Positions 1-64,000 of a stretch of 64,000 bases of DNA are shown piece after piece. Origin of the DNA: Candidatus Rifleibacteriota bacterium (lineage in GTDB: Bacteria; Muiribacteriota; Ozemobacteria; Ozemobacterales; Ozemobacteraceae). The translations under genes were made by a program, and so were the position numbers. The notes under the pieces were generated by a model, which searched no databases, was not told the origin of the DNA, and was given only the letters and a program-made list of their open reading frames with translations. Numbering within the stretch: the stretch's first letter is position 1; the number at the start of each line of letters is the position of its first letter. The stretch spans positions 66,264 to 130,263 of the forward strand of contig JADFZL010000018.1 of NCBI GenBank assembly GCA_015232575.1, written 5' to 3'.

Positions 1-377
1 TTGTTGAAGGTGGAATTCCGCTGGTAGAATCACTCAAAGTTGTTCTTCAGTCAATCGGAAATGTTGTAATAAAAGACAGGCTTAATCCGCTTTCTGAACT
101 GCTGAATAAAGGCGATTCCTTTTCGGCTTCTTTGAGAAAAATACCAGAGATTCCTCTTGCATTGACAAAAATGGTGCATGTCGGAGAAGAATCGGGAAAC
201 CTTCCGGAAATGCTTAACGGTCTGGCAGACCACTACGACGAAGAGATTGATGAATTAACAACAACACTGACATCTCTGATTGAGCCGGCATTGTTTCTGT
301 TTCTTGCTTTGATAGTTGGTTCTATAATTATTGCACTTCTGCTGCCGGTGCTTTCTGCAGCATCAAATATAAGATGA
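1..377 (+). CDS. Type II secretion / type IV pilus platform protein, GspF/PilC family. C-terminal part only; the gene starts upstream of the window.
   Basis: The in-frame translation from position 3 reads ...GIPLVESLKVVLQS...GEESGNLPEMLNGLADHYDEEIDELTTTLTSLIEPALFLFLALIVGSIIIALLLPVLSAASNIR. This is a typical T2SSF C-terminal domain ending in a TM helix. It lies directly upstream of the GspE ATPase. Confidence 0.7.
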   Translation, partial: VEGGIPLVESLKVVLQSIGNVVIKDRLNPLSELLNKGDSFSASLRKIPEIPLALTKMVHVGEESGNLPEMLNGLADHYDEEIDELTTTLTSLIEPALFLFLALIVGSIIIALLLPVLSAASNIR

Positions 378-401
378 AAATTTAGAAATAAGAGAAATAA
401 C

Positions 402-2291
402 GTGAATTTGTACAAACACTTTCTTGTTGAAAACGAGTTAATTTCAAGTAAAGATGCCGCCGAACTTGAAAAAAATGCGACTTCTGAAAATAAGGCTTTT
501 TTTGATGCAGTCCTTGATTCTGCAAAAGTTGACGAAAAGAAACTTAAAAAAGCTTTTGTACGATCTTTCAAACGCAAACCCTTTTATCAGGTTCTGATCG
601 AACAAAATCTTATCACACTTGACGAACTTAAAAAGTTCGAAAATGTACTTGGGGGAATTCCTTCAAATCTTGGAAACATTCTCGTTGAAAAAAAAATAGT
701 TTCAGAAGAAGATTGCGCTCGAGCTCTGGCAAAGGAACTCGACCTGCAATTTGTAGATCTGACATCCTTCAAAATTGATGAAAAAGTTTTCAATTCAGTA
801 GACCTGGCATTGATGAGAGATTTCAGCTTTATTCCAGAAAGCAGAAACGACAGCGAGATAGTTCTGATTATGGCAGAACCTGGAAATGTTGATCTGATCG
901 AAGACCTGGAATTACGAATCGGTCTGCCAATTGTTCCAAAAATTTCAACTGCAAAAGCAATTCAGCGACTGATTGCACTCATGGTTGAAACCAGTCTTGA
1001 TTCAAAGATGGTTTTCTCTGACCTTGATTCAGTTCCAAAACTTGAGCTTATAGAAGAAAAAGAAACAGATGAATCGCAATCGACTGCTTCAATTCCGCAG
1101 GTGCTTGGCGAAGAAGCCCCTGTAATAAGGCTTGTAGACTCTATTATTCTAAAAGCTGTCCGAAAAAGAGCAAGCGATATTCACTTCGAAGTTTATGAAT
1201 CACAACTCAAAGTAAAATACCGAATCGACGGAGTATTATTCGAGATCCTATCTGATGTTGAACCAAGATTTCGCGGAGCAGCAATTTCAAGACTTAAAGT
1301 TATGGCACAACTTGATATTGCTGAAAAAAGAGTCCCTCAAGATGGCAGGTTCAAATTGAAAATAGATGAACGATTTGTCGATTTCAGAGTCTCGGTTCTG
1401 CCATCAATTTTTGGAGAAACAGTTGTTTTAAGAATATTAGATAAATCAGCATTGGGGCTAGATTTGAAAAAAGTTGGCCTTGATGGAAATGATCTTATCA
1501 CCTTTCACCGGAATATTCGAAAACCTTACGGAATGATTTTAGTTGCTGGTCCAACGGGTTCGGGAAAAACAACTACGCTGTACTCAGCCATCAAAGCAAT
1601 TCACACACCTTCAGATAAATTTATTACAATTGAAGATCCGGTTGAGTACCAGTTGCCTGACATTGTACAAATTGCGGTTAACGAAAAAAAGGGGCTTACA
1701 TTCTCAGCGGGATTGCGCTCGATAGTAAGACAGGACCCCGATAAAATAATGGTAGGCGAAATCAGGGATCCGGAGACAGCCCAGATTGCTGTAAATGCTG
1801 CTTTGACAGGTCACCTTGTTCTTTCAACAATTCATGCAAATAATGTTACTGACGCAATTTCAAGACTGATAAACATGCGCATTGATCCGTATGAATTCGT
1901 TTCATCATTCAATCTTATCCTCTCACAGCGCCTCATCAGAAAAATCTGTCCAAGTTGCAAAATAATCGATGAAACAATTTCTGAAGACCAGAAAAAACTC
2001 ACTCCCGATTTGAGCCTTCATTCAAAAGCGCAGTTTTTCAGGGGTTCCGGTTGCAGATTCTGTCATCAAACTGGTTATCAAAGCAGAACTGGCATTTTTG
2101 AGGTTGCAGAAATGTCTCCAAAAATCAAACAGATGATTCTGTCGAGAGCTTCACCTCTGCTTATTAAGAAAACAGCTATTGATGAAGGGATGGTTTCTCT
2201 CAGGCAGGCCGGCTGGAAAAAAGTTGAGGCTGGTGAAACCACATTCGAGGAAATGAACAGGGTAACATTTGAGGAGGGAATACTGGAATGA
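402..2291 (+). CDS. GspE/PilB-family secretion/pilus assembly ATPase with an N-terminal GSPII_E (MshEN-like) domain
   Basis: Walker A motif GPTGSGKTTT. Asp-box and His-box regions are present. A C-terminal tetracysteine motif (CPSCK...GCRFC) is present. An N-terminal GSPII_E-like segment reads LGNILVEKKIVSEEDCARALAKELDLQFVDL. GTG start. Confidence 0.85.
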   Translation: MNLYKHFLVENELISSKDAAELEKNATSENKAFFDAVLDSAKVDEKKLKKAFVRSFKRKPFYQVLIEQNLITLDELKKFENVLGGIPSNLGNILVEKKIVSEEDCARALAKELDLQFVDLTSFKIDEKVFNSVDLALMRDFSFIPESRNDSEIVLIMAEPGNVDLIEDLELRIGLPIVPKISTAKAIQRLIALMVETSLDSKMVFSDLDSVPKLELIEEKETDESQSTASIPQVLGEEAPVIRLVDSIILKAVRKRASDIHFEVYESQLKVKYRIDGVLFEILSDVEPRFRGAAISRLKVMAQLDIAEKRVPQDGRFKLKIDERFVDFRVSVLPSIFGETVVLRILDKSALGLDLKKVGLDGNDLITFHRNIRKPYGMILVAGPTGSGKTTTLYSAIKAIHTPSDKFITIEDPVEYQLPDIVQIAVNEKKGLTFSAGLRSIVRQDPDKIMVGEIRDPETAQIAVNAALTGHLVLSTIHANNVTDAISRLINMRIDPYEFVSSFNLILSQRLIRKICPSCKIIDETISEDQKKLTPDLSLHSKAQFFRGSGCRFCHQTGYQSRTGIFEVAEMSPKIKQMILSRASPLLIKKTAIDEGMVSLRQAGWKKVEAGETTFEEMNRVTFEEGILE

Positions 2292-3370
2292 GTTTTTTCA
2301 CCCAGTTTAACGTTCTTGATATCGGAACTCACAGCTTGAAATTCTTTTCGCTTGACTCCGGAAAATATAATCAGGGATATAAAATTCGGGACTGCTTTTC
2401 TGAAAATGTATCATCTGGTCTTATTGGCGGAGGTTTTACTAATCCGAAAATTTCTGATTTGTACAAGTTTCAGAACCTCCTGGAGCAGGGATTTTCAAAA
2501 GTTTCAAGATTCAGGGAAGGCTTCTTCATTGCAATTCCTGACAGATGGGTGAAATTCCAGATGCTTGAAACCGAATTGTCGGACGAAGAAATCGCTTCAT
2601 CAGAATACCTGCTGTGGAAATTGAAAAAGAAGCTCATGCCTGCACCGCTTCAATTTGATTGTGTCGTCGATTATCAGATTTTTTCTATCACTGAATCAAA
2701 TGGAAAAAAAACAGCAAAAATAATGGCTGGACTTATTCACAAAGATATTATTGAGGTTCTTTCGACAGTTTTCTGCAGACTTCGCGTCGAGGTAATTTCC
2801 TTTGATTCATCAACGATGGGAATATACAATCTTATCGAAGAAATGCATCCGGACATGAGTATCGACAGAAATCTTATTGTGTGTCACATTGGTCATGAAA
2901 CAACAAATATTAAAATATATGTCAAAGGCTTACTAGACTATGAACGTGTAATAGAAGTTGGCGGGGAATATTTCGGAAAAAAAATCAGTGAACTGGAAAA
3001 TATTTCCTACAGCGAAGCTCTTAAAATAAAAGAAACAACAAAATATTTTCCAGTAACCGGAAGAGAAATACTTTCTGCAGTAATGAGAAAGGGAATTATC
3101 GAAAAGATATTTGGAAACTGGCTCAGAGAGCTTCAGGTAACATTTAAATTTTATCAGGATAGAACGCGTATCTCAAAACTTCCTCAGATATTCCTTTCTG
3201 GAGGCTCATCTCAATTCTACGGACTGCCTGAATTTCTTTCAGAGTATTTCGAAACACCATGCACCCTTTTTAATCCATTCCGCGGACTTCCTCTTGACAA
3301 AAATCTCTCAGAAGATATTTTGCAGATGGGTCCAATGTTCGCACCCAGTCTTGGAATATTAGTAACATAA
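2288..3370 (+). CDS. PilM-like pilus assembly protein (actin-like ATPase fold)
   Basis: About 360 aa. The N-terminus NVLDIGTHSLKF resembles the PilM LGIDIGSSSIK motif. Its start overlaps the GspE stop by 4 bp (ATGA), and it precedes PilN/PilO-like genes. Confidence 0.55.
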   Translation: MSFFTQFNVLDIGTHSLKFFSLDSGKYNQGYKIRDCFSENVSSGLIGGGFTNPKISDLYKFQNLLEQGFSKVSRFREGFFIAIPDRWVKFQMLETELSDEEIASSEYLLWKLKKKLMPAPLQFDCVVDYQIFSITESNGKKTAKIMAGLIHKDIIEVLSTVFCRLRVEVISFDSSTMGIYNLIEEMHPDMSIDRNLIVCHIGHETTNIKIYVKGLLDYERVIEVGGEYFGKKISELENISYSEALKIKETTKYFPVTGREILSAVMRKGIIEKIFGNWLRELQVTFKFYQDRTRISKLPQIFLSGGSSQFYGLPEFLSEYFETPCTLFNPFRGLPLDKNLSEDILQMGPMFAPSLGILVT

Positions 3371-3374
3371 CAAT

Positions 3375-3953
3375 ATGAAACATCTTTTTAACTTTCTTCC
3401 GACTGAAAAATTCAGAGCAAAAAGTTCTTTCCTTTTCCGCCTGATTATTTCAATGCTTTATATTCTTCCTCTTTTGAAAGCAATGATAATCGGATACGAA
3501 TGGATGGAGCTGAGCAATCTTTCGCGAAATCTGGCATCATTTCAAAGTGCCATAGAAACACATGACAAACTAAATAGAAGTTCAACACAGTTTCCTGTAA
3601 AGGAAGTTCAATCGAAAAAGAATATTCTGATTGAAAAGCTGAAAAACTTCTACAGGGAAACCGGTCGAACTTTATTCTCATGGGACAATTTTTTCTCTGA
3701 TCTTGAAAAAGTTCTTCCCAACGACGCGAACATTCTTAGAATATCGATGAAGCCTGACTCTGCGCTTCTGGTAACAATTGAAGGAATGGCAGGAAGCGTA
3801 AAATGTGTTGCAGATTTCATGGATTCTCTGTTCAAACACGAACGTTTTCAGCATCCAGTGTTGATAAGACATGTATTACAACAGGACGAAAAAGATTCCG
3901 AAAAAAGAGATAGAATCAGATTTTACCTTGAGGTCAGATATTACTCAAGATAA
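3375..3953 (+). CDS. PilN-like bitopic membrane protein
   Basis: 192 aa with a single N-proximal TM segment (LFRLIISMLYILPLLKAMIIGY). Size and position after the pilM-like gene fit PilN. Confidence 0.4.
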   Translation: MKHLFNFLPTEKFRAKSSFLFRLIISMLYILPLLKAMIIGYEWMELSNLSRNLASFQSAIETHDKLNRSSTQFPVKEVQSKKNILIEKLKNFYRETGRTLFSWDNFFSDLEKVLPNDANILRISMKPDSALLVTIEGMAGSVKCVADFMDSLFKHERFQHPVLIRHVLQQDEKDSEKRDRIRFYLEVRYYSR

Positions 3954-4115
3954 AAGATATAAGCTGTCCGCAGATTTTCAAGATCAAGAAATAGAAAGAT
4001 AAAGGAAAAGAAAAAAGAAAAGATTTTTGTCCGCAGATTACACAGATTACGCAGATTTTCATGATCAAGATTTGGATTTGGAAGTTGGATATATGAAAAG
4101 AATTGCTTATTTTGC

Positions 4116-4216
4116 TGTCATTTCGACCGAAGGGAGCAATTTCTTAGCATTAGCGTCGAGTTTGTACATGGCTTTACATGATTTTTCTGAGATCTCTCCC
4201 TTCTGTCGAGATGACA
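4116..4216. other. Long imperfect inverted repeat: 21-bp arms with 2 mismatches (4116-4136 and 4196-4216) around a 59-nt loop. Candidate structured RNA or regulatory element.
   Basis: 5' arm tgtcatttcgaccgaagggag. 3' arm ctcccttctgtcgagatgaca. It sits in an unusually long 343-bp non-coding gap between the pilN-like and pilO-like genes. Confidence 0.4.
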
Positions 4217-4296
4217 ATGAATAAAGTATTTACATATCAAAAAACGGTTCCACCCGTATTAAACAACAGTTTTTTTAATAGCATGGAGAAAAAGTT

Positions 4297-4836
4297 GTGA
4301 TTAACGTTACTGAGCAAAAAGAATTGCGCGAGAAATCGGTTCTTCCGCTTATTCTCGGTTGTCTGATATTTATGTTCTCTTTTTACCTGTTTACGAACGA
4401 AAAGGCAGAAATCGCTGAGTCTGAAAAAAGTATCGATTCAGTATTGAAAAAGTTCAGAAAAACAGTTTCTCAGAAAATTGAGTATGATCGCCTTGTTGAA
4501 AGCTGTTTAATGCTTGATTCAAAAATGAAGGAATTTGAAAATTCTCTTCCAGCGGAATCTTCAATTCCGCAGATAATTACTTCAGTCGCATCGTTGTCGT
4601 CTGAAGCCGGGCTGACATTGTCTTCAGTTAATTATTCAATTAAGCGCGAGGAAGAAGCCAGAAAGGAATTCTTTCCGTGGTTGAAAATGGAAACCGATCT
4701 TTCCGGCGAGTACCATCTTCTAAGAAAATTCATTAAATCGCTTGATTCATACAATGTATTTCCAGTTGAAATTACTCTTACATCTGAAAAGAAATATCGC
4801 GTAAAACTTCTGAAAATGTTGAGACCTGAGGCATGA
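4297..4836 (+). CDS. PilO-like bitopic membrane protein
   Basis: 179 aa, GTG start, N-terminal TM segment (VLPLILGCLIFMFSFYLF). Position in the pilM-N-O order. Confidence 0.4.
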   Translation: MINVTEQKELREKSVLPLILGCLIFMFSFYLFTNEKAEIAESEKSIDSVLKKFRKTVSQKIEYDRLVESCLMLDSKMKEFENSLPAESSIPQIITSVASLSSEAGLTLSSVNYSIKREEEARKEFFPWLKMETDLSGEYHLLRKFIKSLDSYNVFPVEITLTSEKKYRVKLLKMLRPEA

Positions 4837-5459
4837 GTACAAAAATAAAAAATAAATCAAGACTTGATGTAGTAGACACAGAAATTCAGAAAAAGCACGA
4901 AAAGAAAGTACTTTTTTTTCTTCTTTTTCTGCTTTGTATTACATTTATTTATGAGTACCACAGTTCGTATTTCATCAGGGCACTTACTTCAATAAATGAA
5001 GTACCTGTTAATGATCGTATAAACAGAAAGTCCTGTAATGGTTATTCTGTAGCACAAAGCGTAGCTGTTGACTTTAAACAGGTTATTCATAAACTTTTTA
5101 AATCAGGTTTCAAGTCACAAAAACGTCTTGAATCTATTATTAATAACTTTGAAAAAGAAATTGAGACTTGCATTTTGAATCGTTCAAATAAAAACACCGG
5201 TCTTTCACAGTTAAAAACTGCAGTAGAACGCTTTTACTGGAATCTTTCAAACTTCGTATTGTTTTATTCCGAAAAAGATGAAAGCACTCTAATCAACGAA
5301 TTCATCAGGGAATCATCATCAAAACTGGCTCTGGTATTACCATTGAAATTCAACGAAACCGACTTCCTTTTGAATTGCAATTCCCAACAAATGAAATCAG
5401 AAAATACCTCCGACTTCAAGCGAGACATTTTCCAGGAAATTAAAATTTCTTCTCAATAG
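4833..5459 (+). CDS. Hypothetical membrane protein, last gene of the pilus operon (possibly PilP-like)
   Basis: 208 aa. One TM segment (VLFFLLFLLCITFIY). Start overlaps the upstream stop. No recognisable motif. Confidence 0.3.
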   Translation: MSTKIKNKSRLDVVDTEIQKKHEKKVLFFLLFLLCITFIYEYHSSYFIRALTSINEVPVNDRINRKSCNGYSVAQSVAVDFKQVIHKLFKSGFKSQKRLESIINNFEKEIETCILNRSNKNTGLSQLKTAVERFYWNLSNFVLFYSEKDESTLINEFIRESSSKLALVLPLKFNETDFLLNCNSQQMKSENTSDFKRDIFQEIKISSQ

Positions 5460-5487
5460 TTTCTGGCATTTTCCAAAGCCTGCGCAA

Positions 5488-7380
5488 TTAAACCCTGAAG
5501 ATATCCATAAATAGCCTTGCGTTGAGAAGGTTGAAGACGAATTTACTCAGATGGTTTGGATAATAATCCTGGTCAAGCAGTTTTGTGAGTTTTTCAGTAT
5601 TGAGAAGTTCAAACACCGGGTTATCTTTTTTCAAAAGATATTCCTGAAATGACTTGTCTTTCAAATCAATAATCGAATTAATCGAAGCATTAAAACCTTT
5701 TTTTCTTCTGTCCAGCCTGACTTTGTCATTTAAAATACCTTTGACTGACTCTCTCAGAATGTATTTCGCGTACCCATCACGAATGAGAAATTCCGGCGAA
5801 ACGGAAAACATATATGAGAAAAGCCGTGAATCAAGATATGGACTTCGGTTTTCCACTGAATATTTCATTGAATTCAGGTCTTCTTCATGAAGAACAACCG
5901 GAGTTGTTTCGACAAACAACTCGTTAAGCATCCTGTTTCTCAGAAGCGATTTACAATAACTGTTTTCAGAAAATTCAAGAGGAATTTTGTATTCAGATAA
6001 CAATTCGTTTTGAAAATCAAAGTATTCCAGAATCTCATTGCACCCATCGAAAATATGGTCCCTGAAATTTGGATTTTCGAAATACAATTCCGGATTCTGA
6101 AAAAATGGATTTCTTACCTTTGGAAGAATATTTTTCTGCCAGTCACTCAAGTATGACTGATAATCAGGATGCTTGCGCATTTCAAACAGATGCAGCAGAA
6201 AATGATCATAATAGCCGGTAAAAAATTCATCTGCGGCTGTTCCTGAAAAAGCTACTCTGAACCCTGAGTTTGAAATAGCTTCTGCCAGCATTGAATGAAC
6301 ATAATAAGTAATAGTGGCAATCGGGGAATCATGATATCTTATAAGCTCTCTCAGGCGGTTCAGATCGGGTCGGGGCGAAAGCAAAATCTGATGATTTGTA
6401 CAACCAATATCTGCAACAGTTTCATCGATGTTGTCTTTTTCATTGTATCTTTCATCCGAATCGATAATTGAAAAAGTTGTTATTTTTGAATTGAAACACT
6501 TTACAGCAATGGATGCAAGCGCAGAAGAATCGACACCACCGCTTAGACAGAATGCCAATGGTACATCTGAACGCAATCTGATTCTAACACTATCAAGAAG
6601 TTTTTCACGTACAACACCTGTTATTTCTTGTAGAGATACTTTTTTATCACCAGCAATTTCCCCTGAAGCACTTCCGGAAATGTCTGGTTCCCAGTATTTT
6701 TGAATTCTTAATTTCGCAGGAAATTCATTTTGTTCAAGGCTGATTGAAAGATTTTTCGCAGCGGGCAATTCATAAATATCATTAAAGAATTTATCCTCTG
6801 TTTTGTACAATGATTTATAGCCATAAATAAGATAACGCAAAATGTGGTTATAATTTATTTCAAGTTTTTTCTGAATAAGATTTCTGATAAACTTTACTTC
6901 TGATCCGAAGTAAAAACCATTCTGATCGGAATAGTAATACAATGGTTTTTCTCCGAATCGATCGCGTGAAAGGAACAGCTCATTTTTTTCGGCATCAAGT
7001 ATTGCAAAAGCCCACATTCCCTCAAATTTACCAACACACTTCTTTCCATAACGAATATAGCTGGTTAAAAGCACTTCAGTGTCGGAATTTGTGTGAAAAG
7101 CGCAGCCATCATTTTCGAGTTCTTTTCGAAGTTCAAGATAATTGTAAATCTCTCCATTAAAGATCAGAAAATAATTTCCAATCTGAAAAGGTTGATTTGA
7201 TCGAGCATCCAAATCAATAATAGAAAGCCTGCTATGCAAAAGACACAAATTTTTGCCACAAATATTTTTTCTGATCACTCCATGGCAATTCGGTCCCCTG
7301 CTGTACATCGATCCAAGAACAGTATCAAGAGTGAACTGTTCCAGATTATATCTGCCAAAATATCCCGCTATTCCGCACAT
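5488..7380 (-). CDS. asnB: Asparagine synthase (glutamine-hydrolysing) family amidotransferase, AsnB/PseA-like
   Basis: N-terminal MCGIAGYFG (class II glutamine amidotransferase nucleophilic Cys2). PP-loop CLSGGVDSS. 630 aa. Co-located with flagellin-modification genes, as PseA is in pseudaminic acid loci. Confidence 0.85.
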   Translation of the reverse strand: MCGIAGYFGRYNLEQFTLDTVLGSMYSRGPNCHGVIRKNICGKNLCLLHSRLSIIDLDARSNQPFQIGNYFLIFNGEIYNYLELRKELENDGCAFHTNSDTEVLLTSYIRYGKKCVGKFEGMWAFAILDAEKNELFLSRDRFGEKPLYYYSDQNGFYFGSEVKFIRNLIQKKLEINYNHILRYLIYGYKSLYKTEDKFFNDIYELPAAKNLSISLEQNEFPAKLRIQKYWEPDISGSASGEIAGDKKVSLQEITGVVREKLLDSVRIRLRSDVPLAFCLSGGVDSSALASIAVKCFNSKITTFSIIDSDERYNEKDNIDETVADIGCTNHQILLSPRPDLNRLRELIRYHDSPIATITYYVHSMLAEAISNSGFRVAFSGTAADEFFTGYYDHFLLHLFEMRKHPDYQSYLSDWQKNILPKVRNPFFQNPELYFENPNFRDHIFDGCNEILEYFDFQNELLSEYKIPLEFSENSYCKSLLRNRMLNELFVETTPVVLHEEDLNSMKYSVENRSPYLDSRLFSYMFSVSPEFLIRDGYAKYILRESVKGILNDKVRLDRRKKGFNASINSIIDLKDKSFQEYLLKKDNPVFELLNTEKLTKLLDQDYYPNHLSKFVFNLLNARLFMDIFRV

Positions 7381-8207
7381 GTTTTCACTGAATACTTGCC
7401 TTTGTTATCGATCTGAAGTTTTCCGAACGGCATATCGCAATCATGGGTAAAGAAAATTTTACCATTTTTATTAAGAATAAAATCAAGTATTTTCTTTTTC
7501 TCATCTATCAGCAATTCGGGATAACGATCGTATCCCATCGTAATTGGACAATGCACCCACGGCGAAGCTGGAATCAGATCTGAAATAAACACCGTTGGTG
7601 AATTATCCGGAGAAATAATTGATATGAGTAATCCAGGTGTATGCCCATTTGAAATTGAAAATCGAACTCCTGAAATTGGCGACTCTGAAGATTCAGTTGA
7701 AACAACAGTCAGCCTTCCGGAATCTTTCAGCATTTGATTCAATTCAGGAATATAAGACGCGCGATCCCGAAGATGCGGACTAAGCGCACGCTTGAACTGA
7801 ACATCACTCACAACGAATTTTGCTTTCGGAAAAAGCAGTTTGAAACTTCCGTCGCTCAGACGCTCAAGCAAACCGCCGGCATGATCAAAGTGAAGATGCG
7901 ACAGAACAACAAAATCAATTTCATCATGCGGAAAACCTTGTTTTTCAAGATTTTGTACAAGAACATTTTCCGCTTCAAGAACTCCATAACGTTCACGCAA
8001 TTTTTCTTCAAAAAAGTTCCCGATTCCAGCCTCAAAAAGAATCTTCCTGCCATCATCATCAACCATCAATAATCCGCGGCAGGCAAGTCGAATTCTATTT
8101 CTATCGTCTGGCTTCGCCCATTTCTGCCAAACTTCCCTCGGCGAGTTCCCAAACATGGCACCGCCATCGAGCTGTTGAACATTACCTTCTATTGAGTGTA
8201 AAATCAT
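7368..8207 (-). CDS. MBL-fold metallo-hydrolase
   Basis: HLHFDHAGG (HxHxDH) zinc-binding motif. 279 aa. Overlaps the asnB start by 13 bp, so they are co-transcribed. Confidence 0.8.
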   Translation of the reverse strand: MILHSIEGNVQQLDGGAMFGNSPREVWQKWAKPDDRNRIRLACRGLLMVDDDGRKILFEAGIGNFFEEKLRERYGVLEAENVLVQNLEKQGFPHDEIDFVVLSHLHFDHAGGLLERLSDGSFKLLFPKAKFVVSDVQFKRALSPHLRDRASYIPELNQMLKDSGRLTVVSTESSESPISGVRFSISNGHTPGLLISIISPDNSPTVFISDLIPASPWVHCPITMGYDRYPELLIDEKKKILDFILNKNGKIFFTHDCDMPFGKLQIDNKGKYSVKTCAE

Positions 8208-8280
8208 ATTTCCCTACCTGTAAAAAAGTTTCATAATTATACCACCGAAAAAGATTAGTGCATAGATTCTCAAAATATTT

Positions 8281-8310
8281 TTGACAAGAATTTTCCGGAT
8301 GTGATAAAAT
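8281..8310 (+). promoter_or_regulatory. Sigma-70-like promoter: TTGACA, about 16-17 bp, then TGTGATAAAAT (extended -10)
   Basis: ttgacaagaattttccggatgtgataaaat lies about 100 bp upstream of the small ORF at 8412. It is in a divergent intergenic region. Confidence 0.3.
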
Positions 8311-8411
8311 CACTATAACTGCTCTTATTAAGCCGAATTTGCATTAAAAGTGCGCGTGCTCTTGTTAAAAATATAGTTCTTGAGGTTAAATGAAAGGAAT
8401 TATCAATAATT

Positions 8412-8633
8412 ATGATTCAAACAATTGAAGCCGTGATAGGCGTTGATGGCAAAGTTCGTTTGTTGTCACCTCTCAGATTGCCTTACGCAAGACGAGCGCT
8501 CGTTACAATTCTTGAAGAGAAGCCTAACAAAGTTCTGCTCGATTCGACTCTTTTAAGTGAATCTGCACTAGCCGAAGACTGGAACAAAGCGGAGGAGGAC
8601 GAAGCTTGGTCACACCTTCAGCAGGAACAATAG
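8412..8633 (+). CDS. Small putative antitoxin-like protein (DUF104/AF2212-like fold suspected)
   Basis: 73 aa. MIQTIEAVIGVDGKVRLLSPLRLPYARRALVTILEE resembles small VapB-like antitoxins. A degraded MazF/PemK-like toxin reading frame follows immediately. Confidence 0.45.
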   Translation: MIQTIEAVIGVDGKVRLLSPLRLPYARRALVTILEEKPNKVLLDSTLLSESALAEDWNKAEEDEAWSHLQQEQ

Positions 8634-8958
8634 TTCTAGTTACTTTTCCATTTTCTGATTTATCAACGACAAAACTGTGACCCGCGCTGATAATTGCAAA
8701 TTCAGATAAAGGTGATTGGATTCTTTCTCAAATTACAAGCAAACCCTAATCTGATCCGAAAGCTATTACGCTGACAGATACAAGCTTTGAAACTGGTTCA
8801 TTGAGAATAACCAGTTACGTAAGGCCCGGAAAGCTTTTCACTGCAAATAGTGTCATTATGACAGAACAAGTTGGCAAGTTAAAAAATGAAATTCTGAAAA
8901 ACATAGTTGAGTCGATAATCACAATTTTGAAAAGTGGACTCGAAAACTAAGTGACTTT
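8634..8958 (+). pseudogene. Degraded MazF/PemK-family toxin gene with in-frame stop codons
   Basis: Translation reads VTFPFSDLSTTKL*PALIIANSDKGDWILSQITSKP*SDPKAITLTDTSFETGSLRITSYVRPGKLFTANSVIMTEQVGKLKNEILKN.... It matches MazF hallmarks (V-PFPFSD-S..K.RPALV...ITS) but has at least 2 internal stops. Confidence 0.6.
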
Positions 8959-8959
8959 T

Positions 8960-9934
8960 TCATTTCCTTTTAAAAAAGGCTCTGATGGTGAATTTTCCGC
9001 TGGGTTCTCTTAATCTTTCGATTTTTTCCAGATCGAATGAATGTTTGTTGGCAAGTAACGCGACTGAAGCCATTGAAAAAACGTGAAAGTGATCTATAAA
9101 AAACTCCTGTCGTGAATAACCGCATTTTGAGGCCATTTCACCATCAGGTACCTCAATATAGAGCCACCCTCCACGAACATCCAGCAAATCAGACGTTTTA
9201 TCCAGAAAACCCACCGGGTCTATAACATGCTCAATAACTTTGTTGAAAGTAATCAAATCAAAAGAATTGTTTAATTTCAATTCCTCAAATTTCCCTTGAA
9301 CCGACTTAATCTGCAATTTTTCAGTCAAATGCCTGCAAGCAATTCCATCCGGATCGCTTGCAGTAACATTCCAGCCTGACTCTTTCATCAGAAATGGAAA
9401 TACACCTGTTCCTGAGCCCACATCAAGCACAGACATTTTTTCATCACTAACATTTTTTTCATAGGAATTACTGTACTCGCTTATTATTCTGCGTACTCCA
9501 TCTTCTACATTTATACAACAATCCATGTCTGCGCTTTTCCCGCTGCGATTTCCGAATTCATTTAAACCCCTGAACTCCCGAAAAAATGAATTAATAAATT
9601 TTACTCTTCCTCTGTTATCAGAAGAATCTTCCGAAAGGTTCATCACCTTTGAAAATCGCTCCGAAATCCCATCAAGATCGCCATATACCGACTTCAAATA
9701 CTCGCCGGAATATAAATTCTGATTAACAAAATCATGCTCAGCAAAAAAATGCGAGCATGTTGTACACTTTTTAATTCTTCGATAATAAGGCTTGCCATCA
9801 AGATATGAATACCTTGTTTCACCAGCAGGCGGCGCAGAGAATTCGTGAACAATTTTAAAAAGACTACTATTGCAAAATATGCACTTTTTATAATTTATCA
9901 TATTCACTTCATCATGTTCATTCTTGCGAACCAA
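8960..9934 (-). CDS. Class I SAM-dependent methyltransferase with an N-terminal Cys4 zinc-ribbon
   Basis: Motif I VLDVGSGTGVF. N-terminal CIFCNS...CTTCSH. 324 aa. Overlaps the downstream maf-like gene. Confidence 0.75.
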   Translation of the reverse strand: MVRKNEHDEVNMINYKKCIFCNSSLFKIVHEFSAPPAGETRYSYLDGKPYYRRIKKCTTCSHFFAEHDFVNQNLYSGEYLKSVYGDLDGISERFSKVMNLSEDSSDNRGRVKFINSFFREFRGLNEFGNRSGKSADMDCCINVEDGVRRIISEYSNSYEKNVSDEKMSVLDVGSGTGVFPFLMKESGWNVTASDPDGIACRHLTEKLQIKSVQGKFEELKLNNSFDLITFNKVIEHVIDPVGFLDKTSDLLDVRGGWLYIEVPDGEMASKCGYSRQEFFIDHFHVFSMASVALLANKHSFDLEKIERLREPSGKFTIRAFFKRK

Positions 9935-11894
9935 ATTCGTTTTCTAAGTCTTTTTTTGCATCTTCAAGAAGTTTATAAGAAACTTTACACACATCGCCCA
10001 CTCTGGGAAACCATTGTTTCATAATTCTGATGGCCTGGAGTTTACATCTTTTGTCATCATCACTAATCGATAAAAGCTGATTCAATTCCATTTCGAAGTG
10101 AACAATAATCATTTGTATTATATGCATCAAGTAAAGATTGAAATGTCTTCCATACATAATTATATCACCACGACTTTTAGTTAGATCATAATAGACATTG
10201 TCAAGCCTTTCCTTGGGAAATCTTGCAAGGAAATCATCTATTTCGGTATAACCTCCATTTGCAAGTTCCAACTCAAAATCATTAACTTTCTTCTCACCTT
10301 TTTCACAAAATTCAATAACCTCTCTTACATCCTTTTCAGTCTCACGAATTATACTATGGAAATTCTTCCAAAGATTTTTGATTTCAGCTTCATTTGGCAC
10401 TATCAATTTTTTATTGAATATTTTAAGGACATCAAAACTTTTGGTACAATATTTCTCAATTGCCTCGCGAAGCGGCATTATTACCGTTCCTTCAATAAAA
10501 GCTCCACCTTCGGTTGAATTGATGCATATTCCTCTGAATTTAGCCACATCATTGACAAAATCTTTTCTAGTCATGTTGAAATTTGAGTTTGTCATGACAA
10601 AATCTTCAATATTTCCCTTTATTGGAAAAAGGTCTTCTTTTTTCAAATTAGGTTTAGCAAGTGATGAAGATCCTAATGCATGTGTTTGATCAATACTTTT
10701 AAAAGAACAATCCTGCCCAACAAGAATTATTGGATCGCAACCAAATGCTTCAAGAATTTTAAAAGTCATATTTGAGCAAGTCTGCCCTGTCTTTAAAGTG
10801 CCTTTTTCTATTTGAATCCAGTTAAAATGAGCAAAAGAGCGATAGGTTACAACATGTTTTCCTTTCCATGAAGCGTAGGTGTAAGGGTTAATGACTGGAG
10901 TAGCAAAATAATAAACATCTTTCATTGATTCATCGGGAAGACTGGTGAATAAATCACCGAGATTTGGTGTACGCTCAAGACTTGAAACACCATGAGGTTT
11001 AATTCCATGATTATATAAAACCTGAAATGCCGAATCAGCAGAGATTATAACTGCCTTTCCAAAAGCGTTTTTTAATTCCTCAATATTCTTGTCTAATGAA
11101 GGACCTGTCGACACAATAATTCCTGGCAATCCTTTGAAAGCTCCAAACAAATCTTTCACTCCAGGATTTTTCATTATCAGCCCAAGGTTCTTCATTATAT
11201 TTTCAACACCAATCATTGAGTCTTTCGGACAATTTCCATAATTATAAATTGTCTTTTCAGCAGCTTCACGAAATTTTCTAAGCATATTCTTGTTGTATTC
11301 ACCATGAATTTTTGTCAAAGCCGGGTGATCAAAAACAACTAGCGTTTTCAAAAACAATTGAAAAACAATACCAGCTTTTCCAATCAAATCCAGGAAAACC
11401 GGATAGCCTTCCTCTTCGGGAATACCTACTCCCCAACGTATTTTAGGGGATAGGAACAAATCCTTCAGATCAACATTTCTAACTGCATTAATAAGCGCTT
11501 GAGAATCTTTTTCGATAACAATAATATAAAGGTTAGTCTCTTTTAATTCATTCAATGCAGCCCTAATATGATAACCAAGGCCTATACCAAAAATTATTAA
11601 AAGTTTCGGATTTCTGAAATTCATTCCTGATATTTGTTGAGCAGCTTCCTTCTCAGGGTCATACCTGCTGTGAATCTGAATATTTTTCCCCGAATAAGAT
11701 ATAGAAAGTGTGCAAGAACCATTTTTTGCAGTTTCATTTACATATTGATAATCGCTGGGTTCATTCAACTCAATCAATGTTGCAAAAAGTGGATGATGCT
11801 TTCTTAATATTTTCATGTTGGCAGCATAAATATCTTTTTTCATAATTTCCCTGTAATCGAATATTTCACAAAATTGCTTTTCAAGCAAAAACAC
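9918..11894 (-). CDS. maf: Motility-accessory-factor (Maf)-like flagellin glycosyltransferase, DUF115 / MptE-like family
   Basis: 658 aa. Rossmann-like segments LLIIFGIGLGYH, GIIVSTGPSLD and LVGQDCSF are typical of DUF115 Maf proteins. It is immediately adjacent to and divergent from the flagellin genes, and is grouped with PseA-like, MBL and MT genes as in Maf-type flagellin glycosylation islands. Confidence 0.55.
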   Translation of the reverse strand: MFLLEKQFCEIFDYREIMKKDIYAANMKILRKHHPLFATLIELNEPSDYQYVNETAKNGSCTLSISYSGKNIQIHSRYDPEKEAAQQISGMNFRNPKLLIIFGIGLGYHIRAALNELKETNLYIIVIEKDSQALINAVRNVDLKDLFLSPKIRWGVGIPEEEGYPVFLDLIGKAGIVFQLFLKTLVVFDHPALTKIHGEYNKNMLRKFREAAEKTIYNYGNCPKDSMIGVENIMKNLGLIMKNPGVKDLFGAFKGLPGIIVSTGPSLDKNIEELKNAFGKAVIISADSAFQVLYNHGIKPHGVSSLERTPNLGDLFTSLPDESMKDVYYFATPVINPYTYASWKGKHVVTYRSFAHFNWIQIEKGTLKTGQTCSNMTFKILEAFGCDPIILVGQDCSFKSIDQTHALGSSSLAKPNLKKEDLFPIKGNIEDFVMTNSNFNMTRKDFVNDVAKFRGICINSTEGGAFIEGTVIMPLREAIEKYCTKSFDVLKIFNKKLIVPNEAEIKNLWKNFHSIIRETEKDVREVIEFCEKGEKKVNDFELELANGGYTEIDDFLARFPKERLDNVYYDLTKSRGDIIMYGRHFNLYLMHIIQMIIVHFEMELNQLLSISDDDKRCKLQAIRIMKQWFPRVGDVCKVSYKLLEDAKKDLENEFGSQE

Positions 11895-12061
11895 TTGATG
11901 AAAATAATACGATATTTCAAATTAAACAACAATAGTTAATTTAAATAGAAAGCAACTAGAAACATAATTAGCTGAATTTTCACGAAAAGAAGTTAAAACA
12001 TGGACCATGGATGCATTTTTATTTTATAACTAAATGCATTCGTCGAATATCAAAATATTCC

Positions 12062-12095
12062 GCGAAAACATATTTCATTCATTGTGACGATAAGT
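12062..12095 (+). promoter_or_regulatory. Sigma-28 (FliA/SigD)-like promoter of flagellin 1; -10 element GACGATAA
   Basis: aaaac-N15-tGACGATAAg, compared with the TAAA-N15-GCCGATAA consensus. The same GACGATAA element recurs upstream of flagellin 2. Confidence 0.4.
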
Positions 12096-12191
12096 TATGT
12101 AAGCCGAAAATAGGATTCATGAGGAAGCCTATCAAAGCTTTTTTTCCCGTCAGCAAGGAAGCTGAAAAAAATTGATTCAAGGAGGAATCAT

Positions 12192-14447
12192 ATGCGTATT
12201 AACCAAAATGTTCTCTCTATACAGACGCACTCAACCCTTCAGCAAACCAACACAAGGCTTGAGAAGTCTATTGAGAAACTGAGTTCGGGCTTACGTATCA
12301 ACCGCGCCGCTGATGACGCTGCTGGTCTGGCAATCAGCGAGAAATTGCGCAGACAGATCAAGGGCTTAACCAGAGCCATATCGAATTCTCAGGACGGGAT
12401 TTCGATGATCCAAACCGCCGAGGGTGCACTTGGCGAATCCCACTCTATTCTTCAGCGAATGCGCGAACTTGCTATTCAGGCAGCAAACGACACCCTTACC
12501 ACAAACGACCGACTTGAAATTCAAAAAGAAGTCAATCAGTTAAAAGACGACATCAACAGAATTTCAAGAAACACGGAATTCAACACAAAAAAGCTGCTTG
12601 ACGGCACTCAGACAGCTATTATCAGTGGAAGTAGCAATGCAGCTAAGGGAATAGTCACCGGCGACATTGGAGGTGTTTCAGGAAATTATGACGTAAGCAT
12701 AACCCTGGAACAGGGTGGAACCAGCCAGCTACAACAATCTCAGGTGTTCACTAAGTATCAAAGTGGTTCAACTTCTAACATCGCCAAAGGAAGTGACCAG
12801 TTAAAGGACATTGCGCAGTTTTATGACGCGAATGGAGTGTTTGTACTGACTAATCCGGCAACATTAACAGTTCAGGGTAACGGAGGTTCAACATCGTTTG
12901 TAATTGATGGACACACAACCCTTGACCAGTTGGCGGCAAATATGCAGGGAGCAATTTCTGGTGCTTCGGGTCTTCAGATGGGCACAGCATCAGCAAAGTA
13001 TGTTCCAACTACAACTTCGAATCCCACTGTGGGTGGTTATCTGCAGATTGATTCAGGACTTGTGGGAAGCGAAGGAAAGGTAAACTTTCTCGCAGACCAG
13101 CCAATAATTAACGCATTGAATTTGTCAACAGTCAGAGAAGCGGCTAATAATGTGTATTCTGTTCAGATAAAGAATGCCAGCGGATACGGTCAGAAAGTGT
13201 ATTCAGACACGAATCGAGTGTCAGGTCTTCTGAATGGCGTAGACGTAGCATTTGAATCCCAGGCCGCACAAGTTGCTGGATTAGGAGGCGTAGTTGACGG
13301 ATTGCATTTCACTTCGACTACTCACATTACAATTTCTGTGGCAGGTCAAGCCATAAATATTACTATTAATGCTGACACAGACTGGACAATGGAAGGTCTG
13401 GAAAGATATTTTAATAGAAGAATAGCTACGGCTGGTGTCAGCGGTGTATCAGCTGCAATCGTAGATGGTGAGTTAAGAATGATGTTTACACCTCCTTCAA
13501 ACTACACAGGAAACACAACACTTAGAGTTGTGAATGATACCAATGGTGGAGAAAACACTCTTGGTCTTGAAGATGGTGTTTACACAGGATTTGTTCAATC
13601 CAGTAAACTTGAGAGCGCAATTGCCAAAATGGTATCAAAATACTATGATGGTGCTGACGCCACAAGCGTTGTTATTACTATATCTTCTGGAGACGCTGAC
13701 GAAGAGATTACTGTTTTTGCTACAGTAAGCAGTTTATCTTCGGCTGATGGTGTTCAATTCTCTGCACTTCAGGTGGACGTAAACACTCAACTAAAATCTG
13801 GTGGAGTGTCAGCAAGGTTGGATGTTGTTCAAAGCACTCTTGTTTTCAGTTCAACGAGAGTTGGTAATGTTAATTCATCCACAATATCCTCAAGCAAACT
13901 GACAATGGTCGCTGGTTCTGCTGGCGCTTCGCTCGCCCAGGCAAGTGCAGCAGTCTCCTTCCTACAAGACTGGGGTTTCAGTTCTATTCAAAACCTTGAT
14001 CCGATAGTCAGTAAGGGCAAAGGTGATTCCAACTTCAGATTAAACATTGTAAACTCGAATTCTCAACTTCAGATAGGCGCAGACCAGGGGCAAACTATGA
14101 AGTTTGGAATGGTAGACATGGGTGCTGAAGCGCTTGGAGTTGACAATCTCAACATGACTTCTATTAATGGTGCAAATGAAGCTCTGAGCAAAATAAACCT
14201 TGCGATAGACAAAGTTTCAGCAGAAAGATCAAAATTAGGTGCATTTCAAAACAGGTTAGAATATGCAATCAATAACCTTAGGACAATGCATAGTAATGCC
14301 TCGTCTGCCGAATCAAGAATTAGAGATGCAGATATTGCACAAGAAATGATTGAGTTCACTCGAAACCAGATTGTTGCACAATCCGGAACGGCTATGCTCG
14401 CTCAGGCGAATACAGTTCCACAGTCAGTAATGCAACTTCTTAGATGA
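12192..14447 (+). CDS. fliC: Flagellin, 751 aa, with a long Ser/Thr/Gly-rich central variable domain
   Basis: N-terminus MRINQNVLSIQTHSTL...LSSGLRINRAADDAAGLAISEKLRRQIKGL. C-terminus NRLEYAINNLR...SRIRDADIAQEMIEFTRNQIVAQSGTAMLAQANTVPQSVMQLLR. GGAGG RBS. Confidence 0.95.
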   Translation: MRINQNVLSIQTHSTLQQTNTRLEKSIEKLSSGLRINRAADDAAGLAISEKLRRQIKGLTRAISNSQDGISMIQTAEGALGESHSILQRMRELAIQAANDTLTTNDRLEIQKEVNQLKDDINRISRNTEFNTKKLLDGTQTAIISGSSNAAKGIVTGDIGGVSGNYDVSITLEQGGTSQLQQSQVFTKYQSGSTSNIAKGSDQLKDIAQFYDANGVFVLTNPATLTVQGNGGSTSFVIDGHTTLDQLAANMQGAISGASGLQMGTASAKYVPTTTSNPTVGGYLQIDSGLVGSEGKVNFLADQPIINALNLSTVREAANNVYSVQIKNASGYGQKVYSDTNRVSGLLNGVDVAFESQAAQVAGLGGVVDGLHFTSTTHITISVAGQAINITINADTDWTMEGLERYFNRRIATAGVSGVSAAIVDGELRMMFTPPSNYTGNTTLRVVNDTNGGENTLGLEDGVYTGFVQSSKLESAIAKMVSKYYDGADATSVVITISSGDADEEITVFATVSSLSSADGVQFSALQVDVNTQLKSGGVSARLDVVQSTLVFSSTRVGNVNSSTISSSKLTMVAGSAGASLAQASAAVSFLQDWGFSSIQNLDPIVSKGKGDSNFRLNIVNSNSQLQIGADQGQTMKFGMVDMGAEALGVDNLNMTSINGANEALSKINLAIDKVSAERSKLGAFQNRLEYAINNLRTMHSNASSAESRIRDADIAQEMIEFTRNQIVAQSGTAMLAQANTVPQSVMQLLR

Positions 14448-14473
14448 TGTAAGATCTTAAAGGTTCGGTTTTT

Positions 14474-14507
14474 CATCTCAACCAGAACTACAGTTCTGGT
14501 TGAGATG
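14474..14507 (+). terminator. Perfect 16-bp hairpin downstream of flagellin 1; candidate terminator/attenuator
   Basis: catctcaaccagaact-ac-agttctggttgagatg. The trailing U-tract is weak, so this may be partial read-through control between the paralogs. Confidence 0.4.
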
Positions 14508-14732
14508 GTATCAGTTTATAACTTTGGCTTTTGTTAAGGCTCCAATAAAGACAAGGATGTCATTTTGAGGAACTTTTCAAAACCAAGGGGTATGTTGCGA
14601 GAGCGTTGTGACTTTCTTAATGTTTGAAAAAGAATAAAAATTATTAAGCATAAAGAAATATGGTCATAACGCATAGAAAAATCAAGAAAATACGAAAATG
14701 TTACCAATAAATGCAGATTAACCACAAATTTC

Positions 14733-14766
14733 ACCCATATAATTTTGAGCAATTATGACGATAATA
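14733..14766 (+). promoter_or_regulatory. Sigma-28-like promoter of flagellin 2; -10 element GACGATAA
   Basis: attatGACGATAAt is preceded by an A/T-rich -35 region. It is conserved with the flagellin 1 promoter. Confidence 0.35.
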
Positions 14767-14835
14767 TAAATGTGTGATAAACGGATTTATCCACAAGCAA
14801 GGAAGCGAAGTAAATGATTCAAGGAGGAATCAATT

Positions 14836-17091
14836 ATGCGTATTAATCAAAATGTTCTTTCAATTCAGACACATTCAACGTTGGCCCGGACAAACGCAAG
14901 ACTTGAAAAGTCTATCGAAAAATTAAGCTCTGGGTTAAGAATCAACCGTGCTGCTGATGATGCTGCAGGTCTTGCAATAAGTGAAAAGTTGCGAAGACAG
15001 ATAAGGGGCTTGTCGAGAGCCATTTCAAACTCTCAGGACGGCATATCAATGATTCAGACTGCAGAAGGTGCAATGGGCGAAACTCATTCCATACTTCAAA
15101 GAATGAGAGAGCTGGCTATACAAGCAGCTAATGACACACTGACTTCAAATGATCGTATGGAGATACAGAAAGAAGTCAATCAGCTTAAAGACGATATTAA
15201 CAGAATATCCAGAAATACTGAATTCAATACAAAGAAACTTCTAGATGGCTCGCAAACGGCTCTGATAAGCGGTTCTAGCAATTTTACCAAAGGCATAGTA
15301 ACTGGTGATCTGGCTGATGCAAGAGGAGATTATGATGTAAGTATTGTTCTTGAACAGGGCGGCGTTAGTCAGATGCAGCGCACACAAACTTTCACCATTC
15401 TCCCCTCAGAAGGCGATCCCACAACTCTTGCAAAAGGAAGCGACCAACTTAGCGATATTGCACAATTTTATGATGCCAATGGTACCTTTGTTCTTCAAAG
15501 TCCTCAAACCATTTTGCTGCAGGGCAATGGAAAAAATACATCTTTTGTAATTGACGGTCACACAACTCTTGATCAGTTGTCGGCCTCTCTACAAAATGCA
15601 CTTTCAACATCTTCAGGTCTTGATATTGCCGGTTCCAAAGCTTCTTATATAGGATCAAACCTTTCTGGAACCTCCAATGGAGGAGGATATATCGAAATGG
15701 CATCCGGCACTACCGGTGAAGATGGCGACGTAGCCATACTTGCTGATCAGCCGCTACTCAACGCCCTTGGCTTAAGCACCGTAAGAGAAAGTGCAAATAA
15801 TCAATACAAACTTCAAATAGCAAATGCAGGCGGATATGGTGCGATTACAAGAACTGACACAAATCGTGCTGTAGGCCTTCTTGAAGGCATTGATGTTACC
15901 TTCCAGTCTGAAGCGGCTCAGATTGCTGGTTATGGAGGAGTTGTAGATGGACTTTATTTCTCTGCTGCTGAAGAGCTGTATATTTCCGTTGCGGGTACAA
16001 CAATACCTATAAGCATAAGAGCGACAGTAAGTGGTGGTTGGACAATGGAAGGGTTAGCACGATTTATTAACAACAGAATTTCTGTTGCAGCAGTCAGTGG
16101 TGCCTCTGCTGCTGTTATAGACAACCAGATACGTTTCATGTTTAACCCACCATCTAATTACACTGGCAGCTCGAAAATAGTTACCCATACCAGCGGCAAT
16201 AATACTCTTGGAATAAATAATGGAACTTATTCTGGATATGTACAAAGCAACAAAAACGAAGCTAAGTCTATGAAGCTTGTTTCAATGTATTATTCAGCAC
16301 TTGCATCCCAAACAGTTGCAATAACACTATCGGCTGGAGATGCAGCTGAGGTTGTTACCTTATTCGAAACAATCAGTACAGCTACACTTGCAGATGGTAT
16401 AATGTTTAATATTATGCAAACAAACATTAATTATCAATTAAAGTCTGCTGCCGTTGCGGCTAGAGTAGATATTGTAGATTATACTATGGTTTTCAGTTCA
16501 ACAAGAGTAGGAAGGGTAAATGACGCAACAGTAAAATCAAGCACATTAACACTTTTCGCTCATGATGGTATAACGTCAGCAACTTCTACTCCAGCAGCCT
16601 CGTTCCTTAAGAGCTGGGGATTCACAAACATTTCCGGAATTACACCAATGGTTGATAAAGGTAAAGGCGACAGTACTTTCCGGTTGCATGTGGTAAACAA
16701 TGATCCACAGTTCCAGATTGGTGCCGATCAGGGGCAGTTTATGAAAATCGGAATAGCAGACATGAGCGCAGAATCACTTGGCGTTGATAACCTTAATATG
16801 ACAACAATTGCAGGCGCAAATTCATCATTATCAAAGCTAAATAATGCTATAGACAAGGTGTCTTCTGAAAGATCAAAACTTGGTGCATTCCAGAACAGAC
16901 TTGAATACGCAATAAGTAATCTTAGAAATACACACAGCAATCTCACTGCCTCGGAATCAAGAATCAGGGATGCTGACATTGCTCAGGAAATGATAGAATT
17001 CACTCGGAATCAAATTGTTGCACAATCAGGAACAGCAATGCTGGCTCAGGCAAATACAGTACCACAGTCAGTCCTGCAGTTATTAAAATAG
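14836..17091 (+). CDS. fliC: Flagellin paralog, 751 aa. The termini are near-identical to flagellin 1 and the central domain is divergent.
   Basis: N-terminus MRINQNVLSIQTHSTLARTNARLEKSIEKLSSGLRINRAADDAAGL. C-terminus ...FTRNQIVAQSGTAMLAQANTVPQSVLQLLK. Conserved 5' UTR and RBS. Confidence 0.95.
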   Translation: MRINQNVLSIQTHSTLARTNARLEKSIEKLSSGLRINRAADDAAGLAISEKLRRQIRGLSRAISNSQDGISMIQTAEGAMGETHSILQRMRELAIQAANDTLTSNDRMEIQKEVNQLKDDINRISRNTEFNTKKLLDGSQTALISGSSNFTKGIVTGDLADARGDYDVSIVLEQGGVSQMQRTQTFTILPSEGDPTTLAKGSDQLSDIAQFYDANGTFVLQSPQTILLQGNGKNTSFVIDGHTTLDQLSASLQNALSTSSGLDIAGSKASYIGSNLSGTSNGGGYIEMASGTTGEDGDVAILADQPLLNALGLSTVRESANNQYKLQIANAGGYGAITRTDTNRAVGLLEGIDVTFQSEAAQIAGYGGVVDGLYFSAAEELYISVAGTTIPISIRATVSGGWTMEGLARFINNRISVAAVSGASAAVIDNQIRFMFNPPSNYTGSSKIVTHTSGNNTLGINNGTYSGYVQSNKNEAKSMKLVSMYYSALASQTVAITLSAGDAAEVVTLFETISTATLADGIMFNIMQTNINYQLKSAAVAARVDIVDYTMVFSSTRVGRVNDATVKSSTLTLFAHDGITSATSTPAASFLKSWGFTNISGITPMVDKGKGDSTFRLHVVNNDPQFQIGADQGQFMKIGIADMSAESLGVDNLNMTTIAGANSSLSKLNNAIDKVSSERSKLGAFQNRLEYAISNLRNTHSNLTASESRIRDADIAQEMIEFTRNQIVAQSGTAMLAQANTVPQSVLQLLK

Positions 17092-17115
17092 TAGTTAAGC
17101 TCAGCATTATTATAG

Positions 17116-17146
17116 GCTGGAATTTAAATAAATATTAAATTCCAGC
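17116..17146 (+). terminator. Hairpin downstream of flagellin 2 (weak terminator candidate)
   Basis: ggctggaatttaa-ataaat-attaaattccagc. No strong U-tract. Confidence 0.3.
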
Positions 17147-17251
17147 ACAAATTTGATATATTGTGTTAGAATTATTAACAGGGGAGATATTGTTACTTTT
17201 CTAATAGGATCCTGTGGCCTGCGGATCTCAAGAGACTAAGGAGTAAATATT

Positions 17252-17638
17252 ATGGAAATCAATCGATTAAGTCCGGTTCCTTCTTCAGGACAGCAAATTC
17301 AAGCTGAACCGCCAGTAACAGTGCCTGTTGAGAATGCTGGAAATGCAGCCGAAACGGCACCTCAAATTCAGCAAACTCAACAGAATGAGAAGGAAAAGCA
17401 AGAGCAAAAAACTTCTATTGAGGAACTAAATCAAGCACTTGATACAGCAAATAAAACTGCTAACGCTTTTGATCGATCTCTTCGGTTTAAACTTCACGAA
17501 AAAACAAAAGAATATATGATAAGTGTTGTTGACACGAAAACTGATAAGGTTATCAGAGAAATTCCACCAAAAGAGTTTCTGGATATGTTAGCAAAAATGA
17601 GAGATTATATCGGGATGATTTTTGATAAAAAAGCTTGA
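17252..17638 (+). CDS. flaG: Flagellar protein FlaG
   Basis: 128 aa. The C-terminal region SLRFKLHEKTKEYMISVVDTKTDKVIREIPPKEFLDMLAKM matches the FlaG family signature (...V.V.D..TGEVIRQIPPEE.L...). AAGGAG RBS. Canonical position after flagellin. Confidence 0.75.
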   Translation: MEINRLSPVPSSGQQIQAEPPVTVPVENAGNAAETAPQIQQTQQNEKEKQEQKTSIEELNQALDTANKTANAFDRSLRFKLHEKTKEYMISVVDTKTDKVIREIPPKEFLDMLAKMRDYIGMIFDKKA

Positions 17639-17816
17639 CATGATCTGCGTTTATTTTCTATAAGGGAATAAGATTTTTATAAAAGTGAAACCCCCAACTC
17701 TCTTATGATAGATTTTTCAAGAACTGCAACCGTATCGAAATTATATAAGCAAGTGTCTAAGCAATGTGGGTAAATTAATTTTTTTGAAAATTATGCTTGG
17801 ACGCGGTTGATTTTTC

Positions 17817-17845
17817 TTGAAAAGTGGAGTGGTTTTGCATATATT
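17817..17845 (+). promoter_or_regulatory. Sigma-70-like promoter of the giant repeat gene: TTGAAA-17 bp-TATATT
   Basis: ttgaaa agtggagtggttttgca tatatt. It is about 40 bp upstream of the ATG at 17887. The RBS is aaaGGGGGc. Confidence 0.45.
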
Positions 17846-17886
17846 TTACTTGTACGGTGTTAAATTTGTTCTAAAAGGGGGCAGCT

Positions 17887-20800
17887 ATGAGTACCATTAC
17901 AGGACTAACAGCGGCGCAAATTGCCGCTTTGTCGACGAGCGAAATAAAAAACTTAACTACTGATGATTTTCAGGCGATGACCACCACACAGGTCAAAGCT
18001 TTGACTACCACGCAGATAAGTGCCATTGAGTCTGAAGATTTGGTTATTCTTAACACCAAGCAGATTCAGGCTCTTCAGACATACAATATCAGAGCCATGC
18101 TGGCAAGCCAAATCAGTTCTCTTACCACGACTCAGGTTAAAGCGCTTAATGCTAATCAGGTTAAAGCTTTTACGACTGATCACGTAGCCGCCCTCTCCAC
18201 AGATCAGACACAAGCTATAGATGCCAGCGATCTTGCTGGTATGACCACCGCCCAAATTGCTGCCCTTTCTTCTGATCAGACTTCCTCCCTGACCACTCAA
18301 CAGGTCAGAACTTTGAGATCTGACCAGTTTGCAACATTTAACACCTCCGAAATTTCTACTCTATCATCAGATCAAACAGCTGCCCTGACCGCTGCTCAGG
18401 TCAAAGCTCTTTCAACTGAACAACTAAATGCCATCCAAACTACTGATTTCGCTGCTCTTGCAACTTCGGTTATCAGTGGCTTGACAACAACGCAAACTGC
18501 CAGCCTTTCTACTGACCACCTGAAAGGACTAACGACGGCACAGACAAAATCATTAACCTCAAAACAATTAGCTGTATTGGCTTACAGCAAAATTTCCTCC
18601 TTTGATACAGAAGATCTTGCAGTGTTATCGGCAACACAAATTGCCGGTTTTACCACCACTCAAATTCAGCAGGGGTTTACCTCTGACCAGATTCGTTCCC
18701 TCAGCACCACCCAGATTAAAGCATTTTCTATTACTCAGGCAAAAGCACTGTCAACTGATCAGATAGATGCCATGTCCAGCGATCAGATTGGAGCTATTGA
18801 TGCAACAGATTTAGCTGGAATGTCTTCCTCTCAGGTGGCATCTTTTTCGACAGATCAGCTATCAGGTCTTACTACTGGTCAAGTGAAATCTTTAAGATCA
18901 GATCAGCTGCGTGCTCTTAGCTCAAACATTGCCGCACTCTCTTCTGATCAATTGTCTTCGTTAACTGCCAACCAAATAAAATACTTGACAACAGATCAGC
19001 TTTTCAATGATTTGTCAAGCGATCAGATTCAAAATTTTTCGTCAACCCAAATTGCTGCATTAACTACAGCTCAGATTTCCTCTGGACTAACTACAGACAC
19101 ATTGAAAGCTTTGACCACTTCTCAAATGAAAGCACTCGGGCCAACGCAATTCCAGAGTTTGTCCGGCAGCAAAATTGCCTTGTTTTCAAGTGATCAAATT
19201 GCCGCTATAGATGCCAGTGATCTTTCATCTCTTTCTACAACTCAGATTCAATCTCTAACATCTGATCAAACAGCGGCTTTGTCAACACAACAGCTCAAGG
19301 CTTTAAAAGCCGCTCAAATTGCAGTTTTTGCAACAGAAGACATTGCCGCACTATCTACTGATCAAGTTTCCTCTCTTACAGACGCTCAAATTGCCGGACT
19401 TACAAGCGATCAGATTAATTCCATGTCGTCTTCTCAAATTCAATCTCTCACCACAAGGCAAGTTGCCTCAATTGAGCTTTTAGACCTCGCCAAGATTACA
19501 ACTGATCAGTTCCAGAATTTTACGTCGTCCCAATTGTCAGCTTTGACCTCCAATCAGATTAAATCCCTCACCACAAGCCAGGTAGCTGTTATCGCTACAG
19601 ACGACATTCAACAACTTACCAATGCTCAAATTGCCGTTTTGACCACTTCGCAGATTAATAGTGGTTTAACAACCGATCAAATTGTTGCATTGACAACTTC
19701 TCAGATAAGAGCCCTTAACTCTACTCAGGTAAAGGCTTTAACAACTGACAATATTGCAAAACTATCTACCGATCAGATTGTAGCTCTTGATGCTATTGAT
19801 ATTTCTGCGCTTTCAACTACACAGATTGCAAAATTATCCAGTGATCAAACCGCTTCTTTGACCACGGTTCAAATTAGATCTCTCAAATCTGAACAGGTAA
19901 GAAATTTCGGTACTGAAGACATTAATGCATTATCATCTGATCAGCTCAGAACGCTCTCTGCTGACCAAATAAAAGCGCTTACAACAGATCAACTGAAGTC
20001 TGGATTGTCAGCTTCAAATTTTGCAACCCTAACAACTGCTCAGATTGCTGCTTTGTCAACAGGACAAATACAATCCGGTCTAACAACTGACCAGATTACC
20101 GCCTTAACTACTTCCCAAGCGGCATCATTAACTGCTGCTCAAATCCGGAGTTTTTCAGATTCAAACATATCACTTTTTTCATCAGATCAAGCAAAATCCC
20201 TTCAGGCATCAACTATTGCAGCAATGTCAACATCACAACTTGCATCTTTTTCAACAGATGAAATCTCCGCCTTGACAGTGCAACAGTTAAAAGCACTAAA
20301 ATCTGAACAGATGCAAGCCTTTGGTACTGATGATATAAAAGCTTTTTCAACAGACCAAATCCAGGCACTAAGTGCAACCCAAATAAAAGCATTTTCCACT
20401 GATCAGTTAGTCAGTCTTAAAACTGATCAAGTTGCAGCTATGACAGGAGCTCAAATTGCTGCTATCACAACTTCAACCCTGAACTCTCTCTCAGACACCC
20501 AGATTGATGCTCTTACTACAAATCAAATGAAGTACCTCTCGATTGCACAACTTAAAGCCCTTACCACAGATCAGATAGCAGCTATCAACAGTTCTGATTT
20601 CCAAATTCTTTCTGGAACACAGCTAGCTGCATTCTCTTCATCGCAGATTAACCAAGGTTTTACCACTGAACAAATGGCTTCACTTACTACAACGCAACTA
20701 AGGGCTCTTAATTCTACTCAACTTAGAGCAATGACAACTGAAAACGTTGCCGCTCTATCATCTGATCAGGTTTCATATATTGCCGCTACTGGGATATCTG

Positions 20801-23800
20801 GTTTGACAACCGATCAAATTAGAGCTTTCTCTACTTCACAGGTTTCTGCGTTTACAACCATGCAGATAAAGATGCTGAACGCCACTCAAATTCAGTCCCT
20901 TGGAACTGATGATGTTCGTGCACTGAGTACAAACCTGGTTTCAGCACTTTCAGCTACCCAGATAAAAGCATTGGGAACATCACAGATAAAAGATGGTTTT
21001 ACCACAGATCATATTGTTTCTCTAACTACTACTCAAGTTGCAGCATTTACAACAAGTCAGGTGAATTCAGGTCTTACAACAACACAGCTTCAGAATATGA
21101 CTACCGACCAGATTAAATCTCTCGCTGCAACCCAGGTCAAAGCTATTACCACTGATGGCATAAAAGCTTTGACGACAGCCCAGGTAAAGGAAATTCAGGT
21201 TGCTGCTATTGCCAGCCTCACTACCGATCAAACGGCTATTTTGTCTACTGACCAGACTGCAAATCTGACTTTGTCACAAGTCAGGTCTCTGAGAAGCGAT
21301 CAAATTCAAGTAATGGGCACGGATGACATTCGCGCAATGTCAACTGATCAAATTTCTTCTTTATCTGCATCTCAGATAAAAGCGCTTACAACAGATCAAA
21401 CTGCATCTATGAAAACTGATCAGGTCGCAGTTCTTGGATCAACTCAATTGGCAGCATTTGAAACTACCGATCTAGCTAAATTTACAACTGATCAGATAGT
21501 AGCACTTTCGACCAGCCAAGTAAAAGCGTTTTCTGCTGCACAGATTGCAGCAATTACAACAACACAGCTTTCAGCCATGGAAACTGATGATTTAGCAGCA
21601 CTAACAACCACTCAAGTTTCAGCACTTACAACTGCTCAATTATCCAGTGGCCTTTCAACTGATCAATTGAAAGTGATGACAACAAGCCAGCTAAGAGCTC
21701 TTACAACCAGTCAGATTTCCGCCTTTTCTACCGACGACATTAAGGTTCTGTCAACCAATCAAATCAGTTCCTTCAACACTTCTGCAATTTCGTCCTTCTC
21801 TACCGACCAGATAGCTGTTCTGACAACCGATCACGTTAAAGCATTGACAACAGCCCAGTTGGCTTCTCTGAAAACAAGCCAGATTCGTGCACTTGATGCC
21901 GCTGACGTGGGCATTCTTAACTCTTCACAAATTTCAACTTTGAACGCATCTCAATTACGTGCTCTCACGACATCTCAAATTAAAAACGGTCTAACTACAG
22001 ATCAGATTGGTTCCTTGTCAACAACTCAAATTGCTGCATTAAATACCGAACAGATTAGATCAGGGTTAACTACTGATCATGTCAAACAACTTACAACAAC
22101 ACAATTATATGCCTTTTCTGCCGCCAACCTTGGGTCGCTGACCACTGATGCAATTAAAGTTCTCTCTACAAACCAAATGCTGGGGTTACACGCCAATTCA
22201 ATAAGCGGTCTCAGTACAGATCAGATAGCCATAATGAATACCGATCAAACCTCTACACTCACTTCTGTTCAGCTTCGCGCACTTACTACATCACAGATTG
22301 AGTCTTTCGGAACAGATGACATTAGGGGTTTTTCATCTAATCAATTAAATTCTCTTACCGCAACACAAATCAAAGCATTGACAACATCACAAATCAACAA
22401 CGGTTTATCTACAACTCAGTTTCAGAACCTTTCTCAGAATCAGATTGCTGCTTTTACTACATCTCAGGTGAAGGAAGGTTTGACGACTGATCAGGTTGTT
22501 GCCTTTACAACAAACCAAATATCTTCTTTGACAACTGCCCATATTTCGGCTATGGGAACTGATCAAATTAAAGCTTTTGAAACAACCGATCTTGCACTTT
22601 TCAATACCAGACAGATTGGTTCGTTAACTACAGCTCAAGTTCGCCAGGGATTAAATACAGATCAGATTTCAGTGCTTTCGACTGCCCAGATAACCGCACT
22701 TTCGACAAATGCAGTTTCAAGTTTAACAACTGATCAAATTGCAGCAATTGGCACAGGAAACCTTGCAGCACTTACAACTTCACAGATCAGAGCAATGACA
22801 ACTGACCAAGTGAAAAGTTTGAATTCAAACTCAGTTGTCGCAATGACTTCCAACCAGCTTAGAGCAATGACTACAAATCAAATACAGTCATTCACTACCG
22901 ATCAAGTTCAGCAACTTGGTACTTCTGGAATATCCTCTTTGACCTCGGTTCAGATTTCCGCTCTTACAACTGACCAGGTTAAAAATGGCTTAACTACAAA
23001 CCAGATTGAATCTATGAATACCGCTCAAATTCATTCAATGACCACTGCTCATATCAATGCAATGACTACTAACCAGGTCGCTGCAATTGAGACCGTTGAT
23101 CTTGCCGCAATGTCAACCGATCAAATACGTTCCATGACGACTGATCATATTCGCACAGGTCTTACAAACGCTCAGATGTCTTCTATTTCTACCGCTCAGT
23201 TCAGCTCTCTCTCTACCGATCAGATTCGTGCATTCTCTACAAGTCAGGTTGCTAACACTGGCACAAGAAATATTGCTGCAATGACTACAACTCAGGTGAC
23301 TGCACTTACAACCGATCAGGTTAAAAATGGACTTACATCCGCCCAGCTTAATACACTTACTTCAAATCAAATCAGGGCTCTCAGCACTGACAGTGTAGCG
23401 GCTCTCAGCGGCAGTCAACTTTCTGACCTTAATACCAGCAGTTTTGCAGCTATGAGTACTGTGCAGATTTCATCGCTGAATACAGATCAGATACAGAATC
23501 TTGGAAGTAACCACCTCGCTGCAATGACTACGACACACTTTTCGGCCCTTACAACCGATCAAATAAGGGCAATTACACCGGACAATGTTGCTGTAATAGG
23601 TACTTCAAAAATTCAAACATTGTCTACTACACAAGTTCAAGCCCTTACTACCAACCAGATACCTTCTATGACAACTGCTCAGATTGTCTCGTTGTCCACC
23701 AGTCAGCTGTCTTCAATGAAGACAGACCAGATTGCTGCAATTGAAAACGAAGATCTTATAAAATTGACCACAGCTCAAATAGCAGCTCTTACAACAGATC

Positions 23801-26800
23801 AAGTATCTAAAGGCTTGAAAAATGATCAGATAGTTGCTTTGACCACTGATCAGGCTAAAGTTTTGACAACAGCTCAGATTGCATCTCTTACAACATCTCA
23901 ATTAGCAGTGCTGGAGACCGTTGACTTAGCTTCGCTTTCTACTACTCAAATTCAGGCATTTTCTACAGAACAGGTAAGAAACGGCTTAACTGAAGATCAG
24001 ATTGCTGCCTTCTCTTCAAATCAAATAAGAGCTTTGTCCACAGTTAACCTGCAAGCTCTAAAGACTACCAGTGTTGCTGCAATACAAACTTCTGACTTTC
24101 AGGCAATGACTACCAGCCAGATAGCAGCGTTCACTACTGACCAGGTTGCAAGCGGTATCACCGTGGATCAGATAAAAGCTTTGTCAACCACTCAAATTAC
24201 TGCGCTTACATCAAATCAAATAACGGCAATGAGAAATGACCAGTTAAATGCCATTGAAACTGACGACTTCGCAAAACTCTCTACTTCTCAAGTAACATAT
24301 ATCACTACTTCTCAGATTAGAGACGCTCTTTCCTCGAGTCAATTGCAGGTTATGTCTTCGACTCAACTTAAGGCACTTACAACAGACCAGATTAAAGCAT
24401 TCTCTGCTGATCAGTTGAAACTGTTATCCACAAGTCAACTGGTTGAATTGTCAACCTCTCAGATAGAATCAGTAGAAACTGCAGATCTTGCAGCACTTAC
24501 TACTGATCAGATCAAATACATGGCTTCTAACCAACTCAGAGCACTTACTACAGATCAAGTTCGTTCGTTAACAGTTGATCAAATCAAAAATATTACAACA
24601 GACAAGCTTGCATCGCTAACGACCAATCAGATCAAAGTTCTCACTCAAGATCAAATAAAAGATGGACTCACCACCAACCAGATTGTTGCCCTCTCTACAA
24701 ACCAATTCAGAGCTTTAACAACTGATCAAGTCGGCTATCTGTCGGTTACTCAGGTAAGCAAAATCGAAAATGCCGATTTGGCTGCATTAACAACCGATCA
24801 GATAAAAGCCATGACAGAAGAACAGATTCGAGATGGAATTACAACTGATCAGGTATCTTCCATTACTACTTCGCAGATTTCTGCAATAGATACCAGTGAT
24901 CTTGCTGCAATGAAAACCACTCAGATTGTTGCATTAACTACCTCTCAGACCGCAGCTCTGTCTACTAATCAAATCAGGGCTCTTACTGCCGAGCAGATAA
25001 GCAAAATTGAAACCTCCGACCTAGCTGCAATGACCACATCTCAAATTAGTAATCTTAAAACTTCTCAAATCAATGAAGGCTTTACAACAGATCAGATCAG
25101 GTCTTTGACAACTTCTCAGTTCCAGGCACTCTCAACGGATCAGATTCCGTCGCTAACGGTTACTCAAGTCGCAGCAATTAAAACATCAGACTTGGCATCT
25201 CTTACAACAGTTCAAATTCAGGCATTGACTCCAGATCAGATTCAAGCATTAACAACCGACCAGATTACTGCCCTCACTTCCAATCAGTTGCCCAAAATCG
25301 AAACATCTGACCTGGCGTCATTAACAACCAGTCAAATTAAATCATTGACCACTACCCAGATGAGATATTTCACTACAGATCAAGTCAAAGCGTTTACACC
25401 TGACCAATTAAGAGCTATTGAAACTGATGATCTGAACGCAATGACTACCACTCAGATTGAGGCTCTTTCAACAACACAAGTCGTAGACGGTCTGTCAACA
25501 AGCCAGGTTAACACACTCTCTTCTACACTCCTGAAAGCGCTGACAACAGATCAGGTTGCTGCAATGACAAACGAACAGATTGCAAAAATTTCCACATCAA
25601 ATCTTTCTGCAATGCTGACAACACAAATTAAAGCTCTAAATGCAGATCAAACAGCCAGCCTTACCACAGATCAAGTTAAAGTGCTGACATCAAATCAGCT
25701 CGCAGCTATTGAAACAGCCGACATCTCCGGACTTTCGACATCTCATATCAAAATCCTGAGCACTTCACAGATAAAAGCCTTTACAACAGACCAAGTCAAA
25801 GCGTTTTCAGCTGATCAGTTAAGAGCTATTGAAACTGATGATTTGAACGCAATGACTACCACACAGCTTGAGGCTCTTTCAACAACGCAAGTCGTTGACG
25901 GTCTGTCAACAAGTCAAGTCAACGCACTTTCGTCTACACTCCTTAAAGCCTTGACAACAGATCAGGTTTCTGCAATGACAAACGAACAGATTGCAAAAAT
26001 TTCCACATCAAATCTTTCTGAAATGCTGACAACACAAATTAAAGCTCTAAGCGCAGATCAAACAGCCAGCCTTACGACAGATCAAGTTAAAGTGCTTACA
26101 TCAAATCAACTTGCTGCTATTGATACAGGTGATATCTCTGGACTTTCAACGTCTCATATCAGAATCCTGAGCACTTCACAGATAAAAGCCTTTACAACAG
26201 ATCAGGTCAAAGTGTTTTCTGCTGATCAATTAAGAGCTATTGAAACTGATGATTTGAACTCAATGACAACTAGCCAGATTGTAGCACTTTCAACATCACA
26301 AGTTGTTGACGGTTTCTCGACACATCAGATAAATTCATTGTCCTCAACTATCCTGAGAGCATTTACTACAGACCAGGTTGCTGCTCTGACAGATTCTCAG
26401 ATTGTAAAGGTTTCTGTAGCAAATATTTCTACAATGTTGACAACCCAAATCGAAGCTTTAACTCCAGATCAAGCTGCAAAACTTACCACTGACCAAATTC
26501 AGGCTCTGACATCTTACCAAATTGCAGCTATTGAAACTGCCGATATCGCTGCATTGACGACATCACAAATCAAATCATTGACATCATCTCAGGTAGCCTC
26601 TCTCGAAACAGAACAAATTGCTGCTTTGAGCGACTCTCAGCTTGCCGCTATTGAAACAGATGACATTTCGGCTCTTGATGTATCACAAATAGCAGCACTT
26701 ACGAGTGATCAATCACCGTATTTGACTACCTCTCAACTGGGGGTAATGACTTCCAACCAGATCAGAGCAATTGAAACAGATGATCTGGCAGTAATGACTT

Positions 26801-29190
26801 CTAATCAAATCAGGGCACTTTCTACTTCCCAGGTATCTTCTCTGACAACAAATCAAATTGCTGCTCTTACCGCTGATCAATTTGTCAGCATGAAAACAGA
26901 TCAGATACAATCACTTACTCCTAATCAGCTTGCTGCAATTCAGACGTCTGATCTTGCAGCTCTTTCTTCAAATCAGCTCAGAGCGATAACTACTACAAAT
27001 ATACGCTCATTGACAACTGACCAGATAGTTGGTCTGACAAATGATCAATTCTCAACCTTGACAACAGATCAGATTGCTGCGCTCACGACAACGCAGGTTG
27101 CAGCTATTCAATCTACTGATTTGCAAGCCCTCACAACAAATCAGATTAAGGCATTTACTTCTAATCAGATCAGAGCATTGTCAACTGACCAGGTAACCAA
27201 GCTGTCTGAATCCCAAGTCGCAGCAATGGAAACTGACGATGTTGCAGCAATGTTGACGTCACAAATTCAAGTTCTCAACACTACTCAGTTCACATCGCTG
27301 ACAACTGATCAAATAGCTGCCATGACAACCAGTCAAATTGAAGCAATTGAGACTGATGATCTGGCATCACTTGACGTAGACAGAATTCAGGCTCTAACTA
27401 CCGCTCAGGTGAGGGCATTGTCTACAGAACAAATGAGTTCACTTACAGTAACGCAGATTCCTGCAATTGCAGCAGATGACTTGGCAGCGTTAACAACAAC
27501 TCAGATTAATACAATAAAAACAGCCAACTTCAATAATATTACCAACACTCAAATTCAAGCACTGAATACAAATCAATTAAAATATCTGGCAACAGACAAA
27601 CTTGTTACATTATCAGCCAGTCAGATTGGTTCTATTAAAACTGATTCCATTTCAGCTCTCACTAGCGATCAAATTAAATCGCTCACTGCGACTCAGTTCG
27701 CCGGAATAACAACCAGTCAGATTGCACAAATGACAACCGCTCAAGTTGCTGCTATTGAAACTGATGATTTGATAGTTCTTGGAAGTGAACACATCAAAGC
27801 AATGAATTCTTCGCAGATAAAAGCTTTGACAAGCAATCAAATAGCTGCTTTGACAACAACTCAGATAACTGGTATTGAAACTGATGATTTGATTGTATTG
27901 ACTTCCACACAGATTGGTGCCTTTACCACAGATCAAATTGAAGCACTTAGTACAAAGCAAGTTGAAGCGTTGACCAGTGCACAGATAGCTGCAATAGAAG
28001 TTGCTGATCTGCAGACATTCTCTTCATCTCAATTAAGAGCACTTACAAGTGATCAAATCCAATGGTTGACTACCTCTCAGGTAACCGAACTTACAACTGA
28101 TAATCAAATTCCGTTCTTGAAAACAGATCAGATAGCGGCACTTGAAACACGTGATCTTGTTAAACTAACAGCGTCACAAATTGCATCCTTTACCACTGAT
28201 CAAATTCGCGCATTGTCCACCAGTCAAATCAGCGTTCTCACAACAGACCAGATCAGGGCTATTGAGACATCTGATCTTGAAGCATTGACTACAGATCAAA
28301 TTCAAGCTTTGACCTCAACTCAATTCCAGGCACTGACAACAGATTCTCAAATACCAGCACTAACAACTGATCAGATAAGGGCTATCGAGATATCAGATCT
28401 AGTTAAGCTTACGACCAGTCAGGTCAGAGCTATGACTACCAGCCAGATCAGTAAGTTAACAACCAGTCAGTTGACCTCACTTACCACAACTCAGACCGCT
28501 GCAATAGGAACCGATGACATTGCAGCAATGACCACCGAACAAATCAACAAGTTGACAACCAATCAGATCAGATCGCTTTCAAATGCACAAATTGCAGCTC
28601 TGACTTCAGATACCCAGCTAAACGCACTTACTACCGATCAGATAATAGCTCTCACTACTTCACAGATTCAAGCATTCACTACTGATAAACAAATTCCTGC
28701 ACTTTCAACGACTCTGCTTGCAGCTATTGAAACAGCAGATCTCGTTAAAATGACCACTAATCAGATTGCTGCTCTCACAACAGATCAGATTTCACATCTT
28801 ACTCCAACACAAGTCAGCAAACTTACGACTGATCAAATAGTGGCTATTGAAACTGATGACCTGGTGCAAATGACGACCAATCAAATTCAGGCGCTTGGAA
28901 CAACTCAGGTCCTGGCATTAAATACTAATCAAATTTCCTCGTTGACTACCGATCAGGTTGTTGGCCTTACTACAAATCAATTCAGAAATATGAGCACCGA
29001 TCAACTAGTCGCCTTAACGACGGATAGTCAGGTACCTGCAATTGCAACTGAAGATCTTGTAGCTCTTACAACAACACAATTGCAATCGTTAACCACCGAC
29101 CAGATTTATGCTCTAACTGATGATCAGGTAGCAGCAATAAATACCGATCAATTAACCGGACCTCAACAGGCGGCATTATTACTGCCTTAA
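17887..29190 (+). CDS. Giant (3767 aa) octapeptide-repeat protein of unknown family. About 470 tandem 8-residue repeats with consensus [ST]-T-[DST]-Q-[IV]-x-[AS]-[LMF].
   Basis: One uninterrupted 11,304-nt ORF. The translation is almost entirely ...TTDQIKAL TTSQIAAL STDQVKAF ETDDLAAM... The 24-nt periodicity is visible in the DNA. Occasional 9-mers contain SGL, NGL or DGF. There is no signal peptide, LPXTG, RTX or other sorting motif. The gene has a strong RBS, its own promoter and a terminator. Confidence 0.85.
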   Translation: MSTITGLTAAQIAALSTSEIKNLTTDDFQAMTTTQVKALTTTQISAIESEDLVILNTKQIQALQTYNIRAMLASQISSLTTTQVKALNANQVKAFTTDHVAALSTDQTQAIDASDLAGMTTAQIAALSSDQTSSLTTQQVRTLRSDQFATFNTSEISTLSSDQTAALTAAQVKALSTEQLNAIQTTDFAALATSVISGLTTTQTASLSTDHLKGLTTAQTKSLTSKQLAVLAYSKISSFDTEDLAVLSATQIAGFTTTQIQQGFTSDQIRSLSTTQIKAFSITQAKALSTDQIDAMSSDQIGAIDATDLAGMSSSQVASFSTDQLSGLTTGQVKSLRSDQLRALSSNIAALSSDQLSSLTANQIKYLTTDQLFNDLSSDQIQNFSSTQIAALTTAQISSGLTTDTLKALTTSQMKALGPTQFQSLSGSKIALFSSDQIAAIDASDLSSLSTTQIQSLTSDQTAALSTQQLKALKAAQIAVFATEDIAALSTDQVSSLTDAQIAGLTSDQINSMSSSQIQSLTTRQVASIELLDLAKITTDQFQNFTSSQLSALTSNQIKSLTTSQVAVIATDDIQQLTNAQIAVLTTSQINSGLTTDQIVALTTSQIRALNSTQVKALTTDNIAKLSTDQIVALDAIDISALSTTQIAKLSSDQTASLTTVQIRSLKSEQVRNFGTEDINALSSDQLRTLSADQIKALTTDQLKSGLSASNFATLTTAQIAALSTGQIQSGLTTDQITALTTSQAASLTAAQIRSFSDSNISLFSSDQAKSLQASTIAAMSTSQLASFSTDEISALTVQQLKALKSEQMQAFGTDDIKAFSTDQIQALSATQIKAFSTDQLVSLKTDQVAAMTGAQIAAITTSTLNSLSDTQIDALTTNQMKYLSIAQLKALTTDQIAAINSSDFQILSGTQLAAFSSSQINQGFTTEQMASLTTTQLRALNSTQLRAMTTENVAALSSDQVSYIAATGISGLTTDQIRAFSTSQVSAFTTMQIKMLNATQIQSLGTDDVRALSTNLVSALSATQIKALGTSQIKDGFTTDHIVSLTTTQVAAFTTSQVNSGLTTTQLQNMTTDQIKSLAATQVKAITTDGIKALTTAQVKEIQVAAIASLTTDQTAILSTDQTANLTLSQVRSLRSDQIQVMGTDDIRAMSTDQISSLSASQIKALTTDQTASMKTDQVAVLGSTQLAAFETTDLAKFTTDQIVALSTSQVKAFSAAQIAAITTTQLSAMETDDLAALTTTQVSALTTAQLSSGLSTDQLKVMTTSQLRALTTSQISAFSTDDIKVLSTNQISSFNTSAISSFSTDQIAVLTTDHVKALTTAQLASLKTSQIRALDAADVGILNSSQISTLNASQLRALTTSQIKNGLTTDQIGSLSTTQIAALNTEQIRSGLTTDHVKQLTTTQLYAFSAANLGSLTTDAIKVLSTNQMLGLHANSISGLSTDQIAIMNTDQTSTLTSVQLRALTTSQIESFGTDDIRGFSSNQLNSLTATQIKALTTSQINNGLSTTQFQNLSQNQIAAFTTSQVKEGLTTDQVVAFTTNQISSLTTAHISAMGTDQIKAFETTDLALFNTRQIGSLTTAQVRQGLNTDQISVLSTAQITALSTNAVSSLTTDQIAAIGTGNLAALTTSQIRAMTTDQVKSLNSNSVVAMTSNQLRAMTTNQIQSFTTDQVQQLGTSGISSLTSVQISALTTDQVKNGLTTNQIESMNTAQIHSMTTAHINAMTTNQVAAIETVDLAAMSTDQIRSMTTDHIRTGLTNAQMSSISTAQFSSLSTDQIRAFSTSQVANTGTRNIAAMTTTQVTALTTDQVKNGLTSAQLNTLTSNQIRALSTDSVAALSGSQLSDLNTSSFAAMSTVQISSLNTDQIQNLGSNHLAAMTTTHFSALTTDQIRAITPDNVAVIGTSKIQTLSTTQVQALTTNQIPSMTTAQIVSLSTSQLSSMKTDQIAAIENEDLIKLTTAQIAALTTDQVSKGLKNDQIVALTTDQAKVLTTAQIASLTTSQLAVLETVDLASLSTTQIQAFSTEQVRNGLTEDQIAAFSSNQIRALSTVNLQALKTTSVAAIQTSDFQAMTTSQIAAFTTDQVASGITVDQIKALSTTQITALTSNQITAMRNDQLNAIETDDFAKLSTSQVTYITTSQIRDALSSSQLQVMSSTQLKALTTDQIKAFSADQLKLLSTSQLVELSTSQIESVETADLAALTTDQIKYMASNQLRALTTDQVRSLTVDQIKNITTDKLASLTTNQIKVLTQDQIKDGLTTNQIVALSTNQFRALTTDQVGYLSVTQVSKIENADLAALTTDQIKAMTEEQIRDGITTDQVSSITTSQISAIDTSDLAAMKTTQIVALTTSQTAALSTNQIRALTAEQISKIETSDLAAMTTSQISNLKTSQINEGFTTDQIRSLTTSQFQALSTDQIPSLTVTQVAAIKTSDLASLTTVQIQALTPDQIQALTTDQITALTSNQLPKIETSDLASLTTSQIKSLTTTQMRYFTTDQVKAFTPDQLRAIETDDLNAMTTTQIEALSTTQVVDGLSTSQVNTLSSTLLKALTTDQVAAMTNEQIAKISTSNLSAMLTTQIKALNADQTASLTTDQVKVLTSNQLAAIETADISGLSTSHIKILSTSQIKAFTTDQVKAFSADQLRAIETDDLNAMTTTQLEALSTTQVVDGLSTSQVNALSSTLLKALTTDQVSAMTNEQIAKISTSNLSEMLTTQIKALSADQTASLTTDQVKVLTSNQLAAIDTGDISGLSTSHIRILSTSQIKAFTTDQVKVFSADQLRAIETDDLNSMTTSQIVALSTSQVVDGFSTHQINSLSSTILRAFTTDQVAALTDSQIVKVSVANISTMLTTQIEALTPDQAAKLTTDQIQALTSYQIAAIETADIAALTTSQIKSLTSSQVASLETEQIAALSDSQLAAIETDDISALDVSQIAALTSDQSPYLTTSQLGVMTSNQIRAIETDDLAVMTSNQIRALSTSQVSSLTTNQIAALTADQFVSMKTDQIQSLTPNQLAAIQTSDLAALSSNQLRAITTTNIRSLTTDQIVGLTNDQFSTLTTDQIAALTTTQVAAIQSTDLQALTTNQIKAFTSNQIRALSTDQVTKLSESQVAAMETDDVAAMLTSQIQVLNTTQFTSLTTDQIAAMTTSQIEAIETDDLASLDVDRIQALTTAQVRALSTEQMSSLTVTQIPAIAADDLAALTTTQINTIKTANFNNITNTQIQALNTNQLKYLATDKLVTLSASQIGSIKTDSISALTSDQIKSLTATQFAGITTSQIAQMTTAQVAAIETDDLIVLGSEHIKAMNSSQIKALTSNQIAALTTTQITGIETDDLIVLTSTQIGAFTTDQIEALSTKQVEALTSAQIAAIEVADLQTFSSSQLRALTSDQIQWLTTSQVTELTTDNQIPFLKTDQIAALETRDLVKLTASQIASFTTDQIRALSTSQISVLTTDQIRAIETSDLEALTTDQIQALTSTQFQALTTDSQIPALTTDQIRAIEISDLVKLTTSQVRAMTTSQISKLTTSQLTSLTTTQTAAIGTDDIAAMTTEQINKLTTNQIRSLSNAQIAALTSDTQLNALTTDQIIALTTSQIQAFTTDKQIPALSTTLLAAIETADLVKMTTNQIAALTTDQISHLTPTQVSKLTTDQIVAIETDDLVQMTTNQIQALGTTQVLALNTNQISSLTTDQVVGLTTNQFRNMSTDQLVALTTDSQVPAIATEDLVALTTTQLQSLTTDQIYALTDDQVAAINTDQLTGPQQAALLLP
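25381..26613 (+). repeat. Three tandem 411-bp (137-aa) super-repeats inside the giant gene. Copies 1 and 2 are about 93% identical; copy 3 is more diverged.
   Basis: Copies begin at 25381, 25792 and 26203. Each encodes ...TTDQVKAF SADQLRAI ETDDLNAM TTTQ[IL]EAL STTQVVDGL STSQVN[TA]L SSTLLKAL TTDQV[AS]AM TNEQIAKI STSNLS[AE]M LTTQIKAL ... Confidence 0.8.
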
Positions 29191-29203
29191 AAAATTCTAA
29201 AAA

Positions 29204-29241
29204 CAAAGCTTCAACTTAAAAGTTGAAGCTTTGTTTTTTAT
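29204..29241 (+). terminator. Rho-independent terminator of the giant gene
   Basis: caaagcttcaact-taaa-agttgaagctttg followed by tttttta. A 13-bp perfect stem plus a U-tract, 14 bp after the stop. Confidence 0.75.
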
Positions 29242-29356
29242 CTCAACATTATGCAAAATCATCCTTATACCAAAAAGATAGAAACACCCACCCTCTCCCA
29301 CGCTGACTGCGGGTAGATAGAGAAAATAGGAACTTTTCAATGAGCGTTGATATATT

Positions 29357-31180
29357 ATGGAGAATATAATGCAATTTCAATCAGAGTATTTAGATGCAAT
29401 AAAAAGAATCTGGCAAAAAAGGTTAGATATTTATGAACTGCTTAATTTAGCTGAAAAAATAGAAAACAACAACAATTATGAGCTTGCTGCGGCATTATAT
29501 AAGCTGTGGCTTCTAAAAAATGATACAAACCAAAATCACTTCGTTTATTATAATCTGAGTGTCGTTTCTTTGAAAATGGGAGAATTAAACGATGCCTTGT
29601 CTGCTGCCAAAAAGGCGATTGAGCTTTATCCCAGTTTTATTCTTCCACATTTAACGCTTCTTCAAATTTACAACTCTCTGAGCATGAAAAATGAAAAGAT
29701 TGCAGAATGCCTCTGGATTACAGAGAATGTTTCGCCTGTTCAGAAAGAATTTCAAGACTTTCTTGTCTGCGCATTAAATACAGTTGCAGAAAAAGCAGAA
29801 GAGAACAAAGAATATGCAAAAGCATACGAATATTGTAGTAGAAGCCTTTCCATCAAAGAAGATCAGCCAGATGTACTGCATCATTGGATTTTTTTGAGAG
29901 AAAAACTTTGTATCTGGCCAGTATTATCATCTTTCGGTTCAATTTCCTCTGAGAAACAAAAAAGATTTTCTTCTGCAATGGCTATTTTAAGCATTACGGA
30001 CGACCCTGAATTACAATTCGAAACTGCTGTAAATTTTGCAAAAAAAATCTGCCTTCCAGAAATACTTTTATCTCAAAAAAGAAAATACAATCATAATAAA
30101 ATCAGAATCGGCTACTGTTCATCAAATTATTGTATTCATCCGGTTGGAATGCTTACCGTAGAGTTGTTTGAACAACACAACCGTGACTTATTCGAAATAT
30201 ATGGTTTCTGTTGGACAAACGAAGGGGATTCCGAACTTCGTACAAGAATAGCAAAATCTTTTGAACATTTTTACAAGATCGGACAACTCAGCGATGAAGA
30301 ATCAGCAGGATTAATCAAAGAAAGAGAAATTGATATTGTAATAGATCTTCATGGGCAAACCCTCGGAGCAAGACCGGGAATATTCGCTTTTCGTCCAGCA
30401 CCTGTTCAGATAACATACCTAGGCTTACCAGGAACAACCGGTTATTCGTTTATTGATTACGTAATTGCCGATCAATACATCATTCCAAATGAATTTCAAC
30501 ACTATTTCTCTGAAAAACCAATTTATATGCCAGATTGCTTTCAGGTAAGCGATCGAAAACGTGTGCCCTACCCCACCCCATCAAAATATAGTCAAGGTCT
30601 TCCAGAAACTGGATTTATTTTCTGCTCGTTCAACAGCAGTTTCAAGATAACCCCTGAAATATTCACCATCTGGATGAATATATTAAAAAGGGTTCCTGAC
30701 AGTGTTCTCTGGCTGATTTCTGACAATACGGCAACAGAAGAAAACTTAAAAAAAGAGGCACAAAAGCAAAAGGTATCAGTTGAGCGGCTCATTTTTTCTA
30801 ACCTTGTATCACCGCCAGAATATCTTGCACGCATGAAACTTGCAGACCTTTTTCTGGACACCTACCCATTTAACGCAGGAACGACCGCAAACGACTCTCT
30901 TTGGATGGGTCTTCCGGTTCTTACACTAAGCGGACGTTCATTTGCATCACGAATGGCAGGATCATTACTCAAGACGCTTAACCTGCATGAGCTGATAACG
31001 AAAAATTACCAGGACTACGAAGAGAAAGCTATCACACTTGCACATGATCCGGAAAAATGCTTCAAGATACGAAATCATCTTAAAACAGAGTGCAAAAACG
31101 GGGTTCTGTTCGACACTCCAAGATTCGTAAAAAACCTTGAAAACATTTTTCTCAAACTAATAACAGAATTGCCATGTTAA
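29357..31180 (+). CDS. TPR-repeat protein fused to a GT41-family (O-GlcNAc transferase / FlmG-like) glycosyltransferase domain
   Basis: N-terminal TPR-like helices. C-terminal segments read RIGYCSSNYCIHPVGMLTVELFE, FRPAPVQITYLGLPGTTGYSFIDYVIADQYIIPNEFQHYFSEKPIYMPDCFQ and GFIFCSFNSSFKITPEIFTIWMNILKRVPDSVLWL. These are typical of the OGT/SPINDLY catalytic domain. Confidence 0.7.
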   Translation: MENIMQFQSEYLDAIKRIWQKRLDIYELLNLAEKIENNNNYELAAALYKLWLLKNDTNQNHFVYYNLSVVSLKMGELNDALSAAKKAIELYPSFILPHLTLLQIYNSLSMKNEKIAECLWITENVSPVQKEFQDFLVCALNTVAEKAEENKEYAKAYEYCSRSLSIKEDQPDVLHHWIFLREKLCIWPVLSSFGSISSEKQKRFSSAMAILSITDDPELQFETAVNFAKKICLPEILLSQKRKYNHNKIRIGYCSSNYCIHPVGMLTVELFEQHNRDLFEIYGFCWTNEGDSELRTRIAKSFEHFYKIGQLSDEESAGLIKEREIDIVIDLHGQTLGARPGIFAFRPAPVQITYLGLPGTTGYSFIDYVIADQYIIPNEFQHYFSEKPIYMPDCFQVSDRKRVPYPTPSKYSQGLPETGFIFCSFNSSFKITPEIFTIWMNILKRVPDSVLWLISDNTATEENLKKEAQKQKVSVERLIFSNLVSPPEYLARMKLADLFLDTYPFNAGTTANDSLWMGLPVLTLSGRSFASRMAGSLLKTLNLHELITKNYQDYEEKAITLAHDPEKCFKIRNHLKTECKNGVLFDTPRFVKNLENIFLKLITELPC

Positions 31181-31345
31181 TTGCATTCATACAACAATCT
31201 TATTTTGCTCTAAGTACAGCAAATGCATGAGGGTGCAACTTGCTCCCTTTCACGGAAATTACCGTGGGAAAGTGCTGGATAGAGGATATAATCTTTCCCA
31301 TTATTTAGTATTTTGTGTACTTAATAAAAACTCTGAAGTCTCTAA

Positions 31346-32455
31346 TCAGCCTTTTTTGGCAAGAACCGCTGCATTTGTACCATTAAATGCAGCAATAGCA
31401 GGAACAATATTAGTATGTTCGGGCAGATTAATTGTTGTCATAACTGCCGTATAGATCCGATTTCTCAAAAGATGATTTTTCATAACATATTCCTGCCGAA
31501 ATATGATTCCATCGGTCCCGGCATTATCAAAATTTTCAATTGCCAGATTCAGTGCTTTCCTGATTGTTGGTACAGAAAAATCGTCATTAATCCTTACAAT
31601 CCCTAATTTTTTCTGTTCATCAAAAGATATTACTTTTTCAAGATCAACAACTCTTTCTGGAATTATTGGGACCAACCCTGCCAACAGAGCATCAAAAATA
31701 CGGGTTGAAAGATCTTTGTCAACCGGTAAAATTAATGTAGTTTTATAATTCAGCCACTCTTTAAATCGAGAAATTTTATCCAGATTAAAATATCTTTTTC
31801 TATCATGCATTGTCATCAACAACACATCAGCTTCTGGCATGTTCTTCTGCAAATCACTAATAACTTCAGTCCGCCAGGTAGTTTTGTAATCTACATAGTT
31901 TACCAACAATTGATTACTTCTTTTCATGTTGATTATCAGATCAGTATCGGTTCGAATATCTCCCAACTCTTTCAAGGACCATTGAGCAGAACAGGCTGGC
32001 AAAAAGCCAATTACCAGAGATGCTGGATTGTAAAGATAGTCGATAATATAATCATGGCTGAAAAATACATAATCAGCCATCAATATTGTTTTTAAGTTGT
32101 TAAGATGCCCCAGATGGTTATCCCAGAGCCAGACAACAACGACGGAAGACGGTTTAAGCTGCTGCCTGATTTTCCAAAGATACGGACTCATATCAGAACC
32201 ATGAGCAGTGGTAAGTAGCACATCAGCTTCAGAAAGTTCTGTTTTGTAGTCTATAAACTTCAATTTTGGCTGAATGCCTCCAAAATTGAGATCATCAGAC
32301 AAATCTGCTGGAAAATATTTAATAAAGTCATTTTCAATCGAAGGATAAAATGCAAAGTTAATCTTCTCAAGTTTATTCAATTGCGCAGTATTATTCCATA
32401 AGCGCTGCAAATTATGCTTCGGCCACATCGCTTCCTCCCACAAAATAATATTCAA
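31346..32455 (-). CDS. Hypothetical protein, possibly a GT-B-like glycosyltransferase
   Basis: 369 aa. The only weak GT-B-like signal is the C-terminal segment STRIFDALLAGLVPIIPE. Confidence 0.35.
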   Translation of the reverse strand: MNIILWEEAMWPKHNLQRLWNNTAQLNKLEKINFAFYPSIENDFIKYFPADLSDDLNFGGIQPKLKFIDYKTELSEADVLLTTAHGSDMSPYLWKIRQQLKPSSVVVVWLWDNHLGHLNNLKTILMADYVFFSHDYIIDYLYNPASLVIGFLPACSAQWSLKELGDIRTDTDLIINMKRSNQLLVNYVDYKTTWRTEVISDLQKNMPEADVLLMTMHDRKRYFNLDKISRFKEWLNYKTTLILPVDKDLSTRIFDALLAGLVPIIPERVVDLEKVISFDEQKKLGIVRINDDFSVPTIRKALNLAIENFDNAGTDGIIFRQEYVMKNHLLRNRIYTAVMTTINLPEHTNIVPAIAAFNGTNAAVLAKKG

Positions 32456-32612
32456 TTAGTTGCTTACCAAAAAATACAGCATCGCAAGACAATATTTTTT
32501 TTCCTGTTCAACTTTGAATTTTTTTGATATTATACAATAAGTCAGGGAAATACAACACCTTAAAGCCATATTCTTGATAAATTTGGTAATACCCTTTAAA
32601 GAAGCATAAACC

Positions 32613-33452
32613 GTGAAAACTGCAAAAGATGATCCAATAAAGCTTGAGGAAAGCGTCATTCCAATGTTACAGAGTGAGCTCTCTCACACTGGTCTTAAAG
32701 ACTATTATCATGTTTTTGAAGAAAACATAGCTTCACTTATTAATTGTAAGGGGTTGGAAATTGCTCAACAAAAAATTTTTGATTTCCTTTCACAGGTAAC
32801 TCCTTCGAAGTTACCTGTGTTTATATGTCAACATGTATTGGGTGAGAGATTGAATTTTAAAGATGGAATTGTTTTTTCTCCTCATGCATCACAGATTAAT
32901 GGATTTATTTTAATTCCACATTTCAATTCAATAGCTGGTGATTTTATAGATTTTATTCCTGTGAAAAAGCGTGCCTGGATTGGAACTTTTATTGGCGACA
33001 CCAATACAAATCCTCTTCGCAAGAAAATCTATGATACACTTGTTGGAACTAAAGATTGGTTAATTAATGACACAGGCGTGTGGCACTTTTCGAAATCTCC
33101 TGATCAGAGGGAAAAAGACAAAGAAAGTTACATTAATAGTCTACAAAATTCAATCTTTTGTCTTTGTCCTCCCGGAACCGGCGCTGGCACTCTTCGACTT
33201 TGGGAATCAATTTCATGCGGTACAATACCTGTTATTTTTGGAAACACTCTTCTTCCAAAAGAATTAGAACCTCTTGCAGTAAGGATTGATACAATAGATT
33301 CAAAGGATGTTTTTCTTCAAAATTTACACGAGCGTGGAACTAATGTTAATTTCAGAGCAGCTCAACTATACCTGAAATATTGGAGCAACTTTGCAAATAA
33401 GAAAATCTATAAAAATATTGTACAATTTTTAGATGAAAAATTAAGAAAGTGA
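32613..33452 (+). CDS. Exostosin-like (GT47-like) glycosyltransferase domain protein
   Basis: SIFCLCPPGTGAGTLRLWESISCGTIPVIF matches the exostosin C-terminal motif (F.LCP.G...S.R..EA...GCIPVI). Confidence 0.5.
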   Translation: MKTAKDDPIKLEESVIPMLQSELSHTGLKDYYHVFEENIASLINCKGLEIAQQKIFDFLSQVTPSKLPVFICQHVLGERLNFKDGIVFSPHASQINGFILIPHFNSIAGDFIDFIPVKKRAWIGTFIGDTNTNPLRKKIYDTLVGTKDWLINDTGVWHFSKSPDQREKDKESYINSLQNSIFCLCPPGTGAGTLRLWESISCGTIPVIFGNTLLPKELEPLAVRIDTIDSKDVFLQNLHERGTNVNFRAAQLYLKYWSNFANKKIYKNIVQFLDEKLRK

Positions 33453-34165
33453 CTAATTCGTTGAAAATATATACGTTTTCTACTCAATCGTACAAGTCTC
33501 TATTAGATTTAAGCCTGAGTTCGTTGATTCAAATCGGAGAACATGAGAATGTTGTTGTTGCTTCGTTTGAGCAAAAAGCGAATTTTGTGGAGCTTTTTTC
33601 GCCAGAATGGCGTTTAACAATGATTGAAAAATTGAGATATGTATTATTTTCAATAGATGCCGTACAACCGTTTGTTCATGCTGATTGTGATATAGTTTAC
33701 TATCGACCGTTTACTCAACGTTTACTTACCTTACTAACAACAAGTGGCCTCGATTTGATTTTTCAGGCTGATAGTTCGCAGAATGTTTGTTTGGGTTTTT
33801 TTGTTTGTAAACCTACGAAAAGAACTTATGACTTGTTTGCAGCTTCCATTAAACTTCTTGAAGAAGGTAATGCTGAAAATTTTCACCAGGCTTTCAATAA
33901 ATTGCTGAATTCTCAGCTTTTTTCTGATATAAAATATGGACTGCTAGGCTCAGATGCATACAGCATTTGGAGGCAAACCGATGGCAAGCTCTGGGATTCC
34001 TCTCAACCAGTTAATAAAATTTTCGATGCTGTTTTTATGCATCATGCCAACTTCACCGTTGGAATTGATAACAAACTTAACTTAATAACAAAGGTAAGGG
34101 AAAATATGGTTTTTAAAAGTCCGATTATGTTTCAAACACCAGTGCATTACGAATTTTCACTATAA
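33449..34165 (+). CDS. Hypothetical protein (possible nucleotide-diphospho-sugar transferase fold)
   Basis: 238 aa. It contains a DCD (DxD-like) segment, FVHADCDIVYYRPF. Translationally coupled to its neighbours. Confidence 0.3.
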   Translation: MTNSLKIYTFSTQSYKSLLDLSLSSLIQIGEHENVVVASFEQKANFVELFSPEWRLTMIEKLRYVLFSIDAVQPFVHADCDIVYYRPFTQRLLTLLTTSGLDLIFQADSSQNVCLGFFVCKPTKRTYDLFAASIKLLEEGNAENFHQAFNKLLNSQLFSDIKYGLLGSDAYSIWRQTDGKLWDSSQPVNKIFDAVFMHHANFTVGIDNKLNLITKVRENMVFKSPIMFQTPVHYEFSL

Positions 34166-34167
34166 TT

Positions 34168-35478
34168 ATGTGTGGCTTTTATATAACAAATTCTCAGAAT
34201 TATTTTCCAAATGAGAGAGCTTTAGAACGTTTACGGCGCCGAGGACCTGACTTTCAGGTATTCTCAACAATAGACGGTCTTAGATGTTATCATGCATTAC
34301 TTTCCATGTCTGGATCATTTACTCCTCAACCGTTGGAGAAAAACGGTTCATTCCTTTTTTACAATGGTGAAATATATAATTATCAGAGTATAGGAAAATT
34401 TTCCTCAGACTCAGAAGCCATTTTATCTCTCTATAACTCAGAAGGTATTTCTGGTTTAGCTCAACTTGATGGTGAGTTTGCTATTTGCATTATTGACACA
34501 AAAAAAGGTGAAATGGTTTTAGCGACTGACACCTTTGGAACCAAACCTTTACATATTTCAAAGTTTGGTGGTTATGAATGGGGTGTTTCTTCTTTGCCTT
34601 CACTCTTTGCACAATATCCTTCAAAACGATTTAAGCCTAATCATATAATGAGAATTCGCTATTCTGATCTTCATGTATTGGAAGAATTGCCCTTAAAGAA
34701 CTTTTCTCTAAAACAGTACAAGACTAATTATGATGACTTTTTTTTATCCATAGTTAATTCTATGAAAAAACGTACAAATATGAATCCAGTCCCTTTTGTT
34801 CCTATTTCCAGCGGGATTGATAGTGGTACAATTGCGGCAACTCTTGATGAAATTGGAGTTCCTTTTGTAAGTTCTACTTTTCTTGGACACGAAGATCTGT
34901 CCATTATCAAAGCACGAATAGAGAAAAGAAAAGGACCAGCTTACGTATTTCCGGAGCCACCAAAGGAAGTTATAGAATCCTACCGCATTCAATTTGAAAA
35001 CGAGGTTGATGATTTTTATTATGGTCCGAATAATGAGTTGAGAACTCGTCGTGGAAAAGATGATCCGGGTGCATTAGCTCTTTTCATTCTTTTATTAGAC
35101 ATCAAGCAAAGGCATCCAGTTCAAGTTGTGCTTTCAGGTCAGGGAGGAGATGAGATCATGGGTACAATTCAAACCTACACCTTTGGGAAACCAAATCCTT
35201 CTTTTTTTCCCGAGAATTTAGCTCAGGTTTTTCCGTGGGAGAATTTTTTCCAGGGAGCAAATTCTTCTTATCTACTGAAAGAAGAAAACATTGCTTCAAA
35301 TTTTGGTATTGAAACTAGATATCCATTACTTGATTTTGATGTAGTACAAGAGTTTCTTTATTTAGTTCCTGCATTAAAAAATCCTGGTTCGAAACGTCCT
35401 CTCAGCGAGTATTTGAAATCCTTAAATTATCCACATAACTCGTTAAAAGCTGGCTTTAGTTATGTTAGCCCAAAATAG
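34168..35478 (+). CDS. Asparagine-synthase-like amidotransferase (short AsnB-family paralog)
   Basis: N-terminal MCGFYIT (Ntn Cys2). PP-loop variant PISSGIDSGTIAATL. 436 aa. Confidence 0.55.
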   Translation: MCGFYITNSQNYFPNERALERLRRRGPDFQVFSTIDGLRCYHALLSMSGSFTPQPLEKNGSFLFYNGEIYNYQSIGKFSSDSEAILSLYNSEGISGLAQLDGEFAICIIDTKKGEMVLATDTFGTKPLHISKFGGYEWGVSSLPSLFAQYPSKRFKPNHIMRIRYSDLHVLEELPLKNFSLKQYKTNYDDFFLSIVNSMKKRTNMNPVPFVPISSGIDSGTIAATLDEIGVPFVSSTFLGHEDLSIIKARIEKRKGPAYVFPEPPKEVIESYRIQFENEVDDFYYGPNNELRTRRGKDDPGALALFILLLDIKQRHPVQVVLSGQGGDEIMGTIQTYTFGKPNPSFFPENLAQVFPWENFFQGANSSYLLKEENIASNFGIETRYPLLDFDVVQEFLYLVPALKNPGSKRPLSEYLKSLNYPHNSLKAGFSYVSPK

Positions 35479-35495
35479 TCAGGAATAAAATTATT

Positions 35496-36215
35496 ATGAA
35501 CCTAATCCGCATAGGATCTCAATATGGTGGTTGGATTATCGATGATGCCGAATATCTGCATGGCTGCACTATGATTAGTGCTGGTTTAGGCGAGGATGCA
35601 AGTTTTGATGTTGAGTTTGCAACCAGGTTTAAAGCAACTGTGTTATTGGTTGATCCCACTCCAAGAGCCATATTGCACTACCTGGAAATTCAGAAAGAGT
35701 TAGGGAAATATGGAAATGTTCCCTATTCATCAACTGGCAAACAGCCAATTGCTGCTTATGACTTGAGAGCTATAAAAAGTTCTCAACTTCAATTGCTTCC
35801 ATTTGCGCTTTGGAATAAAAGAGGCATTACTTTTTTTCGCCCTCCTGACAATCCTGAACATGTCTCTCACCAAATATTTGAGTTCCAAAGTGAAAAACGT
35901 ACTGAGACAACAGGTTCATTTCCAGTAGCTTCTTCAACTATCAGCGATATAGTTTCGGTTTTTTGTAAGTTTCCCCCAACTGTTGTAAAACTCGATATTG
36001 AAGGAGCCGCAAGCTCAGTTATTGAAGATATGCTTCTAAACGGTATTTTTCCGAATCAACTCCTTGTGGAATTTGATGAACTTAAAATACCTAACCCACA
36101 ATTACATAATAAAGCCTTGCAGATACATGCACTATTGGAAAAATATGGTTATTGTTTATCAGCCCAGGAACAATTCAATTGTTCGTATATTAAAAAAGCT
36201 ATTTCGCTTGGTTAG
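35496..36215 (+). CDS. FkbM-family-like methyltransferase
   Basis: GGWIIDDAEYLHGCTMISAGLGEDASFDVEFATRFKATVLLVDPTP resembles the FkbM domain core. 239 aa. Confidence 0.4.
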   Translation: MNLIRIGSQYGGWIIDDAEYLHGCTMISAGLGEDASFDVEFATRFKATVLLVDPTPRAILHYLEIQKELGKYGNVPYSSTGKQPIAAYDLRAIKSSQLQLLPFALWNKRGITFFRPPDNPEHVSHQIFEFQSEKRTETTGSFPVASSTISDIVSVFCKFPPTVVKLDIEGAASSVIEDMLLNGIFPNQLLVEFDELKIPNPQLHNKALQIHALLEKYGYCLSAQEQFNCSYIKKAISLG

Positions 36216-36454
36216 AGTTTTTTAATGTTTTTTGTTTGACTTTTTGAGGTTTTTGTAATAAAAGACTTATGTCTTATGAAAAGGCTGCTAAAGTAATCGG
36301 AAACCAATAGAAGTGCTTTTAAAAAAAAACATAAGTTCTGATGATGTATTATGATAATTAAAAGTCATCAAATAGAATTAGATGAAAGTAATTATTGCTC
36401 ATCAATTAAGTAGCTGCCACAGACAGAAATTAATAAAGAGGTTATCCTTAGATA

Positions 36455-37216
36455 ATGACAATATCCAAAGCGAAACAAACAGATAATAAGCTGATAGTTG
36501 TTGTTCCACTGCATAACAGGCCTGCTTTCAATTTGCTTGAACAATATTCAGTTGATAACTTAATTAAAAAAGCAAATACACGAAAAATTTTATTTTTAGC
36601 AGCAAATAGCATGAACAAAACTTATTATTCTAACAGGTATCCCGAGGTTGAATTATTATCTTTCGAAGATAACTTTTTTGAATCGAATAATTCAAGCAAT
36701 AAGTTGTTTTTAAATAAACAGTTTTATAAATTGTTTGAAAGTTATGATTTTATGCTGGTACATCATCCTGATGCTTTTTTAGTGCAAGATGATCTTGATG
36801 ATTGGATGATCCAGAATATTGATTATATCGGCGCACCGATACCAGAAGGGGTTGAAGTCAGAGTAAAAATTGGAAAGTTTTTTTTTGGAAATGGACTGAC
36901 TGTCAAAGCTTTTGTCGGCAATGGAGGATTTAGCCTTCGACACATAAATAAATCAATTTCTTTGATGGAAGAGTTTGCAGAAATACATGAAAAGTGGCTT
37001 TTAAACAGCGGAAGAGAAGACTTGTTTTTTTCAATTGCTGGTCTTCTTTCCTCGAATTACTGTATCCCCAACCAGTTGGTAGCCTCACGTTTTTCGCTTG
37101 AGCTGGAGGGTGAAAAATACTTTAATTTTAATGACTGCAAACTCCCTACAGGCTTCCATGGCTGGTGGAAAAACGATATCGACTTTTATAAAAATCTCGT
37201 TGTGAAAACATCATGA
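36455..37216 (+). CDS. Hypothetical protein
   Basis: 253 aa. No confident motif. Confidence 0.3.
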   Translation: MTISKAKQTDNKLIVVVPLHNRPAFNLLEQYSVDNLIKKANTRKILFLAANSMNKTYYSNRYPEVELLSFEDNFFESNNSSNKLFLNKQFYKLFESYDFMLVHHPDAFLVQDDLDDWMIQNIDYIGAPIPEGVEVRVKIGKFFFGNGLTVKAFVGNGGFSLRHINKSISLMEEFAEIHEKWLLNSGREDLFFSIAGLLSSNYCIPNQLVASRFSLELEGEKYFNFNDCKLPTGFHGWWKNDIDFYKNLVVKTS

Positions 37217-37227
37217 TAAGAAAATAA

Positions 37228-38538
37228 ATGAAAACTAATAATCTATATCATATTACTTCTTTACTTAGAAATGCGTTGATAAAGACCCCTAAGGTTCTTA
37301 TTCTATCAACATTACAAGGAACAGGATCTGGAATAGCTGCATACCGTCTACATAAAAATTTGTTGAAAGCTGAAATTGCTTCGACAATGTGTGTACTTGA
37401 AAGAACAAATTCAGATCCTACTGTTATTTCCATTAAGAATAATGTCAAAGGAATACCTGTTTTATCCTGGAGACATTTAAGCGATTATTGGCACGATCTT
37501 CTTCAGAATTATCCAAACAAATCACCAACTCTATGTTGTTTTACTACACCTGATTCATTAGTACCACTGGAAAGTTTTAATCAAGATTGCGATGTTATTA
37601 ATCTGCACTGGATCTCAGGTTTTGTTGATCTTCCAAAAATTCCAAAGCTTTTCAAAGGTAAAAAGATTGTTTGGACTCTTCATGATATGAATGCTTTTAC
37701 TGGCGGGTGTCATTATACTCAGAAATGTACTAAATATGAGTCAAAGTGCTCTGAATGTCCCCAACTTGGTAAAAGCCTAAATTCAGAAGATATTGTTAAA
37801 GATATCTGGGAGACAAAGAATAAAATCTATGAACAACTTGAGGACATGACTATAATAACTCCCAGCCGCTGGATGGCAGATTGTTCAAAAAAAAGTTCTC
37901 TTTTGGGTCGCTTCCCCCATAAAGTCATTCCAAACAGTGTTGACGGTGAAATTTTCAAGCCCATGTCAAGAGAAGAAGCACGTATTAAACTTGGTTTGCC
38001 CATTAAAAAGAAACTTATTCTTTTTGGTGCAACCTCGCTGGGAAGTGTTAGAAAAGGTTTTGAACTGTTTCTAAGAATAATTGAAATTCTGCCAAAATTT
38101 ATCTCTCCAGATGAGCTTGAGTTAGTATCTTTTGGTTCTCTGGATCCTCGGCTTACCTTTCCCACTCCATTCAAATTTCACAGTCTAGGCAGTTTAAATA
38201 ACGAAGATGATTTATGCTTAGCCTATAATGCATCAGATCTTTATGTAATGTCTTCAAAAGAAGACAATCTTCCAAACACAGCCGTGGAAAGTTTAGCCTG
38301 CGGAACACCGGTTGTTAGTTTTAATATCGGAGGTTTAACAGATATCGTCGATCAGGGGAAAACAGGTTATTTAGCACCTTTTCCAGATGTTTTAGAAATG
38401 GCGCATGGTATCAAATGGGTTCTATCATCTTCGGAAATACCTTTTAGAGAGAATTGCAGAAAAAAAGCACTGGAAAGTTTTTCGCCAGAAAAGCAAACCG
38501 ATGCGTATATTGACGTCTATCAAAAAGTAAGATCATAA
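37228..38538 (+). CDS. Glycosyltransferase family 4 (GT-B, retaining)
   Basis: EDNLPNTAVESLACGTPVVSFNIGGLTDIVDQGKTGYL is the classic GT4 EX7E region. Confidence 0.8.
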   Translation: MKTNNLYHITSLLRNALIKTPKVLILSTLQGTGSGIAAYRLHKNLLKAEIASTMCVLERTNSDPTVISIKNNVKGIPVLSWRHLSDYWHDLLQNYPNKSPTLCCFTTPDSLVPLESFNQDCDVINLHWISGFVDLPKIPKLFKGKKIVWTLHDMNAFTGGCHYTQKCTKYESKCSECPQLGKSLNSEDIVKDIWETKNKIYEQLEDMTIITPSRWMADCSKKSSLLGRFPHKVIPNSVDGEIFKPMSREEARIKLGLPIKKKLILFGATSLGSVRKGFELFLRIIEILPKFISPDELELVSFGSLDPRLTFPTPFKFHSLGSLNNEDDLCLAYNASDLYVMSSKEDNLPNTAVESLACGTPVVSFNIGGLTDIVDQGKTGYLAPFPDVLEMAHGIKWVLSSSEIPFRENCRKKALESFSPEKQTDAYIDVYQKVRS

Positions 38539-38673
38539 CCAAGCAATCACACAGTTTTTTGTACCAACTCAAAATTCTGGTATTTTTATGTAAAAATCAT
38601 ACTCCTCCTTTGAAAAAATAATATTATAATTTTTCAGGTCATTGTAAAAAATACGCAAAAACCGTTATTTTGC

Positions 38674-39699
38674 TTATGGTAATGGGAAGTTGTCATCCTC
38701 TCTATTGGCAATGTTTACTCTATGCATTATTTCACCTGAATTCCAGGCATCCCCAAACTTATTAAGAATATGATTCCAATTATGAATGAAATGCTCCGGT
38801 CTTGAATTAACTGTTACTGAGTTAAAGAGTCTCATCCCACCTTCACTGAAAATACATTTTTTTCCGCGGAACGGCATAAGGAGTATTTTATATCCTTTCA
38901 GCCAGGAAGAAAAACAATTATGATAATCATCATACTGATAAGGCTCAAGTGCTTCGGGGAAGAAATTGAGTTCATCTGCTGCTGATATGCGAATGATTTG
39001 TGGTGCCCTGTTAACAACCGCTACGTACTGAAGTAAAAAATCATTGACTTTTTTTTCCAAAACAGGAACTAGAATTTCTTCATATTTCCCAAGCCTGAAG
39101 CCATTTTTTCCTTCTATCAGACAAGGCTCATAAACAGCGCTTTTTAAGCCTTCGTCACCCACCACCGGCGGTGTTTTCCCCATGTTGCCACCACCATTAC
39201 CACCTATTATTGCCAGTTTTCTGTCAAATTCAAGTAGTTTTAAAGAATAATTGAGCCAGTTAAAGATACTCATATCATAAATGTCATCATCCTGAAACAA
39301 CGCAACATATTTACAACCCCAAGTTTTTGCTATCTGTAAAGACAATCTATAGTTGCAAATTTCATATGTATCATTAGTAGACAACACTAAATGATTCTTT
39401 CCAGGAAGCAAAGCACCAGCCAGGCTTGCGGAAGAATCAACACAACCATCAGCAAAGAGAATAACATTTGCCGGACTTAGTTGAAGAAAGGGATTTAATA
39501 CTTCATTCAATCTGTTTGCTTTGTTAAAGGTCTGAAAAACAAAAGTCAAATCATTAAAATTGACAAATTCCCCTTTCCTCGACTTAAGATACTCTTTATG
39601 TCTTACTACCTTGTCAATTGAAAACAAAGACTCAGAGTTCTGCTCGTTTAACCAGCCCACACTTTTATAATATTTCTCAGTGATTTTCATACAATGCAA
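38674..39699 (-). CDS. Hypothetical protein, possible GT-A-fold glycosyltransferase
   Basis: 341 aa. ILFADGCVDSS followed by a DxD-like segment, VALFQDDDIY. Confidence 0.3.
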   Translation of the reverse strand: MHCMKITEKYYKSVGWLNEQNSESLFSIDKVVRHKEYLKSRKGEFVNFNDLTFVFQTFNKANRLNEVLNPFLQLSPANVILFADGCVDSSASLAGALLPGKNHLVLSTNDTYEICNYRLSLQIAKTWGCKYVALFQDDDIYDMSIFNWLNYSLKLLEFDRKLAIIGGNGGGNMGKTPPVVGDEGLKSAVYEPCLIEGKNGFRLGKYEEILVPVLEKKVNDFLLQYVAVVNRAPQIIRISAADELNFFPEALEPYQYDDYHNCFSSWLKGYKILLMPFRGKKCIFSEGGMRLFNSVTVNSRPEHFIHNWNHILNKFGDAWNSGEIMHRVNIANREDDNFPLP

Positions 39700-39789
39700 T
39701 CTTTTGTAAAAAGAACAAATTGATCCTGAATCAGAAAAAAGCAGCTCACTTTTGATCTTTTAATCCTGATAATAAACATCAGTCCTGGG

Positions 39790-40548
39790 TTATTCAAGCA
39801 CATACCAGTCATCACAACTAGTCTGATCAGTATATATTCTTTTATAACCAAAACGAACTAATAGATCAAATATTTTGCTTCTATTATCAGTAAAATTATG
39901 CTCACAAGTTATAGCTTTAAATTTATATAAAGAAAAATCAAATGAGTTGAGAATTTCAAACTCAGAACCCTCAGTATCAATGCTTAGATAGTCTATTAAA
40001 GATGGTGCATTGTGCTGCTTTAACAAATCCAGAAGTGAAACTGTTTCAACACTATAATTACGTGAGTTCGAACGAATCTTGCTGTGAAAATCAGAATCTT
40101 TGAAAGCCGTAATTGTGCTATGTGCAACAGCATAAACTTCTGAAAAATCAAGAGAAAGATTTGAATGGCTCCATACACACCTTGTATCAATTATAGCGTT
40201 CCTGTTTTGCCTCAATAATTCATGACAACTTCTTGCAGGCTCAACTAAAATACCAGACCAACCATATTTTTTTTCCAATAAATAAGTATTGCTATGTGTC
40301 AGTCCATCAAGAGCACCAAATTCTACAAAATAGCCACCCGTCTTATGTCTTAAATATTTCAACACAAACAAGTCCTGCAAAATCTGGGATTTTGTTCCAG
40401 AAAAATCTGCAAGAAGGTCAATCTTCAACTTATTTTCAGCCAGTGTCTTTTTCATTTCTTGTATTTCTTTAACTTGCTGATTTACTAATCCTATTATTTC
40501 ATTGATTTTATTTAACATACGCCACTCAACTTTTTCTATAAAAGCCAC
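39790..40548 (-). CDS. FkbM-family SAM methyltransferase
   Basis: GGYFVEFGALDGLTHSNTYLLEKKYGWSGILVEPA and SIDTEGSEFEIL are FkbM hallmarks. There is an N-terminal coiled-coil. Confidence 0.7.
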   Translation of the reverse strand: MAFIEKVEWRMLNKINEIIGLVNQQVKEIQEMKKTLAENKLKIDLLADFSGTKSQILQDLFVLKYLRHKTGGYFVEFGALDGLTHSNTYLLEKKYGWSGILVEPARSCHELLRQNRNAIIDTRCVWSHSNLSLDFSEVYAVAHSTITAFKDSDFHSKIRSNSRNYSVETVSLLDLLKQHNAPSLIDYLSIDTEGSEFEILNSFDFSLYKFKAITCEHNFTDNRSKIFDLLVRFGYKRIYTDQTSCDDWYVLE

Positions 40549-40879
40549 TTTTTTTCTAGCAGCTCAAATTTTTAGTTTTTTATATCGGGAGTTCCAGAAC
40601 CGTATCAATGAAGTATACTTCAGGTAGCAGTTGGTTGCAAAAAATACGAAAAACAGTTTTTGGCTCTGAAAAAACAGATAAAATGACTCTTAATAAGGAT
40701 TTCACGAATATTAAAGTAATGGACACGAGCTTAATTGAAAAACGCCATATTTGCAGTATCTGATCGTAGTTTAAGCCTGTTTTCAAAATAAAACTTCCGT
40801 TATAGTGCGAAAATTAACACCTTGAAACAAGTCATCTATATCCTATCATTAGATAATTTTATAGAGAACGTCATACAGG

Positions 40880-41728
40880 CTATTTGGATAGTATTCCAAG
40901 AATGCCATTATTATTGAATAACCGATAATCAGGATATCTCCTCTCAAGTTCAAATTGAATTTCGTTATCAATAGGCGATATAAATGTCGGCTGACATAGT
41001 TCTACCTGAAATCTTGAGTGGCGAAAGATATTAATATAATCCTCACTGAAATACCGATTAATTTGATTACTGTTATAAGTGTAGTAGATAATTTCTTCGG
41101 CAAATCGGCAATCAAATCTGGCTAGCAAGTCAAGATAAGCCTTTGTTCGAGTCTGAAGCAAATGTCCCCATGGACGAAAAATGTAATTTTGGTGTTCCAA
41201 GCTTTTGTCGAACCTGTCAGGAATACCAATCGGTAGATGGTGGCCATCAAAAGCGCTCCAAATAGGTGAAAACATCGTGAATAGTTTGCCACCGGGCTTG
41301 AGACAATGGAACATTTTTTCCAACGCCAACGGCAGTCGATCCATGTGTTCAAAACTGGCAATTGAGAAAACAAGATCATACTTCCCAAAGTGATCTTCAG
41401 GTATCTCCTCAATCCTCATAAACAAAAGTTTATAGCGACCTGCATATTCCATCTGTGCAGAAACATTTTGATCATTTCGGTGAAAATGATAATCATATCC
41501 TGCCTCCCGATAATACGAGAGTTCTTCTACGCCCGTCCAACTATTGCATCCCAAGTGATCTAAGACCAGAGATGGTGGCAATCCCCCCCCGACTTCAAGA
41601 ACATCAATGCTTTTAAGAGGAATATACTGTAGACAGCACTCCAAGTAATTCAGGTGATAGGTAATGCTATAGACCTTCTTATAATGTTCCAGTTGCTCTT
41701 GCGTCAGACCTAGAGGAAAGTGCTGCAT
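40880..41728 (-). CDS. Class I SAM-dependent methyltransferase
   Basis: VLEVGGGLPPSLV (motif I-like). LKPGGKLF (post-I/II). Confidence 0.55.
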   Translation of the reverse strand: MQHFPLGLTQEQLEHYKKVYSITYHLNYLECCLQYIPLKSIDVLEVGGGLPPSLVLDHLGCNSWTGVEELSYYREAGYDYHFHRNDQNVSAQMEYAGRYKLLFMRIEEIPEDHFGKYDLVFSIASFEHMDRLPLALEKMFHCLKPGGKLFTMFSPIWSAFDGHHLPIGIPDRFDKSLEHQNYIFRPWGHLLQTRTKAYLDLLARFDCRFAEEIIYYTYNSNQINRYFSEDYINIFRHSRFQVELCQPTFISPIDNEIQFELERRYPDYRLFNNNGILGILSK

Positions 41729-41891
41729 AAAGTATCCTCTTTTAACATCACCAATACGACCTTAACTTTACACTCCGGTGAATGTGGTTTTCTTTTGTTT
41801 ATTCTACCATATTTTTTCAAATTTTTGTCTCAACCTTGGGAAACATTATAATACATTATATTTATTTCTTTCAACGTTTTAAATTCCAATT

Positions 41892-43691
41892 TTATTTCCT
41901 TGCCTCTATAAAAATCGAATTTACTTTACGTACAAGGCCATTTTTATCTTTATCAAGAAGGTAAGAATTAAACTCTGGAATATCACTTTCATCGTATCTA
42001 AAAAGCTTCATATTTACAAAACCAGCATCACGCAATAATTTTTCCACCCTATAGCGATCATACATCCAATTGCAATTTTCATTCTCTACCCATGATAATT
42101 TTGGAGGTTTAAATTGTAAGAGTTCTTTAATTGATAATTCATAGAAATATTCTGCTTCATTCTGCTTCGCCATTACTTTTTCAAGATTACCAAGATAATT
42201 TCTGACTATTTGCTCTAGATCAGAAACAACTAACCGAAGAATTCCATTATTCTTTAGTATTCTCAGGACTTCGGTAATAAAAAAAGCAGCTATTTCTTTT
42301 GGTAAATACTCCAACAGGTACGAAGCATATACGACATCAGTACTATTGTTCTTCAGAGGCAGTCCATTCGAAACATCCCACTTGATGAAATTAGGAGCTG
42401 ATGAGACAATATCAAAATTTAACCATCGAATATCATAACATTCACCACAGCCAACATTGGCATAAACACCTTCGCTTGCTAAAGGAAAACCATGATAAAT
42501 CTGCTTCTGGTCTTTTTCACATGATGCATTTAAAACTTTATTGGAATTATTTGATACTAATTTTTTCCTTTTTTCAGCTATAATATCAAAATAAAAATCG
42601 CTCAGTCTTTTTGTCTGTTTGTAAATATTAAAATACTCGGCTGCCATTTTCAAATTCTTTTTAGCACTAGAATATTTTTCAAGCAATTCAAAATCCCCAG
42701 AATACAATATTTCATCCAAGGTAAACCCAATCCTATATTTATTCGCATAATAACTAGTCATTTTTGCCCGAGGGTCAATAATAATTGGTAGGCCTGCTTC
42801 AATATAATCAAATACCTTATTAGCCATTCCATATTTGATCAGATATTCTGTGTTTTCAATATTTTCGAGAGAATATGGGTTAAATAAGCCAAGATCATAA
42901 TTTTTTAATTCAGACACTAAAGAATCATATGGCAAAGTCCTGTGAAGACGAAATTTTCCGGCAGAATCTTTTTCATAGTCAATGTATTCAGAAAAAACCT
43001 CATTGAAATTACTATTTTCCGGTGGATATACATGAAAGTTCATACCAGAGGTTATTATTTTTTTTGCAACTGACAATAACCCACGATCTTTGTATTCAGG
43101 AAAATACTTTTCAACCATAAACGAGCCACAATAAACAACATGAAGATCTTTTTTTGAAGAAACAATCTTTTGGGCTAATCCACTTTCATCCAAGCATCCA
43201 TCAAATAACAATATCCTTTTCTTCCCAGTGATTAAAGAAGTATCTTTTTTATAAACTTGAGTTACAAGACTTCTACAGCACAAAGCATCTGCCTTGTTAA
43301 AACAATATTGTTCAAGAGCACACGAATCTTTATGAGATTTATGATTTAATAAAAAATCATCAGTAAACATTTTGAAAATTGTATCATATGGATCAAGAAT
43401 AATTGGAATATGGTCTATATTATTAATTAAATGATACGAGACGATGTAGTCATAATGATTAAAAACATGAAAGATGTTAGGTTCAATTTCTCTTATCGAA
43501 GAAAATAGCTCTGAAACGGAAGAAAAATATACTACCTGAAAATGTGACTCACAAGTAGAAAAATCAGTCCCTTGAGGGCAAAGAAAAACAACATGCCAGC
43601 CATTTTTTTTCAATCCGAGCGCAAGTTTTTTTTCACGATGTCTCGGTATTCCTGAAACAAAAGCAACAATATTGGATCTATTGAGAATCAT
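41892..43691 (-). CDS. Bifunctional GT-B glycosyltransferase / SAM methyltransferase fusion
   Basis: N-terminal ~380 aa carry a GT-B C-terminal-lobe signature, NKVFDYIEAGLPIIIDP. C-terminal ~200 aa carry ANVGCGECYDIRWLNFD and LRILKNNGILRLVV (Methyltransf_11/23-like). Confidence 0.5.
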   Translation of the reverse strand: MILNRSNIVAFVSGIPRHREKKLALGLKKNGWHVVFLCPQGTDFSTCESHFQVVYFSSVSELFSSIREIEPNIFHVFNHYDYIVSYHLINNIDHIPIILDPYDTIFKMFTDDFLLNHKSHKDSCALEQYCFNKADALCCRSLVTQVYKKDTSLITGKKRILLFDGCLDESGLAQKIVSSKKDLHVVYCGSFMVEKYFPEYKDRGLLSVAKKIITSGMNFHVYPPENSNFNEVFSEYIDYEKDSAGKFRLHRTLPYDSLVSELKNYDLGLFNPYSLENIENTEYLIKYGMANKVFDYIEAGLPIIIDPRAKMTSYYANKYRIGFTLDEILYSGDFELLEKYSSAKKNLKMAAEYFNIYKQTKRLSDFYFDIIAEKRKKLVSNNSNKVLNASCEKDQKQIYHGFPLASEGVYANVGCGECYDIRWLNFDIVSSAPNFIKWDVSNGLPLKNNSTDVVYASYLLEYLPKEIAAFFITEVLRILKNNGILRLVVSDLEQIVRNYLGNLEKVMAKQNEAEYFYELSIKELLQFKPPKLSWVENENCNWMYDRYRVEKLLRDAGFVNMKLFRYDESDIPEFNSYLLDKDKNGLVRKVNSIFIEARK

Positions 43692-43967
43692 TATTTCTAA
43701 CCTTTCGGAAAACTGTTGTGGTGTAACGAAAACTTTTTTACTGCAATACTCCTCATACTGATTTTCCCGAGAAAATCTTACAAAACTTTCACAGTATTAG
43801 ACATTTTTTTTCTACAAATCATTCATTTTTGATAATTCTCAAATGTCGCGAATTTTGTTGTTTTCCTTTATATCTACAAAGAAGACCAGCACTTCAGTTG
43901 AATATTGTAAATTTTATGAACAAAATCTATTTATTGTTTACTTCAAGGAAAATTAGTTTATTGCCAA

Positions 43968-45224
43968 TTACTTGTTATTGTTGTTGTATGCATCGAACAT
44001 CGTGTACATACTTGCGATATAATTTTCCATTTCGTCAGACAAATTGACTACACTTCGTTCGTTAAGCTGAAATAAATCCTTATAAACCAATCCGGAGGTT
44101 TTGAAGTAATCGTCATAGATTTTAGTTCCGGGGTAGGGCGTAAATCGATTCAGAGATACAAATGTTGGACGTATTGTATTGATTAACTCTACCGTCATCT
44201 TCATGTCGTCAATGGTCTCAAATGGAAAACCAGTTATAAAAAAGGCGGACCATTGAATACCTGACTCGTTAAGCCAGCGAGTCCTCCTAACAATCTCCTC
44301 AACCCTGAGTCGTTTTTCTATTTTATCCAATATTCGTTGCGAACCGCTTTCAACGCCGATGTAAAGTCTACTCCCGCCATATTTTATGAATCTTTCGATC
44401 TTTTCAGGCGAGAGGGCCATTACTCGAGCTCCTACGCTGAACGCAAGGCCATATTCCCTGAAGAGATTGGTGACTGACTCGAAATGCCTTTGATTAGAGA
44501 AAAAGCAGTCATCCATTGTTGTAATTGAGGCTGTTGCGTGATACTTCTCCCAGATCTCCTCTACTTCAGACCTCAGATTTTCCAGATCACGATAAATCAT
44601 TGCCTTTTCAAATGAGTGGCAACAGAAAGTGCATGTGTTAGGGCAACCCGAGGATGTCATAAGAGTTGAAAAGAAATCAGCAGAGTAAACATCCTGGTCA
44701 AGAATAAGTCTTCTGTTAGGTTTACGATTTATTAGGTTCGGTATTGCACTCACAATGTGGTCGAAATAAGGGCCAAAGTCACATCCAGGATGGCTTTTGA
44801 GCATCCCCTGAACATGAGGTCCTCCAAGCATCGTGACAACTCGGTCGCCTAAAATCTCCTTTGCTATGCGGGCAACGATATCGGCAGAATCAATTTTGGG
44901 TGTAATGGATGAGAGACCGACCACGTCAGGCCGTAATTCTTCAATGGTCCGTCTGACTTCCTGCCATATGTGATGATTATCATCGGCAAGAGCTTCTTCG
45001 TAATGATGATAATTTCTGCGGACTTCTTCTCGTGCCAAAGAACGACAATCCAGTGTTGGTCGGTCGGCATCGTAAACACAGGCTTGGTGGCCCATTTCTT
45101 CCAGATAAGTGGCAACAAGTGTCAGAGTCACAGGGTAATACCAGCGCTGGTAGCCGAAAAAACGATAGAAAGGTGGTTCGATCAAAAGCACCTTTGATTT
45201 TGGTTTGATAAATTTCATATGCAC
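43968..45224 (-). CDS. B12-binding radical SAM enzyme (class B rSAM, candidate C-methyltransferase)
   Basis: N-terminal cobalamin-binding-like domain. CxxxCxxC cluster SSGCPNTCTFCCHS. Confidence 0.8.
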   Translation of the reverse strand: MHMKFIKPKSKVLLIEPPFYRFFGYQRWYYPVTLTLVATYLEEMGHQACVYDADRPTLDCRSLAREEVRRNYHHYEEALADDNHHIWQEVRRTIEELRPDVVGLSSITPKIDSADIVARIAKEILGDRVVTMLGGPHVQGMLKSHPGCDFGPYFDHIVSAIPNLINRKPNRRLILDQDVYSADFFSTLMTSSGCPNTCTFCCHSFEKAMIYRDLENLRSEVEEIWEKYHATASITTMDDCFFSNQRHFESVTNLFREYGLAFSVGARVMALSPEKIERFIKYGGSRLYIGVESGSQRILDKIEKRLRVEEIVRRTRWLNESGIQWSAFFITGFPFETIDDMKMTVELINTIRPTFVSLNRFTPYPGTKIYDDYFKTSGLVYKDLFQLNERSVVNLSDEMENYIASMYTMFDAYNNNNK

Positions 45225-45358
45225 TTGAACAATTCCTGATGTGAACCGATAAATTTAGTGAAGGGAACTATATTTAAGCTGTTCCATATCGCGCTTGTCA
45301 ATACCTTGAATTGAAAAAATCTCCTGACTTAAGACTCCGATCATCAAACTGTGTTTAT

Positions 45359-45670
45359 TTATAAGTCTTGCTGCTGAACATGATACCTAGAATCAAAAAA
45401 TACTTCAGCATCAATGTAATTGTGCGAGGAGCAGGAAAAAAAGTCTACAGTGAGTTCTCTTAGCAACGATAGACTTTCCTGACAATAGTTTCCCTCTTTT
45501 TGATAATGGGTTAAAAAATCATCCCCAGCAAAAAACGGCTTATCTGAAAAGCTTTTCCACAAAACGCAACAGCTTATTGAAACAAGTTTTGTCAGCCCCA
45601 CACCGCAAATAAGAAATACGAACCTGCATAAAGAGGGGAACTTACTTGTGCTGTGGAAAACAAATTTCAT
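45359..45670 (-). CDS. Small hypothetical ORF between the two B12-rSAM genes (doubtful)
   Basis: 103 aa, Cys-rich. No motif. It occupies a 480-bp gap. Confidence 0.2.
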   Translation of the reverse strand: MKFVFHSTSKFPSLCRFVFLICGVGLTKLVSISCCVLWKSFSDKPFFAGDDFLTHYQKEGNYCQESLSLLRELTVDFFSCSSHNYIDAEVFFDSRYHVQQQDL

Positions 45671-45704
45671 GAGATCTCGCTTGCTTTGGTGAAGTTATCG
45701 AAGT

Positions 45705-47330
45705 CTATACCGTCAGGTTCTTGGAAAAATGTTGTATCTTGCTCGCCACTCTATTCAACAGCGTTTCATTATTCGTGATTTTAGCAATGGAAAGGAAGGT
45801 AACAAGAGAAATTATTATCCTAGGCAACAGAGCAGTCTTGGGCAAATTATATTCATTCCGGTAATTTTCCAGCTCTCTCTGGGTAACCCCATCCAATTGT
45901 CCAATAAGTAGTCCCATTTCCTCATCATGCTGCAAAAAATACTTTTTTATGCAGACGCTTTCATTATTGACAGGATTAACAAAGGTCACATCATGCGTCG
46001 GATATTTTTCAGATGAGAAAATTGCAGATCCAGGAAATGAAAGCATGTGGGTGACAAGACTTATTTGGCATGGGCTGTCCATATACTGGATAACCTGTCT
46101 GACGGTTTCCAGCAATTCATCTGTCGTGCTTTCTGGAATTCCAAGAATTAGATTGATGGTAGGATAGAGGTTATTTTCTAGCAATCCTTTCAAGACAGCA
46201 TGACATTTTTCGCTCGTAATACCCTTGCTTATAGACGCACTGCTCAGCAACCGGTCTGAAAATGTTTCTACTCCCAACGAAATGTTATGAAATCCAGCTT
46301 TTGAAAGAGCCTGCATCAGCCGGTGGTTTACGGTAGAAACCCCTTCACAGTCCTTTATCAAAAAACAGTTCGGTCTCGTCTGGCAACTGAAGCGAATATT
46401 TTCCGGCAATTCCCTCTTCTGTTTCGAAGCAATTATCAAATTGCAAATATCTATCGCGCGCTCAATCCCCGCCTTGTTCCCAATGAGAAAATCTTCGTCA
46501 TTGATGGAAAAACTTTTAGCCCCGTATTTCGTTACAAAGTGAACTATGAGATGGTGAACCTGCTCTGCCGTGAGACTCATCGGCTTTAACGCAGATCCCT
46601 GTGCCTCCTTGAGAAAATCGGGACAACAACAAAAACCGCATCGGGCAAGGCACTTGCTCGTAGTCAGAAGCCTTCCATTCTCAATGATGTAGGAGCGATT
46701 GTTTGCCAATAGTATACCGGTCGCTTTTTTTCTCATGAAGCCCCAATATCTATCGTAGGGTAAGTCTATATCGATAACATTACGGTACATGAGCTGTTCG
46801 AATTTCACGTTAGTAAGAGACTTAGCCGGATTATGAACCATACATCCGTGATCATCAAGAAAAGCAACGCCGTCACACCCTTTGAGGAATTCGCGATAAC
46901 TTGACTTAGAGCTTCCAAATTTCAAGCATATTTCCAGCAAAGCTTCTTCTGCATAACCGAGACAAACCACATCAAATCCGCACTTCAACCATTGCTTGTA
47001 GTTGATGGTGGCCTGCACACCTCCCGCGATGAACAGGCAATGTTTACCAATCCGGCGATAGATCTCCTTCAATGAATGTAGGAAATTTAGATCTTCAAGC
47101 ATTCTCCAGTGAGTGACGCTTATGCCTATAATGTCGTAAATACCATTCTCAAGATCAAGCAAATAATCGCATTCTAAATTTAGCTGATGATCCACCACAT
47201 CGCAGCGTATTCCGCTACTGTTCAGAACATGTCGCAAATTATACAAACCAATAGGAACTGACAAACTGTCAGGTGTTTCTTCCGCTGGTGATTTCGAGGT
47301 GAACAGAATAACTGCAGGTAAAACACTCAT
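45705..47330 (-). CDS. B12-binding radical SAM enzyme (second paralog)
   Basis: N-terminal B12-binding-like domain. CLARCGFCCC (Cx3Cx2C). Confidence 0.75.
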   Translation of the reverse strand: MSVLPAVILFTSKSPAEETPDSLSVPIGLYNLRHVLNSSGIRCDVVDHQLNLECDYLLDLENGIYDIIGISVTHWRMLEDLNFLHSLKEIYRRIGKHCLFIAGGVQATINYKQWLKCGFDVVCLGYAEEALLEICLKFGSSKSSYREFLKGCDGVAFLDDHGCMVHNPAKSLTNVKFEQLMYRNVIDIDLPYDRYWGFMRKKATGILLANNRSYIIENGRLLTTSKCLARCGFCCCPDFLKEAQGSALKPMSLTAEQVHHLIVHFVTKYGAKSFSINDEDFLIGNKAGIERAIDICNLIIASKQKRELPENIRFSCQTRPNCFLIKDCEGVSTVNHRLMQALSKAGFHNISLGVETFSDRLLSSASISKGITSEKCHAVLKGLLENNLYPTINLILGIPESTTDELLETVRQVIQYMDSPCQISLVTHMLSFPGSAIFSSEKYPTHDVTFVNPVNNESVCIKKYFLQHDEEMGLLIGQLDGVTQRELENYRNEYNLPKTALLPRIIISLVTFLSIAKITNNETLLNRVASKIQHFSKNLTV

Positions 47331-47761
47331 TTTGCATTACCTTCCCCTGCATTGAATCCAAGATAGAAACTTAAATTTTTCGTTTCAAAAAGTTCCTTCA
47401 ATTTTGGACGTTTTTCTCCTAGAATAATTAACCATGGAGCAATCTACGTTTTAATAAAAGAATATAAATTAGACGCCACTAATTATAGCGCTTTATTAAA
47501 AAAAAGCAAGTGGAAGTTTGACATTTATCCAGGAATTATCTATTACCATTAAAACAACTATAAATAGATGTTTATATAGAATGACTTTATTCGATGTCTT
47601 AGCAATAAAAGTTTTGTTAATGCAGATTTAAAAGAATTTTGATGGATAATTCCTGACATTTATCATTGTCTTTTGTCAAAATATTTGTTAAACTCATATG
47701 GTTGTTCACAGTTTTTGATGATGGTCAAATAATTCTAATTTTTTTAGGGAAAAACGGCTAA

Positions 47762-49036
47762 TTGAAAAAGCATTTTCAAAATCAACGAAAAGTAACTTCC
47801 TTCCAAACACTTCAGTACAGGTATGATCAGAACTGTAGACTGTGTGGGAGTGAGCGTATTTCATCAGCCCTCAAGCTACAAGATACTCCACTAGAAGACC
47901 AGTTTTTAAAAGTGCCCACCTTTCAACCTACGTTTCCTCTAGAGTTAGCCCTTTGTGAAAACTGTGGCTATCTTCATTTACCCTACATTATTAGTCCCGA
48001 AGCTAGTTACTCTGATTATATGTATGTAAGCGGTGTAACTGTGGGTCTTAGAAACCATTACGATGCGTATGCCGAAGAAATAGTTACCAATTATAATATT
48101 CCCAAAGGGTCATTGATTGTGGATTTAGGAAGTAATGATGGTTCGATGCTGGCTTCTTTCAAGCGTATCGGAATGCAAGTGCAAGGGGTAGAACCAGCTA
48201 CTGCAACAGCTAAACTTGCCAATGACAATGGCTTACAGACCATCAACGATTTCTTTACCGATAATGTTGCAACCCAAATTATTCAAGAGTATGGCATGGC
48301 TCAGGTTGTGACTGCAAACTACGTTTATGCAAATATTGACGATGTGATTAGTTTTACTAAAGCTGTTGTTAAACTTCTTTCTCCAAGCGGCATATTTGTT
48401 GTAGAGACGGGGTATCATCCAGAGCAAATGAATATTAATATGTTTGATTATATATATCATGAGCACTTTTCCTATTTCACGGTCGAAGTTTTAAAAAATC
48501 TTTTTTCTAAATGTAGTCTAGAATTAATACGAGCTACTAAAACAACTCCTAAAGGCGGTTCCATCCAGCTTGTTTGTCAACCGTCAGAAAAGCAAAAAAC
48601 TGTTGCAGACTCAGTAGAAAAATTGATTTCTGATGAATATAGACTTGGAATGCGTAACATAGAAACCTACCATCATTTTGGGAAAAAAATTCAGAATATT
48701 AAAAACAATTTACTTGACTTCCTTAAAAATATAAAATCCAAGGGTGAGAAAATAATTGGTTTTGGTGCTTCCCATAGCACGACAACCTTAATGTATCACT
48801 TTGAACTCGCTCCTTATTTAGACTTTTTAGTAGATGACAATCAGTTAAAACATGGAACTTTTTCACCAGGACATCATATACCTGTCCATCCTTCGAGTAG
48901 GCTTTATGAAGAGAACCCTGCTCATGTGTTAGTACTTGCTTGGCAACACCAAAAAACTATTCTTGAGAAACATAGTTCTCTGATAAAGAAAGGATTTAAG
49001 TTTATACTTCCTTTGCCAGAATTTAGAATTGTGTAG
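47762..49036 (+). CDS. NDP-hexose C-methyltransferase (TylCIII-like): Zn-ribbon, methyltransferase domain and C-methyltransferase domain
   Basis: N-terminal CRLCGS...CENCGY zinc-binding domain. VDLGSNDGSML motif I. C-terminal C-methyltransf-like domain. TTG start. Confidence 0.7.
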   Translation: MKKHFQNQRKVTSFQTLQYRYDQNCRLCGSERISSALKLQDTPLEDQFLKVPTFQPTFPLELALCENCGYLHLPYIISPEASYSDYMYVSGVTVGLRNHYDAYAEEIVTNYNIPKGSLIVDLGSNDGSMLASFKRIGMQVQGVEPATATAKLANDNGLQTINDFFTDNVATQIIQEYGMAQVVTANYVYANIDDVISFTKAVVKLLSPSGIFVVETGYHPEQMNINMFDYIYHEHFSYFTVEVLKNLFSKCSLELIRATKTTPKGGSIQLVCQPSEKQKTVADSVEKLISDEYRLGMRNIETYHHFGKKIQNIKNNLLDFLKNIKSKGEKIIGFGASHSTTTLMYHFELAPYLDFLVDDNQLKHGTFSPGHHIPVHPSSRLYEENPAHVLVLAWQHQKTILEKHSSLIKKGFKFILPLPEFRIV

Positions 49037-49047
49037 AGATAACTAAA

Positions 49048-50133
49048 ATGTCTTATAAAATTAACTGGTGGCGAACCTCTTTTGGTGAAGAAGAAATCAA
49101 CAGAGTGGCTCAATCTATTCGATCAGAGTGTGTAAGCCAAGGTAAGGTAACTTGCGAATTTGAGCGAAAGCTGGAAGAATTACTGCAAGTTAGGCATGTT
49201 GTTGCTGTTTCTAGCGGTAGCGTTGCCTTATTGAGTGCATTAATGGCAATTGGAATTAAACCTGGCGACGAGATAATTATCCCCAACCGTACTTGGATTG
49301 CAACAGCACATGCTGTTAAATTGTTAGGGGGCAAAGTTGTTCCCGTCGATGTAGAAGTTAATAGACCGATCATTGACGTAAACCAGATTTCGAAGGCAAT
49401 AACTTCGCAAACTCGTGCCATTATTCCGGTACATATGAATGGACGTTCTGCCGATATGCGCCGGATTCGGGAAATTGCAAAAAAATATCATCTTTTTGTA
49501 ATCGAAGATGCTGCTCAAGCAATTGCTTCAAAAAATGCTGATGGATTTCTAGGCACTCAATCCGATATTGGTTGCTTTTCTTTGTCAGTTGCTAAAACAA
49601 TTGCAACTGGCCAAGGTGGCTTCGTGGTAACGAATACTGATAATCTTGCAGAAAAATTACGTTCCATAAGAACCCACGGAGTCGAAAATGTAAAAGACCC
49701 TGGGAGGTGGGTTATGCAAGGATTCAATTTTCGCTTTACAGATGTTCTTGCATCAATAGGTATTGAGCAACTCAAGCGACTAGCTGGAAGATTGGATTAC
49801 CTCCGAGAATTATATCACATCTATGAATCCGGTCTTAAGGATTCCCCGTTCAAAATCATTCCTGTCGATATTGAAACAGGTGAGATCCCCGTCTACAATG
49901 AGTTTCTTGTTGACAATCGCCAATGGTGGATAAATCGTCTTGAAGAATCAGAAATCGAAACTCGTCCATTTTATCCTAATGTTGATCAGGCAGACTACTT
50001 GGAGGTTCCTTCTCACAACTTTCCGAATTCCGCCAAGTATAGTCTTTGCGGAATTTATTTGCCCAGTGGTCCTTCTCAGTCGGTAAGTAATATTCGGAGT
50101 GTTATAGCTGAGGTTAATAATTGCAAAAAATAA
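49048..50133 (+). CDS. DegT/DnrJ/EryC1/StrS-family PLP-dependent sugar aminotransferase
   Basis: DAAQAIAS and SLSVAKTIATGQGG (PLP lysine). 361 aa. Confidence 0.9.
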   Translation: MSYKINWWRTSFGEEEINRVAQSIRSECVSQGKVTCEFERKLEELLQVRHVVAVSSGSVALLSALMAIGIKPGDEIIIPNRTWIATAHAVKLLGGKVVPVDVEVNRPIIDVNQISKAITSQTRAIIPVHMNGRSADMRRIREIAKKYHLFVIEDAAQAIASKNADGFLGTQSDIGCFSLSVAKTIATGQGGFVVTNTDNLAEKLRSIRTHGVENVKDPGRWVMQGFNFRFTDVLASIGIEQLKRLAGRLDYLRELYHIYESGLKDSPFKIIPVDIETGEIPVYNEFLVDNRQWWINRLEESEIETRPFYPNVDQADYLEVPSHNFPNSAKYSLCGIYLPSGPSQSVSNIRSVIAEVNNCKK

Positions 50134-51050
50134 AGTTTTTATTGCTTGGAACTTCAGAGTTTACGATTATATGCGCAAATTATCTTCTTGATTCAGGTTG
50201 CGTTGTGTCTGGAATGGTAACCCTCACCCCAGAACTGCTACCAAATAATTCTGTCTCATTTGAAAATTTTTGCGCCGAAAAAAATATTCCTCTTTTAATA
50301 GTGGAAGATATAAATAATATAACTTCACTTTCTAAACTCAAACAATTTGACTCTGATTATATTTTGAGTACCTGGCCAAAAATTTTGTCGAATGCAATTC
50401 TTTCAATACCAAGGTATTTTACAATTGGCAGCCATCCGACACCACTTCCAATGTCTCGCGGGAGACATCCTTTACACTGGCTAATCTGCTTAGGTATTCC
50501 AAATACTGCCCTTACTTTTTTCCGCATGGACAATGGAATTGATACTGGTTCTATTCTATTACAAAAGTATTTTCCTGTAGGCAATTCGATTCACGATGCA
50601 AATTCTAATATGTCAAATGCTGCCAAAGAAGCAATTTTTCTATTAGTTGATACTCTTACAAAATATCCAGAATTTAAAGGTACAAAGCAAGAGGAGAATT
50701 ATTCAAACTATTGGAGAAAAAAAGATATACACGACATTACTCTTGATCCACGGATGTCTGCCTCAATGGCATTAAGAATAGTAAATTCATTTAGTCCACC
50801 TTACCCGGGTGCTGTCTTGATAATATCAAGAGAAGAATCCTTGAGAATTTTATCCGGTTCGATCGTTTCTGTATCAACAAAGTTTCCAAATTGGAAGAAC
50901 TACGAGCACGGATATATTTTTTATCATAGTAATAATGAAATAACATTGCGTTTTGATGATGCTGTTCTTTCACTCATTTTTTTTCCTTCTGGAAAAAAAA
51001 CGGCATGTGAGCCTGGAAAAAAGATTCGACCACCATCGTTTTATTCTTAA
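50121..51050 (+). CDS. Formyltransferase-family protein (sugar N-formyltransferase / Fmt-like N-terminal domain)
   Basis: IGSHPTPLPMSRGRHPLHW corresponds to the SLLP..RG formyltransferase motif. Its start overlaps the DegT gene. Confidence 0.65.
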   Translation: MQKIKFLLLGTSEFTIICANYLLDSGCVVSGMVTLTPELLPNNSVSFENFCAEKNIPLLIVEDINNITSLSKLKQFDSDYILSTWPKILSNAILSIPRYFTIGSHPTPLPMSRGRHPLHWLICLGIPNTALTFFRMDNGIDTGSILLQKYFPVGNSIHDANSNMSNAAKEAIFLLVDTLTKYPEFKGTKQEENYSNYWRKKDIHDITLDPRMSASMALRIVNSFSPPYPGAVLIISREESLRILSGSIVSVSTKFPNWKNYEHGYIFYHSNNEITLRFDDAVLSLIFFPSGKKTACEPGKKIRPPSFYS

Positions 51051-51069
51051 TTTTTGAACAGTCTTTTTG

Positions 51070-51966
51070 CTAAGCCAGCACAGTTTTTTCCGCAGCCTCC
51101 AATTTACCATGCGAATATTTATCAAATCCCAAACTCATTTCCTGAAGATACAAATAAATAGAAGCTTTGACTGTTAGAGGACGGTATTTTGTTAATAACT
51201 TCTTATTCGAAAGTACATATTTATTCTCATTGTCCTTCTCTTGACAATCTATTAAGGAATTTGAGTATAACTCTTTTCTCATCAGTTCGACGACCTCTAA
51301 AGACGTTGTAAGTTCATCAGCACAAATTATAAAGGAATCAGAAGTATCATATTGTTCATCGAAAATATGTCTAATAAAACCATAAATATCCCTAACATGT
51401 ATCAAATGGTTATACAGCATATTGCTTATTGATAAAGAAGCACTCTTTTTCAATGTTTTATATACTCCATCAATCCACCCATGTGACCCCACACCAATAA
51501 CACCTGGCATTCGAAGAGAAATTGTTTGGATATTCTCCTGTAAAATATTTTCACAAAAATATTTTGTTAAACCATATAACCCCGGGTTAATAATATCTGT
51601 ATTTTCAGTTACTTCACTCACTCTTACTGTGCCATAAACTTTTATTGAAGAAGTATAAATAATAAGCCTTGGAGCTAATTTCCTAGCAATTTTTACAACA
51701 TTCTCTGTTACTAGAATATTTGACTTTAAATATTCCTCGGCTGATTTGTTCAATAATGACTGACCGGCCATATGAATAATAATATCAATGTTGCGTTCAG
51801 GAAAATATGGGCTAATACTCAAATCATGAGAAATCCAAGAAAAATTACCGTGAATAATATTTGGATTAGTTCTTGAAACACCAAGAATAATTTCCCCGTC
51901 TCTCAAAAGTCTTGTGATTACATATTTTGCAATATAACTTGAACAACCTGTAAACAAAATATTCAT
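51070..51966 (-). CDS. NAD-dependent epimerase/dehydratase (extended SDR)
   Basis: N-terminal ILFTGCSSYIAKY nucleotide-binding region. YGLTK (YxxxK). Confidence 0.6.
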   Translation of the reverse strand: MNILFTGCSSYIAKYVITRLLRDGEIILGVSRTNPNIIHGNFSWISHDLSISPYFPERNIDIIIHMAGQSLLNKSAEEYLKSNILVTENVVKIARKLAPRLIIYTSSIKVYGTVRVSEVTENTDIINPGLYGLTKYFCENILQENIQTISLRMPGVIGVGSHGWIDGVYKTLKKSASLSISNMLYNHLIHVRDIYGFIRHIFDEQYDTSDSFIICADELTTSLEVVELMRKELYSNSLIDCQEKDNENKYVLSNKKLLTKYRPLTVKASIYLYLQEMSLGFDKYSHGKLEAAEKTVLA

Positions 51967-52508
51967 AACGTCGCTGTTTCTCTCATAAGATTATCTATAT
52001 AACTATTTACAGACAAAGTGTCTTCAACTTCAGGTGCCCAAGGAGCAAAAAAACTGTCACCACCTGGAATAAAAGGACCGATGCGACTCTCATGAAAAAT
52101 CACATAATCACTGGTAGGAACAGAAAAATGATAATAATTCTTTTCAAATCTGTACAATAAGTTTCCTTCTATCGAAACATCCAATCGCCTTAATACTTGC
52201 CCTTCCTCATTAAAAACAAAAACAATTTGGGAACCTTCAATAAGATGATACGCTTCGGCCTTTAATAAGTGTTTGTGAGGTCTTACATAGGTGTTTTTAT
52301 GGTGCAAAATAATCATATTGTGCAGTTCGGATTTTTGAGATTGATGCATAGAAATGCGTATATTTCTTTTTTCACGGAAAGCAATCTTTTTTAACTCATT
52401 AATGATTTCTTTGGTTAGAAAAACAACTTCTTCTTTACAATAGAAAGATAAAGACTTTGCCTGCACATCTTGAACAATATAAGGATAAGAAGAAAAATAG
52501 GAACTCAT
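51963..52508 (-). CDS. Cupin-fold protein (WbuC/WxcM-like sugar-modifying cupin)
   Basis: 181 aa. HHKNTYVRPHKHLLKAEAYHLIEGSQIVFVF is a cupin core. Located in a sugar operon. Confidence 0.4.
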   Translation of the reverse strand: MSSYFSSYPYIVQDVQAKSLSFYCKEEVVFLTKEIINELKKIAFREKRNIRISMHQSQKSELHNMIILHHKNTYVRPHKHLLKAEAYHLIEGSQIVFVFNEEGQVLRRLDVSIEGNLLYRFEKNYYHFSVPTSDYVIFHESRIGPFIPGGDSFFAPWAPEVEDTLSVNSYIDNLMRETATL

Positions 52509-52602
52509 TATTTAATCACCAAACCAACGCAGAATAAAAACAGATATTTTGCTAAAAGTTAATAACTTAATCAAACAAATCTCTTGAAAACAAGCTGAAA
52601 AA

Positions 52603-53541
52603 TCAGAAACAGATCTTTGATTCCTCTGAATCCCACAATCTGCAACCCTTACAAAAATCAAACTTGTCTCTCAAACCTTTCAAGTGAGTTTGTCTAAAAT
52701 TCTTAAAGTAAATCCCCTTCTGCCAAATATCCTTAATACTGTGGAAATTAATATTACCATTAACATATTTGAAATCAAAATCTACTGGACAGATTGTAAC
52801 ATCACCATTATAGCGAATTACCATGGTTGAAAAAGGCGAAGTACATGGAGACTCAATTTTCTGAAAATCTCTGACAGAAACATAATTGTCTAACTGATTT
52901 CCCCAGCTATGTACACTCTTTGCGTGAACACAATCTTGCTTTTGTAAAAAGCTTCGCCAAAACTTTCCCCATTCTTCTACTTCTGAGATGTTATCTTCCT
53001 GAATAACCATTCTTACTCTAATAATCAATTTAGACAACAGTTTATCCCTTAATTTAATAAACTGAAATATATTACCTACAACTTCTTCAAAGTTTAGACC
53101 CTTTCTTATCTTTTCGAAAGTATCTTTTTTAAGTCCATCAACTGAGAACATTATTTCATCTAAACCACATTGAAGAAGAGATAACCCTCTCTCATTGTTT
53201 AACAGCGAAGCATTTGTGGAAAAAATTACATGTTTAATGCCACATTTTTTTAAATAAGCTATTCTTTCCTCAAGCTTATCATCCAGCAAGGGTTCACCAT
53301 CTCGCGACATATTAACAACTCTTACTATGTCTTTATATTCTATTAATTCATCAGATATTTTCTGAAATAGCTCAGGGCTCATATAAGCACTACTTGATTT
53401 ATGCCATTTTTTTACAGTACACATACGGCAAGATGCATTACAAGCATTCACAGTTTCAATTTCAAAGTAAACCGGAAATAAAAAGCAATCTTCAATTCTG
53501 GATAATTTTAGTTTTTTCAGCAAAACATCAGTATTATTCAT
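52603..53541 (-). CDS. Radical SAM / SPASM-domain enzyme
   Basis: VNACNASCRMC (Cx3Cx2C). C-terminal auxiliary cysteines (CTSPF...ICPVDF...CKGCRLWD). Confidence 0.8.
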   Translation of the reverse strand: MNNTDVLLKKLKLSRIEDCFLFPVYFEIETVNACNASCRMCTVKKWHKSSSAYMSPELFQKISDELIEYKDIVRVVNMSRDGEPLLDDKLEERIAYLKKCGIKHVIFSTNASLLNNERGLSLLQCGLDEIMFSVDGLKKDTFEKIRKGLNFEEVVGNIFQFIKLRDKLLSKLIIRVRMVIQEDNISEVEEWGKFWRSFLQKQDCVHAKSVHSWGNQLDNYVSVRDFQKIESPCTSPFSTMVIRYNGDVTICPVDFDFKYVNGNINFHSIKDIWQKGIYFKNFRQTHLKGLRDKFDFCKGCRLWDSEESKICF

Positions 53542-53723
53542 TTTTCGCCAGCCAAATACACTTATTCAAAAGAGCCATACTCATTTTTCAACTCTGAAAA
53601 AGAGAAATGGTTTTAAGAAAAACGGAAACCAACCATAAATTACCATGCAAATCCAAACCTCAAATATTATGCATTATTAACGAAAACTCGTTTTCGTAGA
53701 GACAATGCTTTTACGATCGTATT

Positions 53724-54383
53724 TCAAAAATATATAAACTCATAATCACCTGTATAGCTAAATTCGGCAAAGATCCATGACCATTCTTCTGGGGAAAAGA
53801 AAGATTCACAGGTTAATGCCCAACACTGAAGATTAAATAACTCTTGTTCATTTCTGTAACTTTCAACAACAAGATATTTATTCTTACCAACGCGCTCTAT
53901 CTCAGACAACGCGTTCTTTAAACCTGCAATTCTTAAATTGTGCAATGTTGTAATAGAAATAACAAGATCAAACTCTTTATTCTGGTAAGGATATCTTTCG
54001 CTGGCATCATGCTTATGCAAATAAGCTTTCACTTCGGGTTTAGCGTTAATCAAAGCATAATCCGAAATATCTATTCCAACCACCTTTGAATTCGGAAGCA
54101 ATTCTCGTAACTCGTAGAGTAAAAAAGCTTTGCCACAGCCAACGTCAAGAATTTTTGCATCGTCTTTCAGGTCATATTGTTTTATCAGGCTTTCAGCTAC
54201 CGCTTTCCAGCGACCGTCATATCTATAGCCGCCATAACCATAACAGCGTTCGCCGTCCCAATAATCTTTTCCATATTGTCTGGCAATACGAGAACACTCT
54301 ACTTTGTTATTTATCATTCGGGAAAGAAAATCTCTTTCCGTGCTTTTGTGCAAAGGATTAATAATATTCAGCAGTTGTCCCAT
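53724..54383 (-). CDS. Class I SAM-dependent methyltransferase
   Basis: ILDVGCGKAFLLYEL (motif I). Confidence 0.8.
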   Translation of the reverse strand: MGQLLNIINPLHKSTERDFLSRMINNKVECSRIARQYGKDYWDGERCYGYGGYRYDGRWKAVAESLIKQYDLKDDAKILDVGCGKAFLLYELRELLPNSKVVGIDISDYALINAKPEVKAYLHKHDASERYPYQNKEFDLVISITTLHNLRIAGLKNALSEIERVGKNKYLVVESYRNEQELFNLQCWALTCESFFSPEEWSWIFAEFSYTGDYEFIYF

Positions 54384-54384
54384 T

Positions 54385-55308
54385 CTATTTTTTCTCTAAT
54401 ATTTGTTTAACGGTTTCAACAATATTTCTGACACTGATTCCACATGACTCTTTCATTTCTTCAAAACTACCATATTCACTACAATAACAATCATTAAAGC
54501 CTATTTTTTTGAATCTTACAGAATTTTTGTATTCCGCTAACGTATCTGCCACAGCACTCCCTAAGCCTCCAATAACACTATGCCCCTCAATGGTCACAAT
54601 GGCTTTAGTTTCCTCAGCAGCTTTAATAACAATCTCATTGTCGAACGGCTTTATTGTGTGAATATTTATCAATCTTACACTTATCGAATCACGGGCCAAT
54701 ATATCTGATGCAAGTTTGGCATCATGGACTGAATTTCCTGTTGCAATCAATGTAACATCTTTTCCATCCTTTAGAAGAATGCCCTTACCAATTTGGAAAT
54801 CGTAATCGGTATTATAAACTGCGGGTTCCTTGCTTGTTCCAAGTCGAATATAAACCGGTCCTTCGATGCTGTATGCGGCCTCAGTTGCCTTTTTTGTTTC
54901 CAAGGCATCAGCAGGCGAAAATATCTTCATATTTGGAAGCACTCTCATCAATGCAAGATCTTCTATTGCGTGATGTGTCGGGCCCAATGTCGAATAACTT
55001 ACTCCTGCTCCGATTCCAACAATTTTAACATTCATTTTTTGCATGCAAATATCATTGCGAATTTGCTCAAACGCACGCATTACAAGAAATGGAATAATGG
55101 TATAAATAAATGGAATTTTCTTACAGGAGGATACTCCAGCAGATACACTAACCATCGTGCTTTCGGCTATTCCGAAATTAACAAAATTATTCGGAAAACT
55201 TCTACGGTAACGGTCAAATACAATTGCACCATTATCAGCGACAAAAGAAAAAACGCTATTATCTCTTTCTGTCAATTGGTACAAGGTGTTTATGTAGGCA
55301 TCTCTCAT
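54385..55308 (-). CDS. Transketolase, C-terminal subunit (split transketolase)
   Basis: Transketolase Pyr/C-terminal domain. It overlaps the upstream N-terminal subunit gene. Confidence 0.9.
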   Translation of the reverse strand: MRDAYINTLYQLTERDNSVFSFVADNGAIVFDRYRRSFPNNFVNFGIAESTMVSVSAGVSSCKKIPFIYTIIPFLVMRAFEQIRNDICMQKMNVKIVGIGAGVSYSTLGPTHHAIEDLALMRVLPNMKIFSPADALETKKATEAAYSIEGPVYIRLGTSKEPAVYNTDYDFQIGKGILLKDGKDVTLIATGNSVHDAKLASDILARDSISVRLINIHTIKPFDNEIVIKAAEETKAIVTIEGHSVIGGLGSAVADTLAEYKNSVRFKKIGFNDCYCSEYGSFEEMKESCGISVRNIVETVKQILEKK

Positions 55309-56153
55309 ATATATTTCAAATCATCTCTTTCAAGGCATAATTCTTTAAGTGCTATTTTAACTTCGTTTTCATCAGGCATTCGATAATGCCAAATCGGCAC
55401 ATTTTCCATATATGAAATCCCTTTGCCCTTAGTAGTATTAGCAATAATTACACTTGGTTTTCCTTTGACAAATGGAACGCTGCTTAAAGCATCTGAAATT
55501 TGCTGAATATCATGCCCTTCAATCACTCTTGTTCCCCAACCGAAACTACGCCATTTCTCGTCCAGCGGAGACAATGAGCCAACATTATCAATAAAATCTA
55601 TTGCCTGAAGTTTATTATAATCAACAATGGCAACAATATTATCGAGTTTATGCTGATTAGCAAAAATAGCCGCCTCCCAAATGCTTCCCTCTTGACATTC
55701 ACCATCTCCCATAAGAATATAAACTTTAAAATCTTTTTTGCTCAATTTACCCCCAAAGGCAATACCTACACCAAACGGAAAACCGTGCCCCAGAGAGCCA
55801 GTCGAAGCATCAACTCCTGGCAACTTAAGCATATCAGGATGACCACCAAGGGAATTACCTTTTTGGCATGTTTTCAAAAGTAATTTCTTATCCAGGAAAC
55901 CTTTTTGTGCCAAAATTGAGTAAAGAGCAATTGAAGCATGACCTTTGCTGAGAATAAATCTGTCACGCTCTTCCCAATCTGGTTTCGACGGATTAACATT
56001 AATATACTTTTCATACAATACCGCCAGGATCTCAGCAATTGACAAAGAGGACGCGAGATGCCCGCCGCCAGCATTATACATAACTTTAAACATTATTTGC
56101 CGAAGCATCAAAACATCTTTTTCCAATTTATTTTCTTCAACTTCCATTACCAT
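55305..56153 (-). CDS. Transketolase, N-terminal (TPP-binding) subunit
   Basis: GHLASSLSIAEILAVLY and ILMGDGECQEGSIWEAA (ThDP-binding GDG motif). Confidence 0.9.
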   Translation of the reverse strand: MVMEVEENKLEKDVLMLRQIMFKVMYNAGGGHLASSLSIAEILAVLYEKYINVNPSKPDWEERDRFILSKGHASIALYSILAQKGFLDKKLLLKTCQKGNSLGGHPDMLKLPGVDASTGSLGHGFPFGVGIAFGGKLSKKDFKVYILMGDGECQEGSIWEAAIFANQHKLDNIVAIVDYNKLQAIDFIDNVGSLSPLDEKWRSFGWGTRVIEGHDIQQISDALSSVPFVKGKPSVIIANTTKGKGISYMENVPIWHYRMPDENEVKIALKELCLERDDLKYI

Positions 56154-56198
56154 ACCACCACCCGCTGATAGGATCCATTGTCGAAATCAGTAAACACC

Positions 56199-57266
56199 TT
56201 AAATAAAGTTCACATGTTGTCCATGTGATTTTAAAATTTCGTTAATCAAAATATTTCTGTCATCATAAACACAATGGTGGCGACACTGCACCATAGAATT
56301 AAATGACTCAAATAACTTTTTTGTATCCTCCGAAAACCATATATCTTTAAAGGACATCTGATGCAAATCACCAATTTCAGCACCTAGTACATAGGCTTTA
56401 TCATGGCAGGGGTATATTTTACTGTCAGCACCAATAACAGTAACAATCTGATTTATCGGGCAAAAAGAGTATGACCTTTCAAAAACCATGGATAAATTAA
56501 AATCATCCTCATATTTGTTAATTACTTTAAATTTTTCATCAGCTAAATCATCTACTGCTCTGCGAATCTGGAAAATTGCTTCTTCCTTAAAATCTTTATG
56601 ATAATCAAATAAATCCTTTGTTATGCGTGCAGTGTATTTTATATGATTAGCCCCCAAGCTTTTAATCAGCTTAGCCATTTCATAAGTTTGATGCACATTT
56701 TCATGATTAACAACAAAATTTACCCCAAACTCGCAATCTGAGTTTTTAGTTGCCGCAAAGTGTTCGATATTTTTTATCAATTCAAAAAAGCAGTTTGAAG
56801 AAATATTACGTATTTTGGAAAACGTCTCTGCTGTTGCAGCATCCATGGAAATTCTAACCCATTTGGCTCTGCAAAAAAGATCCGCAACTGAACCTCTTAA
56901 CAATTGTCCATTTGTAATTAAGGACAGATCAATGTTTTTCTCCAAAATCATTTGCGCTGCCTGTTCAATATGAGGATAAACTAATGGCTCGCCTCCACCA
57001 CTGAAAGTTATCGCCTTAACTCCAATACTGTGGAAATCATCAATTGTTTTTTGGAGAATCGGCCACGGAATCTCATCTTCAAAGCGAACACCTTCGCGCA
57101 GTCTTAAATCCTTATCATTGTAACTACAGTAAAAACAGTGATGGTTACATTTATTTGTTGGCTTGACACGAACATAAACTGGCGCAGTTATTTCCTTATT
57201 TGAAATAGCCTTTAACTTCTCATTGTGCCAGAAAATCTTTAAATTACTATATGGATTATTGCTCAT
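56199..57266 (-). CDS. Radical SAM enzyme
   Basis: KCNHHCFYCSY (Cx3Cx2C). 355 aa. Confidence 0.75.
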   Translation of the reverse strand: MSNNPYSNLKIFWHNEKLKAISNKEITAPVYVRVKPTNKCNHHCFYCSYNDKDLRLREGVRFEDEIPWPILQKTIDDFHSIGVKAITFSGGGEPLVYPHIEQAAQMILEKNIDLSLITNGQLLRGSVADLFCRAKWVRISMDAATAETFSKIRNISSNCFFELIKNIEHFAATKNSDCEFGVNFVVNHENVHQTYEMAKLIKSLGANHIKYTARITKDLFDYHKDFKEEAIFQIRRAVDDLADEKFKVINKYEDDFNLSMVFERSYSFCPINQIVTVIGADSKIYPCHDKAYVLGAEIGDLHQMSFKDIWFSEDTKKLFESFNSMVQCRHHCVYDDRNILINEILKSHGQHVNFI

Positions 57267-57269
57267 GAT

Positions 57270-58295
57270 TCATTTCAGTTTAATTGCCTGCATAGTCTTG
57301 ATATTATAATATCTGACATCATTCATGGAGTCAACTATTTTTCCTGTATCAAACGCTTTCACCATGTCTTTAACTGCATCCTCAATAGAATGACTGGCAA
57401 CAAAACCCAATTCCCTTTTAAGTTTTTCAGAAGAAACATGATATGATCTATTATCGTTGGAAGGTATTGTTTCAATAGAAATATCCTGACCAACAACTGT
57501 TTTAACAATTTCAGCGATTTCGGAAACACGATGGTTTTCATACCCTGCATTATATATTTTTCCATCAATCTTTTCTTCATCCCATTCCAAAGAACGACAG
57601 TACAATTCTGAAATATCTTCAATATGAATATTCGGGCGCATTTGGTTTCCGCCAAAAACTTTAATTACACGGTTATTAACTGCATGATTGGTCAGAATGT
57701 TTACGGTAAGGTCTAGTCTTTGCCTCGGTGAATAACCACATACTGTCGCAGGTCGAATAATCAAAACTGTGAAGCCATCACTCTTTTGCTTCAACAAATA
57801 TTCTTCACATAACGCTTTATATTTTGAATAATCAGTTAATGGCTCAAGAGGCAAGTCTTCCGTAACATTTTCCGTATCTTTAATTCCGTAAACACTTGAG
57901 GAAGATGCAAAAATAAATCTTTTAATTTTATTTTTTCTGGCGATATCAACAAGATTAATAAAGGCAGTATAATTAACACTTTTCCCCAATTCAGGATCAA
58001 GATCAAAACTTGGATCATTGGAGATACATGCCAAATGAATAACGGCATCTGAGCCTGAAACTTCTTTTTCTAATAAGCTTCTGTCTCTGATATCTCCCTT
58101 TATTTCAATTAAATTAGGATGATTTTTTACTTCATGCAGAACATCATCCCCATAAATATATAAATCTAAAACTTTAACTAAATAACCAGCCTTAAGCAAC
58201 TTAGGAACAAGAACGGCACCAACATAACCTGCCCCGCCTGTAACCAAAACATTTTTAATCGGTTTATCCATAATTTTAATCTTCATCCTCGACAA
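57270..58295 (-). CDS. NAD-dependent nucleotide-sugar epimerase/dehydratase
   Basis: VLVTGGAGYVGAVLV (GxxGxxG). YSKYK catalytic YxxxK. Confidence 0.85.
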   Translation of the reverse strand: MSRMKIKIMDKPIKNVLVTGGAGYVGAVLVPKLLKAGYLVKVLDLYIYGDDVLHEVKNHPNLIEIKGDIRDRSLLEKEVSGSDAVIHLACISNDPSFDLDPELGKSVNYTAFINLVDIARKNKIKRFIFASSSSVYGIKDTENVTEDLPLEPLTDYSKYKALCEEYLLKQKSDGFTVLIIRPATVCGYSPRQRLDLTVNILTNHAVNNRVIKVFGGNQMRPNIHIEDISELYCRSLEWDEEKIDGKIYNAGYENHRVSEIAEIVKTVVGQDISIETIPSNDNRSYHVSSEKLKRELGFVASHSIEDAVKDMVKAFDTGKIVDSMNDVRYYNIKTMQAIKLK

Positions 58296-59238
58296 TTTGA
58301 GAGTTAAATAGTCTGGTTATTTCCCTTAAAACATCCTCTGGCTTAATTAGTCGCATACAAGAATCATCAAAATAAGCACATTTTTTATCATAGCAAGGAA
58401 ATTTTTCGCAGGAAAAATTTTGTGGAAACATCTTAATTCCCAAACCGTAAAAATAATTTTCACAATAATGTGTTGGTCCAAATAAAGCAACTATTTTTTT
58501 ATTTAATGCAATAGCTAAATGCATTCCAAAGGAATCATTTGTAACGACAAGCCTGCAGTTGCTTATCCATTCAAAATAATCCTCCATACTATTCAAGCCT
58601 TCCTGCCAGGAAACAGTATATTTACTACTTATCAATTTCTCAAGTTCCTTCCAGTAAACATCGGGCCATGCCTTGAGAGGCCATTTATTTCCTACCTGAT
58701 AATTAAAACCAATGTCATATTTTTCACTTGAAGTGGGTGAATAAGAGAAAACATACTTTTGTTTTTTCCACTCAGCGCCAACCATTTCAAACAAGCCTTC
58801 CTGCCAAGATGCTTTTCGCTTACGTTTTTTCTCGATGTCCTGACAGATGCTCAACACGATGTGTGTTCCATCGTATGCTTCAGCAAGACCTTCTCTTACA
58901 TCGAAGCGAAAACCGTATCTTCGCCAAGCTTTAATTGAATCTGCCAGGGCGCATAAGCCAGGAACTTTTTCCAGATTTATTACCGTATCAAAATGTTCAG
59001 ACTGGAGCTGCAAAACGTTAGTCAAATTATAAATAAGTATTCGATGAATGAGAGGATTATTTTTCAATATTGGAAATGCTTTCTCGTCTACCAGCCATGT
59101 AACATGCTCATCTTTATACAAATTCAACAAAACTGTTGAACGTATAACATCGCCATAACTTGTCGCAGTACTTATTTCGTGCTCAAGTGTTTCTGAATAA
59201 CCGACCTTTATTATTAAAACCTTGTGCTTCTGATTCAT
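58276..59238 (-). CDS. Glycosyltransferase family 9 (heptosyltransferase-like)
   Basis: LVVTNDSFGMHLAIALNKKIVALFGPT matches the GT9 signature (DSGPMHLAAAL...ALFGPT). Confidence 0.8.
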   Translation of the reverse strand: MNQKHKVLIIKVGYSETLEHEISTATSYGDVIRSTVLLNLYKDEHVTWLVDEKAFPILKNNPLIHRILIYNLTNVLQLQSEHFDTVINLEKVPGLCALADSIKAWRRYGFRFDVREGLAEAYDGTHIVLSICQDIEKKRKRKASWQEGLFEMVGAEWKKQKYVFSYSPTSSEKYDIGFNYQVGNKWPLKAWPDVYWKELEKLISSKYTVSWQEGLNSMEDYFEWISNCRLVVTNDSFGMHLAIALNKKIVALFGPTHYCENYFYGLGIKMFPQNFSCEKFPCYDKKCAYFDDSCMRLIKPEDVLREITRLFNSQIVEDED

Positions 59239-59252
59239 ATAAAATTTTTCAT

Positions 59253-60152
59253 CTACTTTGGATTTTCAAAATCTGAAGAAGGAAATATAATCTTAACTGA
59301 AGTATAACCATATTTTTGGTAGTGGTTTGTCTTTACTTTTACATCACAAACACTGCATAATCCATAATTGTCACAAAGAGTATAACCTGGAAAGACGATT
59401 GATTCATCCAGAACATTGCCCAGGCAATGCTGGACTCTGGAAAAATATAAATCGGAGTGACAACGGAAAATATTTCCCTCGGGTGAGACAGGAATTACAG
59501 TATTTTTGCATTGAACTCTTTTTTTTGTGTGTTCTCCAAGAGCAGCATCTGGATAAAGAAATTTTCCATAAAATTTCCCATTATAATAGCCTAAGAACTC
59601 TTTTGGACGCAAATCTACCCGCAATTTTTCAGCATATTTTTTTATTTCAGCTATTTCATCGGTTAAGAAGGGTGCATCAAGGTAATATAGCCCAATGCTG
59701 AGGATTTCCTGAAATTCAGCAATTCTTTCAATTAATTCTTTATAATCATTTTGTCCCTTATGATAGCTCACTCTGATTTTGGGATAAGGGGCTTCTCGTT
59801 GGTTCCATTGCAATGATTTAAGTGCAAGAAAATGCTCTTTTTTTAAATACGAAGGCAGCGCAGTCAAAATATCCATTTTATTGTGAACAGCTTCAAGAAT
59901 TTCCCAAATACCCTTGAATAAAAAAGGTTCTCCGCCCTGCAAGGTCAAGGGAACATCCTTCGGTAATACAAACCTGTTCAACGCGATAATCCAATCCTGT
60001 GAAGATAAGTAATTCGGCTTTTTTTGCTTGAAATCAGAATTATTCAACGAAGTAATACAATAGGCGCAATTTAAATGGCATTTTTCTGTAAGATAAACGC
60101 CAACATAATCATAATCATCTGGAACTAATATTTTATTCATAAAATAATCCAA
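59253..60152 (-). CDS. Radical SAM enzyme
   Basis: EKCHLNCAYC (Cx3Cx2C). 299 aa. Confidence 0.7.
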   Translation of the reverse strand: MDYFMNKILVPDDYDYVGVYLTEKCHLNCAYCITSLNNSDFKQKKPNYLSSQDWIIALNRFVLPKDVPLTLQGGEPFLFKGIWEILEAVHNKMDILTALPSYLKKEHFLALKSLQWNQREAPYPKIRVSYHKGQNDYKELIERIAEFQEILSIGLYYLDAPFLTDEIAEIKKYAEKLRVDLRPKEFLGYYNGKFYGKFLYPDAALGEHTKKRVQCKNTVIPVSPEGNIFRCHSDLYFSRVQHCLGNVLDESIVFPGYTLCDNYGLCSVCDVKVKTNHYQKYGYTSVKIIFPSSDFENPK

Positions 60153-60173
60153 ATTTTTGGATTTCTCCGATTT

Positions 60174-63100
60174 TTATATACTCAGAAGATGTTTCTGTTC
60201 GCGGATGTTTGATTTGCCGAAGAGAAAGAGAAAGCCCTGAGGCCATTGTTTCTGTGATGCGAAGGCGAGAGAAGCGTAGGAGTTTTTTGTTCCGATCAGG
60301 TAGTTGCATTGAGAAACCATGAGAGCATCAACCAGAGTTCTTTCGGCTGAAAGGAGACCTGAATCCGGCAATGTTCGTGAAGTTTTTCCGGTGTGGATAT
60401 CAGAATTTGTTAAAAGGCGATTGCCATAGCGTTCTCGATAATAGTCATTCATAGAAGGGAAATCTGATATTAAGAATATTCCAATTTCAGAATTTATCTG
60501 GACAATCCTATCAATGAAAGTTAAATACTGAGAATGAATCTCTGATGATTCATCGGAATCAAAAAAATCTTCCGCACCTTTTCCCGAAATCGAAACAGCA
60601 ACCCAGGGACGTCCCTTCATAAATCTACCGAACAACGATTCTGCCTTTTCCTGAATTAGCTTCACCGGCTTTAAATACTTCGAAAATAACTTTAAATAAA
60701 TCACATCCTCTGAAATACCATAATAAGAAGAATCTTGTGCTATCCAAGGTATTACAGCAGATAACGGAGTAAAGAAATCACTTACAACAGCATTCTCCGG
60801 CCTGGAAAACAAATATTGCGCGACCATTCGTGAATCTCTGCCAAACCATTGATTTTCAGGCTTCTGAAAAACTTTTGTATAATTCCACTTGCCCGGAAAA
60901 AACGACATTCCAGGATTTATTTTTTTCTCATCACCAGGAGAAAGCGGCTGAAAAAATCTTTCAAACGAATTCAAATCATTATAGTCATGGTAGAGCGAAT
61001 TTTCTCCCCAATGTACAATTGGCAAGCGACCAGTAAGTTCAGCAACCAGACACTGAGCGGCAACATGGTGAACATCTTGCCAGAAAGTCTGTCCAAGTGA
61101 GTGAATCAAATAATACCTGTCTTTCTCTTTTTTCATAAAGCTTTTTTCAGAGAGTTTGAAAGTCGGCGACAAACCATATCCCTGCGCCACTTTTGCCAGG
61201 TATTCACCAGCCTTTTGAAGATCTGCACCAGCCTTTGCCATGTATTCACGAATCTTCGATTCAGCAAGTGCAAAATTTCGCTTTTCAACAAGTTCTGATA
61301 CTTTTTTCAGCTCCGGATCGATTTCTTTCTGCAAAGTATTCAGAGCCTGAATCTTAAATCCTGGAAAATTACCAAAGCTTAAAGCGGGTTTAATTTCCTG
61401 ATTCTGGAAATTAACCCCAACAGAAAGATATAGATTCTCAAGGTTTCGAGTAAAACGCTCTGAATCAAATAGTGCCTGTTTTGTTTTATTTGCCTGCAAA
61501 AGCTGCTTTTTACCGGCAAGATAATTTCTGTCAATAACCAGTTTTATAGCAAGGTTTTCGTATTCTTCCCATGAATGAGCAATAAGATCCGGCAAACCCG
61601 CAGCATGAAGCAGACTGCCAGCTACTCTTGCCGGAAAAGCATTTCCCATATATGTTACAACCGGCAATCCAGCTAACAGGGCATCGGCAGCCGTTGAGTG
61701 AGCATTATATGGCCAGGTATCAAGAAAGACATCTGCCAGACGATAACGGGCAAGATGATCTTCAACCTTTGGAACTCGTCGTGCAAACACAATACGGTCG
61801 GGAGAAACGCCAAATTCTTCAGCATTCTTCCGGAAATTAGTCAGAGTCGGTTCATTGCGTGCCATGAGCCAGAGAACACTTCCAGGCACTTTTTTCAAAA
61901 GAGACATCCAAACCTGCCACAGCTGAGGATTAATCTTATAGTCATGGCTGAATGAACAAAAAACCACTCCATTTGCTGGCAAACCACATGACTCACGTGA
62001 TGGAGTTTCTGCAGAAATTGACAAATTAGATGCTGCTGGCAAATAGGTGTCAGGCATGTACAAGACTTTTTCACTGAAATATTTCTGATGTTCAGCAGGA
62101 ATGACATGCCTGTCAGCAATAATGTAATCAATGTATTCTACTGCAAGCGTTCCCGGATAACCAAGGAAATTAATGTGTACCGGAGCCGGCCGATATGAAA
62201 ATACTTCTATTTTGGAATCTGTCGTATACCCAGCAAGATCCACAGCGACATCTATTTCAAGTTCACGGATCTTCCCTGCTATTTCACGTGCGGTTAAGCC
62301 CCTCACATCAATGAATTTATCGAAACATTTCAGCATGCGGGCTCTGATGCTACTATTGTCGTCTATTCCAAGAGAAATCGCATAAGTTTCAAATTTGTTC
62401 TTATCGTGATTTTCAAATATTCCACACATCAGATGTCCAACCGGATGCTCACGCAAATCAGGTGACATATAAGCAAGCCGCAATTTCTTGTGATTGTATC
62501 TTTCACCTTTCCAGAGAGGAGTCTGGGGAGGTAGACAATAATGCTTTGCAAATATTTTTGCGCATTCAAACTGATCAGCAATTGAATCAGAAAGTGCCAT
62601 AAAAGCAAGGGTCTTACAAATGCGTTTGCCTGAACGTATTCCGGAAATTATTTTATCCCGCATTTGTGTAAAATCTTTCCAGTCGCCTATGTGCAACCTT
62701 TCATAAAGCAAAAGCCCTAATCCATAGTCATAATCAGGGCTCTGCCTTAGCAGGCGCTCAAACATGTCTATAGCTTTGGCACTTTCCTTGAATTCTGTCA
62801 AAAGTATTGCACTGTTTGCAAGAGCAGTCGAATAATTTGGATCAATCTCAAGAATCTGAGCAAAACGCATAAGTGCATCCTTGTGGCGATACATGTCGCG
62901 TAATAATACACCGCTGTTTACGATTGCACTCAGATAATCTGGTTTCAGCCTTATTGCCTCATCATAAGCACGTAAAGCTTCTTCTCTTTTTCCGGTATTC
63001 TGAAGAACGTTGCCATATCCAAACCAATTATAGGGAAAATCTGGCCTTGCTTCACAACCTCTTTTGAACAGTTCAAGCGCCTGATCAAGTTTCCCACGTC

Positions 63101-63278
63101 CAAATAATATGACTCCCAGAGAATACAGCGCAACCGGTTCATTTTTATCACCTTCAAGAACGGCTCTGAATGCAGCCTCAGCTTTTTCAAGATCGCCTTT
63201 CTGCTGCAACTCAAGCGCCTGTGTCAATGATACATTGGATTCAGAACGTCTTTCATTCTTAAGCATCACCACGTTCAT
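60174..63278 (-). CDS. Large multidomain protein: N-terminal TPR repeats, a GT41 (OGT/FlmG-like) glycosyltransferase domain, and a ~400-aa C-terminal domain of unknown function (possible second GT)
   Basis: TPR-like helices at residues 1-200. LRLAYMSPDLREHPVGHLMCGIFENHD, FSYRPAPVHINFLGYPGTLAVEYIDYIIADRHVIPAEHQKYFSEKVLYMPDTYLP and GVVFCSFSHDYKINPQLWQVWMSLLKKVPGSVLWL are paralogous to the 29357 protein. The ~400-aa C-terminal extension has no recognisable motif. Confidence 0.7.
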   Translation of the reverse strand: MNVVMLKNERRSESNVSLTQALELQQKGDLEKAEAAFRAVLEGDKNEPVALYSLGVILFGRGKLDQALELFKRGCEARPDFPYNWFGYGNVLQNTGKREEALRAYDEAIRLKPDYLSAIVNSGVLLRDMYRHKDALMRFAQILEIDPNYSTALANSAILLTEFKESAKAIDMFERLLRQSPDYDYGLGLLLYERLHIGDWKDFTQMRDKIISGIRSGKRICKTLAFMALSDSIADQFECAKIFAKHYCLPPQTPLWKGERYNHKKLRLAYMSPDLREHPVGHLMCGIFENHDKNKFETYAISLGIDDNSSIRARMLKCFDKFIDVRGLTAREIAGKIRELEIDVAVDLAGYTTDSKIEVFSYRPAPVHINFLGYPGTLAVEYIDYIIADRHVIPAEHQKYFSEKVLYMPDTYLPAASNLSISAETPSRESCGLPANGVVFCSFSHDYKINPQLWQVWMSLLKKVPGSVLWLMARNEPTLTNFRKNAEEFGVSPDRIVFARRVPKVEDHLARYRLADVFLDTWPYNAHSTAADALLAGLPVVTYMGNAFPARVAGSLLHAAGLPDLIAHSWEEYENLAIKLVIDRNYLAGKKQLLQANKTKQALFDSERFTRNLENLYLSVGVNFQNQEIKPALSFGNFPGFKIQALNTLQKEIDPELKKVSELVEKRNFALAESKIREYMAKAGADLQKAGEYLAKVAQGYGLSPTFKLSEKSFMKKEKDRYYLIHSLGQTFWQDVHHVAAQCLVAELTGRLPIVHWGENSLYHDYNDLNSFERFFQPLSPGDEKKINPGMSFFPGKWNYTKVFQKPENQWFGRDSRMVAQYLFSRPENAVVSDFFTPLSAVIPWIAQDSSYYGISEDVIYLKLFSKYLKPVKLIQEKAESLFGRFMKGRPWVAVSISGKGAEDFFDSDESSEIHSQYLTFIDRIVQINSEIGIFLISDFPSMNDYYRERYGNRLLTNSDIHTGKTSRTLPDSGLLSAERTLVDALMVSQCNYLIGTKNSYASLAFASQKQWPQGFLFLFGKSNIREQKHLLSI

Positions 63279-63468
63279 ATTATTGGACTCCTAATAATTT
63301 TCTCTCAAATAGAACTCACTTTTCGAGCATATCACATGGTTAAGATTATTATCAATAAAAACAAAGGTTTTTTTCAGAAAAGAAGAGAAGATTTTTCTCT
63401 CGAAAGTCAAAAAAAATGGTACAAAAGTTCAAAGATCTGCATGAAATATAAGCCAATCAGGAAAAACG

Positions 63469-64000
63469 TTAAAACATGTTTTCAACTATGCCTGGAATTT
63501 TATATATATCCAGATCATAAGTTAGAGGATAGCCCCAGAATTCCATACAAGCCCTGTAATGCTCACATGCACTGAAAAAGTCATAATTGTTAAAGTGTCG
63601 ATGACCGCCGTTTATGACTTCTAAAAGAAGCTTTGACTCAAGAAGCTTGACCTGAATTCGGAATTGAATTGCCTGATTGTAGTACAAGCAAGCCTCATAA
63701 AAATTGTTCTTGTAATAGTATTGATTAGCCACCAGCGATGCCTGAGCAACATTACAAGGCTCTGCAGGCTTGAAAAGGTTTTTCCATGGTGTATAGCTGA
63801 TATATTTCCGGTAAAGGTCCTGTAAGTCAAAATCATAGCACTTGTGCCATGGTTTTATTGGTGCTCCAAAATGAAGGATTCTCTCTGGATAATTCTCAAG
63901 TATTTTTCTGTCTTCAAAGCTTGCCGGACCAAGATTCCATTTAAGTCCTATTCTCGTCTTCTTGAATTTCAGAACGCTGTTAATGGCGTCCTGATCAAGC
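63469..64000 (-). CDS. Glycosyltransferase family 8 (LgtC/RfaJ-like). C-terminal part only; the gene starts beyond the window end.
   Basis: The reverse-strand frame is open to the window edge. Translation reads ...ILHFGAPIKPWHKCYDFD...; the HF-G..KPW motif is diagnostic of GT8. Confidence 0.55.
   Translation of the reverse strand, partial: LDQDAINSVLKFKKTRIGLKWNLGPASFEDRKILENYPERILHFGAPIKPWHKCYDFDLQDLYRKYISYTPWKNLFKPAEPCNVAQASLVANQYYYKNNFYEACLYYNQAIQFRIQVKLLESKLLLEVINGGHRHFNNYDFFSACEHYRACMEFWGYPLTYDLDIYKIPGIVENMF

What the first reader, a model, noticed from the sequence alone, without database searches (positions are those of the whole stretch)
17887..29190. 11.3-kb gene encoding about 470 tandem octapeptide repeats (TTDQIxAL), placed between flaG and OGT-like glycosyltransferases
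One uninterrupted ORF encodes 3767 aa. After the first 6 residues it is almost entirely 8-residue units: [ST]-T-[DST]-Q-[IV]-x-[AS]-[LMF]. Sporadic 9-mers (xSGL, NGL, DGF) occur, and a recurring [ED]-T-x-D-L-A-A-[LM] variant punctuates the array. Thr/Ser/Gln dominate the composition. The hydrophobic i/i+3 spacing within an 8-residue period fits neither heptad nor hendecad coiled coils, nor the known pentapeptide-repeat solenoids. There is no Sec signal, LPXTG, RTX, PEP-CTERM or T9SS motif. The gene has its own sigma-70-like promoter, a strong RBS and a clean terminator. The repeats are diverged at the DNA level outside one recent triplication, which argues for selection on an expressed product. 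It sits immediately after flagellin-flagellin-flaG, where fliD/fliS are normally found. It is followed by TPR-GT41 (O-GlcNAc-transferase / FlmG-like) enzymes and a large sugar-biosynthesis island. The protein could be a flagellar-T3SS-exported or surface fibre or sheath component. It could also be a massive O-glycosylation substrate, with more than 900 Ser/Thr. I do not recognise this repeat family.
Basis: partly seen in the sequence, partly recalled or inferred. Interest (0 to 1): 0.92.

Follow-up and report, generated by a model that had tools for sequence, protein, structure and literature searches.

The report
Giant ALTTAQ-repeat rod with dedicated glycosyltransferase
This 11.3-kb gene encodes a 398-kDa protein built only from 467 eight-residue mini-helices (the uncharacterised Pfam "ALTTAQ repeat"), and across several bacterial phyla it travels with its own OGT-type sugar transferase, so it is most likely a heavily sugar-coated exported rod that landed beside the flagellin genes here, not a flagellar part.

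Summary
ORF 17887-29190 (+) encodes 3767 aa: 432 octads, 33 nonads and 2 heptads, with consensus [TS]-T-[DST]-Q-[ILV]-x-[AS]-[LIMF].

The repeat is not unrecognised. It is Pfam PF20080 (ALTTAQ repeat), a curated family with no known function. About 1,700 representative clusters carry it.

AlphaFold2 (pLDDT 92) puts one 5-6-residue helix in each octad. The only close PDB relative by sequence is the designed "alpha-helical screw" HeliScrew4 (9ZEM).

The main new result is comparative. The downstream TPR-GT41 enzyme is OGT-like (closest to XcOGT), not HMW1C-like. Its homologues lie next to an ALTTAQ protein in 5 of 9 loci reached through the repeat protein, and in 5 of 5 loci reached through the enzyme. 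None of those loci shows flagellar genes in the flanks held.

A sister Riflebacteria MAG has flagellins-flaG-fliD-fliS uninterrupted, and its ALTTAQ+GT41 module sits on another contig. So the flagellar position here is an insertion.

Relatives lie next to type I secretion genes or carry RTX, calcium-binding or carbohydrate-binding domains.

Best reading: a substrate O-glycosylated in the cytoplasm and then exported as a rod. The export route in this genome is unproven.

It is a new member of a known but uncharacterised family. Interest is moderate to high.

The parts
17887..29190 (+). ALTTAQ-repeat giant protein gene. 3767 aa, 467 octad-type units, with no other domain.
   Evidence: ORF and translation. 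PF20080 hits with E 8e-79 to 6e-103 per 400 aa. Unit parse. AF2 pLDDT 92.3 with one helix per unit.
17875..17881 (+). Shine-Dalgarno-like AAGGGGG, 5 nt before the ATG.
   Evidence: Read directly from the sequence.
17817..17845 (+). Candidate sigma-70-like promoter (TTGAAA-17-TATATT). Weak evidence.
   Evidence: Consensus scan gives 10 of 12 matches, but such sites are no more frequent than in shuffled sequence. No sigma-28 or sigma-54 motif lies in 17639-17886.
25375..26547 (+). Recent internal triplication: 411 nt (137 aa) x 2.9 copies, 83% matches.
   Evidence: Tandem Repeats Finder.
29199..29238 (.). 18-bp-stem hairpin flanked by A-run and T-run. Likely a bidirectional intrinsic terminator after the giant gene.
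29357..31180 (+). TPR + GT41 glycosyltransferase (OGT/SPINDLY type). Inferred dedicated partner enzyme of the giant protein.
   Evidence: Pfam Glyco_transf_41, E 8.6e-87. Closest solved structures are XcOGT (E 1.7e-78) and human OGT (about 1e-75), against 1e-6 for HMW1C/NGT. Homologues are adjacent to ALTTAQ proteins in L001, L002, L003, L007, L008 and L010-L014.
32613..38538 (+). Candidate glycan-elaboration genes: GT47-like, nucleotide-diphospho-sugar transferase, AsnB-like amidotransferase, DUF5672 and GT1. It is unresolved whether they serve the giant protein or the flagellins.
   Evidence: Pfam. GT2 and methyltransferase genes follow the GT41 in L010, L011 and L012.
39790..47330 (-). FkbM-type methyltransferase, another methyltransferase, an unknown 599-aa ORF and two B12-binding radical SAM enzymes. 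The same enzyme types accompany ALTTAQ+GT41 in Magnetovirga frankeli.
   Evidence: Pfam. L012 gene list. Only weak tblastn links.
60174..63278 (-). Second, longer TPR-GT41 paralogue (1034 aa) at the far end of the island. Its target is unknown; it could be the flagellins or the giant protein.
   Evidence: Pfam. It scores 345 bits against GT41-1, while GT41-1 scores 469-481 bits against the ALTTAQ-adjacent GT41 of L001.

Best explanation
What it is. The gene encodes a domain-less member of the ALTTAQ-repeat family (Pfam PF20080).

Fold.
- Shown by prediction: each octad forms one short capped helix. Position 1 (T/S) is the N-cap and Q4 completes a capping box. I5 and L8 (i, i+3) make the core.
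- Inferred: the 467 units wind into a continuous, acidic, Cys-free 'alpha-helical screw' rod. Its length should be of the order of 0.1-0.2 micrometre.

Glycosylation (inferred from conserved gene pairing).
- The adjacent cytoplasmic TPR-GT41 enzyme is OGT-like.
- It probably O-glycosylates the Ser/Thr that recur once or twice per octad. Position 2 is the most likely site.
- Other transferases, methyltransferases and radical SAM enzymes of the island may elaborate the glycan.

Export (inferred from relatives only).
- The glycoprotein is then probably exported without a Sec signal, most plausibly by a type I secretion system encoded elsewhere.
- Outside the cell it would serve as a glycosylated surface or matrix fibre, or as a stalk.

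Location. The ALTTAQ+GT41 module is mobile between genomes. In this Riflebacteria MAG it sits between flaG and the rest of the flagellar glycosylation island. It may share nucleotide-sugar supply there, but it is not a conserved flagellar component.
For: Family: PF20080 hits at 260-337 bits per 400 aa, against a 26.4-bit cutoff.

Fold:
- AF2 with an alignment gives pLDDT 92.3 and pTM 0.81. With a single sequence it gives pLDDT 80.6. Both show one 5-6-residue helix per octad.
- Positions 2-6 are helical and positions 8 and 1 form the linker.
- phmmer hits the designed HeliScrew4 (9ZEM), E 1.4e-15, aligned unit for unit. The preprint 10.64898/2025.12.04.691947 describes that crystal structure.

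Partner enzyme:
- GT41 homologues are adjacent to ALTTAQ proteins in 5 of 9 loci found through the repeat protein.
- They are adjacent in 5 of 5 loci found through the GT41 alone: Riflebacteria, Methylomonas, Magnetovirga, Cupriavidus and an ENA contig.
- GT41-1 is OGT-type, matching XcOGT at E 1.7e-78.
- The XcOGT motifs GAHPTG and FNNSYKLNP are kept as CIHPVG and FNSSFKITP.
- N-x-S/T sequons are depleted: 24 against 40 +/- 5 expected. This fits O-linkage, not N-linkage.

Export:
- L007 has giant -> GT41 -> C39-ABC -> HlyD on one strand.
- L004 has a giant ending in pure repeats next to ABC and HlyD genes.
- Relatives carry RTX, EF-hand-like calcium-binding C-terminal domains, CBM60, CBM4_9 or Tectonin domains.
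- The window protein has no Cys, a pI of 4.4, and no signal peptide or TM segment.

Not flagellar.
Against: - No glycan, transcript or protein has been observed. Glycosylation is inferred from synteny only.
- A strong terminator separates the giant gene from GT41-1 here, so the two are not co-transcribed.
- No T1SS gene lies in the 64-kb window. The protein has no RTX or calcium-binding C-terminal domain. Most GT41-linked loci (L010-L014) show no T1SS within 10 kb. Export is therefore the weakest step, and a cytoplasmic role is not excluded.
- Folded short helices are poor OGT substrates, so modification would have to precede folding or hit the linkers.
- In this genome the two GT41 enzymes could instead, or also, serve the 751-aa flagellins.
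Confidence: 0.6

Rival explanations
1. Flagellar component. The protein is exported by the flagellar type III system. It would form a sheath, fibrils or a filament-associated fibre, taking the genomic place of fliD/fliS. The GT41 enzymes would be flagellar glycosyltransferases.
For: - Position directly after flagellin-flagellin-flaG, inside an island that also holds Maf.
- No Sec signal.
- Precedent for a >350-kDa glycoprotein flagellar sheath in the magnetotactic coccus MO-1 (PMC7175107).
- One ALTTAQ protein (P0243) carries FlgE_D2 and FlgD_ig domains.
Against: - No flagellar gene is detected in the flanks held for 14 other ALTTAQ or GT41 loci.
- The sister Riflebacteria MAG has four flagellins, then flaG, fliD, DUF8042 and fliS, with no giant gene. 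Its two ALTTAQ giants and GT41 are on another contig.
- L016 also runs flaG-fliD.
- There is no sigma-28 box upstream of the giant gene, while both flagellin genes have GACGATAA.
- No Flagellin_N/C or rod/hook terminal domains are present.
- Relatives point to T1SS export.
Confidence: 0.1
2. Unglycosylated structural rod or spacer. The ALTTAQ array is simply a stiff stalk, secreted or cytoplasmic. The neighbouring GT41 acts on other targets, such as the flagellins. The Thr ladder itself would be the functional surface, for example for binding ice, mineral or polysaccharide.
For: - In other family members the array is fused to CBM, Tectonin or RTX modules, like a stalk.
- Many family members (PF20080 + PF26745) are listed without any known GT41 neighbour.
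- Four of the 9 loci found through the repeat protein lack a GT41 within 10 kb.
- A terminator lies between the giant gene and the GT41 here.
Against: - All 5 GT41 homologues examined independently of the repeat protein have an ALTTAQ gene immediately adjacent, across distant taxa and without flagellins nearby.
- This GT41 subfamily (about 604 aa) shows no other recurring neighbour across the examined loci.
Confidence: 0.2
3. Assembly artefact, or a decaying or non-expressed repeat ORF in a metagenome-assembled genome.
For: The source is a MAG. Repeat genes are prone to mis-assembly. One 83%-identical triplication is present.
Against: - The longest exact repeat is 51 nt, and units are only 47% identical at the DNA level.
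- A stop-free frame runs for 3767 codons.
- Third codon positions are close to random, while the amino-acid periodicity is conserved.
- Comparable giants (1756-5176 aa) occur in isolate genomes, including the complete genome of Magnetovirga frankeli and Pelomonas isolates.
Confidence: 0.04

Closest known systems
Pfam PF20080 'ALTTAQ repeat' proteins (uncharacterised; automatic names include 'heme utilization protein' and 'trimeric autotransporter adhesin')
   Same: The same repeat, scoring far above the Pfam threshold. Relatives are also giant, acidic, Cys-free arrays. The same 5-unit super-period fits the 38-aa model.
   Different: Most database members end in an EF-hand-like calcium-binding C-terminal domain (PF26745) or in RTX or CBM modules. 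This protein is repeats from Met to stop. It belongs to the subset paired with a GT41 of about 604 aa.
Designed 8-mer 'alpha-helical screw' HeliScrew4 (PDB 9ZEM; bioRxiv 10.64898/2025.12.04.691947)
   Same: The octad (L)TPEQIAA against (L)TTDQIxA: N-cap Thr, Gln at N3, and Ile/Leu core at i/i+3. phmmer E 1.4e-15. One short helix per unit.
Dedicated cytoplasmic glycosylation of a giant adhesin before export: HMW1/HMW1C (GT41 N-glycosyltransferase) and Gram-positive serine-rich repeat proteins with GtfA/B
   Same: A very large repeat substrate encoded next to its own soluble glycosyltransferase. HMW1C is also GT41. No lipid-linked oligosaccharide is implied.
   Different: The enzyme here is OGT/SPINDLY-type with TPRs, not HMW1C-type. 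N-x-S/T sequons are depleted. There is no two-partner secretion, no accessory Sec and no LPXTG. This is an analogy of logic, not membership.
Type I-secreted giant repeat adhesins (RTX adhesins such as LapA, SiiE, MpIBP)
   Same: Giant, acidic, Cys-free, no N-terminal signal. Relatives lie next to C39-ABC and HlyD genes or carry RTX repeats.
   Different: This protein has no RTX nonapeptides, no recognisable C-terminal signal, no retention module and no T1SS genes within 64 kb. Its repeat is a helical octad, not a beta-rich Ig-like domain of about 100 aa.
MO-1 magnetotactic coccus flagellar sheath glycoprotein (>350 kDa, Ca-dependent; PMC7175107)
   Same: A very large glycoprotein associated with flagella. 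The size class matches (398 kDa).
   Different: The window protein lacks a calcium-binding domain. The flagellar linkage is not conserved in relatives.

Membership tests
Pfam PF20080 ALTTAQ repeat family | HMM match above the gathering score (26.4 bits) | tested here: met
   259.5, 280.4 and 336.7 bits for three 400-aa segments, with 12-14 stretches each.
Pfam PF20080 ALTTAQ repeat family | Homologues retrieved by sequence search carry the same repeat | tested here: met
   286 hits at E<1e-10, nearly all annotated PF20080. 1736 representatives at E<1e-3 among 1.84 billion.
8-mer alpha-helical screw fold (HeliScrew type) | One short helix per 8-residue unit, with an N-cap S/T and an i/i+3 apolar core | tested here: met
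   AF2 DSSP: positions 2-6(7) helical and 8/1 linker in 44 of 44 units. Logo T1...Q4, I5, L8. Prediction only.
8-mer alpha-helical screw fold (HeliScrew type) | Superhelical winding of 2.5-4 units per turn around a central axis | not testable with these tools
Type I secretion substrates (RTX-type) | RTX GGxGxD nonapeptides or a calcium-binding C-terminal domain | tested here: not met
   No GGxGxD and no HemolysinCabind or EF-hand hit. Present in relatives L001, L005, L006, L009 and P0248.
Type I secretion substrates (RTX-type) | Cognate ABC transporter and membrane fusion protein encoded nearby | tested here: not met
   None in the 64-kb window. Present beside the homologues in L007 and L004. 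The rest of the genome was not available.
Type I secretion substrates (RTX-type) | No N-terminal signal, acidic, Cys-poor, giant repeats | tested here: met
   pI 4.4, 0 Cys, maximum KD 1.09.
Flagellar axial or fT3SS-exported proteins | Conserved flagellar terminal domains (Flagellin_N/C, Flg_bb_rod, FliD) | tested here: not met
   Only PF20080 is found.
Flagellar axial or fT3SS-exported proteins | Conserved placement in flagellar loci of related genomes, and a flagellar promoter | tested here: not met
   No flagellar genes detected in L001-L014. flaG-fliD is contiguous in L015 and L016. No sigma-28 or sigma-54 motif lies upstream.
HMW1/HMW1C-type N-glycosylated adhesin systems | HMW1C-type GT41 (no TPR) and enrichment of N-x-S/T sequons | tested here: not met
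   GT41-1 matches XcOGT and hOGT at about 1e-78 to 1e-75, against 1e-6 for HMW1C/NGT. Sequons: 24 against 40 +/- 5 expected.
OGT (GT41) enzyme-substrate pair | Conserved adjacency of enzyme and putative substrate across taxa | tested here: met
   10 of 14 loci, including 5 of 5 chosen through the enzyme.
OGT (GT41) enzyme-substrate pair | Demonstrated O-glycan on the substrate | not testable with these tools
   Requires mass spectrometry or an in vitro assay.

The most novel reading that the evidence does not exclude
In this Riflebacteria lineage the ALTTAQ+OGT module may have been recruited into the flagellar locus to make a proteinaceous, glycosylated flagellar sheath or inter-flagellar fibril. 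That would be a molecular counterpart of the >350-kDa glycoprotein sheath of the magnetotactic coccus MO-1. The octad helical screw would then be the building block of a new class of flagellar accessory structure.
Probability: 0.08. Interest if true: 0.85.

Novelty: new member of a known kind. Interest (0 to 1): 0.58.

Why it matters
1. Natural counterpart of a 'dark matter' fold. A late-2025 preprint presented the 8-residue alpha-helical screw as conformational dark matter, with a single natural PDB example. ALTTAQ proteins show that bacteria build rods of hundreds of such units, and that a family of about 1,700 sequence clusters uses it.

2. A candidate native substrate for bacterial OGTs. 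What bacterial OGT/SPINDLY-type GT41 enzymes glycosylate has been unclear; the EMBO J 2008 paper on XcOGT left its native substrate unidentified. The tight, cross-phylum pairing of a GT41 subfamily of about 604 aa with ALTTAQ proteins offers a concrete substrate. It can be tested in cultivable hosts.

3. A Gram-negative analogue of known systems. If confirmed, this would parallel serine-rich repeat glycoproteins and HMW1/HMW1C, but with a different fold, linkage and probably export route.

4. An annotation warning. The flagellar neighbourhood that made the locus look exceptional is incidental.

Tried and rejected
- NCBIfam gave no meaningful hit for the giant protein.
- Literature searches for 'ALTTAQ' and 'PF20080' found nothing relevant.
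- Sigma-28 and sigma-54 motif scans upstream of the giant gene were negative.
- Exact-sequence look-ups of the window's FlaG, GT41-1 and GT41-2 found no indexed contig. I therefore could not extend the window to look for fliD/fliS or a T1SS.
- The source genome was not among the genome-contig hits.
- I tested whether the N-terminal 96 aa form a specially conserved module. The N-terminus is the best-matching offset in 3 of 5 orthologues, but only marginally (0.45-0.52 identity against 0.42-0.44 for interior offsets). I do not claim an N-terminal signal.
- At first I read GT41-1 as orthologous to the L001 and L007 enzymes (31-41% identity). I then found many closer homologues (50-54%). Their contexts could have been flagellar, but all five examined were ALTTAQ-adjacent, which strengthened the pairing.
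- The original MO-1 sheath paper (PMID 21091512) is not held.
Full report
**1. Observation**

The ORF at 17887-29190 (+) is real and uninterrupted, encoding 3767 aa. Residue identity at lag 8 and its multiples is 0.26-0.30, against about 0.05 elsewhere.

A dynamic-programming parse gives 467 units: 432 octads, 33 nonads and 2 heptads. The logo is:
- position 1: T/S (72%)
- position 2: T/S (81%)
- position 3: D/S/T
- position 4: Q (74%)
- position 5: I/L/V (89%)
- position 6: variable
- position 7: A/S (69%)
- position 8: L/I/M/F (93%)

There are 56 acidic variant units of the type E-T-x-D-L-A-A-L, most often 5 units apart.

The protein is 398 kDa with pI 4.4. It has 1105 Ser+Thr, no Cys and one Trp. 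It has no LPXTG, no RTX motif, no hydrophobic segment and no signal-peptide-like N-terminus.

At the DNA level the 24-nt units are only 47% identical, and 32% at third codon positions. The longest exact repeat is 51 nt. Tandem Repeats Finder sees only a 411-nt x2.9 array at 25375-26547. Assembly collapse is therefore unlikely, and the periodicity is maintained at the protein level.

The terminator hairpin (29199-29238) and the RBS are present. The proposed sigma-70 promoter is no better than chance.

**2. Surroundings and source**

Upstream genes:
- MSHA-type pilus genes (402-5459).
- An AsnB-like gene, a metallo-beta-lactamase-fold gene, a methyltransferase and a Maf gene on the minus strand (5488-11894).
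- Two 751-aa flagellin genes and flaG.

Downstream genes:
- A TPR-GT41 (29357-31180).
- About 30 kb of transferases, methyltransferases, B12- and SPASM-type radical SAM enzymes, aminotransferase, formyltransferase, epimerases and a split transketolase.
- A second, 1034-aa TPR-GT41 (60174-63278, minus strand).

No type I secretion gene is present in the window.

Proteins 100% identical to GT41-1 and FlaG come from a 148,166-bp contig of a 'MAG: Candidatus Riflebacteria bacterium'.

**3. What the repeat is**

Pfam recognises it as PF20080, 'ALTTAQ repeat' (E 8e-79 to 6e-103 per 400 aa). I know of no experimental characterisation of this family, and full-text searches found none. An exhaustive phmmer search of 1.84 billion representatives finds 1736 proteins at E<1e-3 and 712 at E<1e-10, with lengths up to 5499 aa.

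*Predicted fold.* AlphaFold2 on the C-terminal 399 aa, with an alignment, gives pLDDT 92.3 and pTM 0.81. On the N-terminal 300 aa as a single sequence it gives pLDDT 80.6. Both show one 5-6-residue helix per unit.

Mapping DSSP onto the units shows positions 2-6(7) helical and positions 8 and 1 as linker, in 44 of 44 units. This implies:
- T1 is the N-cap and Q4 is the N3 residue of a capping box. This follows from established helix-capping rules.
- I5 and L8 form the core.

*Closest solved structure.* The only strong PDB sequence match is 9ZEM 'HeliScrew4' (E 1.4e-15). It is a de novo (L)TPEQIAA 8-mer 'alpha-helical screw'. Its 2.2-A crystal structure is described in bioRxiv 10.64898/2025.12.04.691947. 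That preprint calls the fold conformational dark matter with one natural PDB example, 7QLR.

*Rod length.* The preprint gives 2.5-4 units per turn. With an assumed pitch of about 1 nm, 467 units would make a rod of roughly 0.1-0.2 micrometre.

**4. The conserved partner**

*Loci found through the repeat protein.* A scan of one genome per species found nine loci (L001-L009; Alpha- and Betaproteobacteria; about 38% identity). In five of them a homologue of GT41-1 lies directly beside the ALTTAQ giant.

*Loci found through the enzyme.* I then searched with GT41-1 alone and looked at the contexts of five of its closest homologues (50-54% identity). All five have an ALTTAQ protein immediately adjacent:
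- L010: another Riflebacteria MAG, with giants of 3715 and 2019 aa.
- L011: Methylomonas, 1756 aa.
- L012: the complete genome of Magnetovirga frankeli, 2818 aa.
- L013: Cupriavidus numazuensis.
- L014: an ENA contig, with ALTTAQ genes on both sides.

These proteins also start with repeats at the initiator Met (for example MATTITGLSTAQVAAL...). They have no Cys and end in repeats.

*Type of enzyme.*
- GT41-1 is OGT-type. It matches XcOGT at E 1.7e-78 and human OGT at about 1e-75, but HMW1C/NGT only at 1e-6.
- The XcOGT segments GAHPTG and FNNSYKLNP are conserved. From memory, these hold the active-site His and the UDP-binding Lys.
- N-x-S/T sequons are depleted: 24 against 40 +/- 5 expected.

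I infer that this GT41 subfamily of about 604 aa is the dedicated O-glycosyltransferase of ALTTAQ proteins. No glycan has been observed.

*Accessory genes.* GT2, FkbM-methyltransferase and radical SAM genes follow the pair in L010-L012, as in the window. Part of the window's island may therefore serve the giant protein and not the flagellins.

**5. Flagellar or not**

- tblastn with the window's flagellin, FlaG and Maf proteins finds no hit in the flanks held for the 14 related loci.
- The sister Riflebacteria MAG (GCA_015233565.1) has four flagellins, then flaG, fliD, DUF8042 and fliS, with nothing inserted (L015). Its ALTTAQ+GT41 module is on a different contig, next to uvrD (L010).
- A further relative also runs flaG-fliD (L016).
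- Both flagellin genes here carry a sigma-28-like GACGATAA box. The 248-nt region upstream of the giant gene has neither a sigma-28 nor a sigma-54 motif.

The placement after flaG is therefore specific to this genome: an insertion of the module into, or beside, the flagellar glycosylation island.

**6. Export and role**

Evidence is indirect and comes from relatives:
- L007 has giant -> GT41 -> C39-domain ABC transporter -> HlyD-type fusion protein on one strand.
- L004 has a giant that ends in pure repeats (...SALFL*), as the window protein does, beside ABC and HlyD genes.
- The giants of L001, L005 and L006, and most database homologues, end in an EF-hand-like calcium-binding domain. L001 also has the GT41.
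- L009 and P0248 carry RTX repeats. P0241 and P0248 carry CBM or Tectonin modules.

Together with the acidic, Cys-free, signal-less nature of the protein, this points to type I secretion and an extracellular rod or stalk function. For the window protein itself neither a T1SS nor a recognisable C-terminal signal was found. Export is the least secure step.

**7. Verdict**

The description is confirmed and the family is identified. It is known to Pfam but functionally blank. The fold is explained by prediction plus a designed homologue.

The flagellar one is largely undermined.

The gene is a new member of a known, uncharacterised kind. The ALTTAQ-OGT pairing and the natural use of the octad helical screw are the points worth following up.

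Noticed in passing
window 39790-40548, 43968-47330, 52603-53541, 56199-57266; L012 14390-21827: FkbM methyltransferase, B12-binding radical SAM and radical SAM-SPASM genes accompany the ALTTAQ+GT41 pair both here and in Magnetovirga frankeli. They could tailor the glycan or the protein itself. Sequence similarity between the two sets is only weak.
   Followed up: partly
window 60174-63278 (-): A second TPR-GT41 paralogue of 1034 aa carries about 400 C-terminal residues with no Pfam match. Its target (flagellins or the giant protein) is unknown.
   Followed up: partly
window 12067-12094 and 14738-14764: Both 751-aa flagellin genes have a sigma-28-like -10 element, GACGATAA, at similar distances from their starts. 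The flaG and giant upstream regions do not.
   Followed up: partly
window 41892-43691 (-), 38674-39699 (-), 31346-32455 (-), 35496-36215 (+): Four sizeable ORFs inside the glycosylation island (599, 341, 369 and 239 aa) have no Pfam match at E<1e-5.
   Followed up: no
window 402-5459 (+): An MshE-type ATPase plus PilM, PilN and PilO genes (an MSHA/type IV pilus assembly cluster) lie just upstream of the flagellin glycosylation genes.
   Followed up: no
L017 375-7853 (protein P0243): A 2492-aa ALTTAQ protein from a Logan contig combines the repeat array with FlgE_D2 and FlgD_ig domains. This is the only other hint of a link to flagellar-type modules. These beta domains also occur in non-flagellar surface proteins.
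   Followed up: partly
window 17887-18130 (residues 1-80); L010, L011, L012 N-termini: The first 80-100 residues (DF.AM, IE.EDLV.L and QTYNI units) align colinearly with the N-termini of orthologues from Methylomonas, Magnetovirga and Riflebacteria, slightly better than any interior offset. Single-sequence AF2 confidence dips at residues 50-80.
   Followed up: partly
window 17953-18300 (-) and 27652-27960 (-): Antisense ORFs of 115 and 102 aa lie inside the giant gene. They are most likely by-products of the repeat composition.
   Followed up: no
PDB 9ZEM compared with window 28693-29016: A protein designed de novo from random 8-mer repeats converged on almost the same octad as the natural ALTTAQ family. 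The preprint describing it cites only 7QLR as a natural example.
   Followed up: yes

Follow-up and report, generated by a model that had tools for sequence, protein, structure and literature searches.

Two OGT-type GT41 glycosyltransferases of a Candidatus Rifleibacteriota bacterium and a giant ALTTAQ-repeat protein as their candidate acceptor

Organization of the locus

In this study, a stretch of 64,000 nt from a Candidatus Rifleibacteriota bacterium (contig JADFZL010000018.1, positions 66,264 to 130,263; hereafter the window) was analysed. Two ORFs for GT41 glycosyltransferases, GT41-A and GT41-B, were found where an earlier note on this DNA had placed them (Table 1), and the glycosylation island that they had been said to bracket was recovered as about 29 kb of sugar-modification genes lying between them. 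The products include a GT47-like protein, a nucleotide-diphospho-sugar transferase, an AsnB-like protein, two FkbM methyltransferases, DUF5672 and GT4 proteins, several SAM methyltransferases, two B12-rSAM proteins, a C-methyltransferase, DegT, a formyltransferase, epimerases/dehydratases, a WbuC cupin, an rSAM/SPASM protein, a split transketolase and GT9.

Table 1. Features of the window and a candidate acceptor peptide
Feature	Position	Strand	Remarks
Type IV pilus genes	402..5459		assembly proteins, no pilin
Maf-type flagellin glycosyltransferase candidate	9918..11894	-	PF01973, PF20157
Two 751-aa flagellins and FlaG	12192..17638	+	
ALTTAQ-repeat giant protein, 3767 aa	17887..29190	+	Pfam PF20080 ALTTAQ_rpt
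Likely intrinsic terminator/attenuator	29199..29238	+	18-bp perfect hairpin, then T-run
GT41-A, 607-aa ORF	29357..31180	+	Pfam PF13844
Sugar biosynthesis/modification island	31346..60152		between GT41-A and GT41-B
GT41-B, 1034-aa ORF	60174..63278	-	Pfam GT41 and TPR families
NodZ-like C-terminal domain of GT41-B, residues 640-1034	60177..61361	-	
TPR array of GT41-B, residues 16-183	62730..63233	-	aligns with human OGT TPRs
ALTTAQ repeat-type peptide, candidate acceptor			LTTDQIKALTTDQI

GT41-A is, as had been proposed, the immediate downstream neighbour of the Thr-rich giant gene, with a gap of 166 nt, and GT41-B is located 31 kb from that gene in the window. The hairpin in this gap lies just 3′ of the stop of the giant gene and likely acts as an intrinsic terminator or attenuator that separates this structural gene from GT41-A.

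The two flagellins share 66% identity and are encoded 12 kb upstream of GT41-A on the same strand. In a search for shared promoters, a sigma-28-like box, GACGATAA, was observed upstream of both flagellin genes, and no comparable box was detected upstream of the giant gene; a possible sigma-54-like site upstream of the latter has the wrong spacing and was set aside. The Maf candidate matched the MptE-like family PF01973 with 138 bits (E 2.9e-40), Maf_flag10_N (PF20157) with 23.5 bits, exactly its cut-off, and the NCBIfam PseD domain with 160 bits, which is below the cut-off of 670. It is accompanied by a methyltransferase, an MBL-fold protein and an AsnB-like amidotransferase, with the flagellins and FlaG downstream. 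The earlier description of a Maf gene with partners beside the flagellins held for Maf, the MBL protein and the methyltransferase, while the partner called PseA-like could be confirmed only as asparagine-synthase-like. No ORF in the window matched NeuB or a CMP-sugar synthetase, although such genes could be present in the rest of the 148-kb contig or of the genome. The window was also searched for a type I secretion system (T1SS), and none was found, nor was any secretion system for the giant protein seen there.

Properties of the two GT41 proteins

Both proteins combine TPRs with a GT41 domain, in agreement with the earlier assignment, and the three conserved blocks named there (FRPAPVQITYLGLPGTTG, IIPNEFQHYFSEKPIYMPD and FCSFNSSFKITP) are all present in GT41-A and have clear equivalents in GT41-B. 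Against Pfam Glyco_transf_41 (cut-off, 25 bits), GT41-A scored 292 bits (E 8.6e-87) and GT41-B 280 bits (E 4.7e-83), and the two share 38% identity across 551 aa (E 1e-110). GT41-A consists of a TPR-like N-terminus (approximately residues 1-200) and a catalytic domain (approximately residues 239-600); its TPRs gave a single Pfam match just above threshold (TPR_2, 28.6 vs. 27 bits), although the same stretch lines up with the TPR-like part of XcOGT and homologues of GT41-A score well for TPRs. The TPR array of GT41-B matched many Pfam TPR families. No TM segments were predicted in either protein. GT41-A is 100% identical to an NCBI protein from a Candidatus Riflebacteria MAG.

PDB chains of OGT matched the two proteins with E values from 1e-74 to 1e-110: GT41-A aligned with XcOGT (2JLB) at E 1.7e-78, residues 67-569 corresponding to 29-527, and GT41-B with human OGT (hOGT) at E 1.8e-110. 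Identity as HMW1C-like N-glycosyltransferases (NGT) was rejected, since NGT chains matched at only E 5e-7 to 9e-6, compared with E 1e-78 for the O-transferases, and the NGT equivalog NF049992 (NCBIfam NGTferase) gave 41 and 36 bits for GT41-A and GT41-B against a cut-off of 1000.

Alignment to XcOGT and hOGT, part of a check suggested with the earlier note, showed that the catalytic Lys and His are conserved. XcOGT H218 and K388, the latter equivalent to hOGT K842, whose catalytic role has been described (PMC4683255), correspond to H261 and K430 in GT41-A and to H278 and K448 in GT41-B. At the phosphate-binding H-T-T turn (hOGT H920-T921-T922, followed by D925), GT41-A has G508-T509-T510 and D513, retaining the T-T, and GT41-B has H527-S528-T529 and D532, with S-T at this place. 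Gly occupies the position of hOGT H920 (XcOGT H466) in 116 of 120 GT41-A homologues, and this subfamily has Phe where hOGT has C917. Because the oxyanion hole is built from backbone amides and TtOGT carries Cys at the H920 position, activity of GT41-A is plausible, but its donor may differ; the Gly and Phe replacements suggest that this donor is not plain UDP-GlcNAc.

GT41-B is a three-domain enzyme. The C-terminal domain (approximately residues 640-1034), absent from the earlier note, is similar in fold to NodZ/FUT8/POFUT (GT23/GT65-type fucosyltransferase fold), and reads S-I-S-G-K-G-A-E-D in place of the donor-binding H-x-R-G-x-D-K motif, which is kept in 33 of 38 homologues of similar length. 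Full-length homologues of GT41-B showed 43-57% identity.

The giant ALTTAQ-repeat protein and its pairing with GT41 genes

The giant protein is composed of about 470 units of L-[TS]-T-x-Q-[ILV]-x-[AS] and matched PF20080 in 119 stretches with a score of 2384.5 bits (cut-off, 26.4). Thr and Ser account for 17.3% and 12.0% of its residues; this composition (29% Ser+Thr, about 1100 sites), set against only 24 N-x-S/T sequons in 3767 aa, fits an acceptor for O-glycosylation, and N-glycosylation by an NGT-type enzyme was rejected on the same ground. The AF2 model (pLDDT 92.4) has one short helix per 8-mer, and the protein is predicted to fold as a rod-like alpha-helical screw. It matched PDB 9ZEM (HeliScrew4) by sequence at E 4.9e-15, and it is this match that carries the HeliScrew link, not the Foldseek search of the model against the PDB, in which only weak solenoid matches were obtained (best TM 0.45, mesothelin). 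The alpha-helical screw is a geometry recently described as almost absent from nature: it was obtained by de novo design, and only one natural precedent was reported. Neither a signal peptide nor a TM segment was predicted in the giant protein. ALTTAQ giants were represented by at least 712 cluster representatives of up to approximately 5500 aa, and a literature search returned no paper naming the family.

Gene neighbourhoods were surveyed in both directions, and the pairing was conserved in each. Among 22 loci selected by relatedness to GT41-A, 16 contained an ALTTAQ ORF, and the ALTTAQ gene was directly adjacent in all 12 GT41-A-type loci with at least 48% identity; the hosts of these 12 were Riflebacteria, Acidobacteriota, Desulfobacterota-like bacteria, and Beta- and Gammaproteobacteria. 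Culturable carriers include Thauera linaloolentis, Tolumonas, Uliginosibacterium aquaticum and Magnetovirga frankeli, and L004 encodes a short ALTTAQ homologue of 820 aa. A flagellin gene within 10 kb was found in only two of the 12, both from Thauera (L006 and L007). As for GT41-B-type loci, an ALTTAQ gene for 2786 aa lies 19 nt upstream in L024, L025 contains two ALTTAQ genes of approximately 2600 aa plus a T1SS, and a further locus has a 4740-aa giant without Pfam match upstream; no flagellin was seen in the loci of this type (L023-L026). For the reverse survey, metagenomes were scanned with a 4-sequence N-terminal alignment, a 13-sequence alignment being too diverse, and GT41 genes were counted over those 33 ALTTAQ-selected loci in which the downstream sequence extended for 2.5 kb or more. 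A GT41 gene was present in 19 of these 33 independently chosen loci, both types being represented among them, and none was seen in about 40% of the ALTTAQ loci with enough sequence. Such synteny shows functional linkage rather than an enzyme-substrate relation.

ALTTAQ/GT41 modules occur inside flagellin loci in the window, L006, L007, L010 (which has a GT41+MT fusion) and 8 of 78 ALTTAQ-selected metagenome loci; flagellin genes were adjacent in 3 of the 22 GT41-A-selected loci. Other genes of the island also recur, as homologues of the DUF5672, GT4, C-methyltransferase, FkbM, rSAM-SPASM and orf31346 products co-occur with GT41/ALTTAQ genes elsewhere, and FkbM methyltransferases, GT2/GT4, DUF5672, C-methyltransferase and rSAM genes accompany the pair in other genomes.

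Candidate acceptors and comparison with known systems

We consider it somewhat better than an even chance (probability roughly 0.55) that GT41-A, and probably also GT41-B, act in the cytoplasm as soluble OGT-type O-glycosyltransferases, and that they mainly modify the ALTTAQ giant encoded just upstream and not flagellin. The earlier note had named the giant protein only as an alternative or additional acceptor; given the 12 close loci, L024, L025 and the 19 ALTTAQ-selected loci, this now appears to be the best-supported of its proposals. The TPR superhelix would bind the repetitive, still-unfolded giant polypeptide, and the GT41 domain would glycosylate Thr/Ser in the L-T-T-x-Q-I-x-A units from a nucleotide-activated sugar. 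An unusual methylated glycan may then be built and extended by the products of the island, namely its glycosyltransferases, methyltransferases and sugar-nucleotide enzymes, and the glycosylated rod would presumably be exported, a T1SS being linked to the giant in other genomes. Maf would take care of the two flagellins. Counting against this view are the ALTTAQ loci in which no GT41 gene was seen, the 31 kb between GT41-B and the giant gene, and the lack of a secretion system for the giant in the window. Membership of the GT41 family, conservation of the catalytic residues and the gene pairing seen in both surveys are observations; acceptor, O-linkage, donor sugar, order of steps and export are what we infer here.

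Flagellin might serve as a second acceptor, in view of the ALTTAQ/GT41 modules in flagellin loci and the GT41 genes in enterobacterial flagellin islands. An arrangement in which giant and flagellins are both modified by the GT41 enzymes, or in which the two surface proteins share one glycan pathway, would account for the frequent embedding of ALTTAQ modules in flagellin loci, the observed adjacency being far above the roughly 1% estimated for a random 20-kb stretch (a rough estimate), and Maf with NeuB occurs near ALTTAQ in the relatives L029 and L037. It is nevertheless unlikely, since flagellin is not nearby in most ALTTAQ/GT41 loci, a motif check found in the flagellins no ALTTAQ-like motif that the TPRs could recognise in both proteins, and adjacency could simply mean that flagellin regions are hot spots for glycosylation islands.

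We give a lower chance still to the proposal that both GT41s are FlmG-like flagellin O-glycosyltransferases, coexisting with a Maf system, and that the giant is unrelated or incidental. The placement of GT41-A downstream of the flagellins would agree with it, as would the gene order flagellin-ALTTAQ-GT41-x-x-flagellin-FliD in Thauera L007, the modules adjoining flagellins in L006, L010, L051, L057 and L097, the COG3914 genes catalogued in enterobacteria, and the precedent of FlmG, in which a TPR domain selects flagellin. The coexistence of two flagellin systems rests solely on position in the window, however, and the surveys point the other way, with an ALTTAQ gene adjacent in every close GT41-A locus, and flagellin within 10 kb confined to the two Thauera loci among these and missing from the GT41-B-type loci L023-L026. 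In addition, the flagellins already have an adjoining Maf gene, and FlmG is not documented as a GT41 protein and uses CMP-nonulosonic acids, for which the NeuB and CMP-sugar synthetase genes were not found in the window.

Least probable is a general or regulatory O-GlcNAc-type role on other cytoplasmic or surface proteins such as pilins, or on a non-protein acceptor, in which case the ALTTAQ pairing would reflect co-regulation or some role as a scaffold. In its favour, no substrates are known for XcOGT, which is the solved structure closest to these enzymes, type IV pilus genes are present in the window, and a cyanobacterial GT41 (Synechococcus Ogt) is reported on genetic grounds to be needed for pilin glycosylation. 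A general enzyme, however, would not be expected to stay strictly adjacent to a single gene family in different phyla, and the pilus genes of the window lie 24 kb from GT41-A and code for assembly proteins, not pilin.

With the giant protein as the main acceptor, the pairing suggests that a giant fibre protein is coated with sugars by a system not described before. A wider possibility, which we put forward tentatively, is that ALTTAQ giants are widespread natural helical-screw fibres whose Thr-rich repeats receive dense O-glycosylation from dedicated TPR-GT41 enzymes. Export would follow, by way of a T1SS in some lineages and in coordination with flagella in others. If true, this would constitute a new mucin-like system of bacterial surface glycoproteins and would provide bacterial OGT homologues with their first defined, conserved substrate. 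Such homologues are abundant and almost none has a known substrate; the conserved pair names a candidate across phyla that is directly testable, several thousand residues long and confidently modelled by AlphaFold as a tightly wound helical screw. It also indicates that a TPR-GT41 gene near flagellins need not encode a flagellin glycosyltransferase, and raises the question of why ALTTAQ giants are so often placed in flagellin loci.

Among characterized enzymes, XcOGT (XCC0866; PDB 2JLB/2VSN) resembles GT41-A in having a short TPR region fused straight to GT41 with no domain between. GT41-B differs from XcOGT and hOGT by its extra fucosyltransferase-fold domain. No acceptors are known for XcOGT, whereas hOGT acts on thousands of proteins.

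The closest functional analogy to the GT41/giant pair is HMW1C/NGT with the HMW1 adhesin (Haemophilus, Actinobacillus), where a cytoplasmic GT41 likewise adjoins the gene for a very large secreted repeat/adhesin protein and decorates it at many sites before export. HMW1C adds N-linked hexoses to N-x-S/T, however, and an all-alpha domain takes the place of the TPRs in this enzyme. The serine-rich repeat adhesins of streptococci and staphylococci are also huge Ser/Thr-rich proteins, O-GlcNAcylated in the cytoplasm by GtfA/GtfB, extended by further glycosyltransferases and exported by a dedicated accessory Sec system; GtfA/B are GT4-type, not GT41, and their target repeats are disordered and do not form a helical solenoid.

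FlmG of Caulobacter crescentus (CCNA_01524) and Brevundimonas is soluble and cytoplasmic, has about 600 aa as does GT41-A, and shares with the window GT41s a layout of TPRs followed by a glycosyltransferase domain; in FlmG the N-terminal TPR domain picks the acceptor and the C-terminal GT-B domain picks the donor. It differs in using CMP-activated pseudaminic or legionaminic acid to modify flagellins; no nonulosonate pathway was found in the window. The FlmG papers describe the C-terminal domain as 'GT-B' and as 'a hitherto unknown class', of which FlmG was named the founding member, with no GT41 assignment, and the paper on Burkholderia FlmQ (BCAL0111) confirmed the flagellin glycosyltransferase phenotype and did not state the family. 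Maf flagellin glycosyltransferases, to which type the candidate in the window belongs, are unrelated to GT41 in fold and family. In the flagellin glycosylation islands of enterobacteria, GT41 (COG3914) genes are often fused to or located beside methyltransferases (De Maayer & Cowan 2016, PMC4875605). The link to flagellin there is bioinformatic and no giant repeat protein was reported, whereas ALTTAQ is the conserved partner here.

Architecture and active sites of the two GT41 proteins

Both GT41 ORFs described in the earlier note are present (see table), and the three conserved blocks it quoted were all found in GT41-A, with clear counterparts in GT41-B. Pfam searches identified, upstream of GT41-A, a Maf-type protein (MptE-like and Maf N-terminal domains), two 751-aa flagellins, FlaG and the giant, a Thr-rich repeat protein whose gene is the immediate neighbour of GT41-A and ends 166 nt before its start. 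The Maf gene lies upstream of the flagellin genes, as had been noted, its partners being an MBL-fold protein, an AsnB-like amidotransferase and a methyltransferase. Both flagellin genes are preceded (~12086-12093 and ~14757-14764) by GACGATAA, resembling a sigma-28 -10 box, and no box of this type was seen upstream of the giant gene. The island that the two GT41 genes were said to bracket does lie between them and encodes sugar-nucleotide enzymes, glycosyltransferases, many methyltransferases and radical-SAM enzymes. Sugar-tailoring genes of unusual kinds are densely packed in its 43968-60152 portion: five radical-SAM enzymes (two of them B12-binding and, among the other three, two with SPASM) are encoded alongside DegT, GT9, a WbuC cupin, a formyltransferase, a sugar C-methyltransferase and a split transketolase. 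The combination suggests a deoxy-amino sugar that is branched or carries several methyl groups.

Features of the window around the GT41 genes and the giant
Feature	Position (nt)	Strand	Remarks
GT41-A	29357-31180	+	607 aa; Pfam Glyco_transf_41, E 8.6e-87
GT41-B	60174-63278	-	1034 aa; Pfam Glyco_transf_41, E 4.7e-83
Giant, ALTTAQ repeats	17887-29190	+	3767 aa; Pfam PF20080
Hairpin and T-run	29199-29238		18-bp perfect stem; directly 3' of the giant's stop codon
GT41-B C-terminal domain	60177-61361	-	NodZ/FUT8/POFUT-like fold
411-bp tandem repeat in giant gene	25375-26547		
Type IV pilus assembly genes (PilB ATPase, PilM, PilN, PilO)	402-5459		Left end of the window

GT41-A and GT41-B are 38% identical over 551 residues. 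Among solved structures, GT41-A matched the Xanthomonas campestris OGT (XcOGT, 2JLB) nearly end to end (E 1.7e-78, residues 67-569 against 29-527), and GT41-B matched human OGT (hOGT) with the TPRs included in the alignment (E 1.8e-110). The Pfam, pairwise and structure-database matches of both proteins are beyond chance. N-terminal TPRs had been claimed for both; GT41-B has a robust array (residues 16-183), and in GT41-A just one TPR passed the Pfam threshold, its N-terminus aligning with the TPR-like region of XcOGT and TPRs scoring well in its homologues. Neither protein contains a membrane-spanning hydrophobic segment. GT41-A is a 100% match to an NCBI protein encoded on a 148-kb contig of a Candidatus Riflebacteria MAG, and the NCBI gene model of GT41-B (P0127) is 1030 aa long, its start lying four codons after the first ATG in the ORF list (63267-63278).

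The XcOGT alignment placed H261 of GT41-A and H278 of GT41-B at H218, and K430 and K448, respectively, at K388, which corresponds to hOGT K842, reported to be the key catalytic residue (PMC4683255). Thus the catalytic Lys and this His are present in both proteins, and every GT41 family feature tested was found except at the H920 position of GT41-A. There, where hOGT has the turn H920-T921-T922...D925, GT41-B has H-S-T...D and GT41-A has G-T-T...D. The His is kept in 114 of 120 GT41-B homologues; PFN[AG]G[TS]T..ND occurs in 116 of the 120 best GT41-A homologues, so the Gly is a family trait rather than a fault of one gene. GT41-A is probably active, because the OGT oxyanion hole is built from backbone amides of the H-T-T turn and the H920 position is occupied by Cys in another bacterial OGT judged plausible as a catalyst. 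Since GT41-A lacks the His whose side chain has been modelled in contact with the donor's N-acetyl group (PMC3660302), its donor is likely to be other than plain UDP-GlcNAc.

Dozens of proteins share the three-domain layout of GT41-B at 43-57% full-length identity, frequently with additional fusions, whose partners are GT4, methyltransferase, FkbM or C39-peptidase domains. The H-x-R-G-x-D-K motif of the C-terminal domain is kept in 33 of 38 homologues of similar length. As it is replaced by S-I-S-G-K-G-A-E-D in GT41-B, with the nearest relatives divergent too, this domain may be catalytically dead in this organism, an inactive fucosyltransferase-like module.

The giant ALTTAQ protein

The giant belongs to Pfam family ALTTAQ_rpt, with 119 matched stretches (2384 bits) of the eight-residue unit L-[TS]-T-x-Q-[ILV]-x-[AS]. 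It is composed of 17.3% Thr and 12.0% Ser, contains only 24 N-x-S/T sequons, and has neither a signal peptide nor a membrane segment. The family, whose name was not found in the literature searched, comprises 712 cluster representatives at E <= 1e-10, the longest of 5499 aa. Among the ALTTAQ proteins of the window and loci L001-L025, repeats begin at the very start, with a shared N-terminus (M-x-S-I-I-x-G-L-S-x-x-Q-I-A-A-L-T-T...D-F-x-A-M-T-T-x-Q), and many end in ...T-D-Q-I-Q-Y-L-N-[LVI]; both conserved ends could be export or recognition signals.

A 1000-residue stretch of the giant matched one PDB entry, 9ZEM 'HeliScrew4' (E 4.9e-15), an eight-residue alpha-helical screw designed in a December 2025 preprint, whose authors came across just a single natural case of this fold and raised the question of why it is not used in nature. 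An AlphaFold2 model of residues 2810-3065 (256 residues), built on an alignment of 15 in-register internal fragments, reached pLDDT 92.4 and pTM 0.84, with one helix of 5-6 residues for each 8-residue unit, 31 in all. From its DSSP register and the repeat composition, the position-1 Ser/Thr is predicted to be the N-cap, with Gln at N3 of the capping box. Foldseek found nothing close to the model among solved folds (best TM 0.45). The ALTTAQ family would be a large natural instance of the helical-screw fold.

Within the gene, a higher-order tandem repeat (137-aa unit, 2.9 copies, 83% matches) indicates a putative recent internal duplication. The hairpin is likely a terminator or attenuator ahead of GT41-A; a hairpin and T-run in this position commonly mark a structural gene expressed at a high level, with less-transcribed accessory genes downstream.

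Partners of GT41 and ALTTAQ genes in other loci

The GT41-A family is very large, with ~604-aa proteins about 50% identical across members in Burkholderia, Cupriavidus, Methylomonas, Tolumonas, Magnetovirga, Thauera and several uncultured phyla. In another Riflebacteria MAG and in Magnetovirga frankeli, the orthologue lies directly downstream of a 2019-aa or 2818-aa protein sharing eight-residue repeats and the N-terminus with the giant, and neither neighbourhood contains a flagellin gene. Twenty-two GT41-A-related loci were collected, 17 by scanning one genome per species and 5 by protein look-ups. ALTTAQ-type repeat ORFs occurred in 16 of them, flagellin genes within 10 kb in only 3 (L006, L007 and L010). 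In all 12 loci with a GT41 sharing 48% or more identity with GT41-A, the repeat gene was directly adjacent, mostly upstream on the same strand, 4-300 nt away.

GT41-B-type neighbourhoods likewise point to ALTTAQ proteins as the partner. In L024, a 2786-aa ALTTAQ gene lies 19 nt upstream, its product resembling the giant at both termini (...PEQQAALVP against ...GPQQAALLLP); in L025, the GT41 gene is accompanied by a methyltransferase, two ~2600-aa ALTTAQ genes and the full gene set of a type I secretion system (T1SS); L023 adjoins a T1SS; and L026 has a sugar island with C-methyltransferase, DUF5672 and GT4 genes as in the window. No flagellin was found in these four loci. A further locus, known from the protein record alone, has a 4740-aa Pfam-less protein upstream.

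To avoid circularity, loci were also chosen by the ALTTAQ N-terminus alone, yielding 78 from metagenomes (L027-L104). A GT41 gene, of Gly or His type, was present in 19 of the 33 whose sequence runs on for 2.5 kb or more past the repeat gene's 3' end and in 5 more with less downstream room; by rough estimate, not computed, the expected frequency in a random 10-kb flank is well below 1%. Type I secretion genes, namely an ABC transporter (some with a C39 peptidase domain), HlyD-type adaptor and OEP, often adjoin ALTTAQ and/or GT41 genes (L010, L012, L015, L016, L023, L025 and 11 of the 78), with ABC/HlyD genes beside the ALTTAQ gene in those 11, L010, L016 and L025. In several loci, the T1SS-linked L016 and L025 among them, the ALTTAQ protein has a C-terminal domain that is free of repeats; the window's giant has repeats up to its C-terminal end, and no T1SS is encoded within the 64 kb.

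Flagellin genes abut ALTTAQ genes in 8/78 ALTTAQ-selected loci. Gene orders were ALTTAQ-GT41-flagellin (L051, L057), flagellin-GT41-ALTTAQ (L097), flagellin-ALTTAQ-GT41-x-x-flagellin-FliD (Thauera linaloolentis) and flagellin-T1SS-ALTTAQ-GT41+MT (Geopseudomonas). L029 and L037 encode a Maf 55-56% identical to the window's, beside NeuB and GNAT, about 6.5 kb from the ALTTAQ gene. GT41 genes have been catalogued within enterobacterial flagellin glycosylation islands (PMC4875605). Because of these islands and the recurrence of ALTTAQ/GT41 modules at flagellin loci, the GT41-flagellin connection drawn in the earlier note has a basis, but the constant partner of GT41 is the ALTTAQ protein rather than flagellin. 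The note's observations were confirmed and its interpretation is partly supported. The module may favour flagellin loci because one glycan pathway serves both, because it is co-regulated with motility, because the enzymes have dual acceptors, or because such loci are hot spots for islands.

Proposed acceptor and known systems

In the likeliest mechanism (probability about 0.55), both GT41 enzymes would initiate or extend O-glycosylation of the giant in the cytoplasm with sugars supplied by the island, and Maf would modify the flagellins; GT41 family membership and conserved synteny argue for the giant as acceptor. Maf enzymes usually use nonulosonic acids as donors; no NeuB or CMP-sugar synthetase gene was found in 1-64000.

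The main rivals both involve flagellin. Action of the GT41 enzymes on giant and flagellins alike would suit the loci where all three genes cluster, and is unlikely with so few flagellin genes near GT41-A relatives. Flagellin as the only GT41 acceptor, which the same clusters might accommodate, is more doubtful still, the repeat gene being the regular neighbour. For a cyanobacterial GT41, a requirement in pilin glycosylation has been reported; no pilin gene was seen near the window's pilus assembly genes.

With the giant as acceptor, a large class of bacterial OGT homologues that are so far orphans would gain a candidate substrate. ALTTAQ proteins also form a large natural family whose predicted helical screw is a barely described fold, and the locus merits experimental follow-up.

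Assignment as an HMW1C-type N-glycosyltransferase was rejected, with 41 bits for the NCBIfam model against a cut-off of 1000 and few sequons (24) in the giant. The Caulobacter flagellin glycosyltransferase FlmG, offered in the earlier note as an established example of a TPR-GT41 protein, is termed only GT-B and a new class in the FlmG papers and is set beside GT41-A and GT41-B by description only: its TPR selects the acceptor, as is proposed for theirs, whereas its donors are CMP-nonulosonic acids and the window is without a NeuB-type pathway. The best functional analogy is HMW1C with HMW1, in which a cytoplasmic GT41 is encoded beside the giant secreted protein that it decorates.

Follow-up and report, generated by a model that had tools for sequence, protein, structure and literature searches.

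Radical SAM enzymes as probable sugar-tailoring members of a flagellin glycosylation island in Candidatus Riflebacteria

Why should genes for radical SAM (rSAM) enzymes crowd together in the neighbourhood of flagellin genes, and what would their products make there? The stretch of DNA analysed here, which we call the window (64,000 nucleotides of a metagenome-assembled genome, MAG, of Candidatus Riflebacteria; GCA_015232575.1 JADFZL010000018.1:66264-130263), holds five such genes within 16.2 kb, among nucleotide-sugar genes (Table 1). In a preliminary description the rSAM proteins had been counted as six, although it listed only five coordinates; an ORF is present at every coordinate given, and all five rSAM ORFs are real. 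The sole other ORF with a CxxxCxxC motif, 54793-55386 on the plus strand, runs antisense within the transketolase genes and is spurious. The aminotransferase, SDR epimerase/dehydratase, transketolase (a split one) and glycosyltransferase genes said to surround them are there as well. Two flagellins, FlaG, Maf, two GT41/TPR proteins and sugar operons lie within 50 kb, as in a flagellin glycosylation island. That the five genes belong to nucleotide-sugar operons inside such an island, and not to a RiPP locus, is supported. We consider it rather probable that the five proteins are sugar-tailoring enzymes of the island, and that they form part of a two-module cassette which recurs, has spread horizontally and has yet to be characterised, and the product of which would probably be an unusual methyl-branched amino sugar decorating flagella.

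Table 1. Features of the window discussed in the text, with the evidence for each assignment.
Coordinates	Strand	Assignment	Evidence
9918-11894	-	Maf	Pfam MptE-like/Maf_flag10_N
12192-14447	+	First 751-aa flagellin	Pfam Flagellin_N/C
14836-17091	+	Second 751-aa flagellin	Matching size and position
17252-17638	+	FlaG	Pfam FlaG
29357-31180	+	Second TPR + GT41 protein glycosyltransferase candidate	Glyco_transf_41 292 bits
39790-40548	-	FkbM-type SAM methyltransferase	Pfam
40880-41728	-	Class I SAM methyltransferase	Pfam
41892-43691	-	Unassigned N-terminal domain (residues 1-385) fused to C-terminal methyltransferase	Methyltransferase Pfam
43968-45224	-	B12a, 418-aa rSAM, N-terminal B12-binding-type Rossmann domain, uncharacterised family	Pfam
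45359-45670	-	Sugar N-formyltransferase gene relic, N-terminal third only	Homology to L037 formyltransferase
45705-47330	-	B12b, 541-aa rSAM, N-terminal B12-binding-type Rossmann domain, rare uncharacterised family	Pfam
47762-49036	+	NDP-hexose 3-C-methyltransferase, conventional SAM-dependent	Pfam and PDB matches
49048-50133	+	DegT/PseC-type sugar aminotransferase	PF01041 292 bits
50121-51050	+	Sugar N-formyltransferase, full length	Formyl_trans_N; ArnA-formyltransferase-like, Fmt-like
51070-51966	-	SDR epimerase or reductase	PF01370
51963-52508	-	WbuC-family cupin, possible keto-sugar isomerase/epimerase	TIGR04366 104.8 bits (cutoff 42)
52603-53541	-	BtrN-like rSAM, twitch-type auxiliary-cluster domain, putative radical sugar alcohol dehydrogenase	Radical_SAM + SPASM
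53724-54383	-	Class I SAM methyltransferase, most conserved cassette member	Pfam
54385-55308	-	Split transketolase, C-terminal subunit	Pfam Transket_pyr/Transketolase_C
55305-56153	-	Split transketolase, N-terminal subunit	Pfam Transketolase_N
56199-57266	-	rSAM with SPASM/twitch domain, four C-terminal Cys	Pfam Radical_SAM + SPASM
57270-58295	-	SDR epimerase or 4,6-dehydratase	PF01370 132.9 bits
58276-59238	-	GT9-family glycosyltransferase	PF01075
59253-60152	-	Fifth rSAM, Cys-rich C-terminus (six Cys)	Radical_SAM 27.9 bits (just below gathering, 29.5)
60174-63278	-	TPR + GT41 (OGT-like) protein glycosyltransferase candidate	Glyco_transf_41 279.7 bits, TPRs

What we call module A would comprise the C-methyltransferase, the aminotransferase and the N-formyltransferase, with B12b, B12a and the methyltransferase fusion gene on the opposite strand. 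The methyl branch foreseen by the preliminary description is well predicted, but the prediction comes from the conventional enzyme encoded at 47762-49036. The zinc-binding N-terminal, class I methyltransferase (Rossmann) and C-terminal domains of this protein, in that order (Methyltransf_13 PF08421, 51.1 bits; Methyltransf_23 PF13489, 43.7 bits; Methyltransf_14 PF08484, 158.4 bits), match over their full length MtmC (4RV9, E 1.9e-69, residues 23-423), TcaB9 and 5T64 (E 1.9e-69 to 9e-48), the last deposited as 'Sugar 3-C-methyl transferase' and presumably KijD1. MtmC, TcaB9 and KijD1 belong to the antibiotic deoxysugars mycarose, tetronitrose and kijanose, whereas their relative here sits within a protein-glycosylation island. 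The homology to MtmC and TcaB9 points to an NDP-4-keto-6-deoxyhexose as substrate class. The best NCBIfam models for the aminotransferase are PseC, LegC, ArnB and WecE, all under cutoff, and orthologues of the formyltransferase adjoin B12b in three related loci of other genomes (L001, L007, L037; L numbers denote such loci throughout). Taken together, a 3-C-methyltransferase, a 4-aminotransferase-like DegT protein and an N-formyltransferase suggest a product resembling N-formyl-kansosamine. Directly downstream of B12a, the N-terminal domain of the fusion protein has no Pfam match; its identity to the gene that immediately follows the B12a orthologues in L037, L008 (=L009) and L007 (=L011) is 25-29%, and we read this conserved domain as putatively glycosyltransferase-like (GT-B).

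Module B would consist of an rSAM, the GT9 protein, an SDR, a further rSAM, the split transketolase, a methyltransferase, the BtrN-like rSAM, the cupin and a second SDR, all within a minus-strand operon running from 60152 to 51070 with intergenic gaps of 0-182 nt. BtrN is the rSAM 2-deoxy-scyllo-inosamine dehydrogenase, a protein with a twitch domain. The product of 52603-53541 aligns with it (4M7T, E 1.1e-13) in its rSAM core as well as in its C-terminal domain, and all four auxiliary-cluster cysteines (233, 251, 297 and 300) align with those of BtrN (...spC..., ...iCp..., CkgC). It is longer, at 312 aa against 270 aa for the BtrN PDB chain, and its gene stands between a methyltransferase and a cupin in a flagellin-island operon, whereas BtrN comes from the butirosin cluster; it is the carbohydrate context that supports a putative alcohol-oxidising role. 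The SPASM label had been reserved for this protein; it applies, but equally to the product of 56199-57266, the nearest relatives of which are nucleotide-binding rSAMs (tungsten-cofactor oxidoreductase maturase, viperin and MoaA in NCBIfam, all under cutoff; MoaA and BlsE in PDB). The fifth rSAM has the motifs CHLNCAYC at residue 25 and GGEP at 77-80; orthologues, 33-38% identical, occur in L007 (=L011), L009 and L041, and in the first two of these its pairing with the GT9 gene is repeated. As for the remaining members, the SDR of 57270-58295 resembles GalE and dTDP-glucose-4,6-dehydratase in NCBIfam, under cutoffs, the transketolase halves give half-length matches of 282 and 227 bits to the NCBIfam transketolase model, and the cupin is the Pfam DUF6016-bearing protein of related loci. 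We identified neither an NDP-sugar pyrophosphorylase nor an unambiguous 4,6-dehydratase in the 64-kb window.

That the rSAM genes lie in sugar operons, as first described, is borne out across many phyla, the sugar context being kept around the homologues of both B12-domain proteins. Cassette genes are found together again in MAGs from more than 12 lineages, and also in cultured Geotalea. For B12b, 28 species-representative genomes yielded homologues with a sugar neighbourhood; each of these genomes is a MAG or a single-cell genome, and together they span more than 12 lineages, an archaeon among them. Within 10 kb of these homologues (31 loci) we counted DegT in 19, the methyltransferase of 53724-54383 in 17 (copies 38-63% identical, present also in L038 and L039), the 56199-type rSAM in 14, transketolase in 13-14, the WbuC cupin in 11 and the C-methyltransferase in nine. 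The pair itself is found again in L007, L008 and L037. Flagellin, Maf or FlaG/FliS genes adjoin the cassette in three further lineages (L003, L038, L039). In L038 and L039 the block is syntenic: an orthologue of the 56199-type rSAM (56-57%) at its head, then the N- and C-terminal transketolase halves, the methyltransferase, the BtrN-like rSAM, (an RmlD-like gene) and B12a; the former adjoins three flagellins and Maf, the latter FlaG/FliS. In two Magnetococcales MAGs a BtrN-like orthologue forms part of a B12b locus that lies some 6 kb from two flagellin genes, and among the loci fetched such orthologues occur at flagellar-adjacent ones only. At most cassette loci there is no flagellar gene within 10 kb, so that the target of the glycan would not always be flagellin.

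This recurrence also bears on the density of rSAM genes, which had been called exceptional for a protein-glycosylation locus. Set beside the flagellin islands already characterised it is so; for the cassette, such a density is a regular trait, with 3.1 rSAM ORFs per 10 kb here against 1.4-3.3 at related loci. Finding five in 16.2 kb has a Poisson probability of about 1e-3 to 2e-6 with a background of one per 20-80 kb that was assumed, not measured in the genome; co-localisation of the same genes in unrelated genomes is the stronger argument for clustering beyond chance.

What, then, would the B12-domain pair do? The two genes, described beforehand as tandem, are indeed adjacent, but not contiguous: 480 bp separate them, with a gene relic inside. 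Both proteins exceed the Pfam gathering thresholds (B12-binding 38.5 and Radical_SAM 71.8 bits for B12a, 44.1 and 42.6 for B12b; Radical_SAM gathering 29.5), and the cysteines of their CxxxCxxC [4Fe-4S] motifs (CPNTCTFC at residue 194 in B12a, CLARCGFC at residue 227 in B12b) are invariant across 44 and 39 homologues, respectively. High-confidence models give both the class-I B12-rSAM fold with its N-terminal Rossmann-type domain, the nearest solved folds including the cobalamin methylases TsrM, CysS and MgmA, and also AprD4. B12b has no full-length sequence match in PDB. No curated NCBIfam model reaches even one quarter of its own cutoff with either protein: the methylase models (PhpK, HpnR, MgmA, RiPP C-methyltransferase, Sden_1168) give at most 98.5 bits with B12a and 54.2 with B12b, for cutoffs of 251-750. 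GenK and GenD1 (gentamicin) and Fom3 are class B cobalamin-dependent rSAM C-methyltransferases whose substrates are sugar-like or nucleotide-linked; a family-level relationship of our pair to them is not detectable, and the putative substrate here is an NDP-sugar or protein-linked glycan, where theirs is an antibiotic intermediate. The equation of B12-type with C-methylase, made at the outset, is not established, with no class B methylase model near its cutoff and AprD4 as the top fold for B12a. Neither a cobalamin riboswitch nor a cobalamin gene was found in the 64-kb window, and the B12b homologues include those of Pelagibacteraceae single-cell genomes, a family for which we know of no cobalamin synthesis.

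AprD4, with AprD3, is the rSAM 1,2-diol dehydratase responsible for C3' deoxygenation in apramycin biosynthesis. Being the top structural match of B12a (17% identity) and the second best of B12b (15%), and combining an amino-sugar substrate with a B12-like Rossmann domain, it raises the possibility that B12a above all, or both proteins, work without cobalamin, the Rossmann domain being structural only: a vicinal diol would be dehydrated to a deoxy-keto sugar, then reduced by a neighbouring SDR or aminated by the aminotransferase, and the outcome would be deoxygenation, not methylation. We regard this as doubtful, if by no means negligible. The AprD4 model (NF033070) has a cutoff of 500 bits; B12a scores 36.3, which places it outside the AprD4 family, and B12b is unmatched; B12a is closer in sequence to MgmA (21%), its nearest relative in PDB; the Pfam B12-binding matches are above gathering; and of the canonical motif both families retain S-x-T-(25-29)-GG, spaced as is usual in Rossmann domains that bind cobalamin (class B proteins are expected to lack DxHxxG, and these do). 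AprD4 binds no cobalamin, and no sequence rule tells binders from AprD4-like non-binders (PMC12931638).

The closeness of B12a to MgmA invites another thought, namely that the pair methylates carbons of amino-acid side chains, in flagellin or in the giant ALTTAQ-repeat protein, abundant surface proteins both encoded at the locus. MgmA/QCMT, a protein glutamine C-methylase, and Mmp10 do this to methyl-coenzyme M reductase. We hold it to be improbable: both families keep their sugar-enzyme neighbours at loci with no flagellin within 10 kb, WbqC-like and PIG-L sugar de-N-acetylase domains are found as fusion partners of B12b-like domains, the putative glycosyltransferase domain after B12a is conserved, and the MgmA model TIGR04014, for which the cutoff is 360 bits, gives 60. 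Nor does anything tie the cassette to the ALTTAQ protein, which had also been proposed as a target of the glycan. It is very improbable, finally, that the rSAM proteins mature RiPPs, or that they are part of a secondary-metabolite cluster, such as an aminoglycoside-like one, lying beside flagellar genes by chance. True, BtrN and AprD4 originate in aminoglycoside pathways, and the top NCBIfam matches include ApyD and RiPP C-methyltransferase (B12a) as well as WgkB and PapB (SPASM proteins), but these scores, like those of the curated RiPP maturase models in general, are all far under cutoff. RiPP-type homologues with an adjacent precursor, named in the preliminary description as evidence against a sugar role, were looked for and not found. 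The intergenic gaps hold no plausible precursor-like short ORF; the single ORF in the spacer of the B12 pair, although without a Pfam or NCBIfam match, shares 36% identity across 96 aa (E 3e-14) with the full-length formyltransferase lying between both orthologues in L037. With neither a precursor gene nor a peptide-maturase model at cutoff the RiPP alternative fails, while a Pfam scan of the window found no cyclitol synthase, NRPS or PKS gene, and the neighbourhood is one of glycosyltransferases, flagellins and Maf, here as in other lineages.

Returning to the sugar-tailoring reading, we infer a pathway in which substrates, order of steps, use of cobalamin and chemical outcomes would be as follows. 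From an NDP-4-keto-6-deoxyhexose, module A would make a 6-deoxy sugar of kansosamine/viosamine type that is 3-C-methylated, aminated and N-formylated. B12a and B12b would then act at carbons out of reach of ordinary enolate chemistry, either in this nucleotide sugar or in the glycan once transferred. For B12b, which is TsrM/CysS-like, cobalamin-mediated radical C-methylation would be the most likely reaction; B12a might do likewise, or perform an AprD4-like radical dehydration. In module B, oxygen-independent oxidation of a sugar hydroxyl to a carbonyl would fall to the BtrN-like enzyme; the split transketolase, which depends on ThDP, would supply a two-carbon unit, to be capped by the methyltransferase. 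Attachment of the products to flagellin would be the task of the GT41/TPR and Maf proteins. Six SAM methyltransferases had been announced in addition to the rSAMs; those at 39790, 40880, 41892 (C-terminal domain), 47762 and 53724 stand, that at 35496 is a weak FkbM match only (32.9 bits for a cutoff of 37.7), and a further one, the seventh, lies at 8960. With six to seven such enzymes, multiple O/N-methylations of the glycan are plausible.

How far does this depart from what is known of flagellin glycosylation? The islands of Campylobacter, Aeromonas and Clostridium associate Maf with pseudaminic or legionaminic acid, those of Pseudomonas and Burkholderia make viosamine or Qui4N derivatives, and Caulobacter uses FlmG, a TPR glycosyltransferase. 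Ours shares with them flagellins, Maf, an AsnB-type amidotransferase, TPR glycosyltransferases, a DegT aminotransferase and methyltransferases; it differs in that the Pfam scan of the window found no NeuB, PseI or LegI synthase. We know of no characterised flagellin island, nor did we meet one in the literature searched, with rSAM enzymes, a split transketolase or a sugar C-methyltransferase. ThDP-dependent two-carbon transfer is familiar from other sugar pathways (YerE for yersiniose, AviB1/AviB2 for avilamycin, the split transketolase QncN/QncL), to which the split transketolase, syntenic in L038 and L039 and set here among NDP-sugar enzymes, is likened by its context. Alternatively, it could build an acyl group for N-acylation, by analogy with the Magnetococcales locus, where an E1-like ThDP enzyme stands beside a lipoyl-domain acyltransferase.

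Two flagellins, a Maf protein, GT41/TPR glycosyltransferases and a long run of genes for glycan biosynthesis stand together in the window (see the table), which identifies the locus as a flagellin glycosylation island. Divergently from the flagellins runs an operon that combines an AsnB-type amidotransferase, a metallo-beta-lactamase-fold (MBL) protein, a methyltransferase and Maf, a grouping typical of the tailoring and transfer of nonulosonic acids. Neither a NeuB/PseI-type synthase nor a CMP-transferase was found within the window, so that a second type of glycan may be made from genes located elsewhere. The giant repeat protein directly follows flaG, in the position expected of fliD; apart from its repeats it matched neither FliD nor any other functional domain.

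The preliminary description had counted six radical SAM (rSAM) proteins in this island. When the ORFs of the window are checked with Pfam and for the CxxxCxxC motif, five are found, and among them the two genes that had been assigned to the B12 type, here named B12a and B12b, are real: both proteins carry the Pfam B12-binding and Radical_SAM domains (four matches of four above gathering) together with the motif. A candidate for the sixth, an ORF of 197 aa with the motif CGLSCLFC (54793-55386, plus strand), lies antisense within the transketolase subunit genes and is almost certainly spurious; it may explain the earlier count. The tally of at least six SAM methyltransferases holds better, as six to seven are present, the one at 35496 being weak. 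For none of the five proteins did any NCBIfam model of a characterised rSAM family approach its cutoff, and the nearest relatives of the 56199-type rSAM are MoaA, viperin and BlsE.

Features of the flagellin glycosylation island and its flanks
Feature	Coordinates	Strand	Remarks
Type IV pilus genes	402-5459		
AsnB-MBL-methyltransferase-Maf operon	5488-11894	-	
Two 751-aa flagellins, then FlaG			after the preceding operon
ALTTAQ-repeat protein	17887-29190	+	3767 aa, 111 repeats; PF20080, 2384 bits
GT41/TPR glycosyltransferase			after the ALTTAQ-repeat protein
Glycan-biosynthesis genes			about 30 kb, terminating in a second GT41/TPR protein
Methyltransferase fusion	41892-43691	-	599 aa
B12a	43968-45224	-	418 aa; CxxxCxxC at residue 194
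Formyltransferase relic	45359-45670	-	103 aa
B12b	45705-47330	-	541 aa; CxxxCxxC at residue 227
MtmC-type C-methyltransferase	47762-49036		
DegT (PseC-type sugar aminotransferase)	49048-50133		
N-formyltransferase	50121-51050		full length
WbuC-family cupin	51963-52508		
BtrN-like rSAM	52603-53541		SPASM-type C-terminal domain
Conserved methyltransferase	53724		
56199-type rSAM	56199-57266		SPASM-type C-terminal domain
Fifth rSAM	59253-60152		Pfam marginal; CHLNCAYC, GGEP motif, Cys-rich tail

It is the conservation of the neighbourhood that provides the strongest evidence for a putative role of these genes in sugar metabolism. The contigs around homologues were fetched, then searched with every protein of the window. 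Relatives of B12b are spread over 28 species-representative genomes, without exception metagenome-assembled (MAGs) or single-cell ones, and belong to Geobacteraceae, Betaproteobacteria, Fibrobacterota, Magnetococcales, Anaerolineaceae, Nitrospirae, Actinomycetota, Planctomycetes, Aminicenantia, Anaeromyxobacter, Omnitrophota, Pelagibacteraceae and one archaeon. Within 10 kb of them, in 31 loci that include some duplicates, we find the DegT aminotransferase (19 loci), an orthologue of the methyltransferase at 53724 (17 loci, 38-63% identity), the 56199-type rSAM (14), a split transketolase (13-14), the WbuC/DUF6016 cupin (11) and the MtmC-type C-methyltransferase (9). Three loci (L007, L008 and L037) hold B12b and B12a together, as does the window. 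Furthermore, the minus-strand block of the window is kept in the same order in two metagenome contigs, L038 and L039, at 43-57% identity: 56199-type rSAM, transketolase-N, transketolase-C, methyltransferase and, preceded by an additional methyltransferase gene, the BtrN-like rSAM, after which come an RmlD-like reductase, a B12a orthologue and a short-chain dehydrogenase/reductase (SDR). Beyond the SDR, L038 continues with a TPR glycosyltransferase, three flagellins and Maf, and FlaG and FliS stand farther downstream in L039. Two Magnetococcales MAGs have a B12b locus with an orthologue of the BtrN-like rSAM some 6 kb from two flagellin genes. Among the fetched loci, admittedly a small sample, orthologues of the BtrN-like rSAM (at least 30% identity) are present only where flagellar genes are (L003, L004, L014, L038 and L039).

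We are thus dealing with a cassette comprising up to five or six rSAM genes, which recurs across phyla and, in four lineages or more, is linked to flagellin genes. The rSAM density, which had been deemed exceptional, is indeed high, with 3.1 ORFs per 10 kb over 43968-60152, but related loci reach 1.4-3.3, so that it is a property of the recurrent cassette and not peculiar to this genome. A majority of the cassette loci have no flagellar gene within 10 kb, and this is also the case of the fetched locus of Geotalea; the cassette therefore probably serves other surface glycans as well.

Several of the individual proteins point to carbohydrate chemistry. The product of 47762-49036 matches over its whole length MtmC, the D-mycarose 3-C-methyltransferase (4RV9, E 1.9e-69), as well as TcaB9 and 5T64, a chain deposited as 'Sugar 3-C-methyl transferase', which we take to be KijD1. 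Enzymes of the MtmC/TcaB9 type methylate C3 of NDP-4-keto-6-deoxyhexoses and, with DegT adjacent and an N-formyltransferase at hand, the set predicts a 3-C-methyl, amino, N-formyl 6-deoxyhexose, in kind like N-formylkansosamine. The rSAM at 52603-53541 can be aligned with BtrN, a radical SAM dehydrogenase from the butirosin pathway, in the core and in the twitch domain, with all four auxiliary-cluster cysteines (E 1.1e-13). B12-binding and Radical_SAM domains like those of B12b are also found inside giant proteins of 958-3660 aa (P0183, P0223, P0228 and P0233), fused to PIG-L sugar de-N-acetylase and WbqC-like domains (PF08889 for the latter), WbqC being a family of O-antigen clusters; homologue-bearing proteins of up to 6642 aa are also seen among the B12b matches. 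In the methyltransferase fusion 41892-43691, the 385 N-terminal residues match no Pfam or NCBIfam model and, by eye, look like a GT-B glycosyltransferase. This part is kept directly downstream of B12a orthologues, at 25-29% identity, in three distinct other loci (L037 6529-7713; L008, the same as L009, 11344-12528; L007, the same as L011, 11347-12480). In the Magnetococcales locus L003 (12147-15249) a fused E1-like ThDP enzyme adjoins DegT and a protein with lipoyl-attachment and hexapeptide-acyltransferase matches, both weak; from this arrangement one may suspect that the ThDP chemistry furnishes the acyl group with which the amino sugar is N-acylated, and not a C-branch.

What, then, do the two B12-domain proteins act upon, and how? 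A role in peptide maturation (RiPPs) would imply peptide-modifying homologues with an adjacent precursor. These had been named in the preliminary description as the observation that would speak against its sugar reading; they were sought and none was found. The operon that runs on the minus strand from 60152 to 51070 has intergenic gaps of 0-182 nt, and such short ORFs as the wider gaps contain do not make plausible precursors. The RiPP reading is rejected for this lack of a precursor and for the surrounding sugar genes, and the sugar context of the earlier reading stands. Within the 480 bp that separate the B12 genes lies an ORF of 103 aa, which is the N-terminal third of a sugar N-formyltransferase; it shares 36% identity (E 3e-14) with the intact enzyme (4182-5132) found in L037, the closest relative, where its gene stands between the orthologues of B12b and B12a. 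By this comparison it is a deletion relic of an ancestral order B12b-formyltransferase-B12a, the window having retained a separate full-length gene. Around the pair, scans for promoters and terminators scored no better than shuffled sequence. Nor is the pair a recent tandem duplication: either gene can be met alone in related loci, and the two families are remote kin (hhalign probability 98%, 22% identity). We consider it very probable that the B12-domain enzymes tailor sugars.

The reaction is harder to specify. AlphaFold models built from the family alignments are confident (pLDDT 93.3 and 93.9). When compared with the PDB by sequence, including with a 39-sequence profile, B12b has a single match, the B12-domain fragment 4Q37; by fold, its model ranks TsrM (28.1), AprD4 (26.2), CysS (26.1) and MgmA (24.9), then RimO, MiaB, TokK and OxsB. 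For the B12a model the order is AprD4 (27.9), MgmA (25.9), RimO (24.2), TsrM (23.9) and CysS (23.7), and its sequence profile matches MgmA (2.7e-18) and AprD4 (4.3e-18) equally well. TsrM, CysS, MgmA and TokK are cobalamin-dependent methylases and AprD4 is a 1,2-diol dehydratase that acts on an amino sugar; no sequence rule known to us would exclude an AprD4-like state. The MgmA structure is PDB 9CCB (MgmA/QCMT; PMC12931638, PMC11796369), while a 2026 review lists AprD4 among proteins that do not bind cobalamin and offers no sequence criterion that would set its like apart from cobalamin binders (PMC12931638). Both families conserve S-x-T, followed after 25-29 residues by GG, which resembles the SxL...GG of the classical cobalamin motif, and both lack DxHxxG, like class B enzymes. 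The Rfam scan of the whole window matched no family, hence no cobalamin riboswitch. Cobalamin-dependent C-methylation by at least one of the two proteins, B12b being the likelier, has in our view nearly an even chance; a dehydration of the AprD4 kind, or some other non-methylating reaction, at least for B12a, seems rather unlikely. B12-dependent C-methylation of a flagellin glycan is a candidate reaction.

For both B12-type proteins, 100% identical sequences are recorded under 'MAG: Candidatus Riflebacteria bacterium'. The B12b family is small and sharply bounded: a word-indexed search gives about 58 homologues at E below 1e-60, the next being near 1e-8, and HMMER, run exhaustively against 1.84 billion cluster representatives, gives only 88 matches at E<=1e-30. 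That of B12a is larger, with about 100 sequences above 45% identity, archaea included; a metagenome scan with its profile returned mostly generic class-B relatives (25-30%), orthologues being restricted to L038-L042. Homologues of the B12b family, at 30-31% identity, are seen in two Pelagibacteraceae single-cell genomes of the SAR11 type (L028 and L030). As this group is not known to synthesise cobalamin, the observation has a bearing on the family's actual dependence on B12. In G+C content the two B12-type genes stand at 42-43%, against 31-37% in neighbouring genes (41892-43691, 31.5%; spacer 47331-47761, 27.6%). Taken with the formyltransferase relic and with a gene order that varies among relatives, this contrast suggests a mosaic, laterally assembled locus.

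We can propose a pathway made of two modules. In module A, an SDR 4,6-dehydratase would produce an NDP-4-keto-6-deoxyhexose, to be methylated at C3 by the MtmC-like enzyme, aminated by DegT and then N-formylated; B12b, with or without B12a, would alkylate an unactivated carbon, or alternatively B12a would remove a hydroxyl, and the fusion protein 41892-43691, with its putative glycosyltransferase domain, would transfer and methylate the product. In module B, the BtrN-like rSAM would form a carbonyl without oxygen, the split transketolase would add a glycolaldehyde unit, creating a branch or a chain extension that the conserved methyltransferase would cap, and a GT9/rSAM pair would complete and transfer the sugar. 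The GT41/TPR proteins and Maf would be the protein glycosyltransferases.

Known flagellin islands make nonulosonic acids or viosamine-type sugars, and to our knowledge those characterised rely on conventional enzymes. Sugar C-methyltransferases are known from deoxysugar pathways, and radical SAM tailoring of sugars has, as far as we know, been met almost only in antibiotic pathways (DesII, BtrN, AprD4, GenK, BlsE). The enzymes of the cassette all go unmentioned in a comparative account of flagellin islands in Geobacillus. In the searchable literature, which leaves out most subscription journals and where absence is weak evidence, no paper joins radical SAM, flagellin glycosylation and cobalamin, the only two papers naming both 'radical SAM' and 'flagellin glycosylation' are unrelated, and nothing relevant connects rSAM enzymes with transketolase and sugars.

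The cassette is an uncharacterised, widely distributed, rSAM-rich nucleotide-sugar set, which includes two uncharacterised families of B12-domain rSAM enzymes. It points to a class of surface glycans of undetermined structure and to an oxygen-independent route to making them. More tentatively, it could be a mobile toolkit for nucleotide-sugar tailoring, common to uncultured and mostly anaerobic bacteria and archaea, where BtrN-like oxidation, transketolase C2 addition and the two new B12-domain families would yield amino-deoxy sugars that are C-alkylated, branched or chain-extended, destined for flagellin and for other surface glycans. If true, these would be the first cobalamin-dependent rSAM enzymes acting on NDP-sugars or protein-linked glycans, and not on antibiotics, lipids, cofactors or peptides. 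The products of the MtmC-like C-methyltransferase, DegT and the N-formyltransferase form a candidate class of substrates for both families and, as one cultured bacterium, Geotalea toluenoxydans, has an orthologue within the B12a family, the function of the B12-domain enzymes is directly testable.
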